Shown here: positions 1-64,000 of the stretch, piece after piece
Position numbering within the stretch: the stretch's first letter is position 1
Layout: each line of letters starts with the position of its first letter
Origin: Patescibacteria group bacterium
Lineage (GTDB): Bacteria > Patescibacteriota > Kazan-3B-28
Length of the DNA stretch: 64,000 nt
Reading direction: 5' to 3'
NCBI GenBank assembly: GCA_041649135.1
Contig: JBAZNQ010000002.1
Span: 41,238 to 105,237 of the forward strand
Position numbers and translations under genes: made by a program
The notes under the pieces: generated by a model
Told to the model about the DNA's origin: nothing
Database searches by the model: none
What the model saw: the letters and a program-made list of their open reading frames with translations, nothing else

Positions 1-1115
1 TCGGCACTGCTCAAGCTGCCGGCATTGGCACATACACCGAAGAGCTAGTCGGGAATCTTTTGAAAGTCGATCCAGAGGATCACTACACCGTCTTTGTTAC
101 TCACGCTACTGCGGCCGTGTTCCCCTTTTATGGTCCCAACCTTACTAAGCAAGCAGTTCCGTATCGGCACTATACTTACTCTGAACAATTTTTCTACCCT
201 CGGCTGTTAAAGTCTGCCAAGCTCGACCTCATCCATTACACCAATTTTAATACTCCCGTTTTCTTCCGCTCGATTAAAAGCATCGTTACAATTCACGATT
301 TAACTTTATGGTTTTACCCCGGTCGGAAACATCGCAGCCCATTTAAGCGGTGGCTCTATCGCTATGTGATCGCCCAATCTTGCCGCAACGCCGAACGGAT
401 CATTGCCGTATCTCAAGGTACAAAACAGGACATCATCAAATATCTTAATATTCCTGCTGACAAAATTGATGTGATCTACGAAGGTGTCCCCCCACGGTTG
501 AAAACGGTGTCTACTCCCAAGCGGATGGAGATGATCAAGTCCAAATACAACATCACCTCTCCCTTCTTTTTATATGTCGGTCAATGGCGGGCCCACAAAA
601 ATCTTGAGCGATTAATTCGAGGTTTCGCCATTTTTCGCCGCCGCTACAATCTTGATTACCAATTGGTCATTGTCGGCAAACAAGATCCTCTAGCCCCCGA
701 AGTCCCCGCCACTATCAAACAGCTTGGGTTGCAGGACGCGATTGTCACTACTGGCTATATCGCCGATTCTGATTTGGCAGATTTTTATAATGCCGCCGAA
801 GCATTCGTCTTCCCCTCACTTTATGAGGGGTTTGGCATCCCCCCGCTCGAGGCAATGGGCCAAGGTACTCCCGTTATTTCATCCAACGTTTCAGTCATGC
901 CCGAGGTGTTGGGTGATGCCGCGCTTTATTTTGACCCCTTGAATCTTGAGGACATTGCCGCTAAGCTGTATCAGTTCGCGACTAGTTTTCGAGTGCGACA
1001 GGAGTTAAAAGAGCGGGGGCTGGCTCAAGCTCGCAAGTACTCATTTGGTCGGATGGCCAAAGAGACTCTGGCGGTCTATCAAAAAGTCTTAAACCCTCCG
1101 CCTCCGCCGAAGTAA
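1..1115 (+). CDS. Glycosyltransferase family 4 (GT-B fold), 5'-partial; frame is open back to the window start
   Basis: C-terminal [20 protein letters not shown] / ALYFDP motif typical of GT4 retaining glycosyltransferases. Upstream in-frame sequence ([10 protein letters not shown]) has no stop, so the gene begins before the window. Confidence 0.8.
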
Positions 1116-1162
1116 AATAAAGATTGTTATACCTCAAGTTTTATTAGTTAAAAAGTCTAATT

Positions 1163-3172
1163 ATGAATTCAATTGATCTAGTGCTGACTACAGCTTTGAT
1201 CGCTGGCGGGGTAGCGGTGGTATATGCTCTTATCTTGGTTGGCTGGGTGATGAAGCAACCAACTGGTAATGCCAAAATGGTCGAGATCGCCCACGCAATT
1301 CAAACAGGAGCGGCGGCGTATCTCAAACGCCAGTACTTAACTATCGCTCTGGTCGCGATCATTCTAGCTATTATTTTATATTTTGCACTAGGTCTTATGA
1401 CCGCTCTTGGATTTTTGGTTGGAGCAATTCTTTCTGGTGTCGCCGGCTTTGTTGGGATGAATGTTTCGGTTCGGGCTAATGTTAGAACCGCCGCCGCCGC
1501 CAGTCGTGGGATCGCCCCTGCTCTCGACCTTGCCTTCAGAGGTGGTGCAGTTACCGGCCTATTTGTAGTCGGTTTGGGATTGCTGGGAGTAACTGGATTT
1601 TATTTGTTAACTCGGGATGTTAATGCGCTGATCGGATTAGGTTTTGGTGGTAGTTTAATTTCTATTTTTGCTCGGCTTGGTGGCGGCATCTTTACCAAAG
1701 GGGCTGATGTTGGTGCTGACCTAGTCGGGAAAATCGAAGCTGGGATCCCCGAGGATGATCCCCGCAATCCTGCCGTCATCGCCGACAATGTCGGTGACAA
1801 TGTCGGTGATTGTGCCGGAATGGCCGCTGACTTATTTGAGACCTACGCCGTTACGGCTGTCGCTACAATGGTTCTGGCCGCGTTATTATTTGCCGGCAAT
1901 CCCCTGTTGATCACCTTCCCGCTAGCGATTGGGGCGGTTTCGATAGTTGCTTCGATCTTGGGTACTCTGTTTGTCCGACTGGGTAAAGGTAAAAATATTA
2001 TGGGCGCGATGTATAAAGGAATTATCGCCAGCGCTGTATTGGCTGCCGGCGGATTTTACTTTATTACCCGCTATCTTCTGTCGAACGTTACTGGAATTAA
2101 TTATCTGAACATCTTTTACGCTCTATTGATCGGGTTGGTTGTTACCGGCTTGATCATCTGGATTACCGAATACTATACTTCCACTCGGTTCGCGCCAGTT
2201 CGGTCAATTGCCAAAGCTTCTGAAACCGGCCACGGTACTAATATCATTACTGGTCTGGCGGTCGGAATGAAATCTACTACTCTACCGATCCTAGTTATTG
2301 TTGCTGCGATTTGGGGTTCCTATTATTTTGCTGGTCTCTTTGGCGTTGCAATGGCTGCCATGAGCATGCTCTCGCTGGTTGGGATCGTTGTGGCAGTTGA
2401 CGCGTATGGCCCGATTACTGATAACGCTGGTGGTATTGCGGAGATGTCTAATTTACCAGAATCAGTTCGCCAAGTTACCGATCCACTCGATGCGGTCGGT
2501 AACACTACCAAAGCCGTTACTAAGGGGTATGCTATCGGCTCCGCCGCATTAGCTACGATCGTGTTGTTTGCCGCATATACCGAAGAATTAAAAAACATTA
2601 CTGGTGCCGTGCCCCAGTTTTTACTTGGCGATCCGAAAGTTTTGATCGGTTTGTTTATTGGCGGTCTGCTTCCCTACCTGTTTGCCGCGTTGTCGATGGA
2701 GACTGTCAGTAAAGCGGCCATGGCCGTTGTCAAAGAAGTGCGTCATCAATTTGCGACGATCCAGGGGATCATGGAAGGTACGGCTAAACCCGACTATGCT
2801 CGGGCGGTTGATATTGTTACTCGTGCCGCAATTCGGGAAATGATCATACCGGCTCTTTTGCCAGTCGTCGTCCCGATCTTGGTTGGTTGGTTGCTAGGCC
2901 CCATTGCTCTGGGCGGCGTTTTGGTTGGAAGCATTATTACTGGCTTGTTCGTGGCCGTTTCTATGACTACTGGTGGCGCGGCATGGGATAACGCCAAAAA
3001 ATATATTGAAGAAGGACATTTAGGAGGCAAGGGCTCTGCTGCCCACGCCGCCGCTGTTACGGGTGATACCGTGGGCGACCCCTACAAAGATACTGCTGGT
3101 CCAGCCATCAACCCGATGATCAAGATCATTAATATCGTGGCTATTCTAGTGGTGAGTTTCTTATTACGGTAA
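1163..3172 (+). CDS. hppA: Membrane-bound proton/sodium-translocating pyrophosphatase (V-type H+-PPase)
   Basis: 669 aa polytopic protein with signature motifs [27 protein letters not shown] and [18 protein letters not shown]. Confidence 0.95.
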
Positions 3173-3180
3173 CTAAATTT

Positions 3181-3396
3181 ATGGGGGCAGAAGAGATTGC
3201 TTTACCAGCCCAGCTTGTCCGAACCACCTCGGGAGATGAGGTTCATCTCAATGATGGTCAGATTTTAAAACTGTCTGCTCCCCTTGGTTGTGCCGATCAT
3301 CAGGAATTGGTGGTCGTAGTCTTGGCTAAACCGTATTACCAAACCAACAAGCAGGAGCTAGCCAAACAGTTACTTCAGGAAATAATTAAGGGATAA
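3181..3396 (+). CDS. Small hypothetical protein
   Basis: 71 aa ORF sitting between hppA and the VanW-family gene; no recognisable motif. Confidence 0.3.
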   Translation: MGAEEIALPAQLVRTTSGDEVHLNDGQILKLSAPLGCADHQELVVVVLAKPYYQTNKQELAKQLLQEIIKG

Positions 3397-3403
3397 TTAA
3401 GGT

Positions 3404-4852
3404 ATGCGCGCTATTTCAGCTCATCTTCGGATCAGCCTCATCTCTGCGCTGGTCCTTGTTGGCATAATTGGCTCCGGAATTTGGTGGACGCCAAATTGGG
3501 TTTATCCCGATCATGTCTTAGCGGGGGTCAGTCTGATGGATATCCAATTAGGCAAATCTACCCAAACCCAAGCCGCGGTGTTACTTAGCAATTTAAGCGA
3601 TCGGGCTAAAATTGATCCGATCGAATTACAATTTGAAGGACAGGTCTGGCAGATCAACCCCGCCAACTTTGACCTTCGAGTTGAGCCAGATCAATTGGCT
3701 GAAGTTGCTTTTTCGGTTGGGCGTCGAGGCGGTTTCAACCAACGCTTACGAGAAAATTGGAGCGCTGTTTTGGGTTTGCGCCAGTCCCTCTCGATCGAAG
3801 ATGAATCACTCTATAGTTTTGATCGTCCAGCCCTTACCACTGCACTCGCCGAAGTTAGCTCGGCTATTGATCAAGTGCGACGCAACGCAGTATTAAAAAT
3901 GAAAGACGATCGGGTAACTGAATTCTCCCCCGCTCAAGATGGTCGCGAGCTGGATGTTGATAAGACCATCGATTTAATTGCCGGCAGTATTTTGAGTAAC
4001 GATCGGAAGATCGATCTACCAGTCAAAATTATTCCCGCTACTACCAATTTGGCTGGCACCAATACTTTGGGGATTAATACTCTACTGGGTCACGGTGAGT
4101 CAGATTTTTCTGGAAGTCCGAGCAATCGGCGGCACAATATTAGTGTCGGCGCCGATAAGTTTGACGGAGTGATCGTGGAGCCCAATGAGACTTTTTCTTT
4201 TATCCAACATCTCGGTGAGGTGAATCGCGCTACCGGCTTTTTGCCAGAGCTGGTGATCAAGGGCGACGAAACTGTCCCTGAATTTGGCGGCGGCCTTTGC
4301 CAAGTTTCCACTACCGCCTTTCGTGGCATTCTGCGAGCTGGTTTACCAATAGTTGAACGGCGGAACCATTCTTATCGGGTGGTCTATTACGAACCAGCTG
4401 GTAGCGATGCGACCATCTATCAACCCTACCCCGATCTAAAATTTACCAACGATACTTCCGGCCACGTTTTAATTGACACTTATATCATCGGCACCAAACT
4501 CTATTTTGATTTTTATGGGACTGATACTGGTCGAACAGTTGAAATGGAAGGCCCGTATATTTTTAACGTTACCGCTTACCCCGAACCGATCTATATTGAT
4601 ACCTCTACTTTGCCCGTTGGTGAAACCAAACGGATCGATACCGCTCATCGCGGTGCTGATGCGGTGCTGTATCGCAAAGTCTTCCAAAATGGCAAATTAG
4701 TTAAAACCGATACCTTCACCAGTCACTATGTCCCTTGGCCAGCCAAGTATTTACGTGGAGCCGAGGACGCGACTAAAGTAGAGACAGATCCCAGCAACAT
4801 CTCTCCTCCAGTTTCAGAAACGGATCCCAGTTTATCCCCCAGTATTCTATGA
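3404..4852 (+). CDS. VanW-family protein (N-terminal TM anchor)
   Basis: Motif GGGLCQVSTTAFRGILRAGLPIVERRNHSYRVVYYEPAGSDATI matches the VanW/YoaR domain signature (G-GGG-CQ-S-T...); N-terminal hydrophobic helix. Confidence 0.75.
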   Translation: MRAISAHLRISLISALVLVGIIGSGIWWTPNWVYPDHVLAGVSLMDIQLGKSTQTQAAVLLSNLSDRAKIDPIELQFEGQVWQINPANFDLRVEPDQLAEVAFSVGRRGGFNQRLRENWSAVLGLRQSLSIEDESLYSFDRPALTTALAEVSSAIDQVRRNAVLKMKDDRVTEFSPAQDGRELDVDKTIDLIAGSILSNDRKIDLPVKIIPATTNLAGTNTLGINTLLGHGESDFSGSPSNRRHNISVGADKFDGVIVEPNETFSFIQHLGEVNRATGFLPELVIKGDETVPEFGGGLCQVSTTAFRGILRAGLPIVERRNHSYRVVYYEPAGSDATIYQPYPDLKFTNDTSGHVLIDTYIIGTKLYFDFYGTDTGRTVEMEGPYIFNVTAYPEPIYIDTSTLPVGETKRIDTAHRGADAVLYRKVFQNGKLVKTDTFTSHYVPWPAKYLRGAEDATKVETDPSNISPPVSETDPSLSPSIL

Positions 4853-5799
4853 TCCATTTTATTTTTGGTGCTGATACCTATCGGGTTAAAGCCCGCCTCA
4901 CTAGTTTGAAGGAGGAGTTTTTAACTACCGCGTCGGATTTTAATTTTCATCATCAATTGGCCGACGAACTTACTCTTGCTGATCTGCCTCAATTGTTTCA
5001 GGGAGCAACTTTACTGGGGGGGAATCGGCTGGTTATTCTAGAAGATATTTTTTCTGCCTCTAGTGAGATCAAAGAAGCTTTGGCAATGAGATTTAAAGCT
5101 GGCTTGCCAGAAGATCTGACTGTGGTAGTCGCATCACATGCCGACTTCGACAAACGGCAGAGCTTGTATAAGTGGCTATCTAAATCTGCCCAAGTTGAAA
5201 TGTTCGAGTTGTTGGCTGGCCAGCCATTATTGGATTACGTCACCAAGTTAACTACTCAACATCAGCTGACTCTGGCACCGATCCAATTACGCCAGCTCAT
5301 TGATCTTGCTGGCAACGATCTTTGGCAATTAGATAACGAACTTGCCAAGCTCGCCGCCTATTCTCGCTCCCATCCCATTACCGACGTAGTCATTAGTGAG
5401 TTAGTCGCCCGCGATCCCCAAGACGACATTTTTGCGATTATGGCAGCCCTAGCTGATCACCAACTGGCTCGTGCCAATCACCTAGTTGCCGATCTAATTC
5501 AGCGCGGCGAAGATCCAATTGGAATTCTGGCCGTCCTAACCTTCCAAGTTCGCACCTTGCTGCGAGTTTCAACTCTCGCCCAGCAACGCAAATCGTCAGC
5601 CGTGATTGTTCAAATCACCGGTTTACATCCCTACGCGGTTACTCGCTCTCTCGAACAAAGCCGGCAGTTTTCATTCTCCCGCTTGGCATCTATCTACCAA
5701 CTACTAGTGAAACTGGATTGGAAAATCAAACAAGGCGACCTCGCTTCCGATGACGCTCTTGATTGGCTAGTGGCTACCCTTGCGGGTGTAGCTACCTAG
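4849..5799 (+). CDS. holA: DNA polymerase III delta subunit
   Basis: 316 aa. N-terminus MIHFIFGADTYRVKARL resembles HolA (IYLLYGED...). 4-nt ATGA overlap with the upstream gene. Confidence 0.6.
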   Translation: MIHFIFGADTYRVKARLTSLKEEFLTTASDFNFHHQLADELTLADLPQLFQGATLLGGNRLVILEDIFSASSEIKEALAMRFKAGLPEDLTVVVASHADFDKRQSLYKWLSKSAQVEMFELLAGQPLLDYVTKLTTQHQLTLAPIQLRQLIDLAGNDLWQLDNELAKLAAYSRSHPITDVVISELVARDPQDDIFAIMAALADHQLARANHLVADLIQRGEDPIGILAVLTFQVRTLLRVSTLAQQRKSSAVIVQITGLHPYAVTRSLEQSRQFSFSRLASIYQLLVKLDWKIKQGDLASDDALDWLVATLAGVAT

Positions 5800-6035
5800 G
5801 CCGACTTTAATTTGCGAGCCAGCCTCGACTTTAGTCTTGCGGCTTTATTGCGATGGATCGTATTCCGACCAGCGGCTTTATCCAACGCCTTTTGGGCAGC
5901 TTTTAAAGTCTCCGCCGTTGGCTGGTCATTGGCTGCCCGCAAAGATGTTTTGACTGCCTTCCGACAATCCAAGTTCATCTTTCGTTTGCGCGCCGAACTT
6001 CGCATCTGTTTTTTGGCTGATTTGATAATTGGCAT
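5796..6035 (-). CDS. rpsT: 30S ribosomal protein S20
   Basis: 79 aa basic protein MPIIKSAKKQMRSSARKRKMN...RNKAARLKSRLARKLK, a classical S20 sequence. Confidence 0.9.
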   Translation of the reverse strand: MPIIKSAKKQMRSSARKRKMNLDCRKAVKTSLRAANDQPTAETLKAAQKALDKAAGRNTIHRNKAARLKSRLARKLKSA

Positions 6036-6251
6036 AACTTTACCTTAATCTTAACATCTCCCAACTTAAGCGTAATTGTGTGAGCTGTAAAGGATTTTTC
6101 TCACCAATCCCCAATTTGACAGCTCGTCTGCTTCGAGGTAAGCTGGCCTATCCGAGTCTCGTACTTGTCCCGTTAGAAATTTAGAAAACGGGCAACCTAG
6201 ATCGGGCTGAATCAGGATAATAGACTATAGCAAGCTAAAATTTCTAACGGG

Positions 6252-7463
6252 ATGGAACCAACCCCCAAACAACAAGCCGTTTCTTTTATCAACCGCGCGC
6301 AGCGGATTTTGGTAGTTCCCGGTCGTCCCGACGCTGATTCAATTGGTTCGGCTTTGGCATTGCAATTAGCGCTTCGGAAACTGAATAAAGAGGTCAGTAT
6401 CACCACTCTTGACCCAATCAATGCGCAATTAAACTTTTTGCCAGAATTAAACACCATCGCCAGTACCCTAACCGGCAGTCAGGATTTTGTCATTTCCCTC
6501 GCTAATGCCGATACCGAACCAGAGAGCTTGAACTACACTTTTGAAAACGGAACTTTAAATATTATCGTTACTCCCAAACACGGCGTTTACTCATCCGAGC
6601 AAGTTAGTTTTAGTCAGGGCGGATATAAATATGACCTGATCCTTACCGTTGATGCCGCCGATTTGACGCAACTGGGCGTAATCTATGAGCAATACCCGGC
6701 CCTCTTCCGCGAAGTGTCAGTGATCAATATCGATCACCATGCCACCAATAGTTATTTTGGCGCAGTCAATTTGGTTGATATGACGGCTACTTCCGCCGGC
6801 GAGATTTTGGTTGGATTGCTTGAGGCTCTCAATGTTGAGATCGATGCTGATATTGCCACCTGTCTGCTGACTGGCATTATTTCTGATACTGGTTCTTTCC
6901 AACACAGCAACACTACTCCAAAATCTTTGACCGTCGCGGCTCAAATGGTTGGCTTTGGTGGCCGTCAGCAAGACATCATTAAGTCATTATTTAAAACCAA
7001 AGACTACAGTACGCTTAAACTCTGGGGTCAGGTTTTGGCCAATCTCGAGTTTGACCCCACTCATCGTTTAGTTTGGGCGACCGCTGGCTATCGCGATATT
7101 GAGGCGGTCGGTGCGACTGCCGAATCCTTCACCGGTCTAATTGATGAGTTAATGACTAGTGTCCCCGGCGCAGAAGTGGTGATGTTGATCACCGAGCGCG
7201 AACCCAAAATAGTCTCGGGCAGTATTCGAACTTCACGGGGGGTTAGCTCGACCGAGATCGCAGAGTTGCTGGGTGGTGGCGGTCATCTTGGTGCAGCCGG
7301 ATTTAGGCTGATGGATATGACTCTTACCGAAGCAGTACCCTTAATTTTGAGTAAAGTTCGTCAGTATCAGATTGATCGGTTGGGACTAAACATCGCTCCT
7401 CCCTCCCCCACTCCTCCAGCAGAAATCGCTCCGGAAGCTCAAAATACTCTTCAGGAGGCTTGA
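6252..7463 (+). CDS. nrnA: DHH/DHHA1 phosphoesterase (NrnA-like bifunctional oligoribonuclease/pAp phosphatase)
   Basis: DHH motif (NIDHHATNSYFG) and DHHA1 motif (GGGGHLGAAGF). Confidence 0.85.
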   Translation: MEPTPKQQAVSFINRAQRILVVPGRPDADSIGSALALQLALRKLNKEVSITTLDPINAQLNFLPELNTIASTLTGSQDFVISLANADTEPESLNYTFENGTLNIIVTPKHGVYSSEQVSFSQGGYKYDLILTVDAADLTQLGVIYEQYPALFREVSVINIDHHATNSYFGAVNLVDMTATSAGEILVGLLEALNVEIDADIATCLLTGIISDTGSFQHSNTTPKSLTVAAQMVGFGGRQQDIIKSLFKTKDYSTLKLWGQVLANLEFDPTHRLVWATAGYRDIEAVGATAESFTGLIDELMTSVPGAEVVMLITEREPKIVSGSIRTSRGVSSTEIAELLGGGGHLGAAGFRLMDMTLTEAVPLILSKVRQYQIDRLGLNIAPPSPTPPAEIAPEAQNTLQEA

Positions 7464-7488
7464 TTATTTCTGACCGGTAGGGTATGCT
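7460..7488 (+). promoter_or_regulatory. Putative sigma70-type promoter of rpsO (TTGATT-17-TATGCT)
   Basis: TTGATT at 7460-7465, a 17-nt spacer, and TATGCT at 7483-7488, about 30 nt upstream of the rpsO ATG. Confidence 0.45.
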
Positions 7489-7517
7489 AGAAACCGTTTT
7501 TCAATTATAATCAACCC

Positions 7518-7787
7518 ATGACCAACAAGGCCGAAAAGAAAACTAAAATTATTGGTGAGAATCGCCGACATGACCGTGATACGGGCTCGGTTGAGGTTCA
7601 GGTAGCCCTTTTGACTACCAAGATCAACGATCTGACCGCCCATCTCAAAACCCACGACAAGGATTTTCATTCTCGTCAGGGGCTATTCAAGATGGTTGGC
7701 AACCGCCGCCGCCTACTGGCCTATCTCGAAAAAACCAATTTGACCGCCTATAACAATCTAATTAAGAAGTTGAAGATCAGAAAATAG
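7518..7787 (+). CDS. rpsO: 30S ribosomal protein S15
   Basis: 89 aa; [48 protein letters not shown] is a canonical S15 sequence. Confidence 0.95.
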
Positions 7788-7798
7788 CAGCTTCGGGC

Positions 7799-7869
7799 AG
7801 TCAAGAGGTTGTCAGAAGTGAATCCAGGTTGATCGCTAATGTGTATTCACTCCTGACCTAGCTCTTGTC
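7799..7869 (+). promoter_or_regulatory. Long interrupted stem-loop in the rpsO-pnp intergenic leader (candidate RNase III processing/autoregulatory hairpin)
   Basis: Three stem segments are complementary: GTCAAGAG/CTCTTG, GTCAG/CTGAC and GTGAAT/ATTCAC (~17 bp total). The position is analogous to the E. coli pnp leader hairpin. Confidence 0.5.
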
Positions 7870-7904
7870 TCTCGACTGGCTCCTGATTTCGACAGAAAGG
7901 TCCT

Positions 7905-10055
7905 ATGTCTCAACAATTTTCTACTCAACTTGGGGATTCCAAGTTGATTCTCGAAACCGGAAAGATCGCTCAACTGGCCAACGGGTCAGTTACTTTGCGG
8001 TCAGGCGACACGGTCGTGTTAGCTACTGCTGTTGTCTCCCCGACTCCCCGCGAAGGGATCGACTTCTTTCCCTTACTCATTGATTTCGAAGAAAAATTTT
8101 ACGCTACCGGCAAGATCTCTGGTAGTCGGTTTATCAAACGGGAAGGTCGGCCTAGTGAGGATGCCATTCTCTCGGCTCGATTAATTGACCGACCATTGCG
8201 CCCCCTCTTCCCCAAAGGTTTCTATAACGATGTTCAAGTTGTGATCACAGTACTGTCAGCCGATTTAGTTAACGATCCCGACATTCTCGGCATCATCGCC
8301 GCTTCCTCTGCCGTTATGCAAACCGGAGTCCCATTCAAGGGCCCAGTCGCCGGTGTGCGAGTTGGTCGGGTTAACGGTCAAATGGTAGCTAACCCAACTT
8401 ATGAACAACGTGAAAGTAGTGATCTCGATTTAGTTATCGCTGGGACTGCCGATGCCGTCATGATGGTGGAAGCCGGCGCGAGCGAAGTTTCCGAAGAGGT
8501 TATGCTACAAGCAATTGAATTTGGCCATCAAGCTATTCAGCCAGCCATCAAGCTTCAACAGGAAATGGCTCAAGCCTTGAGTGTCCAAGCTATTGGGTTT
8601 ACTTCTGCCGAAACCTCGGCCGACCTTAAAACCAAGATCTTTGGCAAGGTTCAGCCGCAATTGCAAGACGTAATTTATCATCCAGAAAAGACGGTTCGCA
8701 ACGCCAAACTGGAAGCTCTTCGTCAAGAAATTTGGAGCGAGTTTGTTAGCGAAGAAAATCCCGAACTGGTAGTGTCAGACATTTTTAATAAAGCTATCAA
8801 TGAAGAGATCCGACGCAATATTTTAGTCGAGGGTCGTCGTCCTGATGGGCGCAAACTCGACCAAATTCGTCCCCTCTCGATTGAAGTCGGTCTCTTACCT
8901 CGGCCGCATGGTTCAGCCCTTTTCACTCGTGGCGAAACCCAAGCTCTTTCCACCGTTACCCTTGGTTCCCTTGATGACGAACAACTTTTGGACACGATGG
9001 AGTTTGAAACCACCAAGCGGTATATGCACCATTACAACTTCCCACCATTTGCTACCGGTGAGGCTAAACCTCTCCGTCAGGCCGGTCGTCGGGAAATTGG
9101 TCATGGGGCTCTTGCCGAACGCGCGCTTTTGCCAGTCATCCCCAACCGCGAAGCCTTCCCTTACACCATTCGAGTAGTCTCGGAAATTATGGCTAGCAAC
9201 GGCAGTAGCTCGATGGCCTCGGTTTGTGGTAGCACCCTATCTCTGATGGATGCTGGTGTACCGATCACCAAACCAGTTGCTGGTGTGGCGATGGGTCTGA
9301 TCGCTGATGGTGCCAACTACAAGATCCTTACCGACATCGCTGGGATCGAAGACTTTAATGGCGATATGGATTTCAAAGTCGCCGGTACCAAAGACGGTAT
9401 TACCGCTCTGCAGATGGACATCAAAGTCGCCGGTATCACGATCGCCGTTATGAAAGATGCCCTGTCCCAAGCCAACGTTGGTCGGATGTTTTTGCTCGGT
9501 AAAATGGCAGAAGTTATTGCCGAACCTCGCAAAGAACTATCTCCCTACGCCCCTCGCGTGATGGTGGTTAAGATACCCCAAGATCGCATTGGTGAAGTTA
9601 TTGGGCCGGGTGGCCGTGTAATTAATGACATTATTGATAAGGCCGGTGGTAAACAAGTTACCAACATTAATATTGAAGAAGACGGCAACGTCTACATTAC
9701 TTCTACTGACGCCAAGCTTGGCGAACAAGCCGCCGATACGATTCGCAATATGATGCGAGAAGTTGAAGTTGGCGAACAATTTACTGGTCGGGTTACTCGC
9801 CTGATGGACTTTGGCGCCTTTGTTGAGATCCTCCCCGGTAAGGAAGGTTTAGTTCACATCTCTGAACTCGCCAACCAACGGGTGGAAAAAGTAGAAGATG
9901 TGGTGAAGGTCGGTGATCCGTTAGAAGTTATCGTCACGGAAATTGATAACCTCAATCGGATTAACCTATCCCACAAAGCGGTGCTTAATGGCGGTAAGAT
10001 CACTCCCCGTCCGCCTCGTCCAGAACGAAATGACCATCGCCCCCCTCGTCGCTAA
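7905..10055 (+). CDS. pnp: Polynucleotide phosphorylase (PNPase), with Arg/Pro-rich C-terminal tail
   Basis: Two RNase PH domains (FETTKRYMHHYNFPPFATGE), then KH and S1 domains. The C-terminus GGKITPRPPRPERNDHRPPRR is an unusual basic tail. Confidence 0.97.
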   Translation: MSQQFSTQLGDSKLILETGKIAQLANGSVTLRSGDTVVLATAVVSPTPREGIDFFPLLIDFEEKFYATGKISGSRFIKREGRPSEDAILSARLIDRPLRPLFPKGFYNDVQVVITVLSADLVNDPDILGIIAASSAVMQTGVPFKGPVAGVRVGRVNGQMVANPTYEQRESSDLDLVIAGTADAVMMVEAGASEVSEEVMLQAIEFGHQAIQPAIKLQQEMAQALSVQAIGFTSAETSADLKTKIFGKVQPQLQDVIYHPEKTVRNAKLEALRQEIWSEFVSEENPELVVSDIFNKAINEEIRRNILVEGRRPDGRKLDQIRPLSIEVGLLPRPHGSALFTRGETQALSTVTLGSLDDEQLLDTMEFETTKRYMHHYNFPPFATGEAKPLRQAGRREIGHGALAERALLPVIPNREAFPYTIRVVSEIMASNGSSSMASVCGSTLSLMDAGVPITKPVAGVAMGLIADGANYKILTDIAGIEDFNGDMDFKVAGTKDGITALQMDIKVAGITIAVMKDALSQANVGRMFLLGKMAEVIAEPRKELSPYAPRVMVVKIPQDRIGEVIGPGGRVINDIIDKAGGKQVTNINIEEDGNVYITSTDAKLGEQAADTIRNMMREVEVGEQFTGRVTRLMDFGAFVEILPGKEGLVHISELANQRVEKVEDVVKVGDPLEVIVTEIDNLNRINLSHKAVLNGGKITPRPPRPERNDHRPPRR

Positions 10056-10056
10056 C

Positions 10057-10326
10057 ATGAGCAAGTTCATCTGCCATAATTGTGGAACTGGGAACTCTCC
10101 TGAATCCCTCTTTTGTGGTAAGTGTGCTACTTCACTCAAACGCGATCAACTCAAACGTCAGCGTCATTTGCACGTGCTCACTCCCCCACAAGATTTGGTC
10201 GATCGTCCCAGTTTTGCCCCGTCTACTCCAACCCCAACTTTTGCCTCTGCTGGTACCCTGATGATTGGTATGATAGTAGTAGTTACGATCATCATCGGGT
10301 GGATCTATCTCATGGCGTTTCGTTAG
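10057..10326 (+). CDS. Small zinc-ribbon protein with C-terminal TM helix
   Basis: CHNCG...CGKC zinc-ribbon motif at the N-terminus and a hydrophobic C-terminus (LMIGMIVVVTIIIGWIYLMAF). ATG at 10057 lies right after the pnp stop; the ORF-track start at 9943 would overlap pnp. Confidence 0.5.
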   Translation: MSKFICHNCGTGNSPESLFCGKCATSLKRDQLKRQRHLHVLTPPQDLVDRPSFAPSTPTPTFASAGTLMIGMIVVVTIIIGWIYLMAFR

Positions 10327-10373
10327 ACGTTCGGATCGTCAAGCAGTTGAGCAAAAGATATCCAATAATTCTT

Positions 10374-11006
10374 ATGGCACAAATCTTTCAGGGGGCAGAT
10401 AAACAGACCCAGTTTCAGGCTTTGGTGGATGATATCAAACACCACCACTGTTCTCTTCGAGACGGCTGCACTCAAGCTGTCCCCGGAGATGGCAACATCA
10501 ATAGTCAAGTCGTCTTTATTGGTGAAGGCCCCGGCAAAGTTGAAGACCAACTCGGGCGTCCCTTTGTTGGCCCAGCTGGTAAACTGCTCGAAGAAGGCTT
10601 GGAACAAATTGGTTTAAAGAGAGAAGATGTTTATATTACTAATGTAGTTAAGTGTCGTCCGCCCAATAATCGCGATCCTTTGCCCACCGAGGTTGAGGAA
10701 CACAAACCGTTTCTGGAACGTGAGCTTGCCCTCATTCAACCGAAACTCATTGTTCTCTTAGGCCGTCATGCCCTTCATTGGTTTTTGCCCTCCCTCTCTA
10801 TTTCTCAAGCTCATGGTAGCGCTAAACGTTCAGGTAATCGGGTGTTCTTCCCTATCTATCACCCAGCCGCTGCCCTCTATGACCCTCGTCTGCGCAATAC
10901 CTTTTTAACCGATATTAAAAAAATTCCTCTTATCTTACAAAAAATTGATGAGCTGGACGCTGAACCTTCAGTCTCCGTCCCCTCGTCTCAACCCACTATC
11001 TTTTAA
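10374..11006 (+). CDS. Uracil-DNA glycosylase, family 4
   Basis: Family 4 UDG motifs GEGPGKVEDQLGRPFVGPAGKLL, VYITNVVKCRPP and HPAAALY. Start chosen at the internal ATG (MAQIFQG) to avoid overlapping the upstream gene. Confidence 0.85.
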   Translation: MAQIFQGADKQTQFQALVDDIKHHHCSLRDGCTQAVPGDGNINSQVVFIGEGPGKVEDQLGRPFVGPAGKLLEEGLEQIGLKREDVYITNVVKCRPPNNRDPLPTEVEEHKPFLERELALIQPKLIVLLGRHALHWFLPSLSISQAHGSAKRSGNRVFFPIYHPAAALYDPRLRNTFLTDIKKIPLILQKIDELDAEPSVSVPSSQPTIF

Positions 11007-11014
11007 TCACGTTT

Positions 11015-12838
11015 ATGAAAAATTCTCGTTCTTCTTCGCGGGGTCAATCTCGCCCTCAACCCAACTCTCAATCCCACAACCCTCAAGCTACGAACCCAAG
11101 ACGACGTCCACCTTCACGGTCGTCTCGTCCACCGCAACCATCCCACCATTCTCCCAAGCCTCAAGATTTTGGTTCTAGTAAACCAACCAAGGTAGTCCGA
11201 GTTATTCCGTTGGGCGGAGTTGGCGACATGGGTAAAAATATGATCGCGATCGAGTACGGTAATGATATGGTTGTTCTCGATTGCGGGATGATGATGCCCG
11301 ACGAAACGATGCTTGGCATCGACTATGTGATCCCTGATCCTGCCTATCTCGAAAAGAACCGGAAAAAACTTCGGGGCATCTTCATCACTCACGGCCACGA
11401 GGATCACATCGGTGCCATTCAGCACATTGTACCCAAGCTTGGTGTGCCAGTTTATGCTCCCCGCCTCGCCGCCGCTCTGATCAAAGTGAATTTGGAAGAA
11501 TATTCCGATGCTCGCAATGTTCGGGTAATTACTTACAGTGCTGATGACAAGATCCGAGCCGGAGTCTTTACGGTTTCTTTTGTTCGGATCAACCACAGCA
11601 TCCCGGATGCCTTTTGTATCGTAGTAGATACTCCCGAGGGCAAAATTATGTACACCGGTGATTTTAAATTTGATCCGACTCCCCCCGACGGCATCAAGGT
11701 TGAGTATCACAAATTGGAAGCATTAGGACGGGAACGGCTATTATTGTTACTTTCCGAAAGCACCAATGCTCATACCCCCGGCCGTACCGATTCCGAACAA
11801 GTGATCGTTGATGCCTTCATGAAGATTTTTGCCGAAACCCGCGGTCGGCTGATCGTTGCTTCATTTGCCTCTCGGATTGACCGGATGCAACATGTCGTAG
11901 CCGCCGCTATTAAATATAAGAAGAAGGTCGCCATTGCTGGCCGCAGTATGATCAAATATTTTCAAGTTGCTTCCGACCTAGGCTACATTAAAACCCCCAA
12001 GGATCTGTTAGTGCCACTTCATGCTATTAAAAAAATCCCTGATAGCCAGTTGGTGATCTTGAGTACCGGCAGTCAGGGGCAGGAAGGTTCCGCGCTACAA
12101 CGGATGGCCTTTGGCGAACACAAACAAGTTAAGATTAAGGCCGGTGACACAGTTGTGTTATCCTCCTCGGCCATCCCCGGCAACGAGCGGTCGATCAATG
12201 CGGTGATCAACAATCTTTATCGCGCCGGCGCCAACGTGATTTTTGATAAAAAGATGCAGATCCATGTTACGGGTCACTGCTATCAGGAAGAAATGAAAGA
12301 AATGATCAAGCTTACCCGTCCGCGCTGGTTTATCCCAGTCCATGGTGACTACCATATGCTGATCGCCCACAAAGAGTTAGCCGAAGCTGTTGGTATCCCT
12401 ACTTCCAATATTATGGTGATCGAGGATGGTGATACAGTTGAGTTCCGCGGTGGCAAAGCAGTTCGAGGCAAGAAAGTTCCGGTTGGTGGGATCATGGTAG
12501 ACGGTCTCGGAGTTGGCGATGTTAAAGAAGTCGTTCTGCGTGATCGTCAGGCAATGGCCAAGGAAGGGATGATCGTTCTGATCGCCGTCGTTGATAAAAA
12601 GGGCAAACTGATTGGTAGCCCCGATATCATTTCCCGCGGGTTTGTGTATATGCGGGAAAAGGGTGACCTAATGGACAAAACTCGTCAGCAGGTCAAAAAG
12701 ATTTTTGCGCAACATGCAGGCAAGGTGCCGGACGATTGGTCTAATATCAAAACCAAGCTGCGTGAGCAGATTGGTGAGTTTCTTTTCCGTGAGATTGAAC
12801 GCCGACCATTGGTCCTACCGGTCGTCATCGAGGTCTAA
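11015..12838 (+). CDS. rnj: Ribonuclease J (MBL/beta-CASP RNase) with ~58-aa Ser/Arg/Pro-rich N-terminal extension
   Basis: HGHEDHIG motif, beta-CASP region, and conserved RNase J N-terminal block VIPLGGVGDMGKN. An upstream low-complexity extension precedes it. Confidence 0.9.
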   Translation: MKNSRSSSRGQSRPQPNSQSHNPQATNPRRRPPSRSSRPPQPSHHSPKPQDFGSSKPTKVVRVIPLGGVGDMGKNMIAIEYGNDMVVLDCGMMMPDETMLGIDYVIPDPAYLEKNRKKLRGIFITHGHEDHIGAIQHIVPKLGVPVYAPRLAAALIKVNLEEYSDARNVRVITYSADDKIRAGVFTVSFVRINHSIPDAFCIVVDTPEGKIMYTGDFKFDPTPPDGIKVEYHKLEALGRERLLLLLSESTNAHTPGRTDSEQVIVDAFMKIFAETRGRLIVASFASRIDRMQHVVAAAIKYKKKVAIAGRSMIKYFQVASDLGYIKTPKDLLVPLHAIKKIPDSQLVILSTGSQGQEGSALQRMAFGEHKQVKIKAGDTVVLSSSAIPGNERSINAVINNLYRAGANVIFDKKMQIHVTGHCYQEEMKEMIKLTRPRWFIPVHGDYHMLIAHKELAEAVGIPTSNIMVIEDGDTVEFRGGKAVRGKKVPVGGIMVDGLGVGDVKEVVLRDRQAMAKEGMIVLIAVVDKKGKLIGSPDIISRGFVYMREKGDLMDKTRQQVKKIFAQHAGKVPDDWSNIKTKLREQIGEFLFREIERRPLVLPVVIEV

Positions 12839-15090
12839 GCCGCTCCTCGCTTATCATCATCTCGTCGTAACCTTTTACGCTCACCCATTCTTTCTACGAT
12901 CTTTTTTTCTTGGGTAATCAATGCTTCACGGAGTGCGACCATCGCCTTGCTCAACCGTCTTCCTCCTTCAGTAGGACTTATGCCAAACCCTACTCCCTTT
13001 AAGTCCCAAGCCGCCCCACACAACAGCGGCCATAATTTCCCTGCGATCTCCCGATAGGCCTGTTGATGGTCTGGATCTTTAGGGTCTACAAACGCCCGCA
13101 AGATCTTGGCATCAACCTCTTCGAACAATGCATGACCTTGGACTCCCGTAACAAAGCCGGTGTCCCTATCTCTGGTAACTTCCTTATTAGCTATTGAAGC
13201 AGCGTAAGTGTCGGCGTATAGCCAATAACTATCTTGATCTTCGGCTTTGCTTTTGTCGCTCGGTACCACCACCCCCACCATCAGCAAAGGTAGGCTGTCT
13301 AGCTCTCGTTGTAGCTGCTGTTTCTGTTCAGCCGCTACAAAGTCGAGTGGTTTTTTGACTGCCTTACTCTCTTGTAGAGCAGCTGCCAGTAGCTTATGAG
13401 GGTTCAGTAAGTCTGGATGAATTCTCCCTCTTGTGCTCATTATGGTTGTGCCATAAGCTTCCAACAGTTTGCTTAGCTGGCTTGTACCTATGCCGCCTTT
13501 TTTATCCAGAATTTCTCCTATTCTAAACGACGGCTTTGATAAAGCACTAGTTGCCGCAAAAACTTTTTGGTTGGTCCAGTTTATTGCCGCCAACCAAGCT
13601 TTTCTCCAACCACTCTGTTTGGCCAGCAAGTCCAGCTGCTCGTGGATGTACCTTTCGTATCTAGCTCGGTTTTCTTTTTCCTCTGGGTCTGTTTCCGCAT
13701 GAATGATTATTCTTTCCGAGTCTTGGTATGCCGCGTCAATTACCTCTCGAGTTCTATGAGCATCTAAGGACAGTTCCAGCACTCGCTTTTTTGTCTCCAA
13801 GTACAACGGTGAATTAACAAGTTCACCATATTTGAAATCCAAGATACTATCATCTGATAATGGGTTTCTTATTACCCCTTTCCCCTTGTTAACAAAAATG
13901 GTCTCATCCGCTGACTTCAACGTCTCGAGCAACTGATAATGTTTTTTCAGTTTAGCTCGGGTAAGTTTGTATAAATCATTGGTTGATAACCGGGGATGGT
14001 CAGTCTTAATTTTTGTCGCCTCGTCTTTGATGATTTCTTCTAATACTTCAGCCGAGGAGGCATCATCTAAATTGATATTATGAACTTCAGCAAACTTTTG
14101 AAGATTACGTAAGTGTGCCTCGTCAACTAGACGTCTATTTTCATTCTGGGCCTCACCCAACTTATCTCGTTCTAGTTTGACAATTTCCATCAACTCTTCA
14201 ATTGTAGAGATCTTGTCTAGGTCGATATCGTGAGTTTTGGCAAAATCACGTAACTTTTCCTCCTCCTTATACAATGTAAGTATATTTTCCTTGTACGTAG
14301 GGCTTGCATCTTTATCTTGGCTAAGATGTTCTAACCCCAGTAACTCCTCACTGATTTTCTTCAACCGCAATCGCCCCGTTTTCAGTTGCTCATGTAAACT
14401 CTTAGTCTCGGGGCTCTCTTTCAATCTTCCGATCATTATCTGATACCCGACTACTACACCATTTTCACCTTCTGACACAAAGGCTTGCCCCACCTCTTTG
14501 AGTTTGCCTAACCGCCTCTCAACCGGCTCTTGATTAATACCAGGATATCTAGGGTTCCTATCGGGATTTTCGGCATCCTCTTCGCCAACCAAAGCTTCTG
14601 CGAGCAAATCGTCAGCCGATTTTTGCCATGCTTCCTCATACTTTTTTCGCAACCAATGCGGAGAACCGTCGGGTATAGGATAACGTGCCTGTTGAGCCGC
14701 GTAAGCCAGTTGGTACAGCTCGGTTTCCCGAATTTTAGTTGAGGCCAACAGCTTTTCGTGCCCCTTCCTGTCGCTAGCCAATTTTTTCAAGAGAATTGAT
14801 GTTCTTTTTCGTTCAGCTCTCTCTTTGGTGACCTCCTCTTTTCTATTCAGCTTTCTGGAGACTCCCTCGTCGACCCAACCACGTAATGTAGCAGGAACTG
14901 CTACGTCCTCTCGCGCATAGTCTATAAATCTCCGCGCATGTTTTTTAAGCTCCTCCAACCCTCCCTTCTTTGTAGTAGGTTGGTTGTTTGCATCTAGCCC
15001 GTCCGATGATGTCTCTGGTTGGTCACTGCCTGCTGAAGTGTCTGACCCATCGTCTGGAGATGGAGGGTTATTTTCTAAATTAGTCATCAT
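12835..15090 (-). CDS. Large hypothetical protein (751 aa): acidic disordered N-terminus, extensive predicted coiled coil
   Basis: Long uninterrupted ORF with a Ser/Asp-rich N-terminus and many heptad-like Lys/Glu-rich stretches. No recognisable catalytic motif, TM segment or signal peptide. Confidence 0.6.
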   Translation of the reverse strand: MMTNLENNPPSPDDGSDTSAGSDQPETSSDGLDANNQPTTKKGGLEELKKHARRFIDYAREDVAVPATLRGWVDEGVSRKLNRKEEVTKERAERKRTSILLKKLASDRKGHEKLLASTKIRETELYQLAYAAQQARYPIPDGSPHWLRKKYEEAWQKSADDLLAEALVGEEDAENPDRNPRYPGINQEPVERRLGKLKEVGQAFVSEGENGVVVGYQIMIGRLKESPETKSLHEQLKTGRLRLKKISEELLGLEHLSQDKDASPTYKENILTLYKEEEKLRDFAKTHDIDLDKISTIEELMEIVKLERDKLGEAQNENRRLVDEAHLRNLQKFAEVHNINLDDASSAEVLEEIIKDEATKIKTDHPRLSTNDLYKLTRAKLKKHYQLLETLKSADETIFVNKGKGVIRNPLSDDSILDFKYGELVNSPLYLETKKRVLELSLDAHRTREVIDAAYQDSERIIIHAETDPEEKENRARYERYIHEQLDLLAKQSGWRKAWLAAINWTNQKVFAATSALSKPSFRIGEILDKKGGIGTSQLSKLLEAYGTTIMSTRGRIHPDLLNPHKLLAAALQESKAVKKPLDFVAAEQKQQLQRELDSLPLLMVGVVVPSDKSKAEDQDSYWLYADTYAASIANKEVTRDRDTGFVTGVQGHALFEEVDAKILRAFVDPKDPDHQQAYREIAGKLWPLLCGAAWDLKGVGFGISPTEGGRRLSKAMVALREALITQEKKIVERMGERKRLRRDDDKRGAA

Positions 15091-15225
15091 TTTATTCTAA
15101 CATAATTCATTTGTTTTGTCAAATATCATTTTAGCAAAAGAAAAACAGCGTGTGCGGGGTTGAACCGCTGTGACCACAAATTGGTCACATCACGCTGTTG
15201 TGCTGGTGTGGCATGTGTAGGAAGG

Positions 15226-15687
15226 TTAGTAACAGGTATCGATAGGGGCCGAGATGAGATTGACGAGATCGCAATTGGTAATCTCGCCGTATTTTCCGAT
15301 CTTCAGCCTGCTCATCGCAGCTCTCGCACTCACGCTAATTCGTTCTTCCCTCTTCCATGGGTTGAGCGACTGTGCTCTTACAGAGCGGCAGCTTTGCGAA
15401 GGCACGAAGGCTACAAAAATTAGCCTTCCACTACGCCACTCCATTGTTGGGGCTGGTACTTTAGCCCCTTTTGGCACCAAGTCCCACCGCTGGTAAATGT
15501 TGTTGAAATTAACCTCAACAACATCCCCCCGCGCGATGGCGACGTTGATCACTCGATTATTGATCACTACGGCAGACTCAACTGCCTGCCCGACCGAGGC
15601 CGCAGCTTTCTGGTGTGGCGAGATTACCATAAACCAGCTGACCACAATGATGGCGACAAGCGCCACCCAAATATACCATCTTTTCAT
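15226..15687 (-). CDS. Hypothetical membrane-anchored protein (possible SAF/CpaB-like domain)
   Basis: N-terminal TM helix MKRWYIWVALVAIIVVSWFMVI, followed by a beta-rich segment VVINNRVINVAIARGDVVEVNF. The domain assignment is weak. Confidence 0.35.
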   Translation of the reverse strand: MKRWYIWVALVAIIVVSWFMVISPHQKAAASVGQAVESAVVINNRVINVAIARGDVVEVNFNNIYQRWDLVPKGAKVPAPTMEWRSGRLIFVAFVPSQSCRSVRAQSLNPWKREERISVSARAAMSRLKIGKYGEITNCDLVNLISAPIDTCY

Positions 15688-15905
15688 CGGTTGCCTCCCG
15701 ACAACTCACGGGTGCATTTGAAATGCTCCCGTGGGAATTATTCTACGTTTTTCAGGTTCACCGAGGTAGTCCCCCAGCTCCCCAAGATATTCCGAAAGTA
15801 CTTCTAATTTGCTGTAATGTCAATGATTTTCTCAATCCCAGAGCCACTTTTTAGCTAGTTATAGGAGGCCAACTCCTATGCTATAATTACTTCGTAAAGA
15901 TATCT

Positions 15906-18116
15906 ATGGCAAGACGGAGACGCAAAACTGGGCGGAGATATAAATATCGCTCCTATAAAAACTCTAATTTTTTCAAAGATTGGAATTTTGATTTAGAGCT
16001 CGATCCCGAGGTTACGCGGGAGATTTTAGCGATCGTTCTGGCCGGTTTAGGTCTTTTTACCCTCTTGGCGATCTTGGGCCTGGCGGGCAATCTCGGGCAC
16101 ATTTTTTATACTGGCTTGCGGCTGACTTTCGGCTGGACAAGCTTCGTCTTCCCTATTCTGTTGATCATCTCGGGCATCGGATTATTTTTCCCTGCCCAGT
16201 TTAAATTTAAACTCGCCAATGTTATCGGCCTGATCCTGTTTGTTGTCTCATTGTCCGCCCTGATGCACGTTTTCACTGGTTCAGAAATGGGTATGGAGCT
16301 TGCTCAAACTGGCGGCGCTGGTGGCTACCTCGGGTTCTTCATCAGCCGCTTTTTAATTAGTGTCATCGACTTCTGGGCATCTTTCCTCATTATCGTGGTT
16401 GCCTTTGCCGTCTCGATCCTTTTTGCTTTTGGTCTACCACTTAGAGACTTATATCTAAAAACCAAGTTTTCGCTCCCCGCTCTGCCCACCCTGCCGGATA
16501 TTAGAATTAACGACAACCTACCCAAGGGTAAGGCTGGCAAAATCGTGGACGACGATGACGAGGACGAGCCGACCAAAGGTCCACCCAAAACCGTTGTTAA
16601 CGGAGTGCGGGGCAAGGACACTGACTTTGTTCCCCGCTTCATTCCCAGTAGCGATTGGACGCCACCATCACTTGATTTGTTAAGCGACGTCAGCACCAAA
16701 GTTGATAGCGGTAATATTACCAATAATGTTTCCATTATTCGTAGTACCCTCGAAGACTTTGGTATCCCTGTTGAGATGCACGAAGTGAACGTTGGCCCGA
16801 CCGTTACCCAATACACCCTCAAACCAGCTGCTGGGATCAAGCTCTCTCGGATCTCTAATCTTTCCAACGACTTGGCTCTGGCTCTTGCCGCCCATCCTAT
16901 TCGAATTGAAGCTCCCATCCCCGGCCGGTCCTTAGTCGGTGTCGAGGTGCCTAACAAAAAGACGGCCATTGTCCGTCTGCGAGAAGTCATGGAGTCAGAG
17001 GAATTTCACAACACTAAATCCCCCCTTCGTTTGCCGTTGGGTCGGGATGTTGCTGGTGCGCCAATGGCAACCGATTTGCTACGTATGCCTCATTTACTCA
17101 TTGCCGGTGCTACTGGCGCGGGCAAAAGCGTTTTCTTAAATGATATCTTGATCAGTTTGTTGTATCAGAATTCACCAGCTGATCTTCGGCTGATCCTAGT
17201 TGATCCAAAACGAGTAGAGTTTACTAATTACAACGATATTCCCCACCTACTTTCGCCAGTCATCGTTGATCCCCACAAGACCATCAATGCGCTCAAATGG
17301 CTAGTCGCCGAAATGGAGCGCCGCTATCGGATATTGTCAGAAGTCAAAGTGCGTGAAATTGTCAGTTTTAATAAACAGGCTGGTGAAGAAAGTAAGCTGC
17401 CATACATCGTTTTGGTCATTGATGAGTTGGCCGATCTAATGGCCGTCTCGGCTCGTGATGTGGAAGCTTACATTTGTCGCTTGGCACAAATGTCGCGAGC
17501 AGTTGGTATCCATTTGGTCTTAGCCACCCAACGGCCTTCGGTTGATGTTATTACCGGTTTGATTAAAGCCAACTTCCCTTCTCGGATTGCCTTTGCCGTT
17601 ACTAGCGGGACTGACTCACGAACGATTTTGGATACCGTGGGTGCCGACAAACTACTGGGTAATGGAGACATGTTGTTTATGCCTTCCGATGCCGCCAAGC
17701 CAAAACGTATTCAGGCCTGCTTCATTGGTGATAAGGAAATCAAAGGGGTTACGGAAGCGCTTAAAAATATTGATACGCCACAATACATTCCCGAAGTTCT
17801 TCAAGACGCCAAACGAGGTGCCGGTGCTTTTGGTGGTGATGACAACGATGACGATTCATTAACCACCGAAGCTATGGAGCTAGTCGTTAAAACTGGCAAA
17901 GCGTCGGCTTCTTATCTTCAGCGTCGCTTCCGCGTGGGCTACGCTCGAGCTGCTCGGTTGTTAGATATTCTTGAAGAAAAAGGCGTTATTGGCCCCGGCG
18001 AAGGTGCGAAACCTCGTGAGATCCTGATGAAGCGGGAAGACTTAGCCACTCTGACCGGTGTTACTGATGTTGATGAAGATAGTGGAGAAAAGTTCACTGA
18101 AGGCGATGACTACTAA
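15906..18116 (+). CDS. ftsK: DNA translocase FtsK/SpoIIIE
   Basis: N-terminal TM segments and an acidic linker. Motor domain has Walker A GATGAGKSVFLNDIL and Walker B VLVIDELADLM. C-terminal winged-helix gamma domain (YLQRRFRVGYARAARLLDILEEKGVIG). Confidence 0.95.
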   Translation: MARRRRKTGRRYKYRSYKNSNFFKDWNFDLELDPEVTREILAIVLAGLGLFTLLAILGLAGNLGHIFYTGLRLTFGWTSFVFPILLIISGIGLFFPAQFKFKLANVIGLILFVVSLSALMHVFTGSEMGMELAQTGGAGGYLGFFISRFLISVIDFWASFLIIVVAFAVSILFAFGLPLRDLYLKTKFSLPALPTLPDIRINDNLPKGKAGKIVDDDDEDEPTKGPPKTVVNGVRGKDTDFVPRFIPSSDWTPPSLDLLSDVSTKVDSGNITNNVSIIRSTLEDFGIPVEMHEVNVGPTVTQYTLKPAAGIKLSRISNLSNDLALALAAHPIRIEAPIPGRSLVGVEVPNKKTAIVRLREVMESEEFHNTKSPLRLPLGRDVAGAPMATDLLRMPHLLIAGATGAGKSVFLNDILISLLYQNSPADLRLILVDPKRVEFTNYNDIPHLLSPVIVDPHKTINALKWLVAEMERRYRILSEVKVREIVSFNKQAGEESKLPYIVLVIDELADLMAVSARDVEAYICRLAQMSRAVGIHLVLATQRPSVDVITGLIKANFPSRIAFAVTSGTDSRTILDTVGADKLLGNGDMLFMPSDAAKPKRIQACFIGDKEIKGVTEALKNIDTPQYIPEVLQDAKRGAGAFGGDDNDDDSLTTEAMELVVKTGKASASYLQRRFRVGYARAARLLDILEEKGVIGPGEGAKPREILMKREDLATLTGVTDVDEDSGEKFTEGDDY

Positions 18117-18184
18117 AAAGTCAAAAGTTAATAGTGGAGAGTGAAACACGAACTGCCCGTTACCTAAATTCTTAATTTTTAATT

Positions 18185-18673
18185 ATGGCCGATCATTCTT
18201 TTGATATTGTTTCCGAGATCGATAATCAGGAGTTGGTGAACGCGCTGGATCAGACTCGCAAAGAGCTAGCCGTCCGCTACGATTTCAAAGACACACCGGT
18301 CGAGATCAAACATGAAGCCAGCCAACTAATTATTACCACCGCCGATGAGTATAAATTAAAAGCGGTTCGGGATATTCTTGATGGCAAGTTATTGCGTCGG
18401 GGTTTGAGTTTAAAAATTTTGGGTGAATCTAAAAATGAACCGGCCACCTTGGGGCAGATTCGATCTACTATCCCCCTTGTTGCCGGTGTCTCGTCAGAAA
18501 AAGCTAAAGTCATCAATAAACTAGTTCGAGATTCTTATCCTAAAGTTAAAACCACTATTCAGGGCGACACCATTCGGGTTGTTAGTCCCAGTCTTGATAC
18601 CCTACAAGCCGTCATGGACCTGCTGAAAAACGCCGCTCTTGATCTTCCCCTTCAATTTACTAATTATCGTTAA
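18185..18673 (+). CDS. yajQ: YajQ-family (UPF0234) nucleotide-binding protein
   Basis: MADHSFDIVSEIDNQELVNALDQTRKELAVRYDFKD matches the YajQ N-terminal consensus; length 162 aa. Confidence 0.9.
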   Translation: MADHSFDIVSEIDNQELVNALDQTRKELAVRYDFKDTPVEIKHEASQLIITTADEYKLKAVRDILDGKLLRRGLSLKILGESKNEPATLGQIRSTIPLVAGVSSEKAKVINKLVRDSYPKVKTTIQGDTIRVVSPSLDTLQAVMDLLKNAALDLPLQFTNYR

Positions 18674-18692
18674 TTAAATAAAGGACATCACT

Positions 18693-19694
18693 ATGAACAA
18701 GACTCCAATTTCTGCTCCCGTCAACTCACTCGATATCGCCCTCCAAGCTATTCACAAAGACTTCGGCGAAGGTTCGATCATGCGATTGGGTGACACCAAA
18801 CAATTAGATGTTGAAGTTACCCCAACGGGCTCCCTTGGGCTTGATATTGCTCTTGGGGTCGGCGGTGTGCCTAAGGGTCGGGTTATCGAAATTTTTGGCC
18901 CCGAATCTTCAGGCAAAACCACTTTGGCTCTCAATATTGTTGCTCAAGCTCAAAGGAATGGTGAAGTGGCTGCCTTTGTTGATGCTGAACATGCTCTCGA
19001 CCCAGAATATGCTAAGCGGATCGGTGTGGACACCAAAGAACTCTTGATCTCTCAACCTGATACCGGCGAGCAAGCTCTGGGGATCGTGGAAGCGCTTATT
19101 CGTTCCAACGCAGTCGGGATTATCGTCGTCGATTCAGTCGCCGCACTCACCCCCAAGGCCGAGATCGAAGGCGACATGGGTGATTCTCATATGGGGTTGC
19201 AGGCTCGATTGATGAGTCAGGCACTCCGCAAGATTACTGCCGTCGCTTCACACTCAAAAACAACTATCGTTTTCATCAATCAGATCCGCATGAAGATTGG
19301 GGTGATGTTCGGCAACCCCGAAACTACTACTGGCGGCAACGCTCTCAAGTTTTATTCTTCTATTCGAATGGATATCCGTCGAGTCGAAACGCTCAAAGAT
19401 GGCGATAGTCCGATCGGCAACCATGTTCGGGTTAAGGTAGTCAAAAATAAGGTCGCTTCCCCATTCCGTCAGGCCGAATTCGACATTATGTTCAACGAAG
19501 GTATCTCCAAAGCGGGCGAGATCATTGATCTCGGTGTTCAAGCTGACCTGATCAATAAAGCCGGAGCTTGGTACGAATACAACGGCGAAAAGATCGGGCA
19601 AGGGCGTGAAGCTGCTAAACAATATTTGATCGACAACCCCAAAGTTGCCAAAGAGTTGGAGTCTGCCATTCGCAAACTCCATCACGTCAAATAG
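18693..19694 (+). CDS. recA: Recombinase RecA
   Basis: Walker [14 protein letters not shown]1/L2 loops and conserved [28 protein letters not shown]. Confidence 0.98.
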
Positions 19695-19706
19695 GGCGGA
19701 TACCAA

Positions 19707-20648
19707 TTAAACGACTTGTACTGGTGTCCCGTTGGGGGCCCAGTTATAAATGACACCAGATTCTCGGATGCCCCATCTCACGCAACCATGGGAAACGGCT
19801 CTACCTAGATGGGAGTAACCTTCATACAGCCGGCCTTGAGTATATAACCGACCGCCAGGATAAATCTCGCCTTCGGTGTATTTACTAGAACTTACCTTCC
19901 AGTACGGTAGTGAATGCATGCCATATCCGACAAAACCAGTTCGTTCATTGCTTAATCCCATCCAATTAGGCATCCACAAGGCATACTTACTCGAATAAGC
20001 ATTAGCGATGTGGTTATAGATGGTGTATTTACCAGCTGGCGTAGTATATCCTGCCCGACCAGATGAAATCGGCAAAGTCGCCACAATATAACCGTGTTCG
20101 ATCAGCTCCCCTTGTTGGGCGTTACGGTAGATCCGGATCTCTTTATCAACCGTACTCTGAATTTCCACTCCGTCTCCTACCTGTATCTGAATGACAATTG
20201 GATCACCGGGTAACCAGTAATTATTGATCACTGGCTGGAGATACTCTCGGTACCAACCAGCTCTTGCCGGAGCTTTGATCGTAAAATTAAAGGTTGCTAC
20301 ATTTCCAGCTCCCACCCAAGTCGTTGTATCTCGCAACCCGATCCGAGTCTCTGACAGCCACTGGCTGGTGGACCAAGCGCTCGGCCGGTCCTTCTCACCA
20401 GTCGAAAAGATCGTCCCAAGCTGAATTTGGGTATTGTCCCAACCGATCTCACTGACATTTTTGATTGGCACGATTACCGACACGATCGCGCCGGGTTGGG
20501 TCACCACATCGATTTTTTGGCTGGCCAAAATGTAATCAACTGTGTATTCCGCTTGGGCTGATGCGCTGTAAATATTCCAAAAACCCATTACCGCAACGAC
20601 GGCAATTCCTGCCCCCCTTGCAAGCTGGATCCACAACTGATTCCGCAT
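19707..20648 (-). CDS. L,D-transpeptidase (YkuD domain) with signal peptide
   Basis: C-terminal catalytic motif GRAVSHGCVRW (His/Cys dyad) and an N-terminal signal/TM segment. Confidence 0.8.
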   Translation of the reverse strand: MRNQLWIQLARGAGIAVVAVMGFWNIYSASAQAEYTVDYILASQKIDVVTQPGAIVSVIVPIKNVSEIGWDNTQIQLGTIFSTGEKDRPSAWSTSQWLSETRIGLRDTTTWVGAGNVATFNFTIKAPARAGWYREYLQPVINNYWLPGDPIVIQIQVGDGVEIQSTVDKEIRIYRNAQQGELIEHGYIVATLPISSGRAGYTTPAGKYTIYNHIANAYSSKYALWMPNWMGLSNERTGFVGYGMHSLPYWKVSSSKYTEGEIYPGGRLYTQGRLYEGYSHLGRAVSHGCVRWGIRESGVIYNWAPNGTPVQVV

Positions 20649-20736
20649 TAATTTTTAATTTTGGTTTTGAATATTAAATTAGTATAACAAAAAAACCGCT
20701 TCCAGTCAAGGGTTTAGCTCATTTTCTAGCGGATGA

Positions 20737-20964
20737 TCAGCTAAATAGGAACGGTAGATAGGCTTGAATACTGCTGTTGTCGGCCAAACTTTGCCAAATA
20801 ATGCTACCGATTAACCCCACTAACGATAGCGCCACCAGCCAAAGCATCCAATGTGGTGTCGTTTCCAGCTCTTCCGGCATATCAATAATTGCCAACCGCT
20901 TTTTCGCGTTTGCCTGTGTCAGGATTTGTCGGAGTCTTGATTTTACATTTTTCTTTTCCGCCAC
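20737..20964 (-). CDS. Small membrane protein (hypothetical)
   Basis: 75 aa with one clear TM helix (HWMLWLVALSLVGLIGSIIW). Confidence 0.3.
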   Translation of the reverse strand: MAEKKNVKSRLRQILTQANAKKRLAIIDMPEELETTPHWMLWLVALSLVGLIGSIIWQSLADNSSIQAYLPFLFS

Positions 20965-20971
20965 GACTTGA

Positions 20972-21637
20972 TTATAAATCAGGTTTGATAATTACTACAA
21001 CTTCGCCTTTGGGCGGATGAGCTAAAAAATGTTTTATCATTAGTCCGACCGGTAAGCTGATCACTTCCTCGTAGATCTTCGTCAGTTCCCGACCGACGAT
21101 CACCCCTCGTTCCCCCACCGTCGTCTGGATCTCCTGAAGTGTTTTTGCTAATCGGTTTGGCGATTCAAATAATACAATTGGTACATCCAACTCTGCCAAT
21201 TCTTTCATTAGGGTCTGCCGCCCCTTTTTCTTCGGCAAAAACCCAACGAACATAAAACTATCAGCGGGAATCCCCGCCACACTTAATAACGCTGTTACGG
21301 CACTCGGTCCCGGAATGGGCACTATTTTTGCTCCCGCTTCCCGGGCCAGTTCTACTAATCTTCCTCCTGGGTCAGCGATCGTCGGTGTTCCTGCATCGCT
21401 GACATACGCTACCGTCAGATTCTGCTGTAGATATCCGACGACTCGCTCCAACTCATCTGCTCGGCTATGCTGATGTATCCTCACTACGGGCGTTTTGATC
21501 TCATATTTAGTTAACAATTTTTTGGTTTGAGCGACATTCTCTGCCGCCACCCAATCAGCTTCTCTCAATACTCGTATCGCCCGTAAGGTGATATCTTCCA
21601 GATTTCCGATTGGCGTTCCAACCACAAATAAGGTCAT
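20972..21637 (-). CDS. rsmI: 16S rRNA (cytidine1402-2'-O)-methyltransferase
   Basis: Tetrapyrrole-methylase fold; N-terminus MTLFVVGTPIGNLEDITLRAIRVLREADWVAAE is the RsmI signature. Confidence 0.9.
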   Translation of the reverse strand: MTLFVVGTPIGNLEDITLRAIRVLREADWVAAENVAQTKKLLTKYEIKTPVVRIHQHSRADELERVVGYLQQNLTVAYVSDAGTPTIADPGGRLVELAREAGAKIVPIPGPSAVTALLSVAGIPADSFMFVGFLPKKKGRQTLMKELAELDVPIVLFESPNRLAKTLQEIQTTVGERGVIVGRELTKIYEEVISLPVGLMIKHFLAHPPKGEVVVIIKPDL

Positions 21638-22512
21638 TTCACCAATTGTTTAAGCCGATGATAAATCTTTGCCCACTCACTCAAACTTAAGTCCTGTGGC
21701 CTCATTTTTGGGTCAACCCCGATTTCCTCCAACAATTCTTGAACCGCTGTATCATCCAACCATAACCCGCCAGAGAGTGAATTGTGGAGTTGTTTCCGTT
21801 TCTCTCCGAAGCCAGCTTTTACGATTCTGAAAAATAGTTTGATGTTGTCGATGTCGTAAGGCGGTTGTTTAAACGGTCGGATCCGAATAATTGCCGAAGT
21901 TACTTCTGGCTTCGGCCAGAAAGAGGTTCTTGGGACCAAACTAATCAATTCCGGCTTGCCAAAAAACTGCACCGAAATGCCCAACAAGCTCAACTCTCCC
22001 GGTTCGGCAACAATTCGCTCGGCCACTTCCTTCTGCACCATTACCACGATTAAATCTGGTGGCAGATCAGTCTCCAAAAATAACTTCAGGATGGCCGAAG
22101 TGATGTAGTAAGGTAGATTAGAAACCAACTTATAGCTGGTCTTCCCCTGCTTCACTTTTGCCCAAGTCTTGTATCGGTCATGGATATACCGGCTGTCCAG
22201 TTTTAAAATATTTGATGGCAAAATATCCAAATTAGAATATCCGCTTCCCAACGCCTTGAGGATCTCTAGCACTTTCTTGTCAGTTTCTACGGCCAGCACC
22301 CGACCAGCTAAATCGGCCATCGGGAGAGTCATCACTCCAAACCCCGGTCCGATTTCTACCACAAAGTCTCCCTTTGACAATTCCGCCGCCGCTAGCATTT
22401 TGTCCAATATCTCCGGATCGATCAAAAAATGCTGACCCAAATTTTTCTGGGCTGACACATTGTAATAGGTCAGCAAACTCTTAATTGTTTTGAGATCAGT
22501 TAGGTCGATCAT
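21634..22512 (-). CDS. rsmA: 16S rRNA (adenine1518/1519-N6)-dimethyltransferase
   Basis: LGQHFLIDPEILDKM and an SAM-binding VVEIGPGFG motif; 4-nt overlap with rsmI. Confidence 0.92.
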   Translation of the reverse strand: MIDLTDLKTIKSLLTYYNVSAQKNLGQHFLIDPEILDKMLAAAELSKGDFVVEIGPGFGVMTLPMADLAGRVLAVETDKKVLEILKALGSGYSNLDILPSNILKLDSRYIHDRYKTWAKVKQGKTSYKLVSNLPYYITSAILKLFLETDLPPDLIVVMVQKEVAERIVAEPGELSLLGISVQFFGKPELISLVPRTSFWPKPEVTSAIIRIRPFKQPPYDIDNIKLFFRIVKAGFGEKRKQLHNSLSGGLWLDDTAVQELLEEIGVDPKMRPQDLSLSEWAKIYHRLKQLVK

Positions 22513-22608
22513 TTGGAATAATTAAGAATTAAGAATGAATAATGAAGAATGACGGAGGTCGCCTGCGGCGACTACTTTAATTTTTCACTTTTAACTATTC
22601 ACTATTAA

Positions 22609-23214
22609 CTAGATCTTGTAGTATTTTACTTTTATTTTTCCCGCTCCCAGCGGAGCGATAGCCGCAAATGCCGGTTCGTTCAAATCCAAATCAATTCCAG
22701 TAAACGCGCTTGGACCGTAATCATTGATCACTACATCTACGCTTTTGCCAGAATTAACCGCTACTACTCGCAACTTCGTACCCTTTGGATATTTTCGACT
22801 TGCCGCTGTTAGTTTATCACCAAATCGGTACCAAGTGGCCAATCCGGAATGAAGCTCACTTAATTTCGGTTTTGGAGGAGTTGCTACGGTCGCCAACGCT
22901 GTCTGCTGGATTTTGTAATTCTTGGCTACTGTTGCATCCAGTTTTGTCAAAGTGGCATCTTGGATCCACACAGTCATCATCGTGGCAAGTTGAGTGTCGG
23001 GAAGAGGATCAACCTGAAGCGTTTCGTAACTACCAAAATATTCTACTAACAATTCCGCCACATCCGTGGCAGCTGTAGTTGCGGTCCAACTTAAACCGTT
23101 ATAGTCCATGGTGATCAATCGGCTAGCTTGCACCGGTTGTTCGAATTGTCCTACTACTAATGTCGCGATTGCTAGTGTCCCAACTTGGATTAATACCTTC
23201 GGCCACTTACTCAT
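22609..23214 (-). CDS. RlpA-like double-psi beta-barrel (DPBB) lipoprotein
   Basis: N-terminal signal peptide and C-terminal GLATWYRFGDKLTAASRKYPKGTKLRVVAVNSGKSVDVVINDYGP matching the RlpA DPBB consensus. Confidence 0.75.
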   Translation of the reverse strand: MSKWPKVLIQVGTLAIATLVVGQFEQPVQASRLITMDYNGLSWTATTAATDVAELLVEYFGSYETLQVDPLPDTQLATMMTVWIQDATLTKLDATVAKNYKIQQTALATVATPPKPKLSELHSGLATWYRFGDKLTAASRKYPKGTKLRVVAVNSGKSVDVVINDYGPSAFTGIDLDLNEPAFAAIAPLGAGKIKVKYYKI

Positions 23215-25316
23215 TTACGTAGCTTTAATTTAGCGAGCTCTGCCGCCAATGTCTTAATCCCCGATTTCACAAATGCTACTGTCACAATATCGGCCGTTCG
23301 GCTAATCACCACCCCCTGACCAAATTGACTATGGTCGACTTTTGCTCCCGGCTTCAGACTATCCGAATAATGGATCTTCACCACTGTCGGTTGGTGAGTG
23401 TGAGCTGAAATTGTCTCCAACAATTCCGGTGGCAGATCGCTAATAAACCGTGAAGGCTGGTTTAACTGCAAACTGCCATAAATCAATCGTTCTCGAGCAT
23501 GAATCAGATAAACTTTCTTGCGGGCTCGAGTGATTCCGACATAGCACAATCGCCGTTCCTCCTCTAGTTCTTGACTATCAAATAAACTTCGACTGTGTGG
23601 GAAAAGGTTCTCCTCCATGCCGGCAATAAATACGTAGTCAAATTCTAGCCCCTTCGCCGAATGGAGTGTCATTAAAGTAATCGCATCCTCCGTTGGCTGA
23701 TAGTTGTCAATGTCGGCAATTAAAGTTACCTCCTCCAAAAATATTTCCAACGCTTCGGCTGTTTTGAGGTGGTCGTATTTTTCCATTACCGATTTCAACT
23801 CGTAGATGTTTTCTATTCGTGTTTGTCCCTCAATCCCAGTATCGGCCAACATCTTTTTGTAGCCGGTTTCCACCAAAATCACGTCCAACAATTTACTCAA
23901 ACTTACCGTCTGGCTTTTACTGACTAATCGTTTCAGAAGTTTGCCGAAAGTCTGCAGAACTGGCTGTAGGTTTGAATCTTGGAGCAGCAATTCCCCTGCA
24001 CTTATGCCGGTTTCAGCTACCTTCGCCATAAAGTCTTCCCACGTCTTTTTCCCAATCCCCCGCACCGGCACATTGATAATTCTCGCTAGTGCCAAAGTAT
24101 TGTTGGGGTTAGCCAGTACTCCTAAATACGCCAAGATGTCTTTTATCTCTTTCCGTTCGTAGAATCGGACTCCCCCAATTACCCGATATGGCAATCCAGC
24201 CCGTAGCAAAGATTCTTCAATACTGCGCGACTGGGCGTTGGTTCGATACAGGACCACCATGTCATTCAACTGAATTCGATGCTTGGCTCTTAATCGTTCC
24301 GCCTCCATTACAATAAACTCACCCTCTGCTTTTTCGGTGTTCGCTTCAAATATCGTCACCAACTCCCCTGCCGCTTGTTCGGTCCACAGCTTCTTTTCAC
24401 TCCGGTTCCGGTTATGGACGATCACCGAATGGGCGGCATCTAAAATATTTTGGCTCGAGCGGTAATTCTGCTCCAGTTTAATTACCATCGCTTTGGGGTA
24501 GTCACGATGAAAATTCAAAATGTTCTGGTAGTTCGCCCCTCGCCACGAATAAATCGACTGCCAGTCATCTCCTACCACAAACAAATTCTGATGCTTCTTT
24601 GCCAGTAACTTCACCAGTTCATATTGGGCTGTGTTGGTATCTTGATATTCATCTACCAAGATATATTCAAACTGTTTTTGGTATTTCTCCAATATCTTCG
24701 GTTCTTGGCGGAAAAGTTCCACCGTCTTCATAATTAAATCATCAAAATCTAACGACTGATTTTTGCGTAAGATATTTTGATAAGCTTCGTACACTCGGGC
24801 TACCGTCTGTTGAAAACTTCCCTGTGCTATTCCCCGATAACCAGCCACATCCACTAGCTCATTTTTCGCGCTGGAAATGTGTGACCGGACTGCCTCGGGA
24901 TGAATGTGTTTGGTATCAATCGATAATTCTTCCATGGCTCTTTTCACGGCTGTCAATTGGTCGTCGCCATCCAAAATCGTGAACTTCTGGCTGTAACCGA
25001 AATGTTTCGCTTCTATTCTCAACAGACGGGCGCAGAAGGAATGAAAGGTACTGATGAAAGTTGGTCGGGTGCTTCTTAAACCTAATAATCTTTGGACCCG
25101 CTCGCTCATTTCCCCTGCCGCTTTGTTGGTGAAAGTAATTGCTAAGATATTCGACAATGGGACTTTATGTTCTTGGTGCAGGTATGCAATCCGATGAGTT
25201 AACGCTTTAGTCTTTCCCGAACCAGCCCCCGCCAACACTAAAACTGGTCCTTTGATGACCTTAGTTGCTCTTACCTGTTCATTGTTTAATCCCGCCAAAA
25301 TGTCTTGCATACCCAC
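23211..25316 (-). CDS. pcrA: ATP-dependent DNA helicase PcrA/UvrD (SF1)
   Basis: Walker A AGAGSGKT, motifs FTNKAAGEM, VDEYQDTN and TLHSAKGLEFDYVF. Confidence 0.95.
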   Translation of the reverse strand: MGMQDILAGLNNEQVRATKVIKGPVLVLAGAGSGKTKALTHRIAYLHQEHKVPLSNILAITFTNKAAGEMSERVQRLLGLRSTRPTFISTFHSFCARLLRIEAKHFGYSQKFTILDGDDQLTAVKRAMEELSIDTKHIHPEAVRSHISSAKNELVDVAGYRGIAQGSFQQTVARVYEAYQNILRKNQSLDFDDLIMKTVELFRQEPKILEKYQKQFEYILVDEYQDTNTAQYELVKLLAKKHQNLFVVGDDWQSIYSWRGANYQNILNFHRDYPKAMVIKLEQNYRSSQNILDAAHSVIVHNRNRSEKKLWTEQAAGELVTIFEANTEKAEGEFIVMEAERLRAKHRIQLNDMVVLYRTNAQSRSIEESLLRAGLPYRVIGGVRFYERKEIKDILAYLGVLANPNNTLALARIINVPVRGIGKKTWEDFMAKVAETGISAGELLLQDSNLQPVLQTFGKLLKRLVSKSQTVSLSKLLDVILVETGYKKMLADTGIEGQTRIENIYELKSVMEKYDHLKTAEALEIFLEEVTLIADIDNYQPTEDAITLMTLHSAKGLEFDYVFIAGMEENLFPHSRSLFDSQELEEERRLCYVGITRARKKVYLIHARERLIYGSLQLNQPSRFISDLPPELLETISAHTHQPTVVKIHYSDSLKPGAKVDHSQFGQGVVISRTADIVTVAFVKSGIKTLAAELAKLKLRK

Positions 25317-25343
25317 ATATTATATACACTTGACCGCATAGCA

Positions 25344-25363
25344 ACTTAGAGTATTCTCTAAGT
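25344..25363 (+). promoter_or_regulatory. Perfect palindrome ACTTAGAG-TATT-CTCTAAGT in the divergent pcrA/biotinyl-protein promoter region (candidate operator)
   Basis: 8-bp arms with a 4-nt spacer, read directly from the sequence; an imperfect second inverted repeat TGCATACA...TGTGTGCA lies at 25364-25386. Confidence 0.4.
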
Positions 25364-25568
25364 GCATACATCTCAACTGTGTGCATTGCAGGTTCTGGGA
25401 GATGGGAATGACCAAGGTCGGCGAGGTTCGTTAACCTCCTCCTCGCATGCACGGCCTGCCCTTCGGGGTTCGAGTCGGAACCATCTCCCCCTTTTTAGTC
25501 CCAGAGCCGACTTGATTTTCTGCCATCACGAGTAGACAATAGCTCTATCTTGTCCCGAGGAGGATTTA

Positions 25569-25862
25569 ATGGGTTCAGGCGAAATGTTTCTGCTGGCTCC
25601 CCAATCAGGCAAAATCATTCAGTTTCTGGTGGAGGTTGGGCAGGACGTAGCAGAGGGGCAGACAGTCTTCGTCTTGGAGTATATGAAGATGCAGAATGAC
25701 ATCCCCTCCCCCAAGACCGGTCAGGTAGCCAAAATCTACTTCAAGCCGGAGGATATCGTCCAGCGGGACCAGCCAGTACTATTACTAACTGGTATAACCG
25801 AGGACTTGCCCCAATCCGAGACCCAGCCCATGTCAACCGACGACGAGGTATACCCCTATTAG
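25569..25862 (+). CDS. Biotin/lipoyl attachment (biotin carboxyl carrier-like) domain protein
   Basis: VLEYMKMQNDIPSPKTGQVAKIYFKPEDIVQRDQPVLLL closely resembles the BCCP core EAMKMMN...G-V..I.V..G..V....PL. Confidence 0.6.
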   Translation: MGSGEMFLLAPQSGKIIQFLVEVGQDVAEGQTVFVLEYMKMQNDIPSPKTGQVAKIYFKPEDIVQRDQPVLLLTGITEDLPQSETQPMSTDDEVYPY

Positions 25863-25883
25863 GACGCCTCGTCGTCCTTTTTC
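25861..25883 (+). terminator. Rho-independent terminator after the biotinyl-domain gene
   Basis: AGGACG-cctcgt-CGTCCT followed by TTTTT, overlapping the stop codon. Confidence 0.6.
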
Positions 25884-25984
25884 GGTATACTAAGAGTACT
25901 TGCCCCGTTAGAAATCTAAAAAACGGGCAGGACCGAGAGAGCAAAATAACAAGTTGGGCATAGCAAGCTAAGATTTCTAACAGG

Positions 25985-26728
25985 ATGTCAGGACACTCCA
26001 AGTGGTCTACTATCAAGCGGAAAAAAGGCGCCCTCGATGCCAAGAAGGGTGCCGAATTTACTAAGCTTGCCCGTTTAATCGAGGTTGCGGCCAAGTCGGG
26101 CGCCGATCCCAACATGAACTTCCGGCTTAAATTGGCTATTCAAAAAGCTAAGTCTGCCAATATGCCTTCTGCCAACATCGACAAAGCTGTCCGCAAAGGC
26201 GCTGGGCTAGATAAAGACAAAAGTAGCATTGAAGAAATTATGTACGAAGGTCTCGGACCGGGCAACGTGGCCGTCATGATCCAAGCCCTGACTGACAACA
26301 AAAACCGAACCGTCTCTGACTTGCGTAATCTTTTTACTAAAGCCGGTGGCAGTTTGGGAAACGCTGGTTCAGTCGCTTGGCAATTTGTCAGCAAAGGGAT
26401 TTTAATTGTTCCCCAAGGTGACCCCGACCTAGAATTAAAAGCTATTGAAGCCGGTGTGGAAGATATTCAGGATCAGGGCGACATTTGGGAGCTTCACACT
26501 CAACCTGCCCAACTTAATCAAGTTAAACAGGCGCTCATCACCGCTGGTGTTGCTATCTCGGAAGATAAGTTGGCTTTAGTTCCCACTAATTTAGTTAAAA
26601 TTACTGACCCAACTTTAGCCCAAAGGGTCATTCAATTTATGGAAACGCTCGAAGATAACGAAGACGTGGCAGAAGTTTTCAGCAATTTTGATATCGACGA
26701 CAGTGTTCTCTCCCAAATAGTAGACTAG
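25985..26728 (+). CDS. yebC: YebC/PmpR-family DNA-binding transcriptional regulator
   Basis: MSGHSKWSTIKRKKGALDAKKG...NKNRTVSDLR is the canonical YebC sequence. Confidence 0.95.
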   Translation: MSGHSKWSTIKRKKGALDAKKGAEFTKLARLIEVAAKSGADPNMNFRLKLAIQKAKSANMPSANIDKAVRKGAGLDKDKSSIEEIMYEGLGPGNVAVMIQALTDNKNRTVSDLRNLFTKAGGSLGNAGSVAWQFVSKGILIVPQGDPDLELKAIEAGVEDIQDQGDIWELHTQPAQLNQVKQALITAGVAISEDKLALVPTNLVKITDPTLAQRVIQFMETLEDNEDVAEVFSNFDIDDSVLSQIVD

Positions 26729-26929
26729 GTGCAACTGACGACCACACGTCATCCTGGTTCCCCCCTCGTCATTCCCGCGCAGGCGGGAATCCAGAAAAGA
26801 ATATTTTCTTTTTCTGTCTGGATCCTCGGGTCAAGGAACGTCTGACGTTCCAAGCCCGAGGATGACAAAATAAAATTGTGCCATAGGCAACGCCGCAATT
26901 ATTAACTATTCACTTTTAACTTTTCACTC

Positions 26930-27430
26930 ATGTCTCAAATTATTCTCGGTCTTGATCCCGGTACTGCCACCATTGGCTATGGTGTGATAGTGGCTGACAA
27001 AGCCGATGTCAAACACATTGCCCACGGCTGTATCATCACTTCAAAAACCGAAACCATGCCGACCCGATTAAACCAAATCGCTAAAGAGCTACGGATTTTA
27101 TTACGCAAATTCCAACCGGATTTAGTCGCAATTGAACAGCTCTACTTCGCTAAAAACGTAACTACCGCTATGACCGTTGCCCAAGCTCGTGGAGTGCTGA
27201 TCCAGACCGTTGCTAACCTCAATATCCCCGTCGAGCACTACACTCCCCTGCAGGTCAAACAAGCTCTGACTGGTTATGGCAAGGCGGACAAAACTCAAAT
27301 GCAGAAAATGGTTAAAGCCTTATTGGGACTGGCGGATATCCCCAAGCCGGATGATGCCGCCGATGCGCTGGCCGTCGCTGTCACTTGTGCCGCTTCCTCA
27401 AAACTGGCAAGTTTAAGTAAAGAACTATGA
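26930..27430 (+). CDS. ruvC: Crossover junction endodeoxyribonuclease RuvC
   Basis: ILGLDPGTATIGYGVI, with acidic catalytic residues and the motif DAADALAVA. Confidence 0.95.
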   Translation: MSQIILGLDPGTATIGYGVIVADKADVKHIAHGCIITSKTETMPTRLNQIAKELRILLRKFQPDLVAIEQLYFAKNVTTAMTVAQARGVLIQTVANLNIPVEHYTPLQVKQALTGYGKADKTQMQKMVKALLGLADIPKPDDAADALAVAVTCAASSKLASLSKEL

Positions 27431-27993
27431 TTGGAAACATCCACGGACAAGTTATCAGTAAGGGGCTGGACTGGGTACTCGTCGATACTACCGGCGGGGT
27501 TGGGTATAAAGTTTCTGTTACTCATTCAGTCTTGTCGAGTGCAGTCATCAACGAGCCCATCAGTCTGTTAACTCATTTAATTGTCCGCGAAGACCAATTG
27601 ACTCTCTATGGTTTTACCGCTCAAGCCGAGTTAGAGTTTTTTGTTCAGCTTATTTCTATTAGCGGGGTTGGCCCTCGGCTGGCTTTGAGTGTCCTCAATG
27701 CTGGCTCGGTTAATGAACTTAAAACTGCCATCGTCAGCAACAATCTTGCCATGCTCACCATGATCTCTGGTATTGGTAAAAAGACTGCTGAACGCATTAT
27801 GGTTGAATTAAAAAACCGCTTGGATGTAATCGGCATGCCGATCTCTGCTGACACTGAAGATTTGCTGTCGGCGCTTACCGGACTGGGGTATAATACTTAT
27901 GAAGTCCGCAAAATTTTGACTACATTACCAGCCAATCTCGCTTCTACTGAAGAAAAACTCAAATACGCACTTCAACTTTTGGGCAAGCAATAA
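27427..27993 (+). CDS. ruvA: Holliday junction branch-migration protein RuvA
   Basis: MIGNIHGQV...GVGYKV, HhH motifs ISGVGPRLAL / ISGIGKKTAERI, and a C-terminal RuvB-interaction domain; overlaps ruvC by 4 nt. Confidence 0.95.
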   Translation: MIGNIHGQVISKGLDWVLVDTTGGVGYKVSVTHSVLSSAVINEPISLLTHLIVREDQLTLYGFTAQAELEFFVQLISISGVGPRLALSVLNAGSVNELKTAIVSNNLAMLTMISGIGKKTAERIMVELKNRLDVIGMPISADTEDLLSALTGLGYNTYEVRKILTTLPANLASTEEKLKYALQLLGKQ

Positions 27994-28020
27994 ATTTATA
28001 TTGGCATAATCTAAGGAATC

Positions 28021-28199
28021 ATGAAGGGCAACAATCACTTTCTGTTCGGCGCCATGGATCTCTTTGATCAGATTCTTCTCCTCTTGGTCGGTGTCACAGT
28101 TTTGTTGATCAATCTTGGTCTTATCCCGTACTACTGGCTGGCTTACTGGCCAATTCTCTTGATCGCAGTCGCACTCAAGGAAATGCTACAGAATAATTA
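28021..28199 (+). CDS. Small hydrophobic protein (59 aa; below the ORF-track length cutoff)
   Basis: ATG at 28021; MKGNNHFLFGAMDLFDQILLLLVGVTVLLINLGLIPYYWLAYWPILLIAVALKEMLQNN has two TM helices; stop at 28197-28199. Confidence 0.3.
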
Positions 28200-28202
28200 A
28201 AA

Positions 28203-29201
28203 TTGGCACCGTTGAAACAAAACAAAGTTATTCTTACTACGGTAATTTTAGGTGGCCTAGCAGTTGTACTGCTAGGCACCTATTTTTGGTTGTTCGCGCC
28301 TGCGAATTATCGCGGTAAAGAGTATCTCTTTACCGTGCCGTCTGGTCAGTCAGTCGCTCAAATTATTGAAGGTTTACACAGCCAAGGCTTTGTTCGCTCA
28401 ATGTTTGGGACTCGCCTAGCCTTTGTCATCAGCGGTGGGCAGATTGTCCAAGCTGGCACTTACAACATTTCTCCGCGGATGGATGTTTGGCAGATCGCAC
28501 AAATTATGACTTCCGGCGATACCGCCGTTGCTGGCGTTACCATTCCCGAAGGCTATACGGTTGCCCAAATCGCCGCGACCTTAGACCAAAAAGGTGTTAT
28601 CGGCCAAGCTGTCTTTATCCAAGCGGTCAGTAGTTATCCAGCCAACGAAGACTTTCTTAAATCTCGCACTAAAACTGATTCTCTCGAAGGCTATCTCTTT
28701 CCTGATACTTATCAAATTAATAAAGGCACTCCCGCCAACGACATCATCAGTTTGATGCTAAATAATTTCCAGCGTCGGCTGGCTCCCCTCCAAACCCAAA
28801 TTGATAAATCGGGCCGCTCGTTGAACGAAATTATTATTCTTGCCTCATTAGTCGAAGATGAAGCCCGTACCGAAACCAACCGCAAGCTGGTTGCCCAAGT
28901 TTTATTGAACCGGCTAGCCAAGCCGATGCGACTAGATGTTGATGCCACCGTGCGATACATCACCGGCAATTGGACCGAACCAATTACCAAAGCGGACCTT
29001 GCTAGCAACTCACCTTACAATACCCGCAAATTTACTGGTCTGCCGCCAACTGCCATTTGTAACCCGAGCCTAATGTCGATTAAAGCTGTTCTTCTTCCCT
29101 CTCCTACCGATGCGCTGTACTACCTTACCGACAAGGACGGCGTGATGCATTACGCTAAGACTCTTGCCGAACACAACCAAAATAAAGCTAAATATCTGTA
29201 A
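28203..29201 (+). CDS. mltG: Endolytic murein transglycosylase MltG (YceG-like)
   Basis: N-terminal TM helix, YceG motifs GVTIPEGYTVAQIA, SLVEDEA and PYNTRKFTGLPPTAICNPS. Confidence 0.85.
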   Translation: MAPLKQNKVILTTVILGGLAVVLLGTYFWLFAPANYRGKEYLFTVPSGQSVAQIIEGLHSQGFVRSMFGTRLAFVISGGQIVQAGTYNISPRMDVWQIAQIMTSGDTAVAGVTIPEGYTVAQIAATLDQKGVIGQAVFIQAVSSYPANEDFLKSRTKTDSLEGYLFPDTYQINKGTPANDIISLMLNNFQRRLAPLQTQIDKSGRSLNEIIILASLVEDEARTETNRKLVAQVLLNRLAKPMRLDVDATVRYITGNWTEPITKADLASNSPYNTRKFTGLPPTAICNPSLMSIKAVLLPSPTDALYYLTDKDGVMHYAKTLAEHNQNKAKYL

Positions 29202-29204
29202 GAG

Positions 29205-30650
29205 ATGCGTCCGCACCAGTTTGTTTTGGTTTGTAGTATCGGGATCTTAATTGGTGTTGCATTTAGCTCTAAACTCGCTCTCGCATCGGTTGCTGTCATC
29301 ATCTCCGCTAGCCTATTCGGGTTAGTGGCAATTTTGCGACCGAAACCAATCGCGCTAGCCACCTCAATTTTTTGTTTAGCAATTTTGCTGGGTTGGTGGC
29401 GAGGGCAATCAGTCATCTTCCACAGGCCATTAGTCAGTGACCTCGACAGCCGGACTGCGATTATCACGGGGCAAGTAGTGAGTGACCCAGATGTCATCGG
29501 TAATCAGCAACGGTTACATCTTAATGTCACTTCAATCGATGAAGAGCCTCGCTCGGTAAAAATTATGTTAACTACATGGCATCTCCCAGCACTTCAATAC
29601 GCCGATCAATTCAACGGGAAAATAAAATTTACTCTCCCCCAAAATACCGATGAATTTCAATATTCCAATTATCTCGCTAAAGACGGTATTTATCTGACTG
29701 CTACGCAGGCCGGAGAATTCACCCAGATACCCAATTCGCGCCGTACTATTTTGGGCACACTATATGGGGTAAAGCATTGGGTCAACAAGGTCATCCATCA
29801 ATTTCTCCCCGAACCACACGGTGCTCTCTTGGGTGGATTACTACTTGGCATCAAAACTGATTTACCAGACGATTTCCGGATTGCCTTAAAAAATTCCGGT
29901 ACTTCTCATATCGTGGCCCTGTCTGGTGCTAACTTGACCATTATTATTACCTTCATGTTGTTTATGCTTCAGCGGCTACCTCGTCGGTTGGTTTGGCTAA
30001 TTTCCGGTGTTGCAATTTTAGGTTTCGTGATTATGACCGGAGCCGCCAGCTCCGTTGTCCGAGCCGCCATTATGGGTTGGATTTTATTATTAGCTGGATT
30101 ATGGGGCAGACATCGTTCCGCCTGTAATGCCATTCTTCTCGCTACTGCTACCATGGTATTAATTCATCCTCTAATTTTGTTTTACGATATCGGTTTTCAG
30201 CTCTCGATCGCCGCTACTATTGGACTAATGTATGGAGCGTCATTATTTTCCCGCTGGCCCAAATGGTTACCGAGTTTCATCACCCAGCCCTTGTCCGCCA
30301 CCGTTGGCGCCACCATTTTTACCCTGCCTTTGATCGCCCTATATTTCGGTGGTGTGTCTTGGGTGACCCTGGGTGCTAATCTTTTGATCGTCCCCCTAGT
30401 TCCCTACGTCATGTTAGTTGGCTGTGTCGGACTGGCGATCTTCCTAATCGCGCCCCAGTTAATTTGGGTTAATGTCTTAGTCTGGCCATTATCCGCTCTC
30501 ATGTTTGGCATCATTAACTGGTTTGGTCACCTGCCTTCAGCTTTTGTTGAACTGCCGCCTATTCCCATTTGGATGCCGATCCTATATTATCTGCTTTTAT
30601 CTATCGGAGTAATTTATGCCCAACATCGTCGATCGCCACAACTGGTTTAA
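29205..30650 (+). CDS. comEC: ComEC/Rec2 competence protein, membrane (DUF4131 + competence) domains
   Basis: Polytopic protein with the ComEC channel-domain pattern (HIVALSGANLTII...). Confidence 0.8.
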   Translation: MRPHQFVLVCSIGILIGVAFSSKLALASVAVIISASLFGLVAILRPKPIALATSIFCLAILLGWWRGQSVIFHRPLVSDLDSRTAIITGQVVSDPDVIGNQQRLHLNVTSIDEEPRSVKIMLTTWHLPALQYADQFNGKIKFTLPQNTDEFQYSNYLAKDGIYLTATQAGEFTQIPNSRRTILGTLYGVKHWVNKVIHQFLPEPHGALLGGLLLGIKTDLPDDFRIALKNSGTSHIVALSGANLTIIITFMLFMLQRLPRRLVWLISGVAILGFVIMTGAASSVVRAAIMGWILLLAGLWGRHRSACNAILLATATMVLIHPLILFYDIGFQLSIAATIGLMYGASLFSRWPKWLPSFITQPLSATVGATIFTLPLIALYFGGVSWVTLGANLLIVPLVPYVMLVGCVGLAIFLIAPQLIWVNVLVWPLSALMFGIINWFGHLPSAFVELPPIPIWMPILYYLLLSIGVIYAQHRRSPQLV

Positions 30651-31473
30651 GTGGATTTTGCTTGGTCTGTTAATTATTAACATTGGTCTTGGAGTTGTCC
30701 TCTATTTTCGCCCAGACGATCTGGAACACATTTATTTTTTTGATGTTGGCCAAGGCGATGCGTCATTGATCAAAACATCTGAAAATCGGTACATTCTCAT
30801 TGATGGTGGGCCAGACGAACGTATTATACCCGCGTTAGATAGCGTGATGCCGATGTGGCACAGACAATTGGATCTGGTGATTCTCACTCATCCTCACTCG
30901 GATCATGCTACTGGGTTGCTTAAGGTATTGGATCGCTATCAGGTAAAAGAATTTTGGTACACCGGTACGACTTACGATTCGGAAACCTATAAAACGTTAG
31001 TTGCCAAGATTACGGCTAGCAAAATTCCCATTCAACTTGCCAACCAAGGCGATAATTATTTAACCGGCAACACCCACCTTCGCGTTGTATTTCCTCCCAA
31101 CGAACAGCCCACCGCTAATGACCCTAACGAAACTTCGGTAGTTAGCTTGTTACAGTATCAAAATTTTGAAGTTTTGTTTACCGGTGATGCTAGTGTTGGT
31201 AACGAAACCAGTTACGCTACCCAGCTTCCCGACGTTGATGTCATTAAAGTTCCCCACCATGGCAGTAAAACTGCCTCCAGTCAGCTACTACTTTCCCAAT
31301 CGCGTCCGGAAATTGGTGTTATTAGTGTTGGCGCCCAAAACTCTTTTGGTCATCCTAGCCCGGAAACTCTCGCCCGCTACGAATCGGCTGGTACTAAACT
31401 ATATCGCACCGATACTAATAGAACGATTGAAATTATTACTGACGGCCAGCGCTATCGGATCAGGGCTAGTTGA
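30616..31473 (+). CDS. ComEC-type metallo-beta-lactamase domain protein, as a separate ORF overlapping comEC by 35 nt
   Basis: MBL motif LDLVILTHPHSDHATGL with further His/Asp ligands (HHGSK). This domain is normally fused to the ComEC C-terminus, so it is either a genuine split gene or a frameshift. Confidence 0.75.
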   Translation: MPNIVDRHNWFKWILLGLLIINIGLGVVLYFRPDDLEHIYFFDVGQGDASLIKTSENRYILIDGGPDERIIPALDSVMPMWHRQLDLVILTHPHSDHATGLLKVLDRYQVKEFWYTGTTYDSETYKTLVAKITASKIPIQLANQGDNYLTGNTHLRVVFPPNEQPTANDPNETSVVSLLQYQNFEVLFTGDASVGNETSYATQLPDVDVIKVPHHGSKTASSQLLLSQSRPEIGVISVGAQNSFGHPSPETLARYESAGTKLYRTDTNRTIEIITDGQRYRIRAS

Positions 31474-31814
31474 CTTTTTCCGCTCCCAGACTCTATAATA
31501 GGTCAGTTCAATTTTGGAGGTGTACCTTGGGTTGTGCAAAAGGCTCCCTCTCCGACGGGAATAGCAACCCGTCAGTTGCAAGTTCCAGCTGGTGTGTGTC
31601 AGCCATTGAGATTTATATACTGGGCATGGACGACCACCCCCCCGATCGCTCGTGTCGCCATCACTGGCGGAAAAGGCGTTGTTGCCGAGGTCGCTCAAAC
31701 GCTGTGTGATAATCCCCCAGAAGGAACCAAGTGTAAAGTTTACAGAGAGGGGGATAAACCCATGAGCTGAACTGTCTAGCAGTTGCCCAGCTCTCCCGTA
31801 GACAGACTTTATCT

Positions 31815-31846
31815 AGCGCCAGTCAACTGACTGGCGCTGATTCTTA
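31815..31846 (+). terminator. Strong hairpin AGCGCCAGTC-AACT-GACTGGCGCT followed by a T-rich tract
   Basis: 10-bp perfect stem read from the sequence, downstream of an SD-led 78-aa ORF (31528/31534..31770) in a GC-rich intergenic region. Confidence 0.45.
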
Positions 31847-32023
31847 TACAATAGAACTATACCTCGCAAAAATTGACGAACTTGCGAAGCGATCTACTTA
31901 TTGTTCGTCATCTCGCCTGCCCGTTGCGTTGCCACGGTACGCGGCCAGGGAGCCTGCCCGCCGGTCAGCGGGCCTACCGAGGAATCTCCCCTATAACAAG
32001 ACAGGCTCGTGATCTAATAGACA

Positions 32024-32320
32024 ATGAAAAATTTTATTAGAAAAGTTGAAGACTTCATCTGTGAGCACTGTGGTGCGCTGGTCAAAGGTACCGGCTACAC
32101 CAACCACTGTCCCGAGTGTCTTTGGAGCAAACATGTTGATGATCTTCCCGGTGACCGCTCCCACCCTTGTGGTGGCTTGATGGAGCCTATTGGGCTAGAG
32201 CTTCGTGGTGACAAACGCCAAATCATCCATCGTTGCCAGAAATGCGGGATAATAAAGAAGAACAAGGTTGCCGATAACGACAATCCCGATACCATCCTTG
32301 GGCTAGTAGAAAATAAGTAA
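32024..32320 (+). CDS. RNHCP-domain zinc-ribbon protein
   Basis: CEHCG...GYTNHCPECLWSKHVD...CQKCG matches the RNHCP domain (N-H-C-P) with flanking CxxC pairs. Confidence 0.6.
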   Translation: MKNFIRKVEDFICEHCGALVKGTGYTNHCPECLWSKHVDDLPGDRSHPCGGLMEPIGLELRGDKRQIIHRCQKCGIIKKNKVADNDNPDTILGLVENK

Positions 32321-32432
32321 ACTAGTAAAAGCCGCTAGTAACGGCAAATGATGAATGCCAAATAACCAATGATCGAATTTCCGGCTTTGCCGGAATACCA
32401 GAACTTTTCACTTTTAACTTTTCACTTTCCTC

Positions 32433-33452
32433 ATGCATTTAATTCCCATCCCTTGGACACTTCTTTTAACGGCCTTTGGCATTGCGTTTTTAATTACTCT
32501 CTTGGCAACGCCTTGGGTGACTAGTTTGGCTAAGCGTTACCGACTATTCGATTTGCCATCAGCTCGTCGGGTTCACACTAGTCCCATCCCCCGCATCGGC
32601 GGGCTAGCTTTATTTTTGGGATTTTTTATTGCGCTACTTGTTGTCTTCGGTTTCGACCCGCGTATTCTTGGTCTCGCGCTCTGCGCTATTTTAATTTTCG
32701 GGCTGGGTTTGTTGGATGATATTTATAGTCTTCCGCCAATCCTCAAATTTACTGGTCAGCTGGTAGTTGCCTCACTCGCAGTCTTTTTTGGGATTACTAT
32801 CGGCAACATTACCAATCCTTTCGGCGGGACAATTTTACTCTCCCCCATTTTTGACGTCAGTTTAACGATCGTGTGGATGCTATTGATGATCAATACCGTT
32901 AATTTTTTGGATGGATTGGATGGGCTAGCTACCGGCGTTACCGCTATCGTTTCCGTCGTGTTGGTAGTGTTAAGTTTATTTACGATTGTGGATCAACCCC
33001 AAACTGCTGCTCTTGCCGCGATGATTTGCGGCACGGCTCTGGGCTTCCTTTATTACAATTGGCACCCAGCTAAAATTTTTATGGGTGATGGAGGTTCTCA
33101 TTTGCTTGGCTTTATGTTGGCGGCTATTTCGATCATTAGTGGCGGGAAAATTGCCACGGCTGTTTTGGCTCTCGGTCTACCGGTCTTGGATTTGGTCTGG
33201 GCAATTGTCCGTCGGTTGAAAACCGGCAAAGCGCCATGGTCAGCCGACAAACTCCATCTCCACCACTTATTACTCTCCGCCGGCCTCGGCCAACGGACAG
33301 TGGTAACTATTTTTTATGTCTTTACTCTTGGCTTTGGTACAGTTGCGCTTCTTTCCGGAACTTGGAGCAAGTTGGTTGGTTTATTAATTGTCGGTTTGCT
33401 AATGGCGGGAATTGTGAGAGTAGCACTGTATTTTCGTCCGCAACAGAGGTAA
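32433..33452 (+). CDS. Polyprenyl-phosphate sugar-1-phosphate transferase (MraY/WecA family)
   Basis: About 10 TM helices, DD motif (LLDDIYSL) and family signature NTVNFLDGLDGLATG. Confidence 0.85.
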   Translation: MHLIPIPWTLLLTAFGIAFLITLLATPWVTSLAKRYRLFDLPSARRVHTSPIPRIGGLALFLGFFIALLVVFGFDPRILGLALCAILIFGLGLLDDIYSLPPILKFTGQLVVASLAVFFGITIGNITNPFGGTILLSPIFDVSLTIVWMLLMINTVNFLDGLDGLATGVTAIVSVVLVVLSLFTIVDQPQTAALAAMICGTALGFLYYNWHPAKIFMGDGGSHLLGFMLAAISIISGGKIATAVLALGLPVLDLVWAIVRRLKTGKAPWSADKLHLHHLLLSAGLGQRTVVTIFYVFTLGFGTVALLSGTWSKLVGLLIVGLLMAGIVRVALYFRPQQR

Positions 33453-33457
33453 ACATC

Positions 33458-33486
33458 TTGACAGAAAGGAGATTTTATTGTATGAT
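33458..33486 (+). promoter_or_regulatory. Canonical sigma70 promoter TTGACA-17-TATGAT
   Basis: TTGACA at 33458-33463, a 17-nt spacer, TATGAT at 33481-33486, about 40 nt upstream of the 33527 ORF start. Confidence 0.6.
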
Positions 33487-33526
33487 GAAGTAATTTGGAT
33501 TGCCAAATTAAAAAACCAAAACCAAC

Positions 33527-33982
33527 ATGAACAACCAACAGTTCGAACGTCTGGTAGAGAACCTACAAGACATTATGCGTTGCCCCCATTGTTCGGCGCG
33601 CTACACCTTGGCAGATATCCATTATCTAGGACAACTCGACTCAATGACATTTCTTCATATGCGCTGTGACTCTTGCCACACGCCGGTTTTTGCTAGTGTA
33701 GCGATGGCCAATACCGATGGCGAAATCCTTCCCTCCGATCTAACGGTGGACGATATTGCCGTTACCGACAATAGCGCCCAAATGGAAGATGACCTGTTGG
33801 AGCTTGGCTTTGAACGTCATACCTCCCCTACCCTAGAAGCTGAAGACGTACAAATTCCAATTGAAGATGTCTCTGCCGAGACTATCCTTCGTTCACTAAA
33901 CCCAATTGCTTATGATGATGTGCTCGATATCCACACCTATCTGACTGACTTTACCGGAGACTTTGAACATATTTTCTCTTGA
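33527..33982 (+). CDS. Hypothetical zinc-ribbon protein with acidic C-terminus
   Basis: CPHCSARY...CDSCHTP four-Cys motif; C-terminal half rich in Asp/Glu. Confidence 0.5.
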   Translation: MNNQQFERLVENLQDIMRCPHCSARYTLADIHYLGQLDSMTFLHMRCDSCHTPVFASVAMANTDGEILPSDLTVDDIAVTDNSAQMEDDLLELGFERHTSPTLEAEDVQIPIEDVSAETILRSLNPIAYDDVLDIHTYLTDFTGDFEHIFS

Positions 33983-34073
33983 ATAAGTCCCCCTATTCCC
34001 TAACCCCTAATCCCTAGTCCCTAGCATTAACCCTTTGACTTCCAGAGGGTTTTTGGTTAGTCTAGGGTTTGTT

Positions 34074-34739
34074 ATGGGTATAGCTGAATATACACTCAAT
34101 CTGGAAATCAGGGACGCGGCCACTAAGGCCGATGTTCTGCGTCGCCAAGGCAAGCTGCCTTTGGCACTTTATGGCAAAGGAGTCGATCCTGTACTTTTGG
34201 TCGGCGACACTCTAAATATCACCAAAACGCTCAAGCGAGCTGGTGAAAGTTCTCTGGTGAATATCAAAATCCAAGGCGGTGAAGATCGGATTGTCTTATT
34301 CAAAGAACCACAGTACGATCCGACCAACGGTGCGGTTATGCACGTCGATCTCTACCAAGTCAACTTGAAAGAAAAGATTCGTGCCGAAGTCCCATTGAGT
34401 TTTATTGGCGAAGCTCCGGCTATTGAAGCGGTTGAGGGTGTATTGGTTACCAATCGTGACAAAATTGAGGTTGAGTGTTTGCCGAACGACTTGCCTCACG
34501 AAATTCCAGTCGATCTGACTGGCTTACACAATATTGACGACGAAATTAAGGTTAAGGACTTGAAGTTACCAACCGGAGTTGAAGTTTTGGATGATCCGGA
34601 AGAATTAATCGTCATCATTACCAAACAACGTGAAGAAGAAGTGGTAGAGGCGCCAGTTACTGAAGAAGAAGCTGTTGCTCAAGTTGAAGTTACCTCTGAA
34701 AAGGACGAAACATCCGCCAACGAAGCGTCTGCCGAATAA
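34074..34739 (+). CDS. rplY: 50S ribosomal protein L25 / general stress protein Ctc
   Basis: LNLEIRDAATKADVLRRQGKLPLALYGKGVDPVLLVG is the L25/Ctc N-domain, with an acidic C-terminal tail. Start set at ATG 34074 because the longer ORF-track start at 34035 overlaps an upstream hairpin. Confidence 0.88.
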   Translation: MGIAEYTLNLEIRDAATKADVLRRQGKLPLALYGKGVDPVLLVGDTLNITKTLKRAGESSLVNIKIQGGEDRIVLFKEPQYDPTNGAVMHVDLYQVNLKEKIRAEVPLSFIGEAPAIEAVEGVLVTNRDKIEVECLPNDLPHEIPVDLTGLHNIDDEIKVKDLKLPTGVEVLDDPEELIVIITKQREEEVVEAPVTEEEAVAQVEVTSEKDETSANEASAE

Positions 34740-34764
34740 ACTTGTAAAATATTTAAACTTTCAA

Positions 34765-34796
34765 TCACCCGCGATTATCCGCGGGTGATTTTTATT
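34765..34796 (+). terminator. Rho-independent terminator after rplY
   Basis: TCACCCGCG-attatc-CGCGGGTGA followed by TTTTTATT. Confidence 0.7.
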
Positions 34797-34947
34797 CCAA
34801 GTGTGTTTTTGGTTTAGTCAAATTTAAAAAATAAAGTTACTCTTGTATTGTTTTTTAAAAAGTGTTCTTCTATAATTTAATTGACAAGTTGTTGCGCGTT
34901 ACCTTCGCATAATAACTTTGTTCGAACATTGTTATATCAGTTAAGTC

Positions 34948-35169
34948 ATGGGGGTTCTCATGCCAGTGCGCAGAAGAAGAAAGGCTGCTGCTAAACCAGC
35001 CGCCAAGAAAACTGTTCGTCGTCGTAAGGCGGCGAAGAAGACAACAGTCAAAAAGACTGTCCGTCGTCGCAAAGCGAAGAAGACAACAGCCAAGAAAAAG
35101 GTTGTCCGTCGTCGCAAAGCGAAGAAGACCACAACCAAGAAACGGGTTGTGCATCGTCGCAAAAAATAG
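34948..35169 (+). CDS. Small Lys/Arg-rich tandem-repeat protein (histone H1/Hc1-like nucleoid protein candidate)
   Basis: 73 aa with ~17-aa repeats KKT(T/V)xKK(T/K)VVRRRKAKK encoded by ~51-nt DNA repeats. The real start may be the second ATG at 34960 (MPVRRRRK), which is preceded by a GGGGG SD-like tract. Confidence 0.55.
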   Translation: MGVLMPVRRRRKAAAKPAAKKTVRRRKAAKKTTVKKTVRRRKAKKTTAKKKVVRRRKAKKTTTKKRVVHRRKK

Positions 35170-35186
35170 TGCAGTTAATGCATTAT

Positions 35187-35216
35187 AAAAGACACTTCCT
35201 GGGGGGAGTGTCTTTT
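35187..35216. terminator. Bidirectional terminator hairpin between the convergent basic-protein gene and the iscS-like gene
   Basis: AAAAGACACT-tcctgggggg-AGTGTCTTTT, with a T-run on both strands. Confidence 0.55.
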
Positions 35217-35277
35217 ATATGGCTATATAAAAGTAACGCAGGGAGTGTCTTTTATATGGCTATATAAAAGTAACGCG
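35204..35277. repeat. Two tandem 37-bp direct repeats, each containing the palindrome CTTTTATAT-GGCT-ATATAAAAG
   Basis: GGGAGTGTCTTTTATATGGCTATATAAAAGTAACGC(A/G) occurs twice back to back; the first unit overlaps the terminator's 3' arm. Confidence 0.8.
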
Positions 35278-35287
35278 AGGGTGTTCT

Positions 35288-36430
35288 TTAATTTGCGGCT
35301 AGTTGTTTTAGCTCTTTGGCCAGTTTCACCAAATCTGGTTTTTTCGTGAGATAGCCAAGTGTAATTCGTACACTTGAGTTAGCTCTGGTTGCGTTCAATC
35401 CCATTGCCAACAACACATACGAAGGTTCCACACTGCCAGCCGCACAAGCCGATGCCGCCGATACCGCTATCCCCCGCCGATCCAACCCGATCACCAACTC
35501 ATCACTAGTTTTCCCCTTCACACTAAAATTAAGATTATTCACTAGTCGGCTGGTCAAAGAACCATTAAATTCAATTTGCGGGAGTTTTCTTAATTCTTTA
35601 ATTAGATATTTTTGTAGTTCACTCAAGCGCTTAGTTTCTGCCGGTTTTTGTCGTTGCACCATTTCCAAAGCAGTCGCCAATCCAACGATTCCGGGCACGT
35701 TTAAACTGCCAGACCGCAAACCTCGTTCCTGCCCACCGCCATATATAATTGGTTGAAGTGGTACGCCATCCCGAACATATAACAGTCCAACTCCCTTCGG
35801 CCCGCCGAGTTTGTGGCCGGACAATGTTAGCATGTCGGTATGTAAAATTTGAGTGTCTAATGATAGCAGATTCCCAGCCTGCACCGCATCAGTATGAAAA
35901 TAGATCGGCTGTTTCCGTTTCTGGTTTTCTCGCTTTAACATCAACCCGATTTCTCGAATCGGCTGGATTGTTCCCACTTCGTTGTTGGCATACATGATTG
36001 ACACCAAAAAAGTTTTTGGAGTTATCGCCTTGGTGATCTGCTCTACTGATACTATCCCCTCCTGATTTGGTTTGATGTAAGTTACTTTCAAGCCTGTTTG
36101 TCCCAACGCTCGGCAAGTTTCTAGCGCCGCCTTGTGTTCGATCGTAGTCGTAATGATATGACCATCGGGATAATTTTTTGCCAACCCGTAGATCGCTAAA
36201 TTATCCGCCTCGGTGCCGGAACTAGTAAAAATTATTTCCAATGGTTTGCAGTTTAAAATCTCCGCAACTTTTCGACGAGCCTCATCGGTTGCTTTTTGGG
36301 CTTGCTGGCCAAACCGATGGATGCTCGCAGCATTCCCAAATCTCTCCGAAAAGTACGGTTTCATCACCTTCACGACTTCCGGCCGAACCGGAGCCGTTGC
36401 GGCATAGTCTAAATAAATTCGTTTTTCCAT
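35288..36430 (-). CDS. iscS: Cysteine desulfurase (IscS/NifS family, PLP-dependent)
   Basis: MEKRIYLDYAATAPV N-terminus, PLP-lysine motif SGHKLGGPKGVGLLYV, class V aminotransferase fold. Confidence 0.92.
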   Translation of the reverse strand: MEKRIYLDYAATAPVRPEVVKVMKPYFSERFGNAASIHRFGQQAQKATDEARRKVAEILNCKPLEIIFTSSGTEADNLAIYGLAKNYPDGHIITTTIEHKAALETCRALGQTGLKVTYIKPNQEGIVSVEQITKAITPKTFLVSIMYANNEVGTIQPIREIGLMLKRENQKRKQPIYFHTDAVQAGNLLSLDTQILHTDMLTLSGHKLGGPKGVGLLYVRDGVPLQPIIYGGGQERGLRSGSLNVPGIVGLATALEMVQRQKPAETKRLSELQKYLIKELRKLPQIEFNGSLTSRLVNNLNFSVKGKTSDELVIGLDRRGIAVSAASACAAGSVEPSYVLLAMGLNATRANSSVRITLGYLTKKPDLVKLAKELKQLAAN

Positions 36431-36925
36431 GTACCCTACCTATAACCATATCTTAATCCCAAGCCCATCACGGGGCGCCACCATCGTAACCGAAGAGGCT
36501 GTCTATAGAAAGGGAGGCCCCTAGAAACTAGGGGCCGAGGTGGTAGCAGAGTTGTCGGACAATAGTCCGAGCTCTACCATTACAATCTCCGTCGATGAGA
36601 CGGAGGTGGTGCTCTGGGAGAAGACCCCCAGCTGGACTAGGACTGCGATAAAGAAACACAGCAGTCCCGTCACAATTCCTACGGGAATCCAGCTACCCAC
36701 AGTACACCTCCAAGGTGCAACTCTGTGAACCCACAGGTGAGGAACTGATCGAGATTGACCAATTAGGTCATTATAGCAAAAAACTCGCTCCCAGTCAATG
36801 TTTTTCCCATTTTCCCTCCTATGAGAGTTATCACCCAGATCCACCCAACTCACCTATTTTCAGGTATATTGATAAATGTTCTCCCCAACTTTTAACTATT
36901 CACTTTTAACTCTTCACTTTCTTCT

Positions 36926-38638
36926 ATGACCCACCAAGAACTTCGAGTCAAATTTGTCCGGTTTTTTGAGTCCAGAGGGCACAAGCTTGTTCCCTCTGCT
37001 TCCCTTCTACCCAAGGACGACCCCTCGGTGCTTTTAACTGTTGCGGGAATGCAACAATTTAAACCGTACTTTATTGGTCAAAAGGACCCGATGGCCGACT
37101 TTGGCTCTCGCAATGTAATTTCCACCCAAAAATGTTTTCGGACCGCTGATATTGATGAAGTGGGTGATGACACTCATCTCACCTTTTTTGAAATGCTTGG
37201 CCACTTTTCTTTTGGTGGTTATTTCAAAGCAGAAGCTCTTGCCTACGCTTGGGAATTTTTGACTAGTCCAGATTGGCTCGGAATTGAACCAACTCGAATC
37301 TCGGCTACCTATTACAATGGTGACCGATCCGGTACTACAGAGGACAATGATTCAAAAAAGATTTTGTCCGAACTGGATGGGCTAAAAGACATTACTGGCC
37401 ATGGGGCGGTAGACAATTTCTGGGGGCCTACTGGTGCTGAAGGTCCCTGTGGCCCCAACGTAGAATTTTATGTTGACGGTGTAGAAGTCTGGAATGCTGT
37501 CTTTAATGAGTATTACTCTCACACCGACCAATCCCTCACTCCTCTTAAGACCCAAGGTGTTGATATGGGCAGCGGATTTGAACGAATGTTAGTTGCGGTT
37601 AATCGTCTCAACAATCTTTTTGAAACCGATGTGCTTACCCCACTCATGGAAAAATTAACTCCCCTGCCGGAACATTCCCAGCGAATCGTTGCTGACCATA
37701 TTCGCGGAACAGTTTTTCTACTCTGTGACCACGTCCTACCGTCAAACAAAGAAGAGGGCTATATCCTTCGTCGAATTCTCCGTCGTCTGTTGTTACATCT
37801 TAGAAACAGCGGCGTGACACTAGAAGATTTAATCGACATCGTGATTGGTATCTTTAAAGTCGCCTATCCGGATTTGGTTATCGAACAGACTTTTATCAAA
37901 CAAATCGCTCGAGAAGAAGCCGACAAATTTAGTCGCACCATTGATGTCGGCGAACGGGAGTTAACCAAGATTCTGGATACCGGTGCCACGACCATCTCGG
38001 GGACAGAAGCATTTAAATTATTTGCCTCTTATGGCTTACCGATTGATTTCATTAAAGAAAAGATTAGCGTAGACGAGACTGAATTCAACGCCGAATTTGC
38101 TAAGCATCAGGAAATCTCTCGGGCTGGTGTAGAAAATAAATTTGGTGGGCACGGACTGGCCGCTGGTGCCAGCGTGAGCGACGAAGACAGACAAAAGATC
38201 ACCCGTCTACATACTGCCACCCATTTACTGCACGAAGCCCTGCGGGCAACTCTGGGCGATACTGTTCATCAAGCTGGTTCGGACATCAACCCCGAGCGCG
38301 CTCGGTTTGATTTCGCCTTTCCCCGCAAATTAACTCCTGAAGAAATCTTCCAAATTGAAGACTGGGTTAACCAAAAAATTTCCGCTGGTTTTACTGTTAC
38401 TAAACAGACTCTCCCCTATCAAACCGCTATCGACCAAGGTGCGTTAGCATTTTTCAAAGAAAAATATCCAGCCGAAGTAGATGTCTATACTATTGTGGCT
38501 AGTGATGGCACTGCCATCAGCCAAGAACTCTGTGGCGGCCCACATATCACCACTAGCCAAGAGTTGGGACACTTCAAAATCATCAAAGAAGAAAGCAGTA
38601 GCGCTGGAGTTCGTCGGATTAAAGCAGTTTTGGAGTAA
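36926..38638 (+). CDS. alaS: Alanine--tRNA ligase, compact form (catalytic + editing domains only, 570 aa)
   Basis: AlaRS class II N-terminus (FVRFFESRGHKLVPSASLLP..DPSVLLTVAGMQQFKP), editing-domain HxxxH (HTATHLLHEAL) and CGGPH motifs. No C-Ala domain. Confidence 0.85.
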   Translation: MTHQELRVKFVRFFESRGHKLVPSASLLPKDDPSVLLTVAGMQQFKPYFIGQKDPMADFGSRNVISTQKCFRTADIDEVGDDTHLTFFEMLGHFSFGGYFKAEALAYAWEFLTSPDWLGIEPTRISATYYNGDRSGTTEDNDSKKILSELDGLKDITGHGAVDNFWGPTGAEGPCGPNVEFYVDGVEVWNAVFNEYYSHTDQSLTPLKTQGVDMGSGFERMLVAVNRLNNLFETDVLTPLMEKLTPLPEHSQRIVADHIRGTVFLLCDHVLPSNKEEGYILRRILRRLLLHLRNSGVTLEDLIDIVIGIFKVAYPDLVIEQTFIKQIAREEADKFSRTIDVGERELTKILDTGATTISGTEAFKLFASYGLPIDFIKEKISVDETEFNAEFAKHQEISRAGVENKFGGHGLAAGASVSDEDRQKITRLHTATHLLHEALRATLGDTVHQAGSDINPERARFDFAFPRKLTPEEIFQIEDWVNQKISAGFTVTKQTLPYQTAIDQGALAFFKEKYPAEVDVYTIVASDGTAISQELCGGPHITTSQELGHFKIIKEESSSAGVRRIKAVLE

Positions 38639-38780
38639 ACTGAAATTATTAAGGGGGTCTCCGAAATGGTCTCATTCTGACAAAACGAAGGAATGAACAT
38701 TTTGGGGAGAGGAGTAATCCTTCAGCCCCACAAGGCGAGCAGTCAATGCGCCTCGCCGATAAAGCGAAAGGATTTAGACG

Positions 38781-40034
38781 ATGATGTGGGGGCGAAAAAC
38801 TAGTCCCAAACCCCAACCCCAGCTTATCCTTGATCTCGGCACCAGCACGGTCAAGGCTATCCTTGTCTATGTTGAAGACAACGAAGTGCATGTGGTTGGC
38901 CGAGCTTATGTTAAATATCAACCCAATTCGCTTCGTGGCGGAGTGATTGTGGATTTGAATAATGTCGCTCAAGCTTGTCGGGAAGCCATTGACCTTGTCA
39001 GCCAGCAAGCCAAACATCAGCCCAAGGCTACCATCATTGGGGTGAGTGGTCAGCTGGTTGAAAGTGTCACTACTACTGTTCACTACGATCGAGCGAACCC
39101 CGAACAGGCTCTTGATGCCACCGAGCTTAAAAACATTATTTATAAAATCCAACAACGCTCAATTGAGCGGCTCCGGACAGTTCTGCGGGAAAAATTTACC
39201 GATGCTCACCCTGATGTCGAATTAATCCATGCCGCTGTTGTCGATGTTCAGCTTGACGGCTACACCGTAGCTAACCCCATCGGGTTTCAGGGCAAACGAC
39301 TCACACTCACCATTTTTAATGCGTACATCCCCTTGGTTTATGCCAGTATGCTACAGGAGCTCACTCGTCAACTTGGTTTGCAGTTAATCAGTATCGCCGC
39401 CCAACCATACGGCATGTCTAAAATCTTGGTTAAAAAAACTCTGCAGGATTATCAGGGTATATTTATTGACGTTGGTCATACCACCACCGATGTGGTAGTA
39501 GTCAAACACGGTAGTGTCGAAGGGATGCAGAATTTTGCTTTTGGTGGGCAGGCATTTTCTCGGGCAATCCAAAAGGCGCTTAAAACTACTCCGGAACGAG
39601 CAGAAAAAATTAAACTTGATCATAGCGGTAGCAAATTAAATAAAAAATCTGCTGACCAAGTTAGCGAAGCTCTATTAACCGATGCTCGGATTTGGTTAGC
39701 TGGCGTCGAGTTGGCCCTGAAAGAATTTTCCGATTTAAAACTTTTACCGTCACGGATTTATCTGACTGGTGGTAGCGCTACTATTCCAGAACTACGTCGG
39801 GTTTTGCTGACCAAAGATTGGACTACTGAATTGCCGTTTAGTAGCAAACCGTATCCAGAAGTTATCGCACCCGATACTGTAGATGATGCGCTGGATGAAA
39901 TCGGTGTCACTTGGAGTCCACAAGATCTGCCAACTCTTGGGTTAGCCAAACTTCTGCTCGATCTTACTCCTGACGATGATATTGTCACGGCGATGTTACA
40001 AAGCATCGTTCGGTCAATGAAAGGTTTGTCGTAA
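38781..40034 (+). CDS. FtsA/PilM-family actin-like ATPase
   Basis: LILDLGTSTVKAIL phosphate-1 motif, RGGVIVDLNNVAQACREAIDLV, GIFIDVGHTTTDVVVVKHG phosphate-2 motif and IYLTGGSATIPELRRVL adenosine motif. Confidence 0.7.
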   Translation: MMWGRKTSPKPQPQLILDLGTSTVKAILVYVEDNEVHVVGRAYVKYQPNSLRGGVIVDLNNVAQACREAIDLVSQQAKHQPKATIIGVSGQLVESVTTTVHYDRANPEQALDATELKNIIYKIQQRSIERLRTVLREKFTDAHPDVELIHAAVVDVQLDGYTVANPIGFQGKRLTLTIFNAYIPLVYASMLQELTRQLGLQLISIAAQPYGMSKILVKKTLQDYQGIFIDVGHTTTDVVVVKHGSVEGMQNFAFGGQAFSRAIQKALKTTPERAEKIKLDHSGSKLNKKSADQVSEALLTDARIWLAGVELALKEFSDLKLLPSRIYLTGGSATIPELRRVLLTKDWTTELPFSSKPYPEVIAPDTVDDALDEIGVTWSPQDLPTLGLAKLLLDLTPDDDIVTAMLQSIVRSMKGLS

Positions 40035-41671
40035 TGGAACAACCCCGCCCTACAATTTATCTCGAAGCCAACGATGACCTAAGTCAGGTGATCCTAAAAA
40101 TCAATCGGATCAAGGCCGAGCGGTTCGTTTTGGTTATCCCCCGCGGAGCGCTCTTACTACATAGTCCGTTGAATCTCAAAGTTTTGAAACGGTATCTTGA
40201 TGATCAACAACGGACAGCCCATATCGCAATCGCTGATAAAGTTGGGGAAACTTTTGCCGAACAGGCTGGTTTTAGTTTGGCATCAACCACTCCCTCTGAC
40301 GTCGTTGAACCATCACCGATATTAGGGGCCGCCCACATTAACCGTTTTGACGATAACTTGCCTGACTCTTCGGAAATTGAGGAAGATGTTGAATTAGAAA
40401 CCGATGATATCGAGCTGGCTGATATTTCGGCCGCCCCGCTTCCTGTGCCACGCGGACTAGGCAAGCCCCGAGTTGATTTCAGCACACTAATGCGTCCACC
40501 CCAGTTGACTAAAGTTCGGCTTCAATTGACTCGTCAGCACAAAATTACCCTTGGTTTGGTTGGCCTCGGGTTGATTATTCTCGGCAGTGTCAGCTACTTT
40601 ATTGTGCCACGCGCCAATATCAAGTTAGAAGTTCAGTCCGAACCATTCGCCAAACAATTTGCTCTCATCTTGGCTGACGAACAAGATTTACAAGCCGCTG
40701 GCTCCAATATCTTAGCTGGTCGTTTTTTGGAAGTTACGCAAGAGAACGTTACTACTTTTCCTGCTACGGGCGAAAAAAATAATGGCCAAAAAGCCGAAGG
40801 TAAAATTACCGTCGTTAATCATACTGGTTCGATCGCCGGACTGCTGGCCAACACTCGATTCCAAGCTGACAATGGTCTAGTCTTTCGGATTAAAACCGAA
40901 ATCCTCGTTCCCGCTGCTCGCAACAATAGTCCCGGCCGTGCCACAGTTGATGCTATCTCTGACGAGGGTGGCACAAAGTACAACGTTACCCCTAGTCTAA
41001 AATTGTCGATTCCGGGGCTGGCCGGTAATGCTCAAGCACTAGTTTATGGCGAAGTTGCTACTCAATTTGCTGGTGCTACTGATGAAATTACCAAAATTGT
41101 TTCGCAAGAAGATATTGATAAAGCCAAAGAAGAAGCCGCCAAAAATGTTTTTGCCGCTACTGAAGCTGAACTGAATAAACAGCTCAAGCGTAACGAAGAA
41201 ATTTTGCCGGCCTTCATCCAAAATGATGTGGTTGATGCGATCCCCAGTGTCATTGCTGGTGCCATCAAAGATACTTTCGAAGTGCGAGTGCAATCACGCA
41301 GTTGGGTCGTGGCAATTCACAAAGGTGATCTAAATTCAGCCATTGCTAATGCGGCCGCCTTTGAAGTGCCAGAAGGAAAACAAATTACTGCGCGAACTGT
41401 TGAAACTGCTGAAGTTGCCACGGTCGAAGGTAATTTCTTAACCCACCGCATCAATCTTCTGGTTTCGGTTGATGGCCGAATCGGTCCCCAAATCGATGCC
41501 GATACAATTATCACTCATCTCGCCAATCAGACTCCGGAAGCTGCCAAAGATTATCTTCAGAGTTTGCCCAATCTCGCTTCCAGTTCAGTTACTATTTGGC
41601 CGTCCTTTGTCCCCCGCCTGCCGTTGATCCGCAACAATCTAAAACTCGAGATCATCTATCTCGGCGAATAA
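40034..41671 (+). CDS. Hypothetical bitopic membrane protein (165-aa cytoplasmic N-domain, one TM, ~355-aa extracytoplasmic domain)
   Basis: Single hydrophobic helix HKITLGLVGLGLIILGSVSYFIV; start codon overlaps the FtsA/PilM-like gene stop (coupled). Confidence 0.5.
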   Translation: MEQPRPTIYLEANDDLSQVILKINRIKAERFVLVIPRGALLLHSPLNLKVLKRYLDDQQRTAHIAIADKVGETFAEQAGFSLASTTPSDVVEPSPILGAAHINRFDDNLPDSSEIEEDVELETDDIELADISAAPLPVPRGLGKPRVDFSTLMRPPQLTKVRLQLTRQHKITLGLVGLGLIILGSVSYFIVPRANIKLEVQSEPFAKQFALILADEQDLQAAGSNILAGRFLEVTQENVTTFPATGEKNNGQKAEGKITVVNHTGSIAGLLANTRFQADNGLVFRIKTEILVPAARNNSPGRATVDAISDEGGTKYNVTPSLKLSIPGLAGNAQALVYGEVATQFAGATDEITKIVSQEDIDKAKEEAAKNVFAATEAELNKQLKRNEEILPAFIQNDVVDAIPSVIAGAIKDTFEVRVQSRSWVVAIHKGDLNSAIANAAAFEVPEGKQITARTVETAEVATVEGNFLTHRINLLVSVDGRIGPQIDADTIITHLANQTPEAAKDYLQSLPNLASSSVTIWPSFVPRLPLIRNNLKLEIIYLGE

Positions 41672-41750
41672 GGTGATTATCCCTTGACAACAAGTATCAC
41701 CTATGAGACGATGTAGGCGTAAATAGGGAAACCCTAACTGATCAAAACAT

Positions 41751-41915
41751 ATGAAAAAAGTAATTTGGGTTGGTGCTGCGTATCTTATAGTTCCCATTTA
41801 TATTCTTGGAATTCTTTTCATTCCGAAAGTTTTTATGTCTACTCCAGTTGTCATAGTCGGAGCAAGTTTTATGATTTTCTATACTTTTGTAGTCCCATTT
41901 ATATCTAAAGACTAG
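41751..41915 (+). CDS. Small hydrophobic peptide (54 aa), AT-rich, immediately upstream of the IS transposase
   Basis: MKKVIWVGAAYLIVPIYILGILFIPKVFMSTPVVIVGASFMIFYTFVVPFISKD; stop at 41913-41915. Confidence 0.3.
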   Translation: MKKVIWVGAAYLIVPIYILGILFIPKVFMSTPVVIVGASFMIFYTFVVPFISKD

Positions 41916-41916
41916 T

Positions 41917-42738
41917 ATGAAATACACTATTCGTCAGTTCAGAGCAGACTTTCCTGATGAGGATACCTGCCTAGAATATGTCTTTAAGAAGCGGTTTCCC
42001 GAAGCCGAGCAGTATTATCGGGTAAAGGGTCGGAAATGTTGGGCTAACCCTGCTGGTGAGCAGATACACCCTTTGGCTGGGACTATCTTTGCGAAGTCCA
42101 GTACCCCTCTAACCCTATGGTTCTATGCGATCTATATGTTCGCTCAAAGCAAAAATGGAGTAGCGGCTAAAGAGCTGGAGAGACAGTTAGGGGTTACTTA
42201 TAAATGTGCTTGGCGTATGGCGAGACAGATTCGCAAACTAATGTCTGATGACGGAGAGCCACTTACCGGAGAAGTTGAGGTAGATGAAACCTACATTGGT
42301 GGTAAAGCTCTCAACAATATGCGGAAGAAGAATATAACCATCAAAGACAAGGAGGTTTTGTTCGGTATGGTGGAACGAGGCGGTCGGGTAAAAGCTAAGC
42401 ACCTGATTAGCAACGGTTCTCGTCTAATCATTCCCCAGATTAAAAAGAACATCGAACCTAAGAGTACGATCTACAGCGATTCCTACAGAGCTTATGACAC
42501 CTTAACTCGGCGTGGGTATTCCCACAGTTCGGTAAATCATCAAGAACATTTTGTAGTTGAACTCACCCACACCAATACGATTGAAGGTTTTTGGTCGCAG
42601 TTAAAGCGGAGCATTAACGGGACTTATCATCATGTTTCGGCAAAACATCTTCAGCTTTACGCTGATGAGTTTGCTTTCCGCTATTCTTGGCGGAAGTCTT
42701 CTCCGGCGATGTTTGATCTGCTGTTGGCGAGGGTGTAA
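41917..42738 (+). CDS. IS1595-family (ISXO2-like) DDE transposase
   Basis: N-terminal transposase zinc-ribbon (CLEY...C), ISXO2-like core with TIEGFWSQLKRSINGTYHHVSAKHLQLYADEF. Confidence 0.9.
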   Translation: MKYTIRQFRADFPDEDTCLEYVFKKRFPEAEQYYRVKGRKCWANPAGEQIHPLAGTIFAKSSTPLTLWFYAIYMFAQSKNGVAAKELERQLGVTYKCAWRMARQIRKLMSDDGEPLTGEVEVDETYIGGKALNNMRKKNITIKDKEVLFGMVERGGRVKAKHLISNGSRLIIPQIKKNIEPKSTIYSDSYRAYDTLTRRGYSHSSVNHQEHFVVELTHTNTIEGFWSQLKRSINGTYHHVSAKHLQLYADEFAFRYSWRKSSPAMFDLLLARV

Positions 42739-42770
42739 TCGCTCGGCCTAGAAGAGAGAGGAATCTATCC

Positions 42771-43094
42771 TTGTCATCCATAATCAGCTATAATTGTACT
42801 ACAATGGCGATTAAGTTTACCGAAAGTAATAGTGCTGACGACAAAGCCATCGGAACCATTATCGTGGATAATGGCGATTTGATGGCTTTAAAGTCGGTGC
42901 TGGAGGAATATGGTTTTGTGAATGTCGAAGCCCTTTTTAGATATGCTTTGGTGGCATTACTAAACTCCTCTGACAACAAGCTTTATATTAAAAGAGGTGA
43001 TGGCAATATCCTGGCCATGAGAATTGCTGATGAATTGATTAGAAAGAATGAAGCAAATCCACCTACCCCGACCGAACCAGAAGCTGGTGAATAA
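42771..43094 (+). CDS. Hypothetical protein (AT-rich accessory block)
   Basis: 107 aa ORF with no recognisable motif; low GC compared with flanking core genes. Confidence 0.4.
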   Translation: MSSIISYNCTTMAIKFTESNSADDKAIGTIIVDNGDLMALKSVLEEYGFVNVEALFRYALVALLNSSDNKLYIKRGDGNILAMRIADELIRKNEANPPTPTEPEAGE

Positions 43095-43105
43095 CCTGTA
43101 CTGAT

Positions 43106-43366
43106 ATGGCCAATAAAAGAGGTTCAATTCCAGCCGAGCTTCAGGGTGTAGCGTATGAAGAAGATGTAAACGCAATCCAAGAGCAAGTAGAGAAATGTTA
43201 CTCCAAAGATAGGTACGAAGAGTTTTTGGAAGCAGTAGAAAAAATTATCGGTAGATATCTCAAAGCCAATGTCGGTTGGGTGATAGTCGTGTGGCTTATC
43301 ACAATAATAGGGGGTATGTTGGCACAAAAATTTTTAAATATTTTAGGATCCACCCCCACCAAGTAA
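43106..43366 (+). CDS. Hypothetical protein with C-terminal TM helix
   Basis: 86 aa with a hydrophobic C-terminus (VGWVIVVWLITIIGGMLA). Confidence 0.35.
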   Translation: MANKRGSIPAELQGVAYEEDVNAIQEQVEKCYSKDRYEEFLEAVEKIIGRYLKANVGWVIVVWLITIIGGMLAQKFLNILGSTPTK

Positions 43367-43376
43367 GGAATGTCCT

Positions 43377-43748
43377 ATGGATATTGAGGAATCACAGTCA
43401 GAGTTTGTTAAAGGATACATAGCCGATATGAATAAGCGGGGCTTTTTCCTTCAGATTCTAGTTATCACTCTCGCTTATGCTGGTATAACCTACTGGCTAA
43501 ACGCCATTAGAGCTGATGCCTCACTATGGTTGGTCTGGCCTTTGATTATTGTCCAACTTGGCTTATATATAGCCATCTTTTTTGAAAGCTACAAAAGAGC
43601 CCAAGAGCTTAGAGTGAAGTGGGCTAATTGGATAGTATTTGTTGTCCTGGGATTGCTGGGGAGGGTTAATGATTGGGAGATTATTGTTATTCCTATTACG
43701 GTTATAACCATGTTGATATTATCTGGTCGCAGAATAGCAAAAAACTAG
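43377..43748 (+). CDS. Hypothetical polytopic membrane protein
   Basis: 123 aa with 3-4 predicted TM helices. Confidence 0.4.
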   Translation: MDIEESQSEFVKGYIADMNKRGFFLQILVITLAYAGITYWLNAIRADASLWLVWPLIIVQLGLYIAIFFESYKRAQELRVKWANWIVFVVLGLLGRVNDWEIIVIPITVITMLILSGRRIAKN

Positions 43749-43879
43749 CCTCCAGATAGGACTATTGACCTCCAGGGCATTATGATGTATCGTGAACTTG
43801 TGCCTATGAACCGCAAGGTTTATCTCGGCTAACAGCAATTGCTCCAAGCCGAAAGTAGGCACATCAGAGTGGCCATCCT

Positions 43880-44290
43880 TTATGGGTGGCCGTTTTGAAT
43901 TTTACACCTATTCTTCATGATGCTATGAAACGTGAGGTTTCCAGTCCCTACTTTTCTGAGAATAACAGTTACAGTAGTTTGCTGTTTACCGACCACCTCC
44001 CTCAATGCCCAGTAGTGAACATATTTACCTATATTTTTCGAATACTCGTTGCTGTAATGGTAAATCTTGCTGGCATTTTTGATTACAGGTATTGCCAAGG
44101 GCAATAGACCCATTTTGTACATCTGTTCCCTAATATGGCGAATCGTACCAGTCCCGTCATACCGCATATGATAAAAACCTTTAGAGTTGAAGACCACGCT
44201 TGACTGTAAGCAGGGGCAATAGACCTTTCCGATAGTCTTGTACCAAGCCTCTCGTTTATTCCTTAACTCTAAATAATTCTCTTTTGACAT
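43880..44290 (-). CDS. Hypothetical protein
   Basis: 136 aa ORF on the opposite strand within the AT-rich block; no motif recognised. Confidence 0.4.
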   Translation of the reverse strand: MSKENYLELRNKREAWYKTIGKVYCPCLQSSVVFNSKGFYHMRYDGTGTIRHIREQMYKMGLLPLAIPVIKNASKIYHYSNEYSKNIGKYVHYWALREVVGKQQTTVTVILRKVGTGNLTFHSIMKNRCKIQNGHP

Positions 44291-44390
44291 ACAGACCAGT
44301 ATACACCTACGCTGTTCTACTTGTTGTCATGGTATCATCGCCGCGAATAATGGTTGACGTCCTGCTCCAGTCTGTCATAAATGTAGGCGC

Positions 44391-44795
44391 ATGGCTGACG
44401 CGAATATTATTCTAGGGCTTGATATCGGTGATCGTCACATTGGTGTAGCGATCGGCAATTTAATTACTCGGACAGCTTCCCCCCTGTCTGATCTAGACAA
44501 TAACCGGTCTCTGCCCGATGCCATTTTGAAGTTGTATCACCAATATAGTTTTTCTAAAGTTGTGATCGGCCTGCCTGTTACTGCTACCGGTCAACATGGC
44601 AGTCAGGCTCATAAAGTTAAAGATTTAGTTAATGAATTAACTGATCAAATACCCAGCGAAATTATTTTTGAAGATGAACGTTTTACCACCCGATCGGCCG
44701 AGAAAATTTTGCGAGCACAACCCCATACAGAGCACACCATTGATGGTATTTCTGCCCAACTGATTTTGGAAAGCTGGCTTGCCCGCCAACCCTAG
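44391..44795 (+). CDS. ruvX: Putative pre-16S rRNA nuclease / Holliday-junction-resolvase-like YqgF (RuvX)
   Basis: ILGLDIGDRHIGVAIGN, VIGLP and ERFTT motifs of the RNase H-like YqgF family. Confidence 0.85.
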   Translation: MADANIILGLDIGDRHIGVAIGNLITRTASPLSDLDNNRSLPDAILKLYHQYSFSKVVIGLPVTATGQHGSQAHKVKDLVNELTDQIPSEIIFEDERFTTRSAEKILRAQPHTEHTIDGISAQLILESWLARQP

Positions 44796-44896
44796 AGGGC
44801 TTGCCCGCCAGTAGTCCCTCAAAAAAAGTATTTGACAGAGTGGGCGCAGTTTTTTACAATAGGGTCGATATTAGGTATGACCCATCGGGAGGTGGA

Positions 44897-45169
44897 ATGA
44901 ATAAGTCGCAATTAATCGAGATGATCGCCAATAAGGCCAACTTGTCCAAAAAGTCGGCTACTCGGGCTGTAGATCTCTTTGTCGACAGCATTAAGGACAA
45001 TCTGGTGAAGGGTAAGAAAGTTACCATCACCGGTTTTGGGACTTTCTCCGTGAGCTCTCGGGCTTCACGCAACGGAGTCAACCCACAGACTGGCAAGGCG
45101 ATTAAAATCCCAGCCAGTAAGGTTCCTCGGTTCAAGGCTGGCAAAGATCTTCGCAAGCTGATTGGCTAA
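44897..45169 (+). CDS. hup: DNA-binding protein HU
   Basis: MNKSQLIEMIANKANLSKKSATRAVDLFVDSI...GFGTFSVSSRASRNGVNPQTGKAIKIPASKVPRFKAGKDLR is canonical HU. SD GGGAGGTGG is present, and the start is set at ATG 44897 rather than the longer ORF-track start. Confidence 0.9.
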   Translation: MNKSQLIEMIANKANLSKKSATRAVDLFVDSIKDNLVKGKKVTITGFGTFSVSSRASRNGVNPQTGKAIKIPASKVPRFKAGKDLRKLIG

Positions 45170-45197
45170 ACTCGTATTTATCATTTTTAAATAATAA

Positions 45198-45228
45198 ACT
45201 CTTGCCTATGGGGCAAGAGTTTTGGTTT
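45198..45228 (+). terminator. Rho-independent terminator after hup
   Basis: ACTCTTGCC-tatgg-GGCAAGAGT followed by TTTGGTTT. Confidence 0.6.
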
Positions 45229-45393
45229 ATAATATGTCTGTTGTTTTCTTGGGTTTAGTGGAGGTTCAAAATACGCAAAGCACCAAGCCCACCATTAAAG
45301 GTTAAACCTCTAGACCCCAAAAATCCTGATTCTTCCGACCGACTTGTAATTTTAGAGTTTCGTATTTGTTTAGAGTTTAGGATTTAACATTCT

Positions 45394-45467
45394 GCGGGTA
45401 TAGTTTAATGGTAGAATATCTCTTTTCCAAAGAGAATATACGGGTTCGATTCCCGTTACCCGCTCCA
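45394..45467 (+). tRNA. tRNA-Gly (anticodon UCC), CCA encoded
   Basis: Manual fold: acceptor GCGGGTA/TACCCGC, D-loop AATGGTAG, anticodon stem TCTCT/AGAGA with loop TTTCCAA (U33, anticodon TCC, A37), T-arm ACGGG-TTCGATT-CCCGT, discriminator T, then CCA. Confidence 0.85.
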
Positions 45468-46967
45468 GTCTGAACACAAGGCGCGCTCCGCGAGGAGCGC
45501 GTAAGGCGGAATCCAGTCCCAGAGCACTTTCCGAGAATTCAGAATCAGGTTCGAGCCAACCTCCGCGACAAAGTCGCGTAGTTCCAAGAGATCACCACCC
45601 GCAGCCGGGAGATTGCTCTCCCTGACTGCGTTAATCAGCTCCCGAAGAGGTTCGAGCCAGTACATCACCCCCTGACGGGCGATCTTGCCGAATTGGGTCT
45701 CAAGAGCTATCTTCGCATTCACCAACTTTCGCTTGCGGGCGGCATACTCCGCCCGATCAATTTCTCCATCTACATGCAAGTCATTCAATCTGCGCAGCTT
45801 CGCTGCGATCCCGGCAATTTCAATTTCAAGCTTGAGCGCTGGCGCATTCTCATTGGTTACGGCTTCAGCTTCCCAGTCGTCTAGCTGGCGGAGCATCGGG
45901 AAAACCCACTCCTCCGATTCTGGTAAGGCGATAGTCTTAAGCCGTTCCCACATCCTTGCTAATAAATCCTCTTCGCGCATAAACGGCTGGGAACATTTTA
46001 AAGTCCCGCCTTTTTTGGTGCAGCGATAGTAGCGCCAGACATGGTGGTTGCCGTTCTGCTGCGTCCTGACGTGTGTCTCGGCGGTAATCGAAGCTCCGCA
46101 TTCCCCACAGCGTATCAGCCCTAAGAATGGAAACTCTCTCTTGTAATGCGCTTGGGCTCTTCCTCGCTGAGCAAATACACGTTGCACCTTGTCCCAAAGT
46201 GCTTTGCTTACAACCGGTTCATGGCAACCCCTGTAAAGCTCGCCTTTCCACAAAATCGCCCCGTAGTAGAACGGATCAACCAGTATGCCCGACATGCTGG
46301 CTTTAGGGATCAAGGTCTCGTAGTAGCCCTTAAGCCCGTGTCCGTACATTACTTTCGCTAAGGCAAGCATTGAGTACTGGCCGGTGGCGTACAGCTCAAA
46401 CATCCGCTTGATTAACGGAAATCTGACAGGATCAGGAATAATCTCATGTGTTTTAGGATGATTGAGGTAGCCTAGTTTCGCTTTGCCGGGGTAGATGCCC
46501 TTCGCTAACTTAGATGCTAGACCACGGTGGACTAGCTCGCTCAGGTTATCAGTGTAGCGCTTGCTTTCGGCGAAAAAGAACGCCAGCATGAACTTGTCAG
46601 TACTCGTATTTTTGAAGGTAGAAGTAGCAGTCACAATCTGGTGCAATTGACCGGAATCGAGAAGCTCAATGATCCGCGCTCCATCCATAGCATTGCGGGC
46701 GATTCGTGAAGCATCATAAGCTAGCAGCGCGTTGGCTTTGCCCTGGCTGATGGAAGCAAGAACAGCATCAAACTGTGGCCTTCCTGGTTTCCTCGCACTC
46801 ATCGATTCCTCATACTGCTCTTCAAGACGCATTTGAAGGCTGCTAGCAGCTTTCAAAGCCCATTCGCGCTGGTCCGGGATGCTTTGTACTTGTCGCTCGT
46901 CGCTTTCAGTAGATTTACGGTAGTAAGCGACATATCTCAATTTGGTGTGCTGTAGTTTATTGCTCAT
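45456..46967 (-). CDS. Large serine recombinase (integrase), C-terminus overlapping the tRNA-Gly 3' end
   Basis: Resolvase/invertase N-domain with the catalytic serine region YYRKSTESDERQVQSIPDQ, a recombinase domain and a zinc ribbon (CGECGASI...C..C). The stop codon lies inside the tRNA acceptor stem. Confidence 0.9.
   Translation of the reverse strand: MSNKLQHTKLRYVAYYRKSTESDERQVQSIPDQREWALKAASSLQMRLEEQYEESMSARKPGRPQFDAVLASISQGKANALLAYDASRIARNAMDGARIIELLDSGQLHQIVTATSTFKNTSTDKFMLAFFFAESKRYTDNLSELVHRGLASKLAKGIYPGKAKLGYLNHPKTHEIIPDPVRFPLIKRMFELYATGQYSMLALAKVMYGHGLKGYYETLIPKASMSGILVDPFYYGAILWKGELYRGCHEPVVSKALWDKVQRVFAQRGRAQAHYKREFPFLGLIRCGECGASITAETHVRTQQNGNHHVWRYYRCTKKGGTLKCSQPFMREEDLLARMWERLKTIALPESEEWVFPMLRQLDDWEAEAVTNENAPALKLEIEIAGIAAKLRRLNDLHVDGEIDRAEYAARKRKLVNAKIALETQFGKIARQGVMYWLEPLRELINAVRESNLPAAGGDLLELRDFVAEVGSNLILNSRKVLWDWIPPYALLAERALCSDWSG
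45461..45539. repeat. Left copy of a perfect 79-bp inverted repeat (pairs with 47884..47962)
   Basis: CGCTCCAGTCTGAACACAAGGCGCGCTCCGCGAGGAGCGCGTAAGGCGGAATCCAGTCCCAGAGCACTTTCCGAGAATT is the exact reverse complement of 47884..47962. Its first 7 nt are the tRNA-Gly 3' end. Confidence 0.85.
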
Positions 46968-46969
46968 GG

Positions 46970-47830
46970 TTAACTCGGATTACTTGATGTACGATTTGCT
47001 GACTGACCACTTCGCGAAGTGGACACTTCCCATTTACCACCTTGAGCAACCACGCGGATACGACCGTCTCCACGGGTGGTAAGTACTCTACGGAATGTTC
47101 CGTCTTCGAGCTTTACACCGCGAGCGTGATCGCGGTACGGCGCGCGCTTGGTGAGTTGCCGTCCTTTGGCTTGCTCCTTGTCCGAGATCACGATGAGCTT
47201 AGGCGATAAGTACTGGAACGCTTCTTCGAGATAGCCGGTCGGCCTGCCGTGGTGTGAAGCTACCAGTAGGTTGGTCTCACGCAGCCAGTACTGGAACGCC
47301 TTGTTCTGTATGTGCAATCGCCAGCCACGAGCATTCAGGTCGCCAGGCAGACAGACGGTGAAGCCGTCCTCAGTGATAAACGAAACGAGCGACAGGTCGT
47401 TCACATCGCGAACACTGCCAAGCGGGAGATAGAACTGGTGTAACTCCATCGTCCTGAATTGGCGCGATGCTTCCATCGGCTGAAGCTCGGCGATGGTCTT
47501 GCTCTGCGACAAGTACGCTTTCTGCGCCTTGCTTAGCGTGTCCTTCAACTCGGACAATGTCTTCATAAACAACTGCGGGTGCTGCCAGACATGAACCGGC
47601 TGAAGCTTTTCAAGCACATTCGGCAAGTCAGCCAAGTGGTCTTGGTCTGGGTGGGTTAGTATCAGGTGGTGAAGTCTCCGGCGAGAACCGAAGCCCTGCT
47701 TAGCCAGCCCATCCGACGGCCGCCAGCCGGTCGTTGTGTTGTATCCGCAGTCTACTAGAACGGCTTCATTCTGCGCACTCAAGATGAGGACGCAGTCGCC
47801 ATGCTCAACATCGTAAATGCGGATTTCCAT
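46970..47830 (-). CDS. MBL-fold metallo-hydrolase
   Basis: HxHxDH motif (LTHPDQDHLADL) with additional His/Asp ligands; co-directional and tightly linked with the serine recombinase. Confidence 0.7.
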   Translation of the reverse strand: MEIRIYDVEHGDCVLILSAQNEAVLVDCGYNTTTGWRPSDGLAKQGFGSRRRLHHLILTHPDQDHLADLPNVLEKLQPVHVWQHPQLFMKTLSELKDTLSKAQKAYLSQSKTIAELQPMEASRQFRTMELHQFYLPLGSVRDVNDLSLVSFITEDGFTVCLPGDLNARGWRLHIQNKAFQYWLRETNLLVASHHGRPTGYLEEAFQYLSPKLIVISDKEQAKGRQLTKRAPYRDHARGVKLEDGTFRRVLTTRGDGRIRVVAQGGKWEVSTSRSGQSANRTSSNPS

Positions 47831-47883
47831 AACTCACACATTATCCGCCGGACACAAGGGCGGCGCAATCATTCCCTTCGCTC

Positions 47884-47962
47884 AATTCTCGGAAAGTGCT
47901 CTGGGACTGGATTCCGCCTTACGCGCTCCTCGCGGAGCGCGCCTTGTGTTCAGACTGGAGCG
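47884..47962. repeat. Right copy of the perfect 79-bp inverted repeat
   Basis: Exact reverse complement of 45461..45539 (checked base by base). Confidence 0.85.
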
Positions 47963-48254
47963 ATCTGCTCTCCAGGCTCCGAACTTACTTCGAGCATAAC
48001 ACATCGGAGAGGTAGGGATTCGAACTACCCCTATTTAAGCCCCTATGTACCGGTAAAAAGGGGTAACTCATAACGTCAACCCGCTTCCAGTCTAGGTTTC
48101 TCCTACATCGGAGATGTAGCTCTTGTAGCTGACACCGCCCCTGCCGCCGCTCGGAGAGCTGCGGGCGGGTCGGCGCATTCATATTCGACTGTGCGCGGGA
48201 ATTCAACATACTCAATAACAGGAACCAAAACACCTTCATCCGCATGATGAAAAC

Positions 48255-48290
48255 GGGCCGGAGAAGCGCGCTCCTCCGGCCGATGACGAT
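48255..48290 (-). terminator. Putative terminator of the minus-strand ZnR-membrane/GNAT/small-peptide operon
   Basis: Near-palindrome CCGGAGAAGCGCGCTCCTCCGG, followed on the minus strand by CCCGTTTTCAT. Confidence 0.4.
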
Positions 48291-48309
48291 GAGACACAAT
48301 CGCACTGCG

Positions 48310-48498
48310 CTAGAAGTGCCCGGACTCCTTCAACTGGCTCTCGCCGGTCTCAGTGTCGATCTCGTAGACCGTGTGGTAGGGCATTCCCAGCGCTGAGCTG
48401 TCGTGCCGTACTTCCACCGTGCCGCTACCCGTATTTGTCACGGTATCGCCAGCACTACTCGCGCTACCGTAGTCGCCTCCGGAGCTGCCGCCTGACAT
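48310..48498 (-). CDS. Small Gly/Ser-rich protein (62 aa), translationally coupled to the upstream GNAT gene
   Basis: Strong SD GGAGGTGA 6 nt before the ATG. MSGGSSGGDYGSASSAGDTVTNTGSGTVEVRHDSSALGMPYHTVYEIDTETGESQLKESGHF has no known motif. Confidence 0.4.
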   Translation of the reverse strand: MSGGSSGGDYGSASSAGDTVTNTGSGTVEVRHDSSALGMPYHTVYEIDTETGESQLKESGHF

Positions 48499-48504
48499 TC
48501 GCTT

Positions 48505-49116
48505 TCACCTCCCTTCCCGCAGATTGCTGTGAATGCTCGCTGCCGCCAGCTCGGGCCGGGCAGTGGTGTCGAGTGACCGTTGCGTTTCGTCGAACTGCTC
48601 CCGGCTGACGGCATAGAGCAGCAGGTCGTGGTAGCCGCCCCGCCAGTACAGGTGCTCGCGCAGCACCGCTTCCGGACGGATACCCGCCGCCTGCAAGGTG
48701 GCGTTGGATTCTTGGTTGAAGCCATATACCTCGGCATATAGCTTGCGCAGGGGGTAGTTATCGAAAAGCCAAGCCGCGAAGCTCCGGGCGGCCCAGCTGC
48801 CCAGGCCACGCCGGCGGTTGGCCGCTTCGATGAACACCGCCAGGTACGCCCAGCCATGCAGTGAGTTGTAGTTGTAGGAGTAGACCGTGCCCACGGCTTT
48901 GCCTTCCGCACGCACCATGAAGCGGACGTGAGTGGACGCCTCGGTTTCCTGGAACTCCCGTGCGAACTGCTCGGGATTGCGCGGCGCGCGACGGGGGTAC
49001 CAAAGCGATAACGTTGCCAGATCGTTGCGCCAAGCATGCAGCACTGGCCGGTCGGCTTCACACATCGGACACAGCTCCGCTGGCGTGGGGCTGTTAGGTT
49101 GGGGGCTGCTACTCAT
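48505..49116 (-). CDS. GNAT-family N-acetyltransferase (RimJ/RimL-like)
   Basis: Acetyl-CoA-binding motif RRRGLGSWAARSF within a GNAT fold of ~200 aa. Confidence 0.85.
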   Translation of the reverse strand: MSSSPQPNSPTPAELCPMCEADRPVLHAWRNDLATLSLWYPRRAPRNPEQFAREFQETEASTHVRFMVRAEGKAVGTVYSYNYNSLHGWAYLAVFIEAANRRRGLGSWAARSFAAWLFDNYPLRKLYAEVYGFNQESNATLQAAGIRPEAVLREHLYWRGGYHDLLLYAVSREQFDETQRSLDTTARPELAAASIHSNLREGR

Positions 49117-49623
49117 TTAGTTCAGCTCCCGCAGACGCTTGATGTCCATGATGATGTTGATGGGCAGGATGATGAACGCGAACGGCGCGACGAGTACTAT
49201 GCCGCAGATGAAGATGATGATCCAGTTGTTGACTGTGGTGAAGTACATCAGGCCGGTGATATCCGACAGCTTGTCCATCAGCTTGCGGAAGTTGACGAAT
49301 GACCAGATGATGGTTGGAATGACCAGCAGGCTGATGAAGGCCGCTCCGTGCGGCGGCTCTCCGGTGCTGGCACTGGCGACGGCCACTAGGGCGATGATGC
49401 CGATGAGTAACGTCCCCAGCACGCTGCCACTAATGACCAGCTGGCGGATGATCGCCCCGCGCTCCGTCGCCAGCGCGTCCTGGTATTCACCGGCCATGGT
49501 GGTATAGCAGTGTTCGCAGATCGGCTGGCCGAAACGCTCGCTGCACTCGCGGCATAGCCCGCGTCCGCAGCCTTGGCTGCACATACCAACAGCCCGCTCC
49601 AGCGAATGCTTGTAGCAGTTCAT
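49117..49623 (-). CDS. Zinc-ribbon membrane protein (hypothetical)
   Basis: N-terminal Cys cluster (CSQGCGRGLCRECSERFGQPICEHC) followed by 3-4 TM helices. First gene of a three-gene minus-strand operon. Confidence 0.5.
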   Translation of the reverse strand: MNCYKHSLERAVGMCSQGCGRGLCRECSERFGQPICEHCYTTMAGEYQDALATERGAIIRQLVISGSVLGTLLIGIIALVAVASASTGEPPHGAAFISLLVIPTIIWSFVNFRKLMDKLSDITGLMYFTTVNNWIIIFICGIVLVAPFAFIILPINIIMDIKRLRELN

Positions 49624-49719
49624 GTAGCACTCCCTAGTTGTTGCTGCGCATATTATAACATGCGTTTAGCAATATGTGCTGTACTTACTGCATGCTCCGT
49701 TTCCTGATACCTATTAACT

Positions 49720-49962
49720 GTGGAGCTGGCTCAGCAAGTAGGGATGAACATCCGCGTTCTACGGGTACGGCGCAGGCTGTCGCAAGAGAAGCTGGCCGAG
49801 CGGATGGGCATCGAGCGGCAGCAGGTCAGCGACATCGAGTTGGGCAAGCGCAATCTGACACTGCTGACCGTTACGCGAATCTGCCAAGCCTTAAACTGCC
49901 AGCCATCTGAGTTGTTCGCGGACACGTCGATAGAGCTAAGTCAGGGAAAGCGTAGTCGATAG
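49720..49962 (+). CDS. XRE-family helix-turn-helix transcriptional regulator
   Basis: LRVRRRLSQEKLAERMGIERQQVSDIELGKRNLTLLTVTRICQALNCQPSELF is a Cro/C1-type HTH; divergent from the GNAT operon. Confidence 0.8.
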   Translation: MELAQQVGMNIRVLRVRRRLSQEKLAERMGIERQQVSDIELGKRNLTLLTVTRICQALNCQPSELFADTSIELSQGKRSR

Positions 49963-49985
49963 ATTTCGGCAGTAGCCGTATATCA

Positions 49986-51653
49986 GTGGGGGATCTTGTG
50001 TTTGAGCATTCACCTTCTGTGTGGGATGTAGTAAGTGCTATCGCCAGCAGCCTGATGCTGTGGGCTTTGGTGATTCTGCTGCTGCTGGCCGTGCGCCTTT
50101 GGTTGACCAAGTTCATCTACTACATGCAGGACTACACCACCGGCTTTCTCAAAGTACGTGGCTTGGTAGCTGCCGCACAGCGTGAAGACGCATGGAAACT
50201 CAGCGAGCATCGTCCCGTTGGCAAGTATGCCGACTGCTCACTGACGCTCGGACTAACAGAGAGCAGCGGCTACTCACAGCCATTTGTGGTTCCCGGCGAT
50301 TACCGCACTACTCATATGTATGTGGTGGGCGCTTCCGGCTCCGGCAAGTCGTCGTTGCTGAAGAACCTGATCCATCAGGACATCCGCAGCGGGATGGGAC
50401 TGTGTGTGATCGACCCGCACGGCGATCTGATCTATGACACGGTGGCGCAGCTGGGCAAGCGAGCGGAGCAAACCGTGATGCTGGACTTGGCGGATACGGA
50501 ACACATGCTCGCGTACAATCCGCTTGAGCGCAGGCAAGGTGTGCTGGTTGCCGAGCAGGTGGCGAAGCTGATACTGGCGTTTCAGCGGATTTGGTCTGAC
50601 AGCTGGGGGTCTAGGATGGAAGACATCCTGCGCCATACGCTGACGCTGCTTGTCGAGCAGGGATACACGCTGGCGGAGTTCGAGCGCGTGCTGACCGACG
50701 CGGACTTCCGCGAGATGTTGGTTGAAGCATCGATGATTGACCAAACGCGCGAGTACTTCCTTGGACGCTACAACACATGGAACAGCAAGGAACGCCAGCT
50801 CTTCAGCGAGTCCTCTCTTAACAAGGTCTCGGCGTTCATGGCCGATCCTCGCATTGGCGTGAGACTCGGCCAGACTAAGTCCGGCTTCAACCTAAAGGAC
50901 ATCATGGACACCGGTGGGATACTGCTGGCGAATCTCGCGAAAGGCAAGCTGGCGGGTAACGCAGACCTATTCGGCGCGCTGCTGATGGCTGACATTGAAA
51001 TGAGCTTCCTTTCCCGCCCGCCAAACCAGCGCAGTCCGTTCGCGCTGTATGTCGATGAGTTTCAGAACATCGCAACGGAGAGTTTCGAGACGGTGCTGGC
51101 GGAAGCGCGCAAGTTTGGCCTGTGCTTAACGATGGCGCACCAATCCCTGAAGCAGGTTGATGACACGCTGGCTTCGCTCATCCTCGGCAACGCGCAGACG
51201 CAGGTGTACTTCCGTGTTGGCAGGCAAGATGCGGAGCGGTTGGCGAAAGAGTCTGCCAACATTATCGCGCAGCTGATCGAGCAAGAGGAAGAGCCGCAAT
51301 TGATGCAGGAACGGGAGCGGAAGTTCTCCATGTCCGAGTTATGGGAAGCGGCTTTTCACCAGCTTGTCCGGCTTGAGCCGCGCCGGGCTTATGTGATGGT
51401 CAAGGGCGCGATGGAGCATCCGGAGCTGGTTCGCACGATAGATAATCCTGTGGTCAAGAGCGTGAAGTTCCCTTACAGCGCAGCCTACGCCAAGCTGGAA
51501 GTGTTTGAGGCGGCGCTGAAACAGCGGGCGAAAGACATCATGCATGCAGTGGATGAGTACGTGAAGCAGAGGCAAGCGAAACAAGGCAAGCCAATTGAAG
51601 CCAGTCCTGGCGCGGATGAGGAAGTACCGGCAGCATTGGACTTCTTGAAGTAG
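49986..51653 (+). CDS. Type IV coupling-protein-like ATPase (TraD/TraG/VirD4 family; TraM-recognition/DUF87-like)
   Basis: N-terminal TM helix, Walker A VVGASGSGKSSLL, Walker B ALYVDEFQNI and a C-terminal TraD/TraG-like region (KFGLCLTMAHQSLKQV). Confidence 0.7.
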   Translation: MGDLVFEHSPSVWDVVSAIASSLMLWALVILLLLAVRLWLTKFIYYMQDYTTGFLKVRGLVAAAQREDAWKLSEHRPVGKYADCSLTLGLTESSGYSQPFVVPGDYRTTHMYVVGASGSGKSSLLKNLIHQDIRSGMGLCVIDPHGDLIYDTVAQLGKRAEQTVMLDLADTEHMLAYNPLERRQGVLVAEQVAKLILAFQRIWSDSWGSRMEDILRHTLTLLVEQGYTLAEFERVLTDADFREMLVEASMIDQTREYFLGRYNTWNSKERQLFSESSLNKVSAFMADPRIGVRLGQTKSGFNLKDIMDTGGILLANLAKGKLAGNADLFGALLMADIEMSFLSRPPNQRSPFALYVDEFQNIATESFETVLAEARKFGLCLTMAHQSLKQVDDTLASLILGNAQTQVYFRVGRQDAERLAKESANIIAQLIEQEEEPQLMQERERKFSMSELWEAAFHQLVRLEPRRAYVMVKGAMEHPELVRTIDNPVVKSVKFPYSAAYAKLEVFEAALKQRAKDIMHAVDEYVKQRQAKQGKPIEASPGADEEVPAALDFLK

Positions 51654-51686
51654 GTTAGAAGCTGTACAGTAAAAGCAGCTTTATGT

Positions 51687-52004
51687 ATGAACCGCAAGCA
51701 GTTCAACCAACACATCAATAGCACATTGAAGGCTCTCCGCGAAGTAGAAAGCCGTGATTGGTATAGCCTACTGCTTGCCTCTGCCAACCCGATTGATGAA
51801 GTTGGCGAAGCGGTGAAGCTGATTAAGGTTGCTGCGGGATACAAGCAGTTCGTGCGGGAATGCCCAGATACCGGTAGTGAGACAAGACGCGAAGCCTACC
51901 TGCTTCTGCGCGCCGCTTACGATGGCGGAGTTTTCCCGCCGCGCCAGCATGTGAGCAAGGCGCAGTTTAAACGCCTGCTCGACATGCACCTATCGCGGCT
52001 CTAG
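51687..52004 (+). CDS. Hypothetical protein
   Basis: 105 aa, high GC, co-directional with the island genes. Confidence 0.4.
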   Translation: MNRKQFNQHINSTLKALREVESRDWYSLLLASANPIDEVGEAVKLIKVAAGYKQFVRECPDTGSETRREAYLLLRAAYDGGVFPPRQHVSKAQFKRLLDMHLSRL

Positions 52005-52320
52005 ATGAGTTCGCGCTCTGCCAGAACTCAACCTAATTCACCGTGAAAGGCGAAAGGTGCAAGAGCGCCCAAAGACGAGTCCTACTAGCGTAAGTAGGAC
52101 AGGGTTTGAACATGACGCCCCCACGTCCATCTTGTGTTTCGGCCGCTAGACCACCTGAGACGGCTACACGCGGTAGCTTCTAGACGGGTGGGCATATTCC
52201 CTTGCTCCCCGCGCCCGGCAGAGCGTAGCTCAAGCATACGCTCTGTTGACAGTTTCGCGAAAACGCTAGATCCAAAACAGACGGCTTAAGTTTCTATCCA
52301 CATGATAGACTAGCAGCGCT

Positions 52321-53247
52321 GTGAATGTATACAAAGCAAAGGCTGGGCGCTTCCTGTTGTATCTCGATATTCTAGGGTTCAAGCAACTAATCCGGCACCG
52401 CAGCCCTGAAGAGGTCTACGCCACAGTAGATCAGATGTTGAGAGAGACCGCTGAGCGAGAACGCGGTATACCGGATTTCACAACGTTATATTTCTCAGAC
52501 ACGATTGTCTTTTTTCAAAAGTCGGTCGGATACGGATCTTGGGCCTTTGGAGACATTTATTCATTAACTGCAATGATCTGGTCAGCACTGGCAGCCAGAA
52601 AAATACCGACTCGCGGAGCAATCGCCTTTGGAGACTTCCATGCCGAGCCAGATTCCCGTGGGCAGCACACGGTATTCTTCGGTGAGGCGTTGATAGAAGC
52701 TTACGAAACTGAAAAACTGGAAAACTGGATCGGAGTAACTCTATGTCCAAGCGCTGTGGAAATCGTTAATTACGTAGAGCCTAATCGACTTACGCAAATG
52801 CTAAATGAGCCAGGCGCTTTCGATTACGTGGATCAGATTGAGAAAGAGCACGCAGCCTATACTCCGGCTGTCTTTGTCGAGTATTTTAAGAAGGCACAGC
52901 CAACAGTACTGCATAGAACTGCTTGCCGTCGAGTGCTCCTCAATCCACTGTACTTTCTGCATCAAACTTGGTTCGCAGATGTCTACGATGAGGGAGTAGT
53001 GAGTTACCCCCTTCATCATGATAGTGTGCATTTCGCTCATGATATTCTCTCCCTGAAGTTCATCCTACAAACCGCAGAGGAACCAGATGGAGCTGATCCA
53101 GAGCGGAACAAAGTCCTCGCCAAGTATAGAAATACAGCAGCGCTCCTCCGCCAGATGTTTCCGTCAGAGTGTATCGAGTGGGCCTTGAAGCTCTATGAAA
53201 CTTTCCCGGACCAGGCAGACGAAGGGTGGGGCGACTGGAAGAAATGA
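52321..53247 (+). CDS. Class III nucleotidyl cyclase-like (AC/GC/GGDEF palm) domain protein with unknown C-terminal domain
   Basis: LYLDILGF matches the FADIVGFT metal-binding motif; FSDTIVFF lies 43 residues later, matching the second metal Asp (GDxxxxF); RGAIAFGDF matches the RIGIHxG arginine. GTG start. The assignment rests on motifs only. Confidence 0.45.
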   Translation: MNVYKAKAGRFLLYLDILGFKQLIRHRSPEEVYATVDQMLRETAERERGIPDFTTLYFSDTIVFFQKSVGYGSWAFGDIYSLTAMIWSALAARKIPTRGAIAFGDFHAEPDSRGQHTVFFGEALIEAYETEKLENWIGVTLCPSAVEIVNYVEPNRLTQMLNEPGAFDYVDQIEKEHAAYTPAVFVEYFKKAQPTVLHRTACRRVLLNPLYFLHQTWFADVYDEGVVSYPLHHDSVHFAHDILSLKFILQTAEEPDGADPERNKVLAKYRNTAALLRQMFPSECIEWALKLYETFPDQADEGWGDWKK

Positions 53248-53416
53248 TTAGCCTACTAATGACTGTGGACAATTTCACGGAAACGGTAGAACTACAATAG
53301 AAAGCACCGGTTTCTATCCACAACGAGCATACTAGGTAGGCAGAATCCTCTTCGCTCATTAACAACGTTAACTTCAACTCCCCGATGCGCGCAATACCGC
53401 CGGAGGCGGCACTGCG

Positions 53417-53761
53417 TTGCGCATCAAGGACATCAAGAGTCTTGTTTGGCTCTATCGCTGGTACAACGGACGTTCCCAGCGTCTTCAAGAAACCCATCAA
53501 GTTCATCTTGCCGCTGTTTCGCAACTAGTCGTTGATGAGCTTGGCGGCACACCGCAGGGCAGCACGGAAGTCTGCCTGTGCGGATTTTCTCTTATCGTAA
53601 AGGCCAGCCCTGACGGGCTGGCGATTGAGTCCATTACCCCGCCTACATTTATCAACGGCGTTCAGCTGATGTTGTTTGACGCCGATTTGGATGATGACTA
53701 CCTGGCGGGCCAGTACTGTGAATCCACTGAAGAGGTGCAACGTGAAGTTGCTTACCGATGA
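53417..53761 (+). CDS. Hypothetical protein
   Basis: 114 aa ORF in the island; no motif recognised. Confidence 0.35.
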   Translation: MRIKDIKSLVWLYRWYNGRSQRLQETHQVHLAAVSQLVVDELGGTPQGSTEVCLCGFSLIVKASPDGLAIESITPPTFINGVQLMLFDADLDDDYLAGQYCESTEEVQREVAYR

Positions 53762-54095
53762 GCTTCTGAAGAAGCTAGAAGCTCAAGATCCCTATGGTCC
53801 GACTGGACCAGGACGGGAACTCACCAAAGAAGAAGAGCAGGTCGTCTGCAAGTTCTTCACGCCGGATGCTAACTGGACGTGGTACGCGGTTTCCGCGTCC
53901 CGCGATCCTGAAACCGGCGATGTGCAGTTCTTCGGTTTGGTTGACGGTCTCGAACTGGAACTCGGCTACTTCTGGTTATCCGAGTTGACTAAGGTTCGGG
54001 GCATACTCGGCTTGCCGGTGGAGCGCGATCTCTACTGGCAGCCGCAGCCGCTCTTCAAGCTGATGGAGGAACTGGAACATGCAGCAGTCAGCTGA
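53742..54095 (+). CDS. DUF2958-family protein (common on conjugative elements)
   Basis: KLLTDELLKKLE...PDANWTWYAVSASRDPETGDVQFFGLVDGLELELGYFWLSELTKVRGILGLPVERDLYW matches the DUF2958 consensus. GTG start with SD GAGGTG 5 nt upstream. Confidence 0.6.
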   Translation: MKLLTDELLKKLEAQDPYGPTGPGRELTKEEEQVVCKFFTPDANWTWYAVSASRDPETGDVQFFGLVDGLELELGYFWLSELTKVRGILGLPVERDLYWQPQPLFKLMEELEHAAVS

Positions 54096-54588
54096 AGGAG
54101 CCGTAAGAATCGCGATCCTGAGTGAACCGAGTGCCTTTGGTCTCTCCCTTGCTGACGTCAATCCGATGCTCCTATACCAGCTCCGCAAAGACGATCCAGA
54201 ATACAGCGAGCACGGAACGACGGAGCTGTGGGAGCTCTGCTTTGATGCGGTGAATGAGTTGCTGCACGCTAAGGTCATCGAAGTATTTGCTGGCGCGAAC
54301 CGGCGCAAGGATGAGCTGGTGCAGCAAGTAGCTGTGGCTGAAACTCAGCCGAAAGAGCAACCTGCACCGGCAAAGCCTAACGGCAAGGCCAAGAGTAGCG
54401 GCAAAGAAGCTGAAGCCAGCAATGGTAATAGCAACCGTGGCGGTAAGCTGACGGTAAAGCAGCTGCGCTATCTCGGTTTCCTGCATCGGAAAGTCGGCGA
54501 AGAGCCGGACTACATTGTCATCTCAGCCCTGACGCAGAGTCAGGCCACAATGCGTATCAAGGAGTTGGAGCAACGCGTTAATGGGTGA
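54079..54588 (+). CDS. Hypothetical protein with Lys/Ala/Pro-rich linker
   Basis: 169 aa; central low-complexity segment QPKEQPAPAKPNGKAKSSGKEAEASNGNSN. Confidence 0.4.
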   Translation: MQQSAEGAVRIAILSEPSAFGLSLADVNPMLLYQLRKDDPEYSEHGTTELWELCFDAVNELLHAKVIEVFAGANRRKDELVQQVAVAETQPKEQPAPAKPNGKAKSSGKEAEASNGNSNRGGKLTVKQLRYLGFLHRKVGEEPDYIVISALTQSQATMRIKELEQRVNG

Positions 54589-54998
54589 TGCGCCCTCTGC
54601 CATTCCCGCAGACGGGTTAGATTTCCCAAGGGATTTCTGCAAGCTAACCGGCACGTCGTTCCCGCGACGGGCTGGCTTGGCTTGGGAACGACTAATAAAT
54701 AACAATAGCGTGATTGGGTTACTTGTGGTATGCTTTACTCGTGGATAACTTGTTGATAATCCACACAATTGCGTCCCGACGAGATTCTGCTGCGCCTGAC
54801 GACGCTCGTATGTGTTATACTTTGTACCCAGCTCAGCGGATGAATGAGCTGGGGGAGAATGGCGGAAAAGCTGAATACATGGGGCGTAGCTCATGCGAGT
54901 CTGGTGGAATCTCGCGGATGCTACAAAGGCACCTTGGCAAAGGCAAAAAGCACCCCCGCTCGTTAAAACAAGCGGGGGCCATTGCACGGTAGGTTACC

Positions 54999-55100
54999 CT
55001 ACCGTTTCCGTTTATTCAGTCCTTGCCATACCAGAATGATCTGGCAGGCTAGACCGATAACGGCAACGATGAGTCTTATCCACTCAAAGTGGCCGTTCAT
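54999..55100 (-). CDS. Candidate 31-aa hydrophobic peptide (type I toxin-like); unannotated short ORF
   Basis: SD GGAGGT 7 nt upstream of the ATG; MNGHFEWIRLIVAVIGLACQIILVWQGLNKRKR has a TM helix and a basic tail. A hairpin ACGGTAGG-ttac-CCTACCGT lies immediately downstream. Confidence 0.3.
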   Translation of the reverse strand: MNGHFEWIRLIVAVIGLACQIILVWQGLNKRKR

Positions 55101-55375
55101 GACGGTACCTCCTTTTGTGGCTCTACCACGAGGCCCACAGGGGGTACCGTCCCCATTTATTTGTTTTAAAAAACCCGCTCGTGCGGGTTGTTCTGTTTAT
55201 CTACTCGGGGGAAACTGCAAGTGTTTGAGCTTCACTAGCTTAAGCCACCGTTCAGCTTCACGTATACTCATACAGCCTCCACCGTTGAAAGTATACCACA
55301 CTTTTGGTCGAGGGCAAGATCGGGGGAACTGGTTCATAGCTAAAACCCGCGCTGAATAGCATCTCGCTTCCCGGG

Positions 55376-56377
55376 ATGGATCAGCATGGCTTATGTACAA
55401 TGGTACTGAGACCAAACCATATGAGTCCACGTAAACCAAAGACAGACCAGAAACGGCTACCGCGAACAAAGCGAGCCAAGCACCCGCCTGCTTTTCGGAT
55501 TACCAAGCGCGATGTAGAGCTGGTGCGCGCTATCCTGAATTACCGCTTCCTCTACACTAAGCACGTGTTCTGGCTGTTGCCGAAAGCCAGCCAGCAGAAC
55601 CTGACCGTGCGGTTGCGGCACCTATACCATCATGGCTACTTGAATCGCGTTTTGCTTCCTGACTCCAGTACCAATGAGCAGCTGGTCTACGCGCCGACCG
55701 AAAAGGGCGCGGTGATGGTTGCGGATGCGGACGGTATCAGCCGAGATGAAGTTGAATGGCACCGCTACATGAACATCGTCTCGCCCTCGCATATCCGCCA
55801 CCTGCTCTCAATCAACGACGTGCTGGTGTCTTATGAGATTGCGCTAGGGCAAGCTAAGGCTCAAGGCAAGATAGCGGATTACAAGGTAGTGCGCGGGGAG
55901 CCGCGCAAACACAAGCTACCGGTGCTGCTTAGAGACAAGGACGGCAAACGGCGTGAGGTTGCCAATGTGCCGGACGCTTATCTTGCGGTAGTGTTTGACA
56001 GCCACAATTACGGCGTGTTCTTTGTGGAAGTGGACAGGGCGACGATGGGGTCGTCGCGCTGGGCAGAGAAGATCGAGGTCTATCGCGAGTACCCGCGCAC
56101 CCAGCACTTCAAGGACAAGTTTAAGGCGCAATGGTGTATAGTGTTAACCGTCGCGCCGAGCGAAAAGCGGGTCATGTCGCTAGCGGAGAAAACCGCCGGC
56201 ATGGGGGGTCAGCGGGGATTCTGGTATGCGCTCGCTGACCAGCTAACACCGGATACCGCTTGCGGACCCGTTTGGATCAGAGCGTCGGACTTATTTGGTG
56301 TTCGTAATGAAAGGGTGGTCAAGCTGAGCGAAATCAGCAGGGCTATCAGATCGGGATTGCCCGATGCGCTAAGGTAG
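55376..56377 (+). CDS. Replication-relaxation family protein (plasmid/ICE replication initiator-like, winged helix)
   Basis: ITKRDVELVRAILNYRFLYTKHVFWLL...QNLTVRLRHLYHHGYLNRV matches the N-terminal wHTH of the replication-relaxation family. The true start may be an internal Met (MSPRKPK). Confidence 0.6.
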   Translation: MDQHGLCTMVLRPNHMSPRKPKTDQKRLPRTKRAKHPPAFRITKRDVELVRAILNYRFLYTKHVFWLLPKASQQNLTVRLRHLYHHGYLNRVLLPDSSTNEQLVYAPTEKGAVMVADADGISRDEVEWHRYMNIVSPSHIRHLLSINDVLVSYEIALGQAKAQGKIADYKVVRGEPRKHKLPVLLRDKDGKRREVANVPDAYLAVVFDSHNYGVFFVEVDRATMGSSRWAEKIEVYREYPRTQHFKDKFKAQWCIVLTVAPSEKRVMSLAEKTAGMGGQRGFWYALADQLTPDTACGPVWIRASDLFGVRNERVVKLSEISRAIRSGLPDALR

Positions 56378-56395
56378 CGCAACGCGGGAGGCAGT

Positions 56396-56737
56396 ATGGC
56401 TGAGCCATTGGAGCACCTGAAAGGTGCCAGCGATAGCAAGCGTGGTTTCTGGAACTGGGCTGTGTACTGGTGGGGAGAGCTCGTCAATTCGCGCTTCTTC
56501 CTCTACCTCTACGACTACACCTGCATGCGCATTCCCTTGACCAAGCGCTACCGAGAGCTGACGCTGGATCAGCTGACATGCCGGTTCTGTGGGAATAGCA
56601 TTGACCTGCTGGGCGCTTGGCGCTGCGAGTGCGGCTACTCCCGCCCTGGCAACTACTTCGGGCGCTGCCCGAAGTGCCTGAACTACCCGCGCTACATTGA
56701 CTGCCCAGCTTGCAGGTTTACTATGGACGTGAGGTGA
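56396..56737 (+). CDS. Cys-rich zinc-finger protein (hypothetical)
   Basis: CRFCG...CECG...CPKC...CPACRF gives four CxxC pairs. Confidence 0.4.
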   Translation: MAEPLEHLKGASDSKRGFWNWAVYWWGELVNSRFFLYLYDYTCMRIPLTKRYRELTLDQLTCRFCGNSIDLLGAWRCECGYSRPGNYFGRCPKCLNYPRYIDCPACRFTMDVR

Positions 56738-56744
56738 ATTTGTA

Positions 56745-59015
56745 ATGATTACTCAGATATCCATAAGCAAGACGGCCATTTATGGCGATACGCCAGTTGT
56801 GTTAGACGAATTGCTTCAATTCAACTATGTTTTCGGTGCTAATGGTTCAGGCAAAACGACAGTAAGTCGTTTTCTCAATGACACTTTAAATCCAGAGTAT
56901 TCAAATTGCTCAGTTACGTATCAAGGAATTTCTCGACCTAATATTCTCGTCTACAACAAGGATTTTGTTGACGACAAGCTAAATGTATCAACAGCGATAC
57001 CAGGCATTTTTACTTTCGCTGATGAAAATGAACCAGCAAGGGCGAAAATCAAAGAACTAGCTGATACTTGCGCTGGCTATACTAAGACCCTTGAAGGACT
57101 CAACATCACCTTGAATGGAGGAGATGGCAAACCGGGTGAATTAGGCAAATTGCAAGTACTAGACGCTGACTTTCGCGGAAGATGTTGGCGACAAAAGCTC
57201 AAATACGACGCTGACTTCAAGAGCGCCTTCTCCGGATTTCGCCGGAACTCTGCCGATTTTATGAAGAAGGTTCTCCTTGAATACGCTGAGAATAAAGCCA
57301 CATTACTAAACATAGATACTCTGAAGAGCAAAGCAGGCTCCATCTTCACCGATACCCAGACAAGTGAGCCATCTTTTGAAATTATCGACTTCAGCAGAAT
57401 CCTCACCTATGAATCGAGCCTCCTGTTAAAGAAAGTGGTGGTTGGCAAACAGGATGTTGATATCGCCAGCATGATTAAGAAGTTGGGAAACAGCGATTGG
57501 GTGAAGACAGGGCGCCCATACTACGACATCAACGACATGTACTGTCCATTCTGTCAGCAACTTACTACAGAGCAGTTCGCCAAGGAACTGAATGAGTATT
57601 TCGATTTATCATTTGAATCTGATATGAAAGATTTACAGCAACTATACCAAGACTATGATGCTGAATCACAAGCAATCGAAGACAAGCTTAACACTATAGC
57701 AAGCCGTTCCTCGGTTTTCGTTGATATGAATCAACTAATAGCCGAAAGAGACACTCTCTTCGCTTTACTAAAAGCGAATACAGCCATTATCGAACAGAAA
57801 GTGAAAGAGCCAAGTCGGATATTTAGTCTTCAACCGCTAAATGAAGTAGTTAGTAGAATTAGCAATTTGTTGAATACAGCCAATGACAAGATTGACGAAC
57901 ACAACAAGCTAGTAGCGAACATTGCCGCTGAGCGTAAACTATTAACTGCCCAAGTATGGAGATTCATTATTGATTCAGAGTTGAAGGACGAGATTGAGAA
58001 GTACTTAGATGAGAAGAACAAAATTGAGAAAGCAATAACCGGCATCAACGCTAGAATTACCAAAACAAGTACGGAGCTGGAGAATGCCCAGAATGAAAGC
58101 AGTGCGCTTAGTAGGCAGATGACTAGCATTGAACCTACGGTACGACGCATTAATGATATTCTGCGTTCGTTCGGTTTCCTGAGTTTTCACTTAAAGGTTG
58201 CCGAAGATAGAACTTCTTACAAGATTGTACGCAGCAACGGAAGTGATGCTCGGCAGACCCTGAGCGAGGGTGAGCGCGCTTTTATTTCATTTCTCTATTT
58301 TTTCAGTATGATTTCCGGAAGCGTAGATGCGGACGGTTTAGCCGGAGACAGAATTGTCGTTTTTGATGATCCAGTATCTAGTTTAGATAGCGACGTTTTG
58401 TTTATTGTTAGCTCACTCATCAAGCAGACTATTAAACACTCGCGCGAGAAGATTAGCAGAGTCAGACAGATTTTCGTTTTTACACATAATGTATTTTTCC
58501 ATCGTGAGGTTACATTTGATATTAATAGAAGAGGACCAAAAAGGAATGATGAAACATTCTGGGTATTGCGGAAGATTAATAATAGGCCTCTTGCTAAATC
58601 GCATGAGGAGAATCCTATCACTACTTCCTATGAGCTGCTTTGGAGTCAGTTAAGAGACGATATGTCTAGCTCCTCAACGTTAGCAAATGTAATGCGACGG
58701 ATTCTGGAGCATTACTTCAAACTGCTTGGAGGAATGAAAGACGAGGACATATTTCAAAGGTTTGAAGGTGACGAGCAGCTAATATGCCGTTCGTTATTTT
58801 CATGGATGAACTATGGCTCGCATTGCTCGGATGACGATCTATATGTTGCAGTGGACGAGTCTATGGTGGAGAAGTACAAATCAGTATTCAAGAAGATATT
58901 CGTTGACACTGGACATGAGAAACATTTCGAGATGATGATGAAGGGGTTTGAATTTCCCGAAAAGGAAGCGCCATTAGAAGCTCCAGAGCCAGTCGAGGAA
59001 GCTGTTGTGGGTTAG
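56745..59015 (+). CDS. RloC-like AAA_13 ATPase (restriction-linked; putative wobble-nucleotide-excising anticodon nuclease)
   Basis: N-terminal Walker A FGANGSGKTT, long coiled coil containing a CxxC zinc-hook-like motif (YCPFCQQ), Walker B/D-loop VVFDDPVSSLDSD and a ~200-aa C-terminal domain. Located directly upstream of a Type III R-M pair. Confidence 0.6.
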   Translation: MITQISISKTAIYGDTPVVLDELLQFNYVFGANGSGKTTVSRFLNDTLNPEYSNCSVTYQGISRPNILVYNKDFVDDKLNVSTAIPGIFTFADENEPARAKIKELADTCAGYTKTLEGLNITLNGGDGKPGELGKLQVLDADFRGRCWRQKLKYDADFKSAFSGFRRNSADFMKKVLLEYAENKATLLNIDTLKSKAGSIFTDTQTSEPSFEIIDFSRILTYESSLLLKKVVVGKQDVDIASMIKKLGNSDWVKTGRPYYDINDMYCPFCQQLTTEQFAKELNEYFDLSFESDMKDLQQLYQDYDAESQAIEDKLNTIASRSSVFVDMNQLIAERDTLFALLKANTAIIEQKVKEPSRIFSLQPLNEVVSRISNLLNTANDKIDEHNKLVANIAAERKLLTAQVWRFIIDSELKDEIEKYLDEKNKIEKAITGINARITKTSTELENAQNESSALSRQMTSIEPTVRRINDILRSFGFLSFHLKVAEDRTSYKIVRSNGSDARQTLSEGERAFISFLYFFSMISGSVDADGLAGDRIVVFDDPVSSLDSDVLFIVSSLIKQTIKHSREKISRVRQIFVFTHNVFFHREVTFDINRRGPKRNDETFWVLRKINNRPLAKSHEENPITTSYELLWSQLRDDMSSSSTLANVMRRILEHYFKLLGGMKDEDIFQRFEGDEQLICRSLFSWMNYGSHCSDDDLYVAVDESMVEKYKSVFKKIFVDTGHEKHFEMMMKGFEFPEKEAPLEAPEPVEEAVVG

Positions 59016-59083
59016 GTGGCACGGTGTCGGAGAGCGTTAATCGTAATTGGCAGTCGCCTGTTCGTCCGGCATAATGGAGTCGT

Positions 59084-60958
59084 ATGAAAGAGCCAGACAA
59101 GAAGCATGGAGTCGAACACGTCACGCGGGAAGCAGGGCTGGACATGAATGAGCGCGTGGAGTTTCTGCGCGAGCTGTTCCCGGAAGCCGTTGCTGAGGGC
59201 AGGGTGGACTGGGACAAGCTGCGTGCGGCGCTGGGCGAAGCGGTGGAAGGGAGCGCGGAGCGGTACAGTTTCTCATGGGCTGGCAAGCGCGACGCGATAA
59301 GGTTGGTACAGATGCCGAGCCGCGCAACGTTGAACCCCGCGCAGGATGAGTCCGTGGATTGGGACACGACCAGGAACGCCTTCATCGAGGGCGACAACCT
59401 TGAGGTGCTGAAGCTTCTGCTAAAGGCGTACTACGGGCGAGTGAAGATGATCTACATCGACCCGCCTTATAACACCGGCAATGACTTCGTTTATCCTGAC
59501 AATTACGCCGATCCGCTAGACACCTACCTCAAGCTGTCTGGTCAGAAAGACGCGGATGGCAACTTGCTGACTACTAACGCCAACACAAGCGGGCGCTATC
59601 ACTCGGTTTGGCTGTCAATGATGTACCCGCGCCTCTTCCTCGCCAAGCAAATGCTTCGAGAGGACGGAGTGATATTCGTAAGCATTGATGATAACGAAGT
59701 TCATAATTTGCGTCTGATAATGAACGAGATATTTGGCGAGGAAAACTTTATTGCACAATTCGTTTGGGAGAAGATGTATACAACCAAGAATGATGCTGCG
59801 CAGGTGTCCATATGTCACGAGTACGTTATTTGCTACGCGCACAATAGCAATGAATCGATGATTCAGTTACTCCCACGAACTGACGAAATGGATGCTAGAT
59901 ACACTAATCCGGACAATGATCCTCGCGGACAGTGGAAAGCGATTCCCTTGTACGCTGACGGAGAAAGGAAGAATGGCAGATTTCCAATAGCAAGTTCCAC
60001 AGGTAAAGTGACTGAGTTGGGGCCAAACAAGCATTGGCGATACCGATCTGAGGATGTTCAAGCACTTATTGCAGATAGCCGTATCTACTTCGGCAAAGAT
60101 GGGAATGGACAGCCTGTCTTGAAACGTTTCTTATCGGAAGTTCAGAGCGGGTTAAAAACAAAGACCTTATGGTCACACTCTGAGGTTGGGAGCAACGATT
60201 CAGCTAAACGGCAGCTCAGGCAGCTTTTTCCTGAGGCTACTGACGCTTTCAGTTTTCCTAAGCCCAGCACGCTAGTACAACACATGCTACGGCTTATCAC
60301 TACTCAAGCAGAAGAACTTGTGATGGATTTTTTTGCGGGAACCTGCACCACGGCTGAAGCCGTGCTTGAACTCAACCACACTGACTCGGGTAAACGAAGA
60401 TTCATTATGGTCCAGCTTCCCGAACTGACGGGACTCGCGAAGTGGGCAACTATCGCTGAGATCGGGAAGGAGCGTATCCGTCGCGTTATCGAAAAACTTA
60501 AAGCAGACCAGCAAGACAAGTTGAAGCTGGCAGAGCGCAACGAACCTGAAGACCTGGGCTTCCGCGTGTACAAGCTGGCAGAATCCAATTATAAGCTGTG
60601 GACAGGCGTCGCGGACAATGACCCCGACAAGTACGCGGCAGAACTGGAGCTGTTCGCCGATCCGCTATACGATGGCTGGCTACCTGAAAGCGTGATATAC
60701 GAAGTCGCAGTGAAAGAGGGCTACGGGCTGGGCTTGAGCATCGCAAAGGTAGACGGCGTCAAGAAGAACGAGGTTTACCGTGTGAGCGATGCGGGCAAGG
60801 GGCAGAGCTTCATCATCTGCCTGGACAGCAAACTCGACCCGCAAACGCCGCGCGAGCTGGAACTAAAGAAAGATGATCTATTTGTTTGCCGCGACATCGC
60901 GCTGACGGATGAACTGGCGGCTAACCTTGCTCTGCAATGCAGGCTGAAGACGGTGTAG
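59084..60958 (+). CDS. mod: Type III restriction-modification system methyltransferase (Mod), N6-adenine
   Basis: KMIYIDPPYNTGNDFVYPDNY (DPPY motif IV) and an SAM-binding FxGxG region; size and order match Type III Mod. Confidence 0.85.
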   Translation: MKEPDKKHGVEHVTREAGLDMNERVEFLRELFPEAVAEGRVDWDKLRAALGEAVEGSAERYSFSWAGKRDAIRLVQMPSRATLNPAQDESVDWDTTRNAFIEGDNLEVLKLLLKAYYGRVKMIYIDPPYNTGNDFVYPDNYADPLDTYLKLSGQKDADGNLLTTNANTSGRYHSVWLSMMYPRLFLAKQMLREDGVIFVSIDDNEVHNLRLIMNEIFGEENFIAQFVWEKMYTTKNDAAQVSICHEYVICYAHNSNESMIQLLPRTDEMDARYTNPDNDPRGQWKAIPLYADGERKNGRFPIASSTGKVTELGPNKHWRYRSEDVQALIADSRIYFGKDGNGQPVLKRFLSEVQSGLKTKTLWSHSEVGSNDSAKRQLRQLFPEATDAFSFPKPSTLVQHMLRLITTQAEELVMDFFAGTCTTAEAVLELNHTDSGKRRFIMVQLPELTGLAKWATIAEIGKERIRRVIEKLKADQQDKLKLAERNEPEDLGFRVYKLAESNYKLWTGVADNDPDKYAAELELFADPLYDGWLPESVIYEVAVKEGYGLGLSIAKVDGVKKNEVYRVSDAGKGQSFIICLDSKLDPQTPRELELKKDDLFVCRDIALTDELAANLALQCRLKTV

Positions 60959-60968
60959 GGCTAGCGCT

Positions 60969-63725
60969 ATGGAATTTAAGTTTGACGCTAATCAGGAGTA
61001 CCAGCTTACGGCGATAGATGCCGTGGTCAGCCTGTTCAACGGCCAGCCGCATATGGAAGCCGTGATCACGTTTGGCACTGAGGTGATACTCCCAGAGCAC
61101 GCATATCAGACCGATCTGCCGCTGCCGGCTGACAGACCTAAGCAGATGGCTTTGTCAGCGGGACTTGCCGCAGTGCCGAACCAGATTGAGCTAACACCAG
61201 AGGAAATCCTGCGCAACCTGCGCGATTTGCAAGAAGCGAATGGCATAGAACCGGACGCGGAGCTGAAGTACATCGCGGGCGAAATCGAGACGGCTGAAGG
61301 CAAGGCGGAAGCGCGCTTCCCCAATTTCTCCGTGGAGATGGAGACCGGCACGGGCAAGACCTACGTGTACATTCGCACCGTGCTTGAGCTGTACCAGCGT
61401 TATGGGATGCGTAAGTTTATCGTGGTCGTGCCGTCTATCGCTGTACGTGAGGGCGTGCTGAAGTCGCTGAAGGTCACGTCGCGGCACTTGAAAGAGCTGT
61501 ATAGCAATCCGACCTATCGCTTCTATGTCTACGACTCAGCCAGCCTGAGCCAGGTCCGTGGTTTCGCCACTTCGAGCGGCGTCGAGATCATGGTGATGAC
61601 GCTGGACTCGTTTAACAAGGCGGTAAAAGAAGACGGCGCAGGTGGCAACGTGATTTTCAAGAGCACGGACAAGCTGTCCGGCGAAAAGCCGATCCACCTG
61701 ATTCAGAACACGCGCCCGATTCTCATTCTCGATGAACCGCAGAACATGGAGAGCGAGAAAAGCGTGGAAGCGCTCAAGGTGCTGAACCCGCTATGCGCCT
61801 TGCGCTACAGCGCGACGCACCGCAATCCGTACAATGTCGTCTACCGGCTGTCGCCGTTCGATGCCTACCGGCAGAACATCGTGAAGCGAATCGAAGTGGC
61901 GTCGGTCGTTAAAACCGATGACGCCAACCAAGCGTTCATGCGGCTGGAAAGCGTGAAGACGCTGAAGAACACCATCACGGCAAAGCTGACGGCGCACAAG
62001 CTGATGAAAGACGGCACTGTCAAGGAAACGAGCTTCACGCTGAAACCTGATAGCGACCTGGCTGAACTAACGAACTTGCCGCAGTATGCTGGCTTGACGG
62101 TTGAAGAGATTGACGTGGTGGGGCAACGTGTCCTATTCACCAATGGCGTCGAATTAACTGCTGGCGAAGCACAGGGCGCGGACAAGGACGCAATCTTCGA
62201 GGCGCAGATTCGCTACACCGTGGAAGAGCATATGCGTAAGGCGAAGCGCTTCCGCGATGCGGGAATCAAGGTGCTGTCGCTCTTCTTCATTGACCATGTC
62301 GATAACTATGTGCTTGAAGACGGGCTTATCAAGAAGCTTTTCGATAAGGCGTACTTAGCGCTTCGCGATAAGCATCCTGAATGGAAGCAGTGGGAGCCAG
62401 ATGAAGTGCGCGCTGCGTACTTTGCCCAGCGCAAGGTGAAGGGCACAACGGAAGCCGTGGACACCACGGGCAAGAGCGCGGCGGACGCCTACGCTTACGA
62501 CCTGATTATGAAAGACAAGGAACGCCTGCTGTCGTTCGAGTCGCCGGTGGCGTTCATCTTCTCTCACTCGGCGCTACGTGAAGGTTGGGACAATCCGAAC
62601 GTATTTCAGATTTGCACGCTGAACCAGACGGCATCGGAAATCAAGAAGCGCCAAGAAGTCGGGCGCGGTATCCGGCTGGCGGTGAACCAGACCGGCGAAC
62701 GTGTCCACGAGGAAGCGGTGAACGTGCTGACCGTCGTGGCGAATGAGAGCTATGAGCAATATGTCGCTTCACTACAAAGCGAGATTGAAGCGGAGTACGG
62801 AGCTTCCGGCGTGCCGCCTAAGCCGCCGCGCGCCGAACGTGTAACCGTCCGGCTGAACAAGAAGTACCTGCTCAGCGATGACTTCAAGAACCTTTGGGAG
62901 AAGATTAAGCACAAGACTCGTTACTCGGTGAAGATTGATACGGACAAGCTGGTCGGTGATGTGCTGGCGGAGTTGGACAAAGCGGTAATCAGCAAGCCAC
63001 GCGTGGAAATTCGCAAGGCAGATGTAACCGTAGACAAAGAGGAAGCGTTCAAGGCACTGCTAAAGACCGGCGCAAAGACGCTGATTGACCTGTCCGGCAA
63101 GTACCCCTTGCCTAACCTAGTCGAACTGCTGCTGCACCAGCTTGAGCACACCAGCCCGCCGGTGCGACTGACGCGGGCAACGCTGGCGCGGATCGTGCGC
63201 GAGACCAAGCGCAAAGCTGACGCGGCGCTGAATCCGCAAGAGTTCGTGCGGGTCGCGACCGACATCCTCAAAGACAAACTGGCTGAAAGCCTGATTGACG
63301 GGATTGAGTACGAGAAGATGAATGCTTGGTACGAGATGAGCCAGTTCGAAGATTTCGAAAGCTGGCGAGAACACCTTGTACCGGCGAAACACTCGGTCTA
63401 TGACGCGACGCCATTCGACTCCGAGATTGAGCAGAAATTCGCTGAAGGGCTGGAAGCGCGCGAAGATGTGCGCCTATACGTCAAACTGCCAAGCTGGTTC
63501 ACCGTGCCAACGCCTGTGGGAGAGTATAATCCTGATTGGGCCATTGTGATGAACAGCGAAGACGAGGGCAAGCCGGTGTTGTATTTGGTGCGGGAAACCA
63601 AAGGAACCACCAATCCGTGCGACCTGCGCCCCGACGAGAAGCGTAAAATCATCTGTGGTAAAAAGCATTTCAAGGATGCTCTAGCTATCGATTACAAGGT
63701 TGTTGCGAAAGCATCCGAGGTTTAG
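60969..63725 (+). CDS. res: Type III restriction enzyme Res subunit (SF2 helicase + endonuclease)
   Basis: N-terminus MEFKFDANQEYQLTAIDAVVSLFNGQ is typical of Res. Walker A METGTGKTYV, DEPQN box and a C-terminal PD-(D/E)xK-like region. Confidence 0.9.
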   Translation: MEFKFDANQEYQLTAIDAVVSLFNGQPHMEAVITFGTEVILPEHAYQTDLPLPADRPKQMALSAGLAAVPNQIELTPEEILRNLRDLQEANGIEPDAELKYIAGEIETAEGKAEARFPNFSVEMETGTGKTYVYIRTVLELYQRYGMRKFIVVVPSIAVREGVLKSLKVTSRHLKELYSNPTYRFYVYDSASLSQVRGFATSSGVEIMVMTLDSFNKAVKEDGAGGNVIFKSTDKLSGEKPIHLIQNTRPILILDEPQNMESEKSVEALKVLNPLCALRYSATHRNPYNVVYRLSPFDAYRQNIVKRIEVASVVKTDDANQAFMRLESVKTLKNTITAKLTAHKLMKDGTVKETSFTLKPDSDLAELTNLPQYAGLTVEEIDVVGQRVLFTNGVELTAGEAQGADKDAIFEAQIRYTVEEHMRKAKRFRDAGIKVLSLFFIDHVDNYVLEDGLIKKLFDKAYLALRDKHPEWKQWEPDEVRAAYFAQRKVKGTTEAVDTTGKSAADAYAYDLIMKDKERLLSFESPVAFIFSHSALREGWDNPNVFQICTLNQTASEIKKRQEVGRGIRLAVNQTGERVHEEAVNVLTVVANESYEQYVASLQSEIEAEYGASGVPPKPPRAERVTVRLNKKYLLSDDFKNLWEKIKHKTRYSVKIDTDKLVGDVLAELDKAVISKPRVEIRKADVTVDKEEAFKALLKTGAKTLIDLSGKYPLPNLVELLLHQLEHTSPPVRLTRATLARIVRETKRKADAALNPQEFVRVATDILKDKLAESLIDGIEYEKMNAWYEMSQFEDFESWREHLVPAKHSVYDATPFDSEIEQKFAEGLEAREDVRLYVKLPSWFTVPTPVGEYNPDWAIVMNSEDEGKPVLYLVRETKGTTNPCDLRPDEKRKIICGKKHFKDALAIDYKVVAKASEV

Positions 63726-63773
63726 CGTCTCTAGCCACAAGTATGTAAGAAGGAGGGCTTACTTACAATAGAA

Positions 63774-64000
63774 ATGATTAAGTATATTAAGAAAGGACTA
63801 ACATCATTTTGGCGTCTTGTGCCAGGACACATGCAATGGTGGTGTCTTTGGTTAGGACATAGCAAGTATAATGTTGGAGTTTCCGGCATAGTGTCTGACT
63901 CAAACGGAAAGGTACTGCTAATCAACCATGTTTTTAGAAGTCGGTTTTCTTGGGGATTCCCATCGGGTTGGATGAAGTCTGGCGAAACATTTGAGGATAC
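63774..64000 (+). CDS. NUDIX hydrolase, 3'-partial (runs off the window end)
   Basis: ATG at 63774; MIKYIKKGL...VGVSGIVSDSNGKVLLINHV...SWGFPSGWMKSGETFEDT begins a Nudix fold (GX5EX7REUXEEXGU box just starting). AT-rich, like the core genome. Confidence 0.5.
   Translation, partial: MIKYIKKGLTSFWRLVPGHMQWWCLWLGHSKYNVGVSGIVSDSNGKVLLINHVFRSRFSWGFPSGWMKSGETFED

Follow-up and report, generated by a model that had tools for sequence, protein, structure and literature searches.

A divergent acetyltransferase gene and an orphan acidic partner as probable cargo in a variable slot of a tRNA-Gly-associated mobilizable island

The window analysed here, i.e., the whole 64,000-nucleotide stretch of DNA from a MAG labelled Patescibacteria, contains three leftward ORFs, and the ORF list bears out the tight same-strand packing that an initial annotation had reported for them. 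The first gene of this operon is ZnTM (49117-49623, minus strand), encoding a 168-aa membrane zinc-finger protein, and it is followed by GNAT (48505-49116, minus strand), encoding a 203-aa acetyltransferase, and by a small ORF (48310-48498, minus strand) for a 62-aa acidic protein. The ZnTM stop codon indeed abuts the GNAT start codon with zero spacing (TAA at 49119-49117, ATG at 49116-49114), and the claimed overlap of the GNAT stop with a Shine-Dalgarno sequence is equally present, with the TGA lying inside GGGAGGTGA and the small ORF ATG following 6 bases on. The small ORF start is thus coupled to the GNAT stop via GGGAGGTGA-N6-ATG, the two ORFs being 7 nt apart. A scan for terminators placed a strong intrinsic terminator (48281-48256, minus strand; 11-bp stem with 8 G-C pairs, 4-nt loop, and CGTTTTCATC as tail) 29 nt past the small ORF stop, where it closes the three-gene unit.

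At the other end of the unit, the leftward promoter is predicted from an extended –10 element (TGTTATAAT; 49660-49652, minus strand) alone, and a scan with the canonical –35/–10 promoter model gave no match. This element is located inside an imperfect 18-bp palindrome, CGCATGTTATAATATGCG (49647-49664), that emerged from an inverted-repeat search and the sequence itself and constitutes a putative XRE operator. Opposite the leftward unit, and again as initially described, lies a divergent gene for an 80-aa XRE/Cro-type HTH protein (49720-49962, plus strand; HTH_3 match at 3e-14, 53.2 bits vs. a cutoff of 23). On sequence grounds, ZnTM, GNAT, and the 62-aa ORF are genuine and probably co-transcribed.

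The wider context of these genes is an island with a tRNA-Gly(TCC) gene as its left border (45394-45467, plus strand; called by ARAGORN, and with 72 bits by Rfam), to the right of which the GC content climbs from ~46% to 53-59%. Next to the tRNA gene are a large serine recombinase (45456-46967, minus strand; Resolvase, Recombinase, and Zn_ribbon_recom domains) and an MBL-fold protein (MBL; 46970-47830, minus strand; Lactamase_B, and PADLOC PDC-M48B at 2.1e-43) that is encoded downstream of the three-gene unit; we found no literature on PDC-M48. On the far side of the unit, the gene for a Type IV coupling protein (TraD/VirD4-like; 49986-51653, plus strand; TrwB_AAD_bind at 4e-10, TraG-D_C at 6.4e-9) begins 23 nt downstream of XRE, and further island genes include relaxase, AAA_13, methylase, and Res genes, PDC-S06, and a Type III R-M system. 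The genes up to position 64000 include no recognised VirB4-type ATPase, and the right end of the element lies beyond the window. The combination of a recombinase, a relaxase, a coupling protein, an adjoining tRNA gene, and atypical composition marks the island as an integrative mobilizable element. It resembles other tRNA-sited elements of this kind in each of these features, GC shift included, and in its variable defence/TA cargo, but differs from them in that its recombinase is of the large serine type and, together with MBL, is bracketed by 82-nt inverted repeats. The locus is an example of a mobilizable island that is tRNA-associated and laden with defence genes, in a MAG whose Patescibacteria label comes from the NCBI entry of an identical protein; our impression is that few such islands have been described in this group. 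Within 44-52 kb, Rfam at E<=1 reported the tRNA-Gly only, and a T-arm-like stretch at ~48005-48030 was rejected as a tRNA, being recognised by neither ARAGORN nor Rfam. A genetic code with UGA as a sense codon was likewise rejected (TGA is the stop codon in 7 of 36 host genes, and table 11 gives long ORFs).

The N-terminal part of the ZnTM protein is a B-box-like zinc finger with eight Cys/His ligands, and three long membrane helices make up the rest. A phmmer search of 1.84 billion representatives returned 146 matches at E<1e-3 (19 of which at E<1e-10), and the family thus comprises at least 146 cluster representatives. In an alignment of 25 sequences, the ligands C2, H5, C14, C18, C23, C26, C35, and C38 were invariant, as was P153, and eight conserved Cys/His ligands within a domain of ~40 residues are what characterizes a B-box-type finger. 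The AF2 model built with an alignment (pLDDT 93; helices at 36-84, 93-122, and 130-166) was used in place of the single-sequence model, which reached a pLDDT of 66 and rendered the zinc finger as helices. For the three-helix module, with its conserved WGF and P153, no solved or viral structural neighbour was found.

The zf-B_box, ANCHR-like_BBOX, and DUF2180 models of Pfam were each weakly matched by 2 of the 25 family members, and plasmid sequences matching ZnTM in a tblastn search carry DUF2180 and B-box zinc finger annotations. ZnTM resembles DUF2180/zf-B_box-like membrane proteins in its eight-ligand C-x2-H ... C-x2-C pattern, but differs from them in that the protein encoded in the window falls below every Pfam model. 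PADLOC, PHROGs, and NCBIfam returned nothing specific for it, and a word-indexed homologue search found only identical or 95-97% copies. The B-box zinc-finger membrane proteins to which ZnTM belongs are widely scattered and form an uncharacterised family with a confident predicted structure.

The second gene encodes a protein matching Pfam Acetyltransf_3 over residues 15-146 (4.6e-12; 47.3 bits vs. a cutoff of 25.4), although an alternative start at M18, yielding 186 aa, was favoured by two gene callers. The acetyl-CoA loop (motif A, R/Q-x-x-G-x-G/A) can be read from the translation as R101-R-R-G104-L-G106, and a 95%-identical variant of the locus (L001) differs within this loop by an R103-to-H change only, with a dN/dS of 0.12 for GNAT as a whole. 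Among PDB chains, the best sequence matches were diamine/spermidine acetyltransferases (SpeG/PaiA; 35 bits) and RimJ/RimL-family chains, and all 40 matches at E<=10 (phmmer) belonged to SpeG/PaiA, RimJ/RimL, PseH, PPT-AT, or AAC(6') proteins. In this comparison with the known GNAT toxins, as proposed by the initial annotation, no AtaT, TacT, KacT, or ItaT chain appeared among the matches from all PDB chains, and GNAT grouped with the SpeG/RimJ/RimL/PseH clade instead. Its scores nevertheless stayed far under the NCBIfam cutoffs, with 34 vs. 93.1 bits for PseH of the pseudaminic acid pathway (TIGR03585), 28.2 vs. 218 bits for the SpeG equivalog PRK15130 (spermidine N1-acetyltransferase), and 19.3 vs. 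184 bits for the RimL equivalog PRK10151 (L7/L12 Ser N-acetyltransferase). The possibility that GNAT is simply a housekeeping enzyme was therefore only partly upheld, in that the clade agrees, whereas no housekeeping equivalog cutoff was reached and the gene resides on a mobile island.

GNAT shares Acetyltransf_3 and the R-x-x-G-x-G acetyl-CoA loop with its best sequence relatives, the ribosomal-protein N-alpha-acetyltransferases RimJ/RimL/RimI and the polyamine acetyltransferases SpeG/PaiA, but differs from them in its low scores (19-35 bits vs. curated cutoffs of 184-218), in having Gln in place of the aligned Tyr of its SpeG-type best match, and in being encoded on a GC-atypical mobile island, of which a diverged relative (L013; see below) lacks it. 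A word-indexed search of 5.8 billion sequences found a 95% copy as the sole homologue, PADLOC and NCBIfam gave nothing specific, and PHROGs gave a generic acetyltransferase match only. The relatives that tblastn retrieved from plasmids and phages were all SpeG-like or YokL, with an identity of 23-29%, which is too distant for synteny inference. GNAT is, by its predicted domain and loop, intact, and it belongs to the SpeG/RimJ/RimL/PseH clade as a highly divergent member.

The 62-aa protein has a pI of 4.4 and a Gly/Ser-rich, low-complexity N-terminal half that begins with MSGGSSGG. It was initially noted to have no motif, and the databases agree, with no match in Pfam (E<=0.1), NCBIfam, PADLOC, or PHROGs; neither was a DNA-binding or known antitoxin fold detected in it. 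Its homologues are limited to a 97% copy in the word-indexed search, and tblastn at E<=10 gave no match in plasmids and phages. Such a short, half low-complexity ORF with a single 97% copy as its sole homologue could be suspected of being no gene at all, which would reduce the operon to ZnTM and GNAT and turn the remainder into a long 3' UTR. However, a strong Shine-Dalgarno sequence precedes the ORF at 6 nt spacing, gene calls in independent assemblies include it, and it is the ORF, not GNAT, that the terminator follows. Moreover, its GC3 is 0.76 in frame vs. 0.54 for GC1 and GC2, a periodicity identical to that of its neighbours, with the same GC3 as GNAT. Compared with L001, it shows five synonymous and two non-synonymous changes (dN/dS of 0.11) and zero indels, vs. 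two indel events in the 176 nt of non-coding DNA downstream; when seven random substitutions were simulated, the probability of at most two amino-acid changes and no stop was 0.03. Because of the in-frame GC3, the dN/dS, and the lack of indels, we regard the small ORF as a genuine gene, and consider the non-gene reading very improbable. The ORF is, to judge from these substitution patterns, protein-coding and under purifying selection. Its conservation, on which the initial annotation had made its proposal depend, was confirmed in one respect and not in another, as the ORF is conserved under purifying selection in L001, the only diverged copy, but absent from L013.

Related loci were searched for with an 8-sequence subset of the ZnTM alignment, since the 25-sequence alignment was too diverse. 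L013, a 2.5-kb contig and the only diverged relative of the backbone that was recovered, displays the gene order coupling protein-XRE<>ZnTM-39-aa ORF-MBL, without either GNAT or the small ORF. Identity between the window and L013 amounts to 73% for MBL, 58% for the coupling protein, 39% for XRE (L009/L013), and 32% for ZnTM, and the XRE gene of L009/L013 occupies the same position as in the window. In ~12 distinct loci sampled around ZnTM homologues, no GNAT or small-ORF match was present nearby. Plasmid searches with MBL gave only relatives of <=35% identity that do not share the backbone, and scans of IMG/VR with the ZnTM alignment, GNAT, the 62-aa ORF, or MBL revealed no relatives.

These comparisons bear on the proposal of a dedicated three-component TA/abortive-infection module, in which a membrane protein, a GNAT toxin, and a small antitoxin would stand under their own divergent XRE regulator. 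The tight packing between one promoter and one terminator is in line with it, as are the defence genes on the island and the statistical linkage of XRE and GNAT genes in genomes (PMC2701414). However, the four genes do not recur together, with L013 keeping XRE, ZnTM, the coupling protein, and MBL in the absence of GNAT and the small ORF, and with zero GNAT neighbours in the ~12 ZnTM-homologue loci. Furthermore, even a search at E<=10 brought up no solved AtaT/TacT/KacT/ItaT chain for GNAT, and PADLOC is silent for all three proteins. The XRE gene heads the coupling-protein operon, so that XRE is not dedicated to the triad; the order XRE-coupling protein<>ZnTM also occurs in L013, and the control of a dedicated module by XRE, as initially put forward, is not supported. 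We thus deem a dedicated module improbable, and the triad is, as far as gene order tells, a one-off combination instead of a conserved module.

Our preferred explanation, which we hold to be probable, is that of a composite leftward operon in a variable slot of the tRNA-Gly-associated integrative mobilizable island, made up of backbone plus cargo; this grading concerns the architecture, apart from any biochemical role. Judged by the gene order in L013, the conserved backbone comprises ZnTM, XRE, the coupling protein, and MBL. GNAT and the 62-aa ORF were seen in this lineage only, and would therefore have been inserted as a pair of accessory genes between ZnTM and MBL, with the reservation that an insertion in the window and a deletion in L013 would look the same from the single relative L013. 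The abutting ZnTM stop and GNAT start suggest long-standing coupling and speak against a recent sloppy insertion. If the composite-operon reading is true, this is ordinary biology, i.e., a variable cargo slot occupied by the gene for a divergent acetyltransferase and its orphan partner. It would also illustrate how a backbone gene and newly gained cargo can end up tightly packed in one operon, and that triads seen in a single genome need a synteny check before being called modules.

Under the composite-operon explanation, XRE would bind the palindrome over the –10 element, and would repress both the leftward operon and its own transfer operon. In L013, a different palindrome, TGGTATATATACCA, is present at the position equivalent to CGCATGTTATAATATGCG. 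Production of ZnTM, GNAT, and the small protein would then depend on derepression of the island. GNAT would transfer an acetyl group from acetyl-CoA to an amino group, be it a protein or peptide N-terminus or a small amine, and the small acidic protein, whose translation is coupled to that of GNAT and whose Shine-Dalgarno sequence is the stronger one, would act as its stoichiometric partner.

Several roles can be envisaged for such a pair. GNAT might be a stand-alone detoxifying or resistance enzyme (for an antibiotic, polyamine, or amino-sugar) carried as cargo, with the small ORF as a hitch-hiker or chaperone-like accessory. Its nearest characterised relatives, all of them small-molecule acetyltransferases (SpeG/PaiA, PseH, ArsN1, AAC(6'), and phosphinothricin acetyltransferase), and the SpeG-like or YokL annotations of its phage and plasmid relatives point this way, and for GNATs linked to regulators, Makarova et al. 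saw a resistance function as the likelier one (PMC2701414). Nevertheless, we rate this option as unlikely, given that all such matches lie far under the curated cutoffs, and that it would explain neither the coupling over 7 nt nor why the small ORF is under equally strong purifying selection.

The two genes might alternatively form an enzyme-substrate pair, with GNAT N-alpha-acetylating the SGGSSGG N-terminus after removal of Met, or with the 62-aa product serving as a RiPP- or microcin-like precursor peptide. Enzymes of the RimJ/RimL type use Ser or Ala N-termini as acetylation substrates, and the small protein, translationally coupled to GNAT, has Met-Ser as its first residues within a flexible N-terminus of Gly/Ser character. 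Against this, no leader-type motif, protease, cyclase, MccB-like adenylyltransferase, or exporter occurs within +/-5 kb, the peptide has no relatives, and ZnTM belongs to no transporter family. The suggested comparison with MccE was likewise negative, since an MccB-type adenylyltransferase, a short precursor, and an exporter are all missing from the ORFs at 45.4-63.7 kb (Pfam). Such a pairing is therefore quite improbable.

Anti-defence cargo would be another conceivable function, in which GNAT inactivates an immune protein of the recipient, the acidic protein serves as a second inhibitor or DNA mimic, and both are expressed upon derepression or entry. AcrVA5, a GNAT anti-CRISPR that inactivates an immune protein, provides a precedent, and the genes adjoin the transfer genes across a shared divergent control region, with the small protein being acidic. 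However, neither protein resembles known anti-defence families, and the PHROGs match is to a generic acetyltransferase, making this function highly unlikely.

Finally, the small protein might be the labile neutraliser of a growth-inhibiting acetyltransferase, and the pair a cassette for addiction or abortive infection by which the island is kept in place; this is our preferred guess as to its role, albeit one of low probability. In favour of such a TA-like role are the pI of GNAT (7.8) vs. that of its partner (4.4), the 7-nt spacing, the low-complexity N-terminal half of the partner, and the defence-rich island. To our knowledge, no acetyltransferase of the SpeG/RimJ/RimL/PseH clade is a proven toxin, which counts against it. 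Like AtaT-AtaR, TacT-TacA, KacT-KacA, and ItaT-ItaR, the pair consists of a GNAT gene tightly coupled to a small gene on mobile DNA, with an acidic partner beside a near-neutral or basic enzyme. The toxins of those systems halt growth by acetylating aminoacyl-tRNA and are neutralised by their partners. An RHH/DUF1778 antitoxin gene is usually found upstream of the GNAT toxin gene in such systems (PMC9177977). No RHH/DUF1778 gene stands beside GNAT, which has ZnTM upstream and the 62-aa ORF downstream, in agreement with the initial judgement that this is no standard TA layout. The pair further differs from these systems in that its GNAT comes from the Acetyltransf_3 (SpeG/RimJ/RimL-like) clade, its partner is an unlikely DNA binder, and its control would be exerted by an XRE common to the island transfer operon.

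A separate regulator, a non-DNA-binding acidic antitoxin, and an enzyme toxin are also combined in the omega-epsilon-zeta TA system, to which the locus is similar in its separately encoded regulator and in a small acidic protein that might inhibit the enzyme directly. It differs from that system in gene order and in having no homologous component, and its regulator belongs to the island backbone, as the first gene of the coupling-protein operon. The more specific proposal that GNAT and the 62-aa protein constitute an undescribed two-gene TA or abortive-infection cassette, with a SpeG/RimJ/RimL-clade toxin and a partly disordered, non-DNA-binding acidic antitoxin that is tied to XRE through co-transcription with ZnTM, strikes us as decidedly unlikely. 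If GNAT and the small protein were truly a TA pair, GNAT toxins would extend past the DUF1778-linked clade. As a last observation, ZnTM, GNAT, and the 62-aa ORF have a single reading frame in common, and a still less likely variant, suggested by this shared frame alone, would be stop-codon read-through that yields a membrane-tethered acetyltransferase fusion.

As proposed in the initial annotation, the ORF list and the sequence place three genes in tight succession on the minus strand, i.e., those for a B-box-like zinc-finger membrane protein (ZnTM; 168 aa, 49117–49623), an acetyltransferase (GNAT; 203 aa, 48505–49116) and a small acidic protein (62 aa, 48310–48498), with a divergent HTH gene (XRE; 80 aa, plus strand, 49720–49962). 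The GNAT ATG indeed abuts the ZnTM stop TAA, and the GNAT stop TGA falls within the Shine-Dalgarno stretch of the small ORF (GGGAGGTGA), whose ATG follows six bases on. Two gene callers favored M18 as the GNAT start (186-aa form). A strong intrinsic terminator (11-bp stem with 8 G-C pairs; minus strand, 48281–48256) is located 29 nt past the small ORF stop, and no comparable terminator was found between the triad genes. Upstream of ZnTM, an exact extended –10 (TGTTATAAT; minus strand, 49660–49652) is enclosed by an imperfect palindrome (CGCATGTTATAATATGCG; 49647–49664), with AGGGAG-N6-ATG downstream at the ZnTM start. Since a generic –35/–10 scan found no promoter, this extended –10 is the sole basis of the promoter call. 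The three ORFs share one reading frame with single stops in between (TAA-ATG, then TGA-AAG-CGA-ATG), which would occur by chance in about 1 in 9 cases. Since 7 of 36 host genes stop at TGA, the shared frame was given no weight, and read-through fusions across these ORFs are speculative.

The small ORF is annotated as a gene in several assemblies, and its GC3 is 0.76 in its own frame vs. 0.54 for both GC1 and GC2 (GC3 of GNAT and ZnTM, 0.76 and 0.83, respectively). Compared with L001, a Logan contig that carries the single diverged copy of the locus (95% nucleotide identity), the small ORF displays five synonymous and two non-synonymous changes without indels, while GNAT displays 22 and 10, respectively, and the 176 nt downstream of the small ORF contain two indel events. 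By the Nei-Gojobori method, the small ORF has a dN/dS of 0.11 and GNAT one of 0.12, and in simulations seven random substitutions left at most two amino-acid changes and no stop in only 3%. The small ORF, whose conservation and translation had been in question, was accepted as coding on these sequence grounds, with the evidence for selection coming from one pairwise comparison (L001). Its product matches the earlier description of an acidic, motif-less peptide, having a pI of 4.4, an N-terminal half rich in Gly/Ser and no family match in Pfam, NCBIfam, PADLOC or PHROGs. A word-indexed homologue search returned only a 97% copy, tblastn against plasmids and phages (E ≤ 10) gave no match, and an IMG/VR scan revealed no relative, so that the protein is an orphan.

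Whether these genes form a dedicated module was examined in neighborhoods of ZnTM homologues, obtained by exact-protein look-ups as well as from GTDB genomes and JGI metagenomes. About 12 distinct loci were covered, belonging to Terriglobia, Armatimonadota, Cloacimonadota, Proteobacteria or unbinned contigs. Co-occurrence of the triad across genomes did not emerge, as a GNAT adjoined the ZnTM gene in none of these loci, and searching every locus by tblastn with the GNAT and the small protein of the window (E ≤ 0.01) gave no match. The decisive locus for the architecture is L013 (= L009), a diverged relative of the island on a 2.5-kb contig, with the order coupling protein, XRE, divergent ZnTM, an unrelated 39-aa ORF and an MBL-fold protein (MBL). 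Here, the window's backbone is kept (58, 39, 32 and 73% identity for coupling protein, XRE, ZnTM and MBL, respectively), while GNAT and the 62-aa ORF are missing. ZnTM and XRE are therefore backbone genes, with XRE heading the transfer operon, and GNAT and the small ORF, which fill the slot from ZnTM to MBL, are probably lineage-specific cargo. The operon anatomy given in the initial annotation holds, and its reading as a module finds only partial support. No other island lineage has the ZnTM-GNAT-small ORF combination, and the locus is rated as accessory cargo on a mobilizable island.

At the corresponding promoter site, L013 has a palindrome as well (TGGTATATATACCA). This is compatible with an operator specific to each XRE, through which the divergent promoters would be repressed. 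XRE would then repress both divergent operons, and derepression of the island would yield a leftward ZnTM-GNAT-small ORF transcript.

The region is a defense-rich integrative mobilizable island. To the right of tRNA-Gly(TCC) (plus strand, 45394–45467; ARAGORN and Rfam), the GC content rises from ca. 46% to 53–59%, and the gene order runs from a large serine recombinase via MBL, the triad and XRE to the coupling protein (23 nt past XRE), DUF2958, a Replic_Relax relaxase, AAA_13 and a Type III methylase and restriction enzyme. A GC-rich (53–59%) stretch with recombinase, coupling protein and relaxase (45394–64000) lies in a 46% GC Patescibacteria-labeled genome; an identical ZnTM protein carries a Patescibacteria-group MAG label at NCBI, and identical DNA is present in three other assemblies. 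Since no VirB4-type ATPase was seen up to the window end (64000), the island would depend on a secretion system supplied by a helper. According to a 2025 paper (PMC12102498), the T4SS of Patescibacteria is homologous to the conjugation machinery of monoderms. The AAA_13 ATPase, directly followed by the Type III methyltransferase/restriction enzyme (56745–63725), matches PADLOC candidate defense gene PDC-S06 (861 bits), has a GC content of 42% vs. 52–56% in its neighbors and shows a weak PrrC-like match at its C-terminus, a layout recalling an anticodon nuclease beside an R-M system. MBL (minus strand, 46970–47830) matches PDC-M48B (2e-43), and its neighbor, the recombinase, has no PADLOC match. 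MBL travels with the recombinase in this island family (73% identity in L013), raising the question of a defense or an integration role.

ZnTM itself has no Pfam match, but belongs to an undescribed yet widespread family: exhaustive phmmer against 1.84 billion representatives gave 146 matches at E < 1e-3 (19 at E < 1e-10), mostly full-length proteins of 155–200 aa, to which DUF2180 and B-box annotations are weakly linked. In a 25-sequence alignment, C2, H5, C14, C18, C23, C26, C35, C38 and P153 are invariant, which amounts to a B-box-like zinc finger with eight ligands, after which come three hydrophobic helices. The AF2 model built with this alignment has a pLDDT of 93 and a pTM of 0.75. Homologues often occur in accessory or mobile contexts, i.e., after an 883-aa ORF that is MobA/VirD2-like by eye (L008, Proteobacteria MAG, 1073–4489), upstream of a HicA toxin gene (L014, 2272–3194), or preceding 274–278-aa ORFs that are KilA-N-like by eye (L006 and L007, Armatimonadota and Cloacimonadota MAGs).

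GNAT matches Pfam Acetyltransf_3 (4.6e-12) and contains the acetyl-CoA loop R101-x-x-G104-x-G106. Its best NCBIfam matches all score far under cutoff (PseH 34 vs. 93, SpeG 28 vs. 218, RimL 19 vs. 184; also ArsN1a and AAC(6')), and phmmer against PDB sequences (E ≤ 10) returned only SpeG/PaiA, RimJ/RimL-family, PseH, phosphinothricin acetyltransferase and AAC(6') chains. Among 5.8 billion clusters, a word-indexed search recovered nothing but a 95% copy, and plasmid and phage relatives (23–29% identity) are annotated SpeG-like or YokL. GNAT is a new and very divergent addition to a known clade (SpeG/RimJ/RimL/PseH), with a score far under the cutoff for housekeeping RimL. In the comparison with AtaT, TacT and KacT suggested in the initial annotation, none of these chains, nor ItaT, appeared even at E ≤ 10. 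Classical GNAT/DUF1778 toxin-antitoxin membership was rejected because clade, partner domain and gene order all differed, upholding the initial view of a non-standard layout. Microcin-C-like and RiPP clusters were likewise rejected, since Pfam scans of neighboring ORFs revealed none of the defining enzymes.

By analogy with its clade, GNAT would acetylate an amino group. Given its tight coupling and stronger Shine-Dalgarno sequence, the small protein would be the partner of this enzyme. An acidic partner beside a near-neutral enzyme in a defense-island setting, typical of variable cargo, makes a TA-like addiction or abortive-infection cassette a tentative possibility; a new GNAT toxin that lies beyond the DUF1778-linked clade and is paired with an acidic antitoxin is unlikely. 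Since the closest characterized GNAT relatives work on small molecules, a resistance or detoxification enzyme beside an unrelated small gene is conceivable, if somewhat improbable. The Ser-Gly N-terminus of the small protein would suit RimL/RimJ-type N-alpha-acetylation, although an enzyme-substrate pair seems very unlikely. A GNAT anti-CRISPR exists as precedent for anti-defense cargo, but the sequences lend this no support and it is highly improbable.

Finally, an 82-nt inverted repeat (99% identical; 45461–45542 and 47881–47962) flanks the recombinase and MBL. Both arms start with CGCTCCA, i.e., the last 7 nt of tRNA-Gly, and the left one includes the coding sequence for the C-terminus of the recombinase. 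Because the DNA upstream of MBL in L013 encodes an inverted-orientation peptide 54% identical to recombinase residues 478–501, the repeat seems to be shared by the island family and not to stem from misassembly. It may delimit a recombinase-MBL cassette capable of inversion, or be the recombination site. On the minus strand, GGGGTAGTTCGAATCCCTACCTCTCC (ca. 48005–48030) resembles a tRNA T-arm and acceptor 3′ strand; it was not called by ARAGORN or Rfam and may be what is left of a former attachment site at a tRNA. In other assemblies, contigs terminate between 48010 and 48237. A 34-nt GC-rich stretch (48123–48156) is 82% identical to L013 1544–1576, a statistically marginal match given the very small search space (E = 0.005). 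Located directly past the ZnTM stop in L013 and past the small-ORF terminator in the window, it may correspond to the right-hand boundary of the inserted cargo.

Follow-up and report, generated by a model that had tools for sequence, protein, structure and literature searches.

Cyclase-fold enzymes in bacterial immunity are, to our knowledge, known so far only as generators of signals for paired effectors, as in Pycsar, type III CRISPR and Panoptes systems. The 308-aa protein analysed here is a diverged member of a very large superfamily that has no name; it travels as a single gene and has no dedicated receptor or effector. Its gene is a single-gene cargo of a tRNA-Gly-integrated mobilisable element, in which it lies directly 3' of a conserved non-coding element, E, of which a second copy is found on its far side (Table 1).

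Table 1. Features of the locus within the window, i.e. the whole 64-kb stretch of DNA that was analysed.
Feature	Position	Strand	Basis
Large serine recombinase abutting tRNA-Gly (45394-45467), left end of the element	45456..46967	-	GC content shifts here
Type IV coupling protein (T4CP; TrwB/TraD-like)	49986..51653	+	Pfam; relatives 75-81% identical
105-aa hypothetical, in a cargo slot of its own immediately behind the T4CP gene	51687..52004	+	Absent from L096 and L097
U, conserved non-coding backbone segment upstream of E	52004..52242	+	Core 52110-52242 84-88% identical to relatives
E1, upstream copy of element E: CTGTTGACA-N38-GTTTCTATCCACA plus about 10 nt; 8 nt separate it from the GTG	52243..52312	+	Repeat scans, nhmmer, alignment to relatives
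13-mer, right arm of E1	52290..52302	+	Exact search
Cyclase-like ORF, 308 aa, GTG start	52321..53247	+	ORF call and translation; homologues align from its first residue
N-terminal class III cyclase-homology (palm) domain, residues 1-145; D16, S59-D60, R98, G121, G138	52321..52755	+	
C-terminal alpha-helical domain, residues 146-308, of unassigned fold; conserved N208-P209, K268-Y269-x-x-T272	52756..53247	+	
E2, downstream copy of E: CTGTGGACA-N38-GTTTCTATCCACA plus leader; begins 15 nt past the stop codon	53263..53334	+	Repeat scans, nhmmer, alignment to relatives
13-mer, right arm of E2	53310..53322	+	Exact search
114-aa backbone gene, TTG start, GGAGG upstream; heads the 114aa-DUF2958-169aa-relaxase block	53417..53761	+	Present in relatives without the cyclase-like gene
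Replic_Relax family protein, putative relaxase	55376..56377	+	Pfam
PDC-S06/AAA_13 (RloC/PrrC-like), defence cargo at the right side	56745-59015	+	Pfam, PADLOC
Type III Mod, defence cargo	59084-60958	+	Pfam, PADLOC
Type III Res, defence cargo	60969-63725	+	Pfam, PADLOC

The ORF had been picked out in a first-pass annotation; it is where that annotation placed it, and it contains the three motifs LYLDILGF (residues 13-20), FSDTIVFF (58-65) and RGAIAFGDF (98-106). The MAG protein WC553_03170 is 100% identical to its product. No clear Shine-Dalgarno sequence precedes the GTG codon. Fold comparison reveals a class III cyclase palm in the N-terminal half of the protein, in line with the two-Asp and Arg cyclase pattern noticed earlier. 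Over 182 representatives of the family, D16 is conserved in 96%, D60 in 98%, R98 in 93% and the K268/Y269 pair of the C-terminal domain in 91%, and the Ser that precedes D60 is near-invariant as well among some 180 diverged representatives. In the C-terminal domain, an insertion of approximately 35 residues (residues ~160-195) is common only to the window protein and P0002. D16 and D60 are 44 residues apart, a spacing equal to that of D102 and D146 in PycC (PMC11224242). They are paired by hhalign with D396 and D440 of AC5 C1, a comparator whose sequence was confirmed over its first 50 residues. Neither a lack of resemblance to cyclase palms nor a loss of the aspartates in homologues, the two outcomes named beforehand as speaking against the assignment, was observed.

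As for the rest of the canonical active site, no conserved Asn or Arg was found between G121 and G138 across the family, and the residues conserved in that stretch are A123, L124, E126, A127 and Y128. In canonical cyclases the transition-state pair (N1025/R1029 of AC2 C2) is on the helix that follows the G-x-x-V-N motif; hhalign yielded no alignment with AC2 C2. The position four residues before D60, where the base-specifying Lys sits, is occupied by Leu or Ile, and the base-specifying Lys/Asp (or Glu/Cys) pair is absent from the family, both as judged from the motif register and not from a structural superposition. Because the Asn/Arg pair is missing and Leu takes the place of the base-specifying Lys, cyclase chemistry of the canonical kind cannot be taken for granted, and the domain may do no more than act as a nucleotide-binding switch.

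Profile searches place the family at a distance from described enzymes. PF00211 matches only 2 of 35 homologues, with a best E of 4e-4, and the window protein falls below the Pfam gathering score. The family profile reaches cyclases in the PDB at a marginal E of 0.05, and a profile of residues 50-146 alone retrieved no cyclases from the PDB, just chance matches to Hfq and AcpS. When bona fide cyclases were sought among the fetched loci with an AC5 fragment, only the family members themselves were matched. GGDEF or Cas10-mCpol membership is not supported: the GG[DE]EF/GGDD signature is absent from the 308-aa protein, which has YFSDT in that position, and the structural match to the Panoptes mCpol/Cas10 palm and GGDEF domains is weaker than that to class III cyclases.

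At E<=1e-3 the family comprises 9,849 clusters, with members in Planctomycetota, Pseudomonadota, Verrucomicrobiota, Bacteroidota and Bacillota and in one archaeon, and we found no description of it in the literature. The 308-aa protein has zero matches in Pfam, PADLOC and NCBIfam or, by phmmer, in the PDB. Pfam models match none of 10 sampled family members either, and the sole match is to phrog_23933, whose function is not assigned. In the search for a partner gene, the 973 ORFs of 80 loci were clustered with blastp, 113 neighbours were scanned with Pfam and PADLOC and 10 upstream genes with Pfam, and 13 upstream genes were aligned. This gene-neighbourhood comparison, which the first-pass annotation had proposed, revealed no conserved neighbour in the 80 genome loci: neighbours are heterogeneous, with the most widespread family present in at most 4 of the 80. 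No cNMP-binding domain fused to a TIR or TM domain was found among the 113 scanned neighbours and 10 upstream genes. The earlier idea of a Pycsar/CBASS-type system was not borne out, and the gene does not belong to those systems: it has no PADLOC or Pfam match and no linked receptor.

Although exceptions exist, association with defence genes recurs across the raw locus contexts, being frequent but not universal. At L007 and L022 the family gene lies within a type I R-M operon. Such homologues are placed between the hsdS and hsdR genes, and overlaps of start and stop codons are seen there. Elsewhere it adjoins Hachiman with AbiJ, DISARM-like genes, GmrSD, HEPN and methylase genes, or AbiE and PemK genes; toxin-antitoxin-type genes (PIN, HipA, PemK, AbiE) adjoin it in several loci. 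Small transmembrane proteins are encoded directly upstream at L023, L034, L026 and L003, in genes that overlap or nearly abut the family gene. The neighbourhoods at L003 and several other genome loci are of the housekeeping type. Family members are also carried by plasmids, including a DUF262-fused form in Bacillus. A phage database of 50,697 records gave a single match, whose phage origin we rejected because the record corresponds to a Tn7-like transposon region.

The host of the window gene has the hallmarks of an integrative mobilisable element, namely an integrase by a tRNA gene, a coupling protein, a relaxase-family gene and a synteny kept in relatives. Its backbone runs in the order serine recombinase, MBL, HTH (49720..49962), T4CP, (slot 1), U, E, (slot 2), 114-aa gene, DUF2958, 169-aa gene, Replic_Relax and defence cargo; its right end was not found within the 64-kb window. 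The description of the surroundings as a mobile island with R-M and RloC-like neighbours holds, the PDC-S06 gene being 3.5 kb downstream of the cyclase-like gene and followed by the type III R-M system. The GC content of the cyclase-like gene is 48.7%, against 55-57% for the backbone. Rfam returned nothing in 51900-53500, U included, and only tRNA in the rest of the island, and a search of plasmid DNA with the element backbone gave nothing useful. Conservation of the U core equals or exceeds that of the genes around it, and the segment 52005-52320 folded as ssDNA has a z of -3.46.

The small genes on either side had been put forward as possible effectors. The 114-aa gene belongs to the backbone and is shared with relatives that do not carry the cyclase-like gene, and the 105-aa gene is cargo of an unrelated kind; thus neither is an effector. 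Homologues of these two genes beside the family gene were found in none of 76 of the 80 other loci, those in which the gene was placed.

An exact search found the 13-mer GTTTCTATCCACA at two sites and at no other in the window. These sites are those reported earlier, each with an ACTAG behind it (52309-52313 and 53331-53335). Taken alone, the 13-mer is weak evidence, because with up to two mismatches it has 3 matches against 1.44 expected, and by our own estimate a 64-kb window should contain one exact 13-mer pair no more than about 1 kb apart. The two 13-mers are nevertheless the 3' ends of an ungapped 60-nt direct repeat (52243-52302 and 53263-53322) with 45 of 60 positions identical and a spacing of 1020 nt. 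A seed-and-extend scan found one other pair with at least 42/60 identity (a tandem coding repeat at 35 kb) and none in 5 shuffles. With nhmmer, the homologous stretch measures about 100 nt at each site (52232-52329 and 53252-53348), and no third copy was detected. The direct repeat is thus beyond chance and larger than first described.

Three related elements, L095, L096 and L097, carry E in a single copy. In L096 and L097, T4CP, U and one E are followed directly by the 114-aa gene, and in L095 the single E has another insert, about 600 nt long, behind it. The cyclase-like gene is a single-gene cargo in slot 2, directly 3' of E. By these alignments, the second E on the far side of the gene is a copy of the backbone element, a leftover of the insertion and not a part of a signalling system. 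The suggestion of paired regulatory or recombination sites thus stands in part: the repeats are not fortuitous, and they are copies of a conserved backbone element that mark a gene insertion, but they are not a site pair belonging to a cyclase system. The position just 3' of E is an insertion hot spot, as the different insert of L095 is found there.

The arms of E form an 8-bp inverted repeat, TGTGGACA and TGTCCACA, at a fixed spacing of 38 nt, and the right arm is conserved as GTTTCTRTCCACA in L095, L096 and L097. E1 and E2 share 45 of 60 positions, and either shares 32-41 of 60 with the E of the relatives; E2 passes directly into the conserved leader ahead of the 114-aa gene. Scanning for sigma-70 promoters gave none on the plus strand at E, and by hand inspection no conserved -10 box was seen at a proper spacing. 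The folding of E as RNA or ssDNA is unremarkable (z -0.6 to -1.7), and a consensus fold of 5 E sequences has an unfavourable covariation term, so that a structure is unsupported. A metagenome pattern scan also returned L098, which has E-like arms in an unrelated context; we regard it as a chance match.

We see about an even chance that the locus holds a one-gene, probably defensive, cyclase-fold enzyme whose insertion duplicated an element involved in regulation or transfer. It would be a stand-alone enzyme of two domains, a palm and a family-specific C-terminal helical domain. Going by residue conservation, the palm most likely binds an NTP with a divalent metal through D16, D60 and R98, and K268/Y269 are the best candidates for the part of the Asn/Arg pair, which the second subunit supplies in canonical cyclases. 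Such a protein might serve as a one-gene defence or abortive-infection module, the C-terminal domain sensing infection and the palm then performing nucleotidyl transfer or cyclisation. The outcome would stem from the reaction itself, by consumption of NTP or production of a toxic or inhibitory nucleotide, and not from a linked effector. As for E, most likely it is bound by a protein and has a role in regulation or transfer; it lies ahead of the putative operon that runs from the 114-aa gene to the relaxase gene, and its duplication would place the cargo gene and that operon each behind a copy.

Another reading is that the palm binds nucleotides but is inactive, and that the protein is a regulator, a sensor or a maintenance factor, for instance of a toxin-like or addiction module, which makes no nucleotide. 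The absence of the residues that complete the canonical active site and the toxin-antitoxin-type neighbours in several loci are in keeping with it. Degenerate class III cyclase domains, however, usually lose the metal-binding Asp residues, the Ser and the Arg, and here the Asp pair, the Ser before D60 and R98 are near-invariant in about 180 representatives, as would be expected of an active site under selection, and we consider an inactive palm unlikely. The gene might instead be half a system, a second-messenger cyclase of the Pycsar type that acts through a general host protein or through a receptor or effector whose gene is at another site in the genome. PycC enzymes share the fold and the two metal-binding Asp residues, and the small transmembrane proteins upstream of four family genes might be seen in that light. 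Yet no family, whether cNMP-binding, TIR or other, is common to the neighbours at the 80 loci, the catalytic Asn/Arg pair is lacking and the PADLOC PycC models give no match; moreover, a lone mobile gene in need of a partner encoded elsewhere would seldom function in a new host, and this family spans several bacterial phyla and an archaeon. A Pycsar-type half-system is in our opinion quite unlikely. Very unlikely, we think, is a role in anti-defence or establishment, with expression early after transfer to blunt host immunity, e.g. nucleotide signalling. Anti-defence genes are known from the leading regions of plasmids (bioRxiv 10.1101/2023.02.15.528439), and the gene does have the coupling-protein gene on one side and the DUF2958/relaxase operon on the other, right behind a possibly transfer-related non-coding element. 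Nonetheless, homologues are found within type I R-M operons of chromosomes and amid Hachiman and DISARM-like genes, places typical of defence and not of anti-defence genes, and the phage records contain just the one match, to a Tn7-like element.

As for the arrangement itself, the copies of E might be recombination sites, and the 1020-bp unit of one E and the ORF an integron-like cassette captured or excised by site-specific recombination. Direct repeats do bracket a single ORF exactly, E has terminal inverted repeats, and L095 carries another insert at the equal place. However, E is present once in relatives devoid of cargo, which makes it a feature of the backbone and not of a cassette; L095 has cargo but no second E, and the insertion junctions differ between the window and L095. 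The sole recombinase is the serine integrase at the end of the element: no integron-type tyrosine recombinase (IntI) was found, nor were attC cores of the RYYYAAC/GTTRRRY type at the arms of E, GTTTCTA being a misfit to GTTRRRY. The 25% divergence between E1 and E2 in addition suggests a long-fixed arrangement. We regard a cassette as distinctly improbable and favour insertion of the gene with duplication of E.

It is tempting to go further and to speculate that the whole superfamily of about 10,000 clusters represents a new one-gene immune system. Its palm would have given up the dimeric site, the helical domain would complete it in cis via K268/Y269, and the reaction itself would stop the invader, the DUF262-fused form of Bacillus being a second architecture. 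In this broad form we consider the proposal rather unlikely. If a widespread cyclase-fold protein does defend alone, the logic would be new, either that of an enzyme-only system or that of cis-completion of an active site, and thousands of 'hypothetical proteins' in defence islands would gain a name and a test. The locus is also a clean natural example of cargo capture, in which elements of this tRNA-integrated mobilisable family acquire single genes at one set position, behind a non-coding element that is conserved, and it should help to read the cargo slots of such elements.

Compared with class III cyclases (PF00211), the family has a G-x-A-L-I-E-A-Y helix in place of G-x-x-V-N-x-A-x-R, S-D instead of G-D and Leu instead of the base-specifying Lys; it carries an extra helical domain of 160 residues and is without regulatory or membrane domains. 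In Pycsar, PycC works with a cNMP-activated TIR or TM effector, whereas no effector is linked to the family in 80 loci; no PADLOC PycC match is obtained at E<=1, and the residues of the head-to-tail dimer are not conserved. Unlike Panoptes mCpol/Cas10 palm and GGDEF proteins, the protein has no GGDEF/GGDD motif, and no gene for a partner 2TM effector is present here. With genes embedded in R-M loci, such as PrrC/RloC anticodon nucleases, Hypoth_Ymh and the PADLOC 'PDC' candidates, the family shares the habit of a lone accessory gene nested between hsdS and hsdR or beside defence systems, on mobile elements, but its fold and presumed chemistry are unrelated, and none of the 5,027 PADLOC models match it. 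As to the insertion, the closest likeness is with moron-type cargo. While E is only a candidate promoter or operator, a relaxosome or oriT-related site being equally possible, in both cases one ORF has come to lie between a conserved regulatory region and its operon, with the region duplicated ahead of both.

The cyclase-like reading frame called in the first-pass annotation is present as described, with 308 residues and all three of the quoted protein motifs, and has a GTG start. Its product is identical to a hypothetical protein on a 218-kb MAG contig ('Patescibacteria group bacterium'), and an indexed search returned 47 other homologues, all unnamed, mostly 255-285 aa long and 26-57% identical. 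An extra insertion of ~35 residues is common to the window protein and one family homologue, P0002. No model of Pfam, PADLOC or NCBIfam matched the 308-aa protein; PF00211 was touched by 2 of 35 family members (E 4e-4). As for the family profile, 15 of its 19 weak hits among PDB sequences were class III adenylyl/guanylyl cyclases (best E 0.05). The AlphaFold model, for which the family alignment served as input, has high confidence scores (pLDDT 87.8, pTM 0.87), and the order of strands and helices in residues 10-141 is that of a cyclase-homology domain. The top 50 Foldseek hits of this model in the PDB were all class III cyclase catalytic domains, with ~155 aligned residues, and included the Pycsar cUMP synthase 7r65. 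We regard the cyclase fold as practically certain.

Alignment of the family profile with AC5 C1 by hhalign covered residues 5-61 (probability 60%, E 8e-5) and paired D16 with D396 and D60 with D440, the two metal-binding aspartates of AC5 C1; of the AC5 comparator sequence, the first 50 residues were confirmed by the PDB search. The 44-residue spacing of D16 and D60 equals that of D102/D146 and D62/D106 in PycC (PMC11224242). Across the wider family, sampled by 182 representatives, the metal-binding aspartates proposed at first pass are retained rather than lost (D16 in 96%, D60 in 98%), as are S59 (95%), R98 (93%), G121 (99%) and G138 (97%). The C-terminal domain keeps P209 (85%), K268 and Y269 (91%) and T272 (81%). 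Between G121 and G138, these representatives conserve neither Asn nor Arg at any position. On the corresponding helix, canonical class III cyclases carry the transition-state Asn and Arg. Similarly, the residue four positions before D60 is Leu, where the canonical base-specifying residue is Lys. Because in canonical dimers the Asn/Arg and base-specifying residues come from the partner subunit, the established structure of class III cyclases suggests that the family has kept just the 'C1-like' half of its active site. The protein is somewhat more probably than not an active metal-dependent nucleotidyl transferase.

The gene resides in a mobile element. A tRNA-Gly(TCC) and the 3' end of a large serine recombinase gene share 12 nt, and GC content shifts at this junction. 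It is the probable integration site and marks the probable left boundary of the element; no right boundary was found within the window. An IS1595-family (ISXO2-like) transposase gene lies ~3 kb ahead of the integrated element. The gene order is serine recombinase, MBL, (GNAT, 167 aa), HTH, T4CP (coupling protein), 105 aa, a non-coding segment U, the repeat copy E1, the cyclase-like gene, the repeat copy E2, 114 aa, DUF2958, 169 aa, Replic_Relax, 113 aa, PDC-S06, and type III Mod and Res. The GC content of the cyclase-like gene is 48.7%, versus 55-57% for the backbone.

Coordinates of the features discussed, in the window unless another record is named
Feature	Position	Remark
~95-nt stretches	6161-6254; 25896-25987	91-93% identical, 19.7 kb apart
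36-nt motif ending TTCACTTTTAACTnTTCACT	22568-22603; 26893-26928; 32391-32426; 36883-36918	4.3-5.5 kb apart
Lys/Arg-rich tandem coding repeat	34997-35141	just upstream of the 37-nt duplication
Tandem duplication of 37-nt unit (GGGAGTGTCTTTTATATGGCTATATAAAAGTAACGC)	35204-35277	perfect but one
IS1595-family transposase gene	41917-42738
tRNA-Gly(TCC)	45394-45467
Large serine recombinase gene	45456-46967
Segment U	52004-52242	core 52110-52242
60-nt repeat, E1	52243-52302	13-mer at 52290
Cyclase-like gene	52321..53247	+ strand
60-nt repeat, E2	53263-53322	13-mer at 53310
Variable spot	54690-55350	~660 nt, GC 49.9%
Hypoth_Ymh gene, L002	7172-7984	17-22 nt gap to family gene in L002 and L006
Hypoth_Ymh gene, L006	6176-6979
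DUF262-palm fusion, L013	5419-6735	438 aa
Insert of L095	9797-10397	~600 nt

The 13-mer GTTTCTATCCACA occurs exactly twice, each time followed by ACTAG, as had been reported. By our own estimate, about one such pair ~1 kb apart is expected by chance per 64-kb window, and 13-mers with up to two mismatches showed no excess over shuffled sequence in the window. Both 13-mers are in fact the ends of an ungapped 60-nt direct repeat, the copies of which are 1020 nt apart and 45/60 identical. In the repeat scan, shuffled windows gave no pair of at least 42/60, and the sole other real pair belonged to tandemly repeated coding sequence at 35 kb. With nhmmer the homology reaches ~100 nt and no third copy was detected.

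Comparison with elements whose T4CPs are 75-81% identical and which have the same backbone shows where this repeat comes from. The compared span ends at a backbone gene of 110 to 127 aa, the 114-aa gene of the window. Between T4CP and this gene, L096 and L097 have a single E within ~440 nt of non-coding DNA, and the P0197 element has a 453-nt gap with no called gene. In the P0195 element, T4CP is immediately followed by a gene for 250 aa, and a gap of 404 nt comes next. In L095, T4CP is followed by other genes, a single E and ~600 nt of unrelated DNA, after which the conserved leader begins; this insert, which takes the place that the cyclase-like ORF has in the window, starts with a GC-rich hairpin reading as a minus-strand terminator and has no clear gene. 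In the window, a first cargo slot after T4CP holds the 105-aa gene and a second, 3' of E, holds the cyclase-like ORF and the second E. Relative to L096, the latter insertion is almost a bare ORF, with 8 nt ahead of the GTG and 15 nt past the stop. At 45/60, the two copies in the window match each other better than either matches the E of related elements (32-41/60), and therefore a duplication in this lineage, followed by divergence, is very strongly favoured. That the copies are site-specific, integron-like cassette sites is improbable: they flank the gene, but E is a backbone feature of cargo-less elements, L095 carries cargo without a second E, and an integron integrase is absent. The small neighbours put forward earlier as effectors are rejected, the 114-aa gene being backbone and neither it nor the 105-aa gene having a homologue next to the family gene in the 76 (of 80) other loci where that gene could be placed. 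A third variable spot of the backbone is the stretch between the 169-aa and Replic_Relax genes, which has no counterpart in L095, L096 or L097, no convincing ORF and no Rfam family.

In E, two conserved arms (CTGTGGACA and GGTTTCTRTCCACA) flank a variable interior and are always 38 nt apart; the arms hold an 8-bp inverted repeat (TGTGGACA and TGTCCACA), and the right arm is the 13-mer. E is located ~90 nt ahead of the 114-aa gene with its leader and TTG start. No convincing sigma-70 promoter, Rfam family, significant fold or covariation was found in E. Since its arms are conserved, its spacing fixed and its interior free, E fits a protein-binding site. Candidate roles are an operator bound by the HTH protein of the element and a relaxosome/oriT-related site. 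Segment U, between T4CP and E, is 84-88% identical in its core to three related elements, for genes at 78-83%. Folded as ssDNA together with E1 it gives a z of -3.46, and it has no Rfam match. U may serve the element as an oriT or as another cis-acting site.

Other repeats were observed in the window. A 36-nt motif present four times in its host part may be a repeated regulatory motif. Two stretches of ~95 nt each contain a CCCGTT...AACGGG hairpin, and a 37-nt tandem duplication follows a Lys/Arg-rich tandem coding repeat.

An exhaustive profile search put the family at 9,849 representative clusters with E<=1e-3, of which 3,391 reach E<=1e-10; lengths are mostly 220-280 aa. Pfam gave no domain for any of ten members sampled. 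The palm domain is matched by phrog_23933 (function unknown), and none of the papers found in the library searched describes the family. We inspected the contexts of six members in public assemblies. Their neighbours are SNF2, methylases, GmrSD and HEPN (L001); Hachiman HamA/helicase, AbiJ and Hypoth_Ymh (L002); a DISARM-like helicase/MZB/PLD set and Hypoth_Ymh (L006); hsdS and hsdR on either side in a type I R-M operon, with GmrSD (L007); AbiE and PemK (L010); and a housekeeping neighbourhood (L003). Among 80 genome loci from many phyla, one gene is likewise nested between hsdS and hsdR with 4-nt overlaps, and further neighbours include PIN, HipA, Lit and PD-Lambda-3-like proteins as well as ordinary metabolic genes. 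Clustering of the 973 neighbouring ORFs of these 80 loci revealed no family common to more than four loci, and therefore the gene travels alone. Hypoth_Ymh (PF09509) lies directly upstream of the family member on two unrelated contigs, and the +/-3 neighbours of the 22 close genome loci include one further PF09509 gene; a loose association, absent from most loci, is possible. A Methylobacter plasmid carries a member with insertion sequences on both sides. On Bacillus wiedmannii plasmid p536, WP_215559167.1, annotated as DUF262 only, fuses a GmrS-type DUF262 ahead of the palm domain (FLDILGF ... ISDS ... PLRGAIAKG ... VGKALVEAY), which thus sits where GmrSD enzymes have their nuclease. The sole 'phage' record with a homologue (MT835554.1, 'UNVERIFIED: Bacteriophage sp.') encodes TniB-/TniQ-like proteins upstream of it and probably represents the cargo region of a Tn7-like transposon rather than a phage.

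The most probable reading is that the gene is a one-gene defence or abortive-infection module, a solitary cyclase-fold enzyme inserted as cargo with duplication of E; we give it about an even chance. Genomic context by itself makes a defence role plausible, at slightly less than even. A non-catalytic nucleotide-binding switch or addiction-type protein would accommodate the missing Asn and Arg, sits less easily with the conserved aspartates, and seems unlikely. Less likely still is that the protein makes a Pycsar-like signal for a receptor encoded at an unlinked site, a proposal that the 7r65 match favours and the varied neighbourhoods do not. An anti-defence gene of the mobile element would agree with the cargo position, less so with the members inside R-M operons, and is the least probable.

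The family is a well-defined, testable and very widespread unknown. Compared with class III cyclases and Pycsar, it lacks the Asn/Arg pair, the specificity residues, profile scores above threshold and a linked effector, and it shares the fold and metal site; the cyclase-like protein would work like these systems without being a member of them.

Follow-up and report, generated by a model that had tools for sequence, protein, structure and literature searches.

A predicted RloC-family anticodon nuclease as exchangeable cargo beside a Type III restriction-modification system on a mobilizable element

Introduction

In the window, i.e., the whole stretch of 64,000 nucleotides analyzed here, a gene for a 756-aa protein stands immediately upstream of the two genes of a Type III restriction-modification (R-M) system. 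A sequence-only reading took this protein for RloC-like and proposed that it would serve Type III restriction as a coupled, tRNA-targeting suicide backup. The locus raises two questions: is the gene a genuine rloC, and is its product tied to the neighboring restriction enzyme? Between 2008 and 2013, the RloC family was described along with its architecture and its occasional linkage to Type I or Type III systems, so a specialist will find nothing surprising in them; the original work (PMC2610378) did not settle what triggers RloC biologically or how it relates to restriction systems. The host genome is labeled Patescibacteria by NCBI.

Organization of the locus and its mobile element

The three genes and the element that carries them comprise the following features:

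45394-45467, + strand: tRNA-Gly(TCC), left end of the island
45456-46967, - strand: large serine recombinase gene, its 3' end overlapping the tRNA-Gly
49986-51653, + strand: T4SS coupling protein, mobilization backbone (family scans)
53676-54095, + strand: DUF2958 gene, mobilization backbone (family scans)
55376-56377, + strand: Replic_Relax relaxase, mobilization backbone (family scans)
56745-59015, + strand: rloC, ATG start, 756 aa, with AAA_13, PDC-S06, and PrrC profile matches
59084-60958, + strand: mod, Type III R-M methyltransferase, 624 aa (PADLOC MTase_III, 2.7e-188)
60969-63725, + strand: res, Type III R-M restriction subunit, 918 aa, helicase and C-terminal endonuclease (PADLOC REase_III, 2.4e-252)

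Mod covers positions 14–609 of the 621 positions of the MTase_III profile and matches Pfam N6_N4_Mtase (6.5e-30), and Res matches Pfam ResIII (1e-12) and, at aa 808–913, RE_endonuc (3e-37), along with the NCBIfam type III endonuclease model (3.7e-90). Judged by these profiles, the pair downstream of rloC, an N6/N4 methyltransferase (Mod) and then an SF2 helicase with a PD-(D/E)xK-type endonuclease (Res), both of full length, is a predicted intact Type III R-M system. The profile scores of rloC, mod, and res lie far above chance level. The linkage pointed out earlier from the letters of the DNA is real, with mod following rloC after 68 nt and res following mod after 10 nt in the ORF listing. 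The identical 756-aa protein is found in the identical three-gene order on three other metagenome contigs, which come from three other samples.

The suspected island is equally concrete: rloC, mod, and res are carried by an integrative mobilizable element of ~18 kb that is inserted at tRNA-Gly and has its serine recombinase, coupling protein, and relaxase in place. The GC content rises from 0.466 in the host to 0.53 in the island and drops to 0.415 past position 63730. Because a search for a repeat of the tRNA-Gly 3' end of at least 12 nt returned none, only the drop in GC and the adjoining genes place the right end of the island. No complete E. coli genome gave a Megablast match to the 7.5-kb region.

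Family assignment of the 756-aa protein

The protein matches Pfam AAA_13 with E=9.7e-167 (residues 11–719, profile positions 3–712 of 713), the profile search that the sequence-only reading had asked for, and PADLOC PDC-S06 (PDLC04890) with E=2.1e-259 (aa 1–734, profile positions 1–724 of 732), a family that PADLOC lists as a candidate single-gene defense system only. The PADLOC PrrC model matches aa 466–731 (E=3.9e-14). Over aa 1–747, the protein shares 35% identity (E=4e-147) with WP_011711575, a 746-aa plasmid protein of Shewanella sp. ANA-3, which is entry #60 in Table S1 of the original RloC list (Davidov & Kaufmann 2008, PMC2610378); the two characterized RloCs, for comparison, share 33% identity with each other. 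This end-to-end comparison was made with the listed Shewanella orthologue, while the likeness to GkaRloC of Geobacillus kaustophilus rests on landmark residues, which are colinear with K44/C291/D572/R692/E696/H737 of that enzyme. The JGI annotation of the identical protein reads "wobble nucleotide-excising tRNase". The motifs that define the family lie as follows, their invariance being judged across 26 homologues of 40–70% identity:

56835-56858, + strand: Walker A (P-loop) G31ANGSGKT38; G31, G36, K37, T38, and T39 invariant
57543-57554, + strand: zinc-hook motif C267-P-F-C270; CPFCQ invariant
58260-58388, + strand: ABC signature L506SEGE510, Walker B I537VVFDD542, and D-loop S545SLD548; SEGE and DDPVSSLD invariant
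58482-58490, + strand: H-loop with linchpin histidine, T580-H581-N582; invariant, aligning with THNV of the Shewanella RloC
58695-58823, + strand: anticodon-nuclease triad R651-x3-E655-x37-S692-H693; R651, R652, I653, E655, G691, S692, and H693 invariant

The Walker A, the coiled coil with CPFC, and the Walker B/D-loop that had been noticed earlier are thus all found, and their motif residues are invariant. K37 corresponds to GkaRloC K44, and CPFC sits midway in a helical insert of ~360 aa (aa ~96–460), as expected of a putative zinc hook. The published anticodon nuclease (ACNase) motif is R-x3-E-x36-52-H, often with Ser before His (PMC2610378); the x37 spacing of the present triad falls inside this range, and the R651RILE655 and S692H693 region aligns with MRRIIENYF...GSHC of the Shewanella RloC. 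The C-terminal residues on which the sequence-only reading had made its proposal depend are therefore present. The protein shows each element of the RloC definition of Davidov & Kaufmann (2008), namely the complete and invariant ABC-ATPase motifs, the coiled-coil insert with a central CxxC, and the C-terminal ACNase triad, together with full-length homology to accepted orthologues. As judged from this homology, the gene clearly belongs to the RloC family, whose members are "suicide" defense enzymes that cut tRNA, and the identity proposed for it holds. The literature on PDC-S06 and on RloC in combination with Type III restriction, as searched here, yielded no experimental anti-phage test of the family.

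The protein has the domain order of GkaRloC and of AbaRloC from Acinetobacter baylyi, i.e., Walker A, coiled coil with CxxC, signature, Walker B/D-loop, H-loop, and triad. RloCs are likewise often cargo of mobile elements, occasionally lie beside Type I or Type III R-M genes, and have an unusual codon usage. The window protein is shorter than the characterized RloCs (756 aa vs 804–826 aa) and falls into a subgroup of ~735–756 aa, of which the original table, too, has an example of 743 aa; its gene further differs in that it occupies a delimited slot for cassettes on a mobilizable element at tRNA-Gly. With PrrC-EcoprrI of E. coli it has in common an ABC-ATPase followed at the C-terminus by an anticodon-nuclease domain that bears an Arg/Glu/His triad, and proximity to R-M genes as a second line of defense. 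PrrC (~400 aa), however, is without the coiled-coil/zinc-hook insert that the window protein possesses at 756 aa, and the PrrC model covers aa 466–731 only. Moreover, prrC is always flanked by hsdS and hsdR in a Type Ic locus, whose enzyme silences PrrC, whereas the window rloC has the Zn-ribbon ORF (see below) and the relaxase gene upstream and stands beside a Type III system, outside mod-res, as an interchangeable cassette.

Predicted structure

In the AlphaFold2 (AF2) model, long helices flank CPFC on either side (aa 96–262 and 276–458), and an all-helical extra domain of ~140 aa at the C-terminus bears the triad. The top PDB fold matches are Rad50 (7zr1, 5da9, and 9q9i among the best; E from 1e-7 to 1e-5), with further matches to Smc5/6 and RecN heads. 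Phmmer of the 756-aa protein and of the C-domain profile against PDB sequences gave noise only, and yielded no RloC or PrrC structure with which to compare it. The sequence-only reading had assigned the C-terminal domain to an unknown fold; the literature, however, places the PrrC/RloC nuclease domain among the HEPN domains (Anantharaman et al. 2013, PMC3710099).

A cassette slot upstream of mod

Comparison with sister elements, five elements in all, delimits a slot that holds rloC in the window:

56396-56737, + strand: 113-aa Zn-ribbon ORF, backbone gene, left flank of the slot
56734-59064 (approximate), no strand: variable defense-cassette slot, bounded by breaks in DNA homology with sister elements
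59047-59077, + strand: putative promoter-like site TTGGCA-17-CATAAT in the rloC-mod spacer, recognized by consensus match and conservation only

DNA homology with L091 spans 56489–56733, breaks, and restarts at 59065, where homology with L090 restarts as well; the junctions are sharp in the alignments, and GCATAATGG (59069–59077), invariant in four elements, marks the right edge of the slot. In place of rloC, the slot contains GajA and GajB in L091, GajB in L090, an MBL-like gene in L092, and another gene or genes in L093; L091 and L090 retain this mod-res pair, with a Res that is 72% (L091) and 87% (L090) identical to that of the window. The sister island L004 shows the converse: the Zn-ribbon ORF and a full-length rloC of 70% identity are kept, and the R-M system, on the strand opposite to rloC, is Type I-like instead of Type III. 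The composition of rloC departs from that of mod-res, and its GC3 is 0.44 vs 0.58–0.78 in the backbone. The gene is therefore one of several interchangeable defense cassettes, swapped at this slot. A fixed site between conserved backbone genes that receives varied defense systems in related elements is familiar from hotspots of integrative/conjugative and mobilizable elements and of prophages, such as those of the SXT ICE and of P2/P4; the present slot is similar, with RloC, Gabija, or an MBL-fold candidate according to the element. We know of no earlier description of this element family (serine recombinase, T4SS coupling protein, DUF2958, Replic_Relax, and Zn-ribbon ORF) with its slot ahead of a Type III mod.

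The 3' end of the Zn-ribbon ORF provides a Shine-Dalgarno-like GAGGTGA for rloC. Family scans gave no family match for this ORF, which is kept whatever the cargo (57% identity in L004, 58% in L091, and a remnant of 79% over aa 80–113 in L092). It was considered as a partner or antitoxin of RloC and rejected, since L091 has it ahead of Gabija, L092 still has a remnant of it, and none of the 80 reference rloC loci has it.

Alternative readings and the link to restriction

A Rad50/SbcC- or SMC-like ATPase that serves the mobile element in DNA repair or DNA transfer, with no RNase function, would account for the Rad50, Smc5/6, and RecN heads among the best PDB folds, for weak SMC_N and RecF matches, and for the nearby relaxase and coupling protein, and Pfam calls many AAA_13 members conjugative transfer proteins. 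Rad50/SbcC, of the Mre11-Rad50 DNA-break sensors, indeed shares the bipartite ABC head, the long antiparallel coiled coil, and the CxxC zinc hook. The window protein, however, has a much shorter coiled coil and an extra C-terminal domain, predicted to be an RNase, whose invariant R-x3-E...SH triad is missing from Rad50/SbcC; the PrrC model reaches into this domain, the ORF list and family scans of the island contain no Metallophos gene that could supply an Mre11/SbcD partner, the slot alternates with Gabija, a defense system, and the homologues lie mostly outside conjugative contexts. We regard a repair or transfer role as very improbable, and give no more credence to a decayed RloC carried along as a passive passenger. 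A relic might be suspected from the low GC3 relative to the island, which could signal poor expression, and from orthologues with poor triads or missing P-loops in the original table. However, the ORF is of full length with every catalytic and regulatory motif intact, an unchanged protein recurs in three other samples, the L004 copy is likewise of full length, and rare codon usage, which holds down expression, has been described as usual for RloC (PMC2610378).

In coupling of the PrrC kind, Mod/Res would physically silence RloC until phage anti-restriction or failed restriction frees the tRNase, and the three genes would form one integrated unit of two layers. In its favor, rloC lies directly 5' of mod on the same strand; the order rloC then Type III mod recurs in L014 and L022 with a 42-nt gap, mod-res-rloC is found in L005 and L026, and in 9 of the 80 reference loci hsdS and rloC overlap by their stop and start codons, as for prrC. 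Of the 72 orthologues in the original RloC paper, 8 lay in Type I/III loci (PMC2610378), and a HEPN survey describes PrrC/RloC as "often found in R-M operon" (PMC3710099). Our own count agrees with the published 8/72: R-M neighbors occur at ~20% of the 80 reference loci (about 15–17), an approximate figure that combines two methods because the phmmer seed scan, which detected no R-M gene within 6 kb at 63 of the 80, missed members found by BLAST clustering (HsdS in L034, L048, and L052; DUF2130 in L041 and L046). Against such coupling, ~80% of the loci are without an R-M neighbor, the closest relatives of this mod-res pair have Gabija or other genes where rloC would be, the closest relative of this rloC adjoins an unrelated R-M system, rloC differs in composition from mod-res, and the rloC-mod spacer contains a promoter-like site. 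Furthermore, RloC has been shown to have a switch of its own, which depends on DNA, ATP, and the zinc hook, and to need no R-M system for its activation: the A. baylyi enzyme becomes active even in mutants deficient in R-M, and in GkaRloC the control lies with the protein's zinc hook and ATPase (PMC3458546, PMC3874168). Coupling of this kind is thus quite unlikely at this locus, although a regulatory link between RloC and R-M may exist in some lineages, since their adjacency recurs in several independent layouts. Of the backup originally envisaged, two co-resident layers of defense on one island are supported; a functional coupling specific to Type III restriction is not supported, as sister elements swap the cargo of the slot or pair rloC with a Type I-like system.

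We consider it likely that the gene encodes a genuine RloC-family anticodon nuclease, which forms an autonomous cassette and is a modular neighbor of the Type III system rather than its obligate partner.

Proposed mechanism and implications

By analogy with the Geobacillus and Acinetobacter enzymes, the RloC of the window would act as a dimer of Rad50-like ABC-ATPase heads with a fold-back coiled coil and the CPFC zinc hook at its tip. In the resting state, zinc-hook joints would hold off the C-terminal RNase, and DNA-end binding together with ATP hydrolysis would switch it on; the R651/E655/H693 site may then cut the anticodon loop of tRNA at the wobble position, which would stop translation and abort the infection. 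The sequences themselves show the family, the intact motifs, the island setting, the limits of the slot, and the exchange of its cargo; that the protein is a tRNase, that DNA ends trigger it, and that it acts in synergy with Mod/Res, if it does, we infer. RloC and the Type III system probably act as complementary layers, in which restriction of DNA comes first and translation shut-off second.

The finding adds a well-supported RloC to a genome in the Patescibacteria as labeled by NCBI, and the slot offers a clean natural case in which RloC, Gabija, and others are exchanged at one base-precise position beside Type III R-M on a mobilizable element. It is conceivable, though fairly unlikely, that the position between the Zn-ribbon ORF and mod is reserved for the expression of abortive modules of a second line, RloC in the window and Gabija or an MBL-fold candidate in sister elements, that exploit the neighboring restriction enzyme. 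The DNA ends left where Res cuts incoming DNA would then, with ATP, switch on the RloC tRNase. The rloC-mod-res unit is a handy construct for asking whether restriction-made DNA ends activate the tRNase; if they do, restriction and translation shut-off would be a single signaling chain and not two independent layers.

Three-gene locus and identity of the 756-aa protein

The sequence-only reading placed a gene for an RloC-like zinc-hook ATPase directly upstream of a Type III restriction–modification (R-M) system, and this ORF layout is present as described:

56745-59015, + strand: rloC, 756-aa ORF
59084-60958: mod, 624-aa ORF, 68 nt after rloC; PADLOC MTase_III
60969-63725: res, 918-aa ORF, 10 nt after mod; PADLOC REase_III

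The mod product covers nearly the entire MTase_III profile (2.7e-188), and Res matches REase_III (2.4e-252) and contains the Pfam domains ResIII and RE_endonuc; by these profiles, mod-res is an intact Type III system.

RloC orthologues are recognized by ABC-ATPase motifs, a coiled-coil insert bearing a CxxC, and an Arg-x3-Glu-x36-52-His triad, often with Ser before the His, which is backed by mutagenesis of R692, E696, and H737 in Geobacillus kaustophilus RloC (GkaRloC) (PMC2610378). The 756-aa protein contains Walker A (G31ANGSGKT), C267PFC270, a signature (L506SEGE), Walker B (I537VVFDD), and a D-loop (S545SLD), with R651RILE655 and S692H693 near the C-terminus; the latter form the triad R651-x3-E655-x37-S692-H693. 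These landmarks are colinear with K44, C291, D572, and R692/E696/H737 of GkaRloC, and the P-loop, CPFCQ, SEGE, DDPVSSLD, THN, RRI-E, and GSH are invariant when the protein is aligned with 25 homologues (40–70% identity). Pfam AAA_13 matches end to end (E=9.7e-167); the PADLOC candidate family PDC-S06 matches as well (2.1e-259), and the PADLOC PrrC model does so across aa 466-731 (3.9e-14). An AlphaFold2 model (pLDDT 78) predicts an ABC head, a CPFC loop with long helices to either side, and an all-helical C-terminal domain.

A tblastn search of plasmids recovered a 746-aa protein of Shewanella sp. ANA-3, which is listed as #60 in the original RloC table (PMC2610378) and whose gene is flanked by an IS200/IS605 transposase; BLASTP aligns it over aa 1-747 with all motifs (35% identity, E=4e-147). 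The two biochemically characterised RloCs are only 33% identical to each other. Streptococcus prophage homologues (27.5% identical) are annotated "translation-disabling ACNase". The identical sequence is already public, as "AAA family ATPase [Patescibacteria group bacterium]" at NCBI and as "wobble nucleotide-excising tRNase" at JGI.

Two related families were weighed. PrrC shares the C-terminal model match; however, the coiled-coil insert and the location outside a Type Ic locus exclude this identity. Rad50/SbcC is likewise rejected, since an Mre11/SbcD partner is missing from the island and an additional nuclease domain is present; the C-terminus, inspected for loss of the triad or a plain SMC/Rad50 appearance, retains the triad. 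The RloC identity thus holds, and the protein is a further member of a known family, with its motifs intact.

Mobile island

The locus was said to be carried on an island, and this is correct, since the region is an integrative mobilizable element of ~18 kb, marked by a tRNA gene, a recombinase, a T4SS coupling protein, a relaxase, and a GC shift. Its left end comprises:

45394-45467: tRNA-Gly(TCC)
45456-46967, - strand: large serine recombinase, 503 aa (Resolvase, Recombinase, Zn_ribbon_recom, SHOCT)

The 3' end of the recombinase gene overlaps the tRNA gene by 12 nt, where GC jumps, and this overlap (45394-46967) is the probable integration site; no repeat of the tRNA end of ≥12 nt was found elsewhere in the window. 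Past the recombinase come genes for a T4SS coupling protein, DUF2958, and a Replic_Relax relaxase, a Zn-ribbon ORF of 113 aa (Zn-ORF), and then rloC, mod, and res. GC rises from 0.466 in the host part to 0.53 across the island and drops to 0.415 past 63730; other copies of the contig carry NUDIX, GSCFA, and EPSP synthase genes downstream of res. Beyond these, ~3 kb past the window's right end, lies a chromosomal TIR_2-domain gene (L001:18935-19348, L003:13108-13827), which may be a further defence gene close to the integration site.

Within the island, a 308-aa ORF (52321-53247, +) has no match in Pfam, PADLOC, or NCBIfam; with a GC (0.487; GC3 0.495) below that of the backbone, it may represent further acquired cargo. 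The host part (1-45393) contains a short 570-aa alanine-tRNA ligase (36926-38638), a short 481-aa ComEC-like protein (29205-30650), and an IS1595-family transposase (41917-42738); the short genes and the NCBI label "Patescibacteria group bacterium" of the source MAG are compatible with a reduced genome.

Defence-cassette slot

The Zn-ORF (56396-56737, +), for which no family match was found, has four Cys pairs (CxxC, CxC, CxxC, CxxC) and probably forms a double zinc ribbon. Sister elements conserve it as a backbone gene behind the relaxase (L004:5490-5747, L091:2233-2562, L092:4361-4462). The ORF stops 4-8 nt short of the first cargo gene regardless of cargo, and its 3' end includes the Shine-Dalgarno-like GAGGTGA used by rloC.

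The closest rloC relative (L004, 70% identity) lies in a sister element that shares the DUF2958-relaxase-Zn-ORF backbone. Homology to it at the DNA level spans 56501-58952 and ends where rloC ends; downstream, L004 has a fused Type I-like R-M gene plus YgjP on the opposite strand. The closest relatives of Res (L090-L093) lack rloC. The sister element L091 (Res 72% identity) encodes a relaxase, Zn-ORF (58% identity), GajA (6e-131), GajB (8e-128), mod, and res; L090 (87%) has GajB immediately upstream of mod; L092 (69%) has there a Zn-ORF remnant plus two genes, one an MBL-fold candidate and the other unknown; and L093 (61%) is located in a prophage. Homology with L091 spans 56489-56733, breaks, and resumes at 59065, the identical base at which L090 restarts. 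The aligned junctions are the Zn-ORF stop codon on the left and an invariant GCATAATGG (59069-59077), upstream of mod, on the right. Therefore, ~56734-59064 is a base-precise defence-cassette slot.

Cargo of the slot in the window and in Res relatives
Window, ~56734-59064: rloC (likewise in L004)
L091, 2563-6064: GajA and GajB
L090, 1-1666: GajB (contig cut)
L092, 4463-6050: MBL-fold PDC-M48B-like gene and unknown 231-aa gene

With a GC3 of 0.44 vs 0.58-0.78 for the island, rloC is compositionally foreign to it; odd codon usage was called typical of rloC by the original authors (PMC2610378). Sharing of the slot with Gabija is a tidy case of defence-cargo exchange, not a new principle.

Neighbourhoods of rloC in other genomes

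An exhaustive HMMER scan yielded 1,171 clusters (50% identity) at E<=1e-30 and 4,101 at E<=1e-3. Relatives are encoded in at least 553 species-level reference genomes from many phyla, and in one archaeon. The surroundings of rloC differ widely among 80 reference loci, and R-M genes lie within 6 kb of it in ~15-17, in agreement with the published 8 of 72 orthologues, some annotated "Type III R-M"; Type III linkage and mobile-element carriage were already reported in 2008 (PMC2610378). Type III mod follows rloC by 42 nt in L014 and L022, and the order is mod-res-rloC in L026 (reference) and L005 (metagenomic). In nine loci (L025, L031, L034, L048, L052, L059, L065, L081, L086), a full-length zinc-hook rloC directly follows hsdS inside a Type I hsdM-hsdS-(rloC)-hsdR locus, with stop and start codons overlapping or nearly abutting (-3 to +10 nt), an embedding that is PrrC-like. 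The L025 and L081 hsd loci also contain a RhuM/Fic gene, which was noted in a HEPN survey (PMC3710099).

A DUF2130 gene (Pfam E=2e-83 for the L028 representative) adjoins rloC (match ~10001-12200) on the same strand, with gaps of 11-166 nt, in nine of the 80 loci (L014, L017, L022, L023, L028, L041, L046, L064, L073), the order being DUF2130-rloC-Type III mod in L014 and L022; its product may be a recurrent uncharacterised partner. Further genes follow rloC in L005-L008 (e.g., L005:10248-15017): 25 nt past the 46%-identical homologue, a Metallophos gene and a 1162-aa AAA_23/AAA_27 ATPase form an SbcCD-like pair, on an island that also holds GmrSD, Type III mod-res, and a NERD/UvrD helicase. 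SbcCD or metallophosphoesterase neighbours are listed for three orthologues in the original table (PMC2610378).

Proposed coupling to Type III restriction and likely mechanism

The proposal of a two-layer defence coupled to Type III restriction stands insofar as both systems occupy the same island, but not as a specific tie. The association is modular, because the closest rloC adjoins a different R-M gene, the closest Res relatives lack rloC and carry Gabija or other genes in the slot, and the reference loci vary. Published biochemical studies agree with this: the zinc hook of GkaRloC itself silences the enzyme, which ATP hydrolysis together with linear DNA activates, and a double-strand-break inducer activates A. 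baylyi RloC, which cleaves tRNA-Glu and tRNA-Gln, even in R-M-deficient mutants (PMC3458546, PMC3874168). A PrrC-like physical coupling of RloC to Mod/Res is disfavoured and seems unlikely; that DNA ends made by the neighbouring Type III enzyme are the natural trigger of RloC, a more novel reading, also has a low probability.

The sequence comparisons show RloC membership, intact motifs, the layout of the island, and the exchange of cassettes; for activity, trigger, and any cross-talk, we favor an autonomous latent tRNase as the inferred reading. Its nuclease would be held off by coiled coils joined via the zinc hook and switched on by DNA ends plus ATP, whereupon the R651/E655/H693 site would excise the wobble nucleotide from a subset of tRNAs, halting translation. 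The Type III enzyme would restrict unmodified incoming DNA, and the two systems would act as successive layers of defence on one mobile element.
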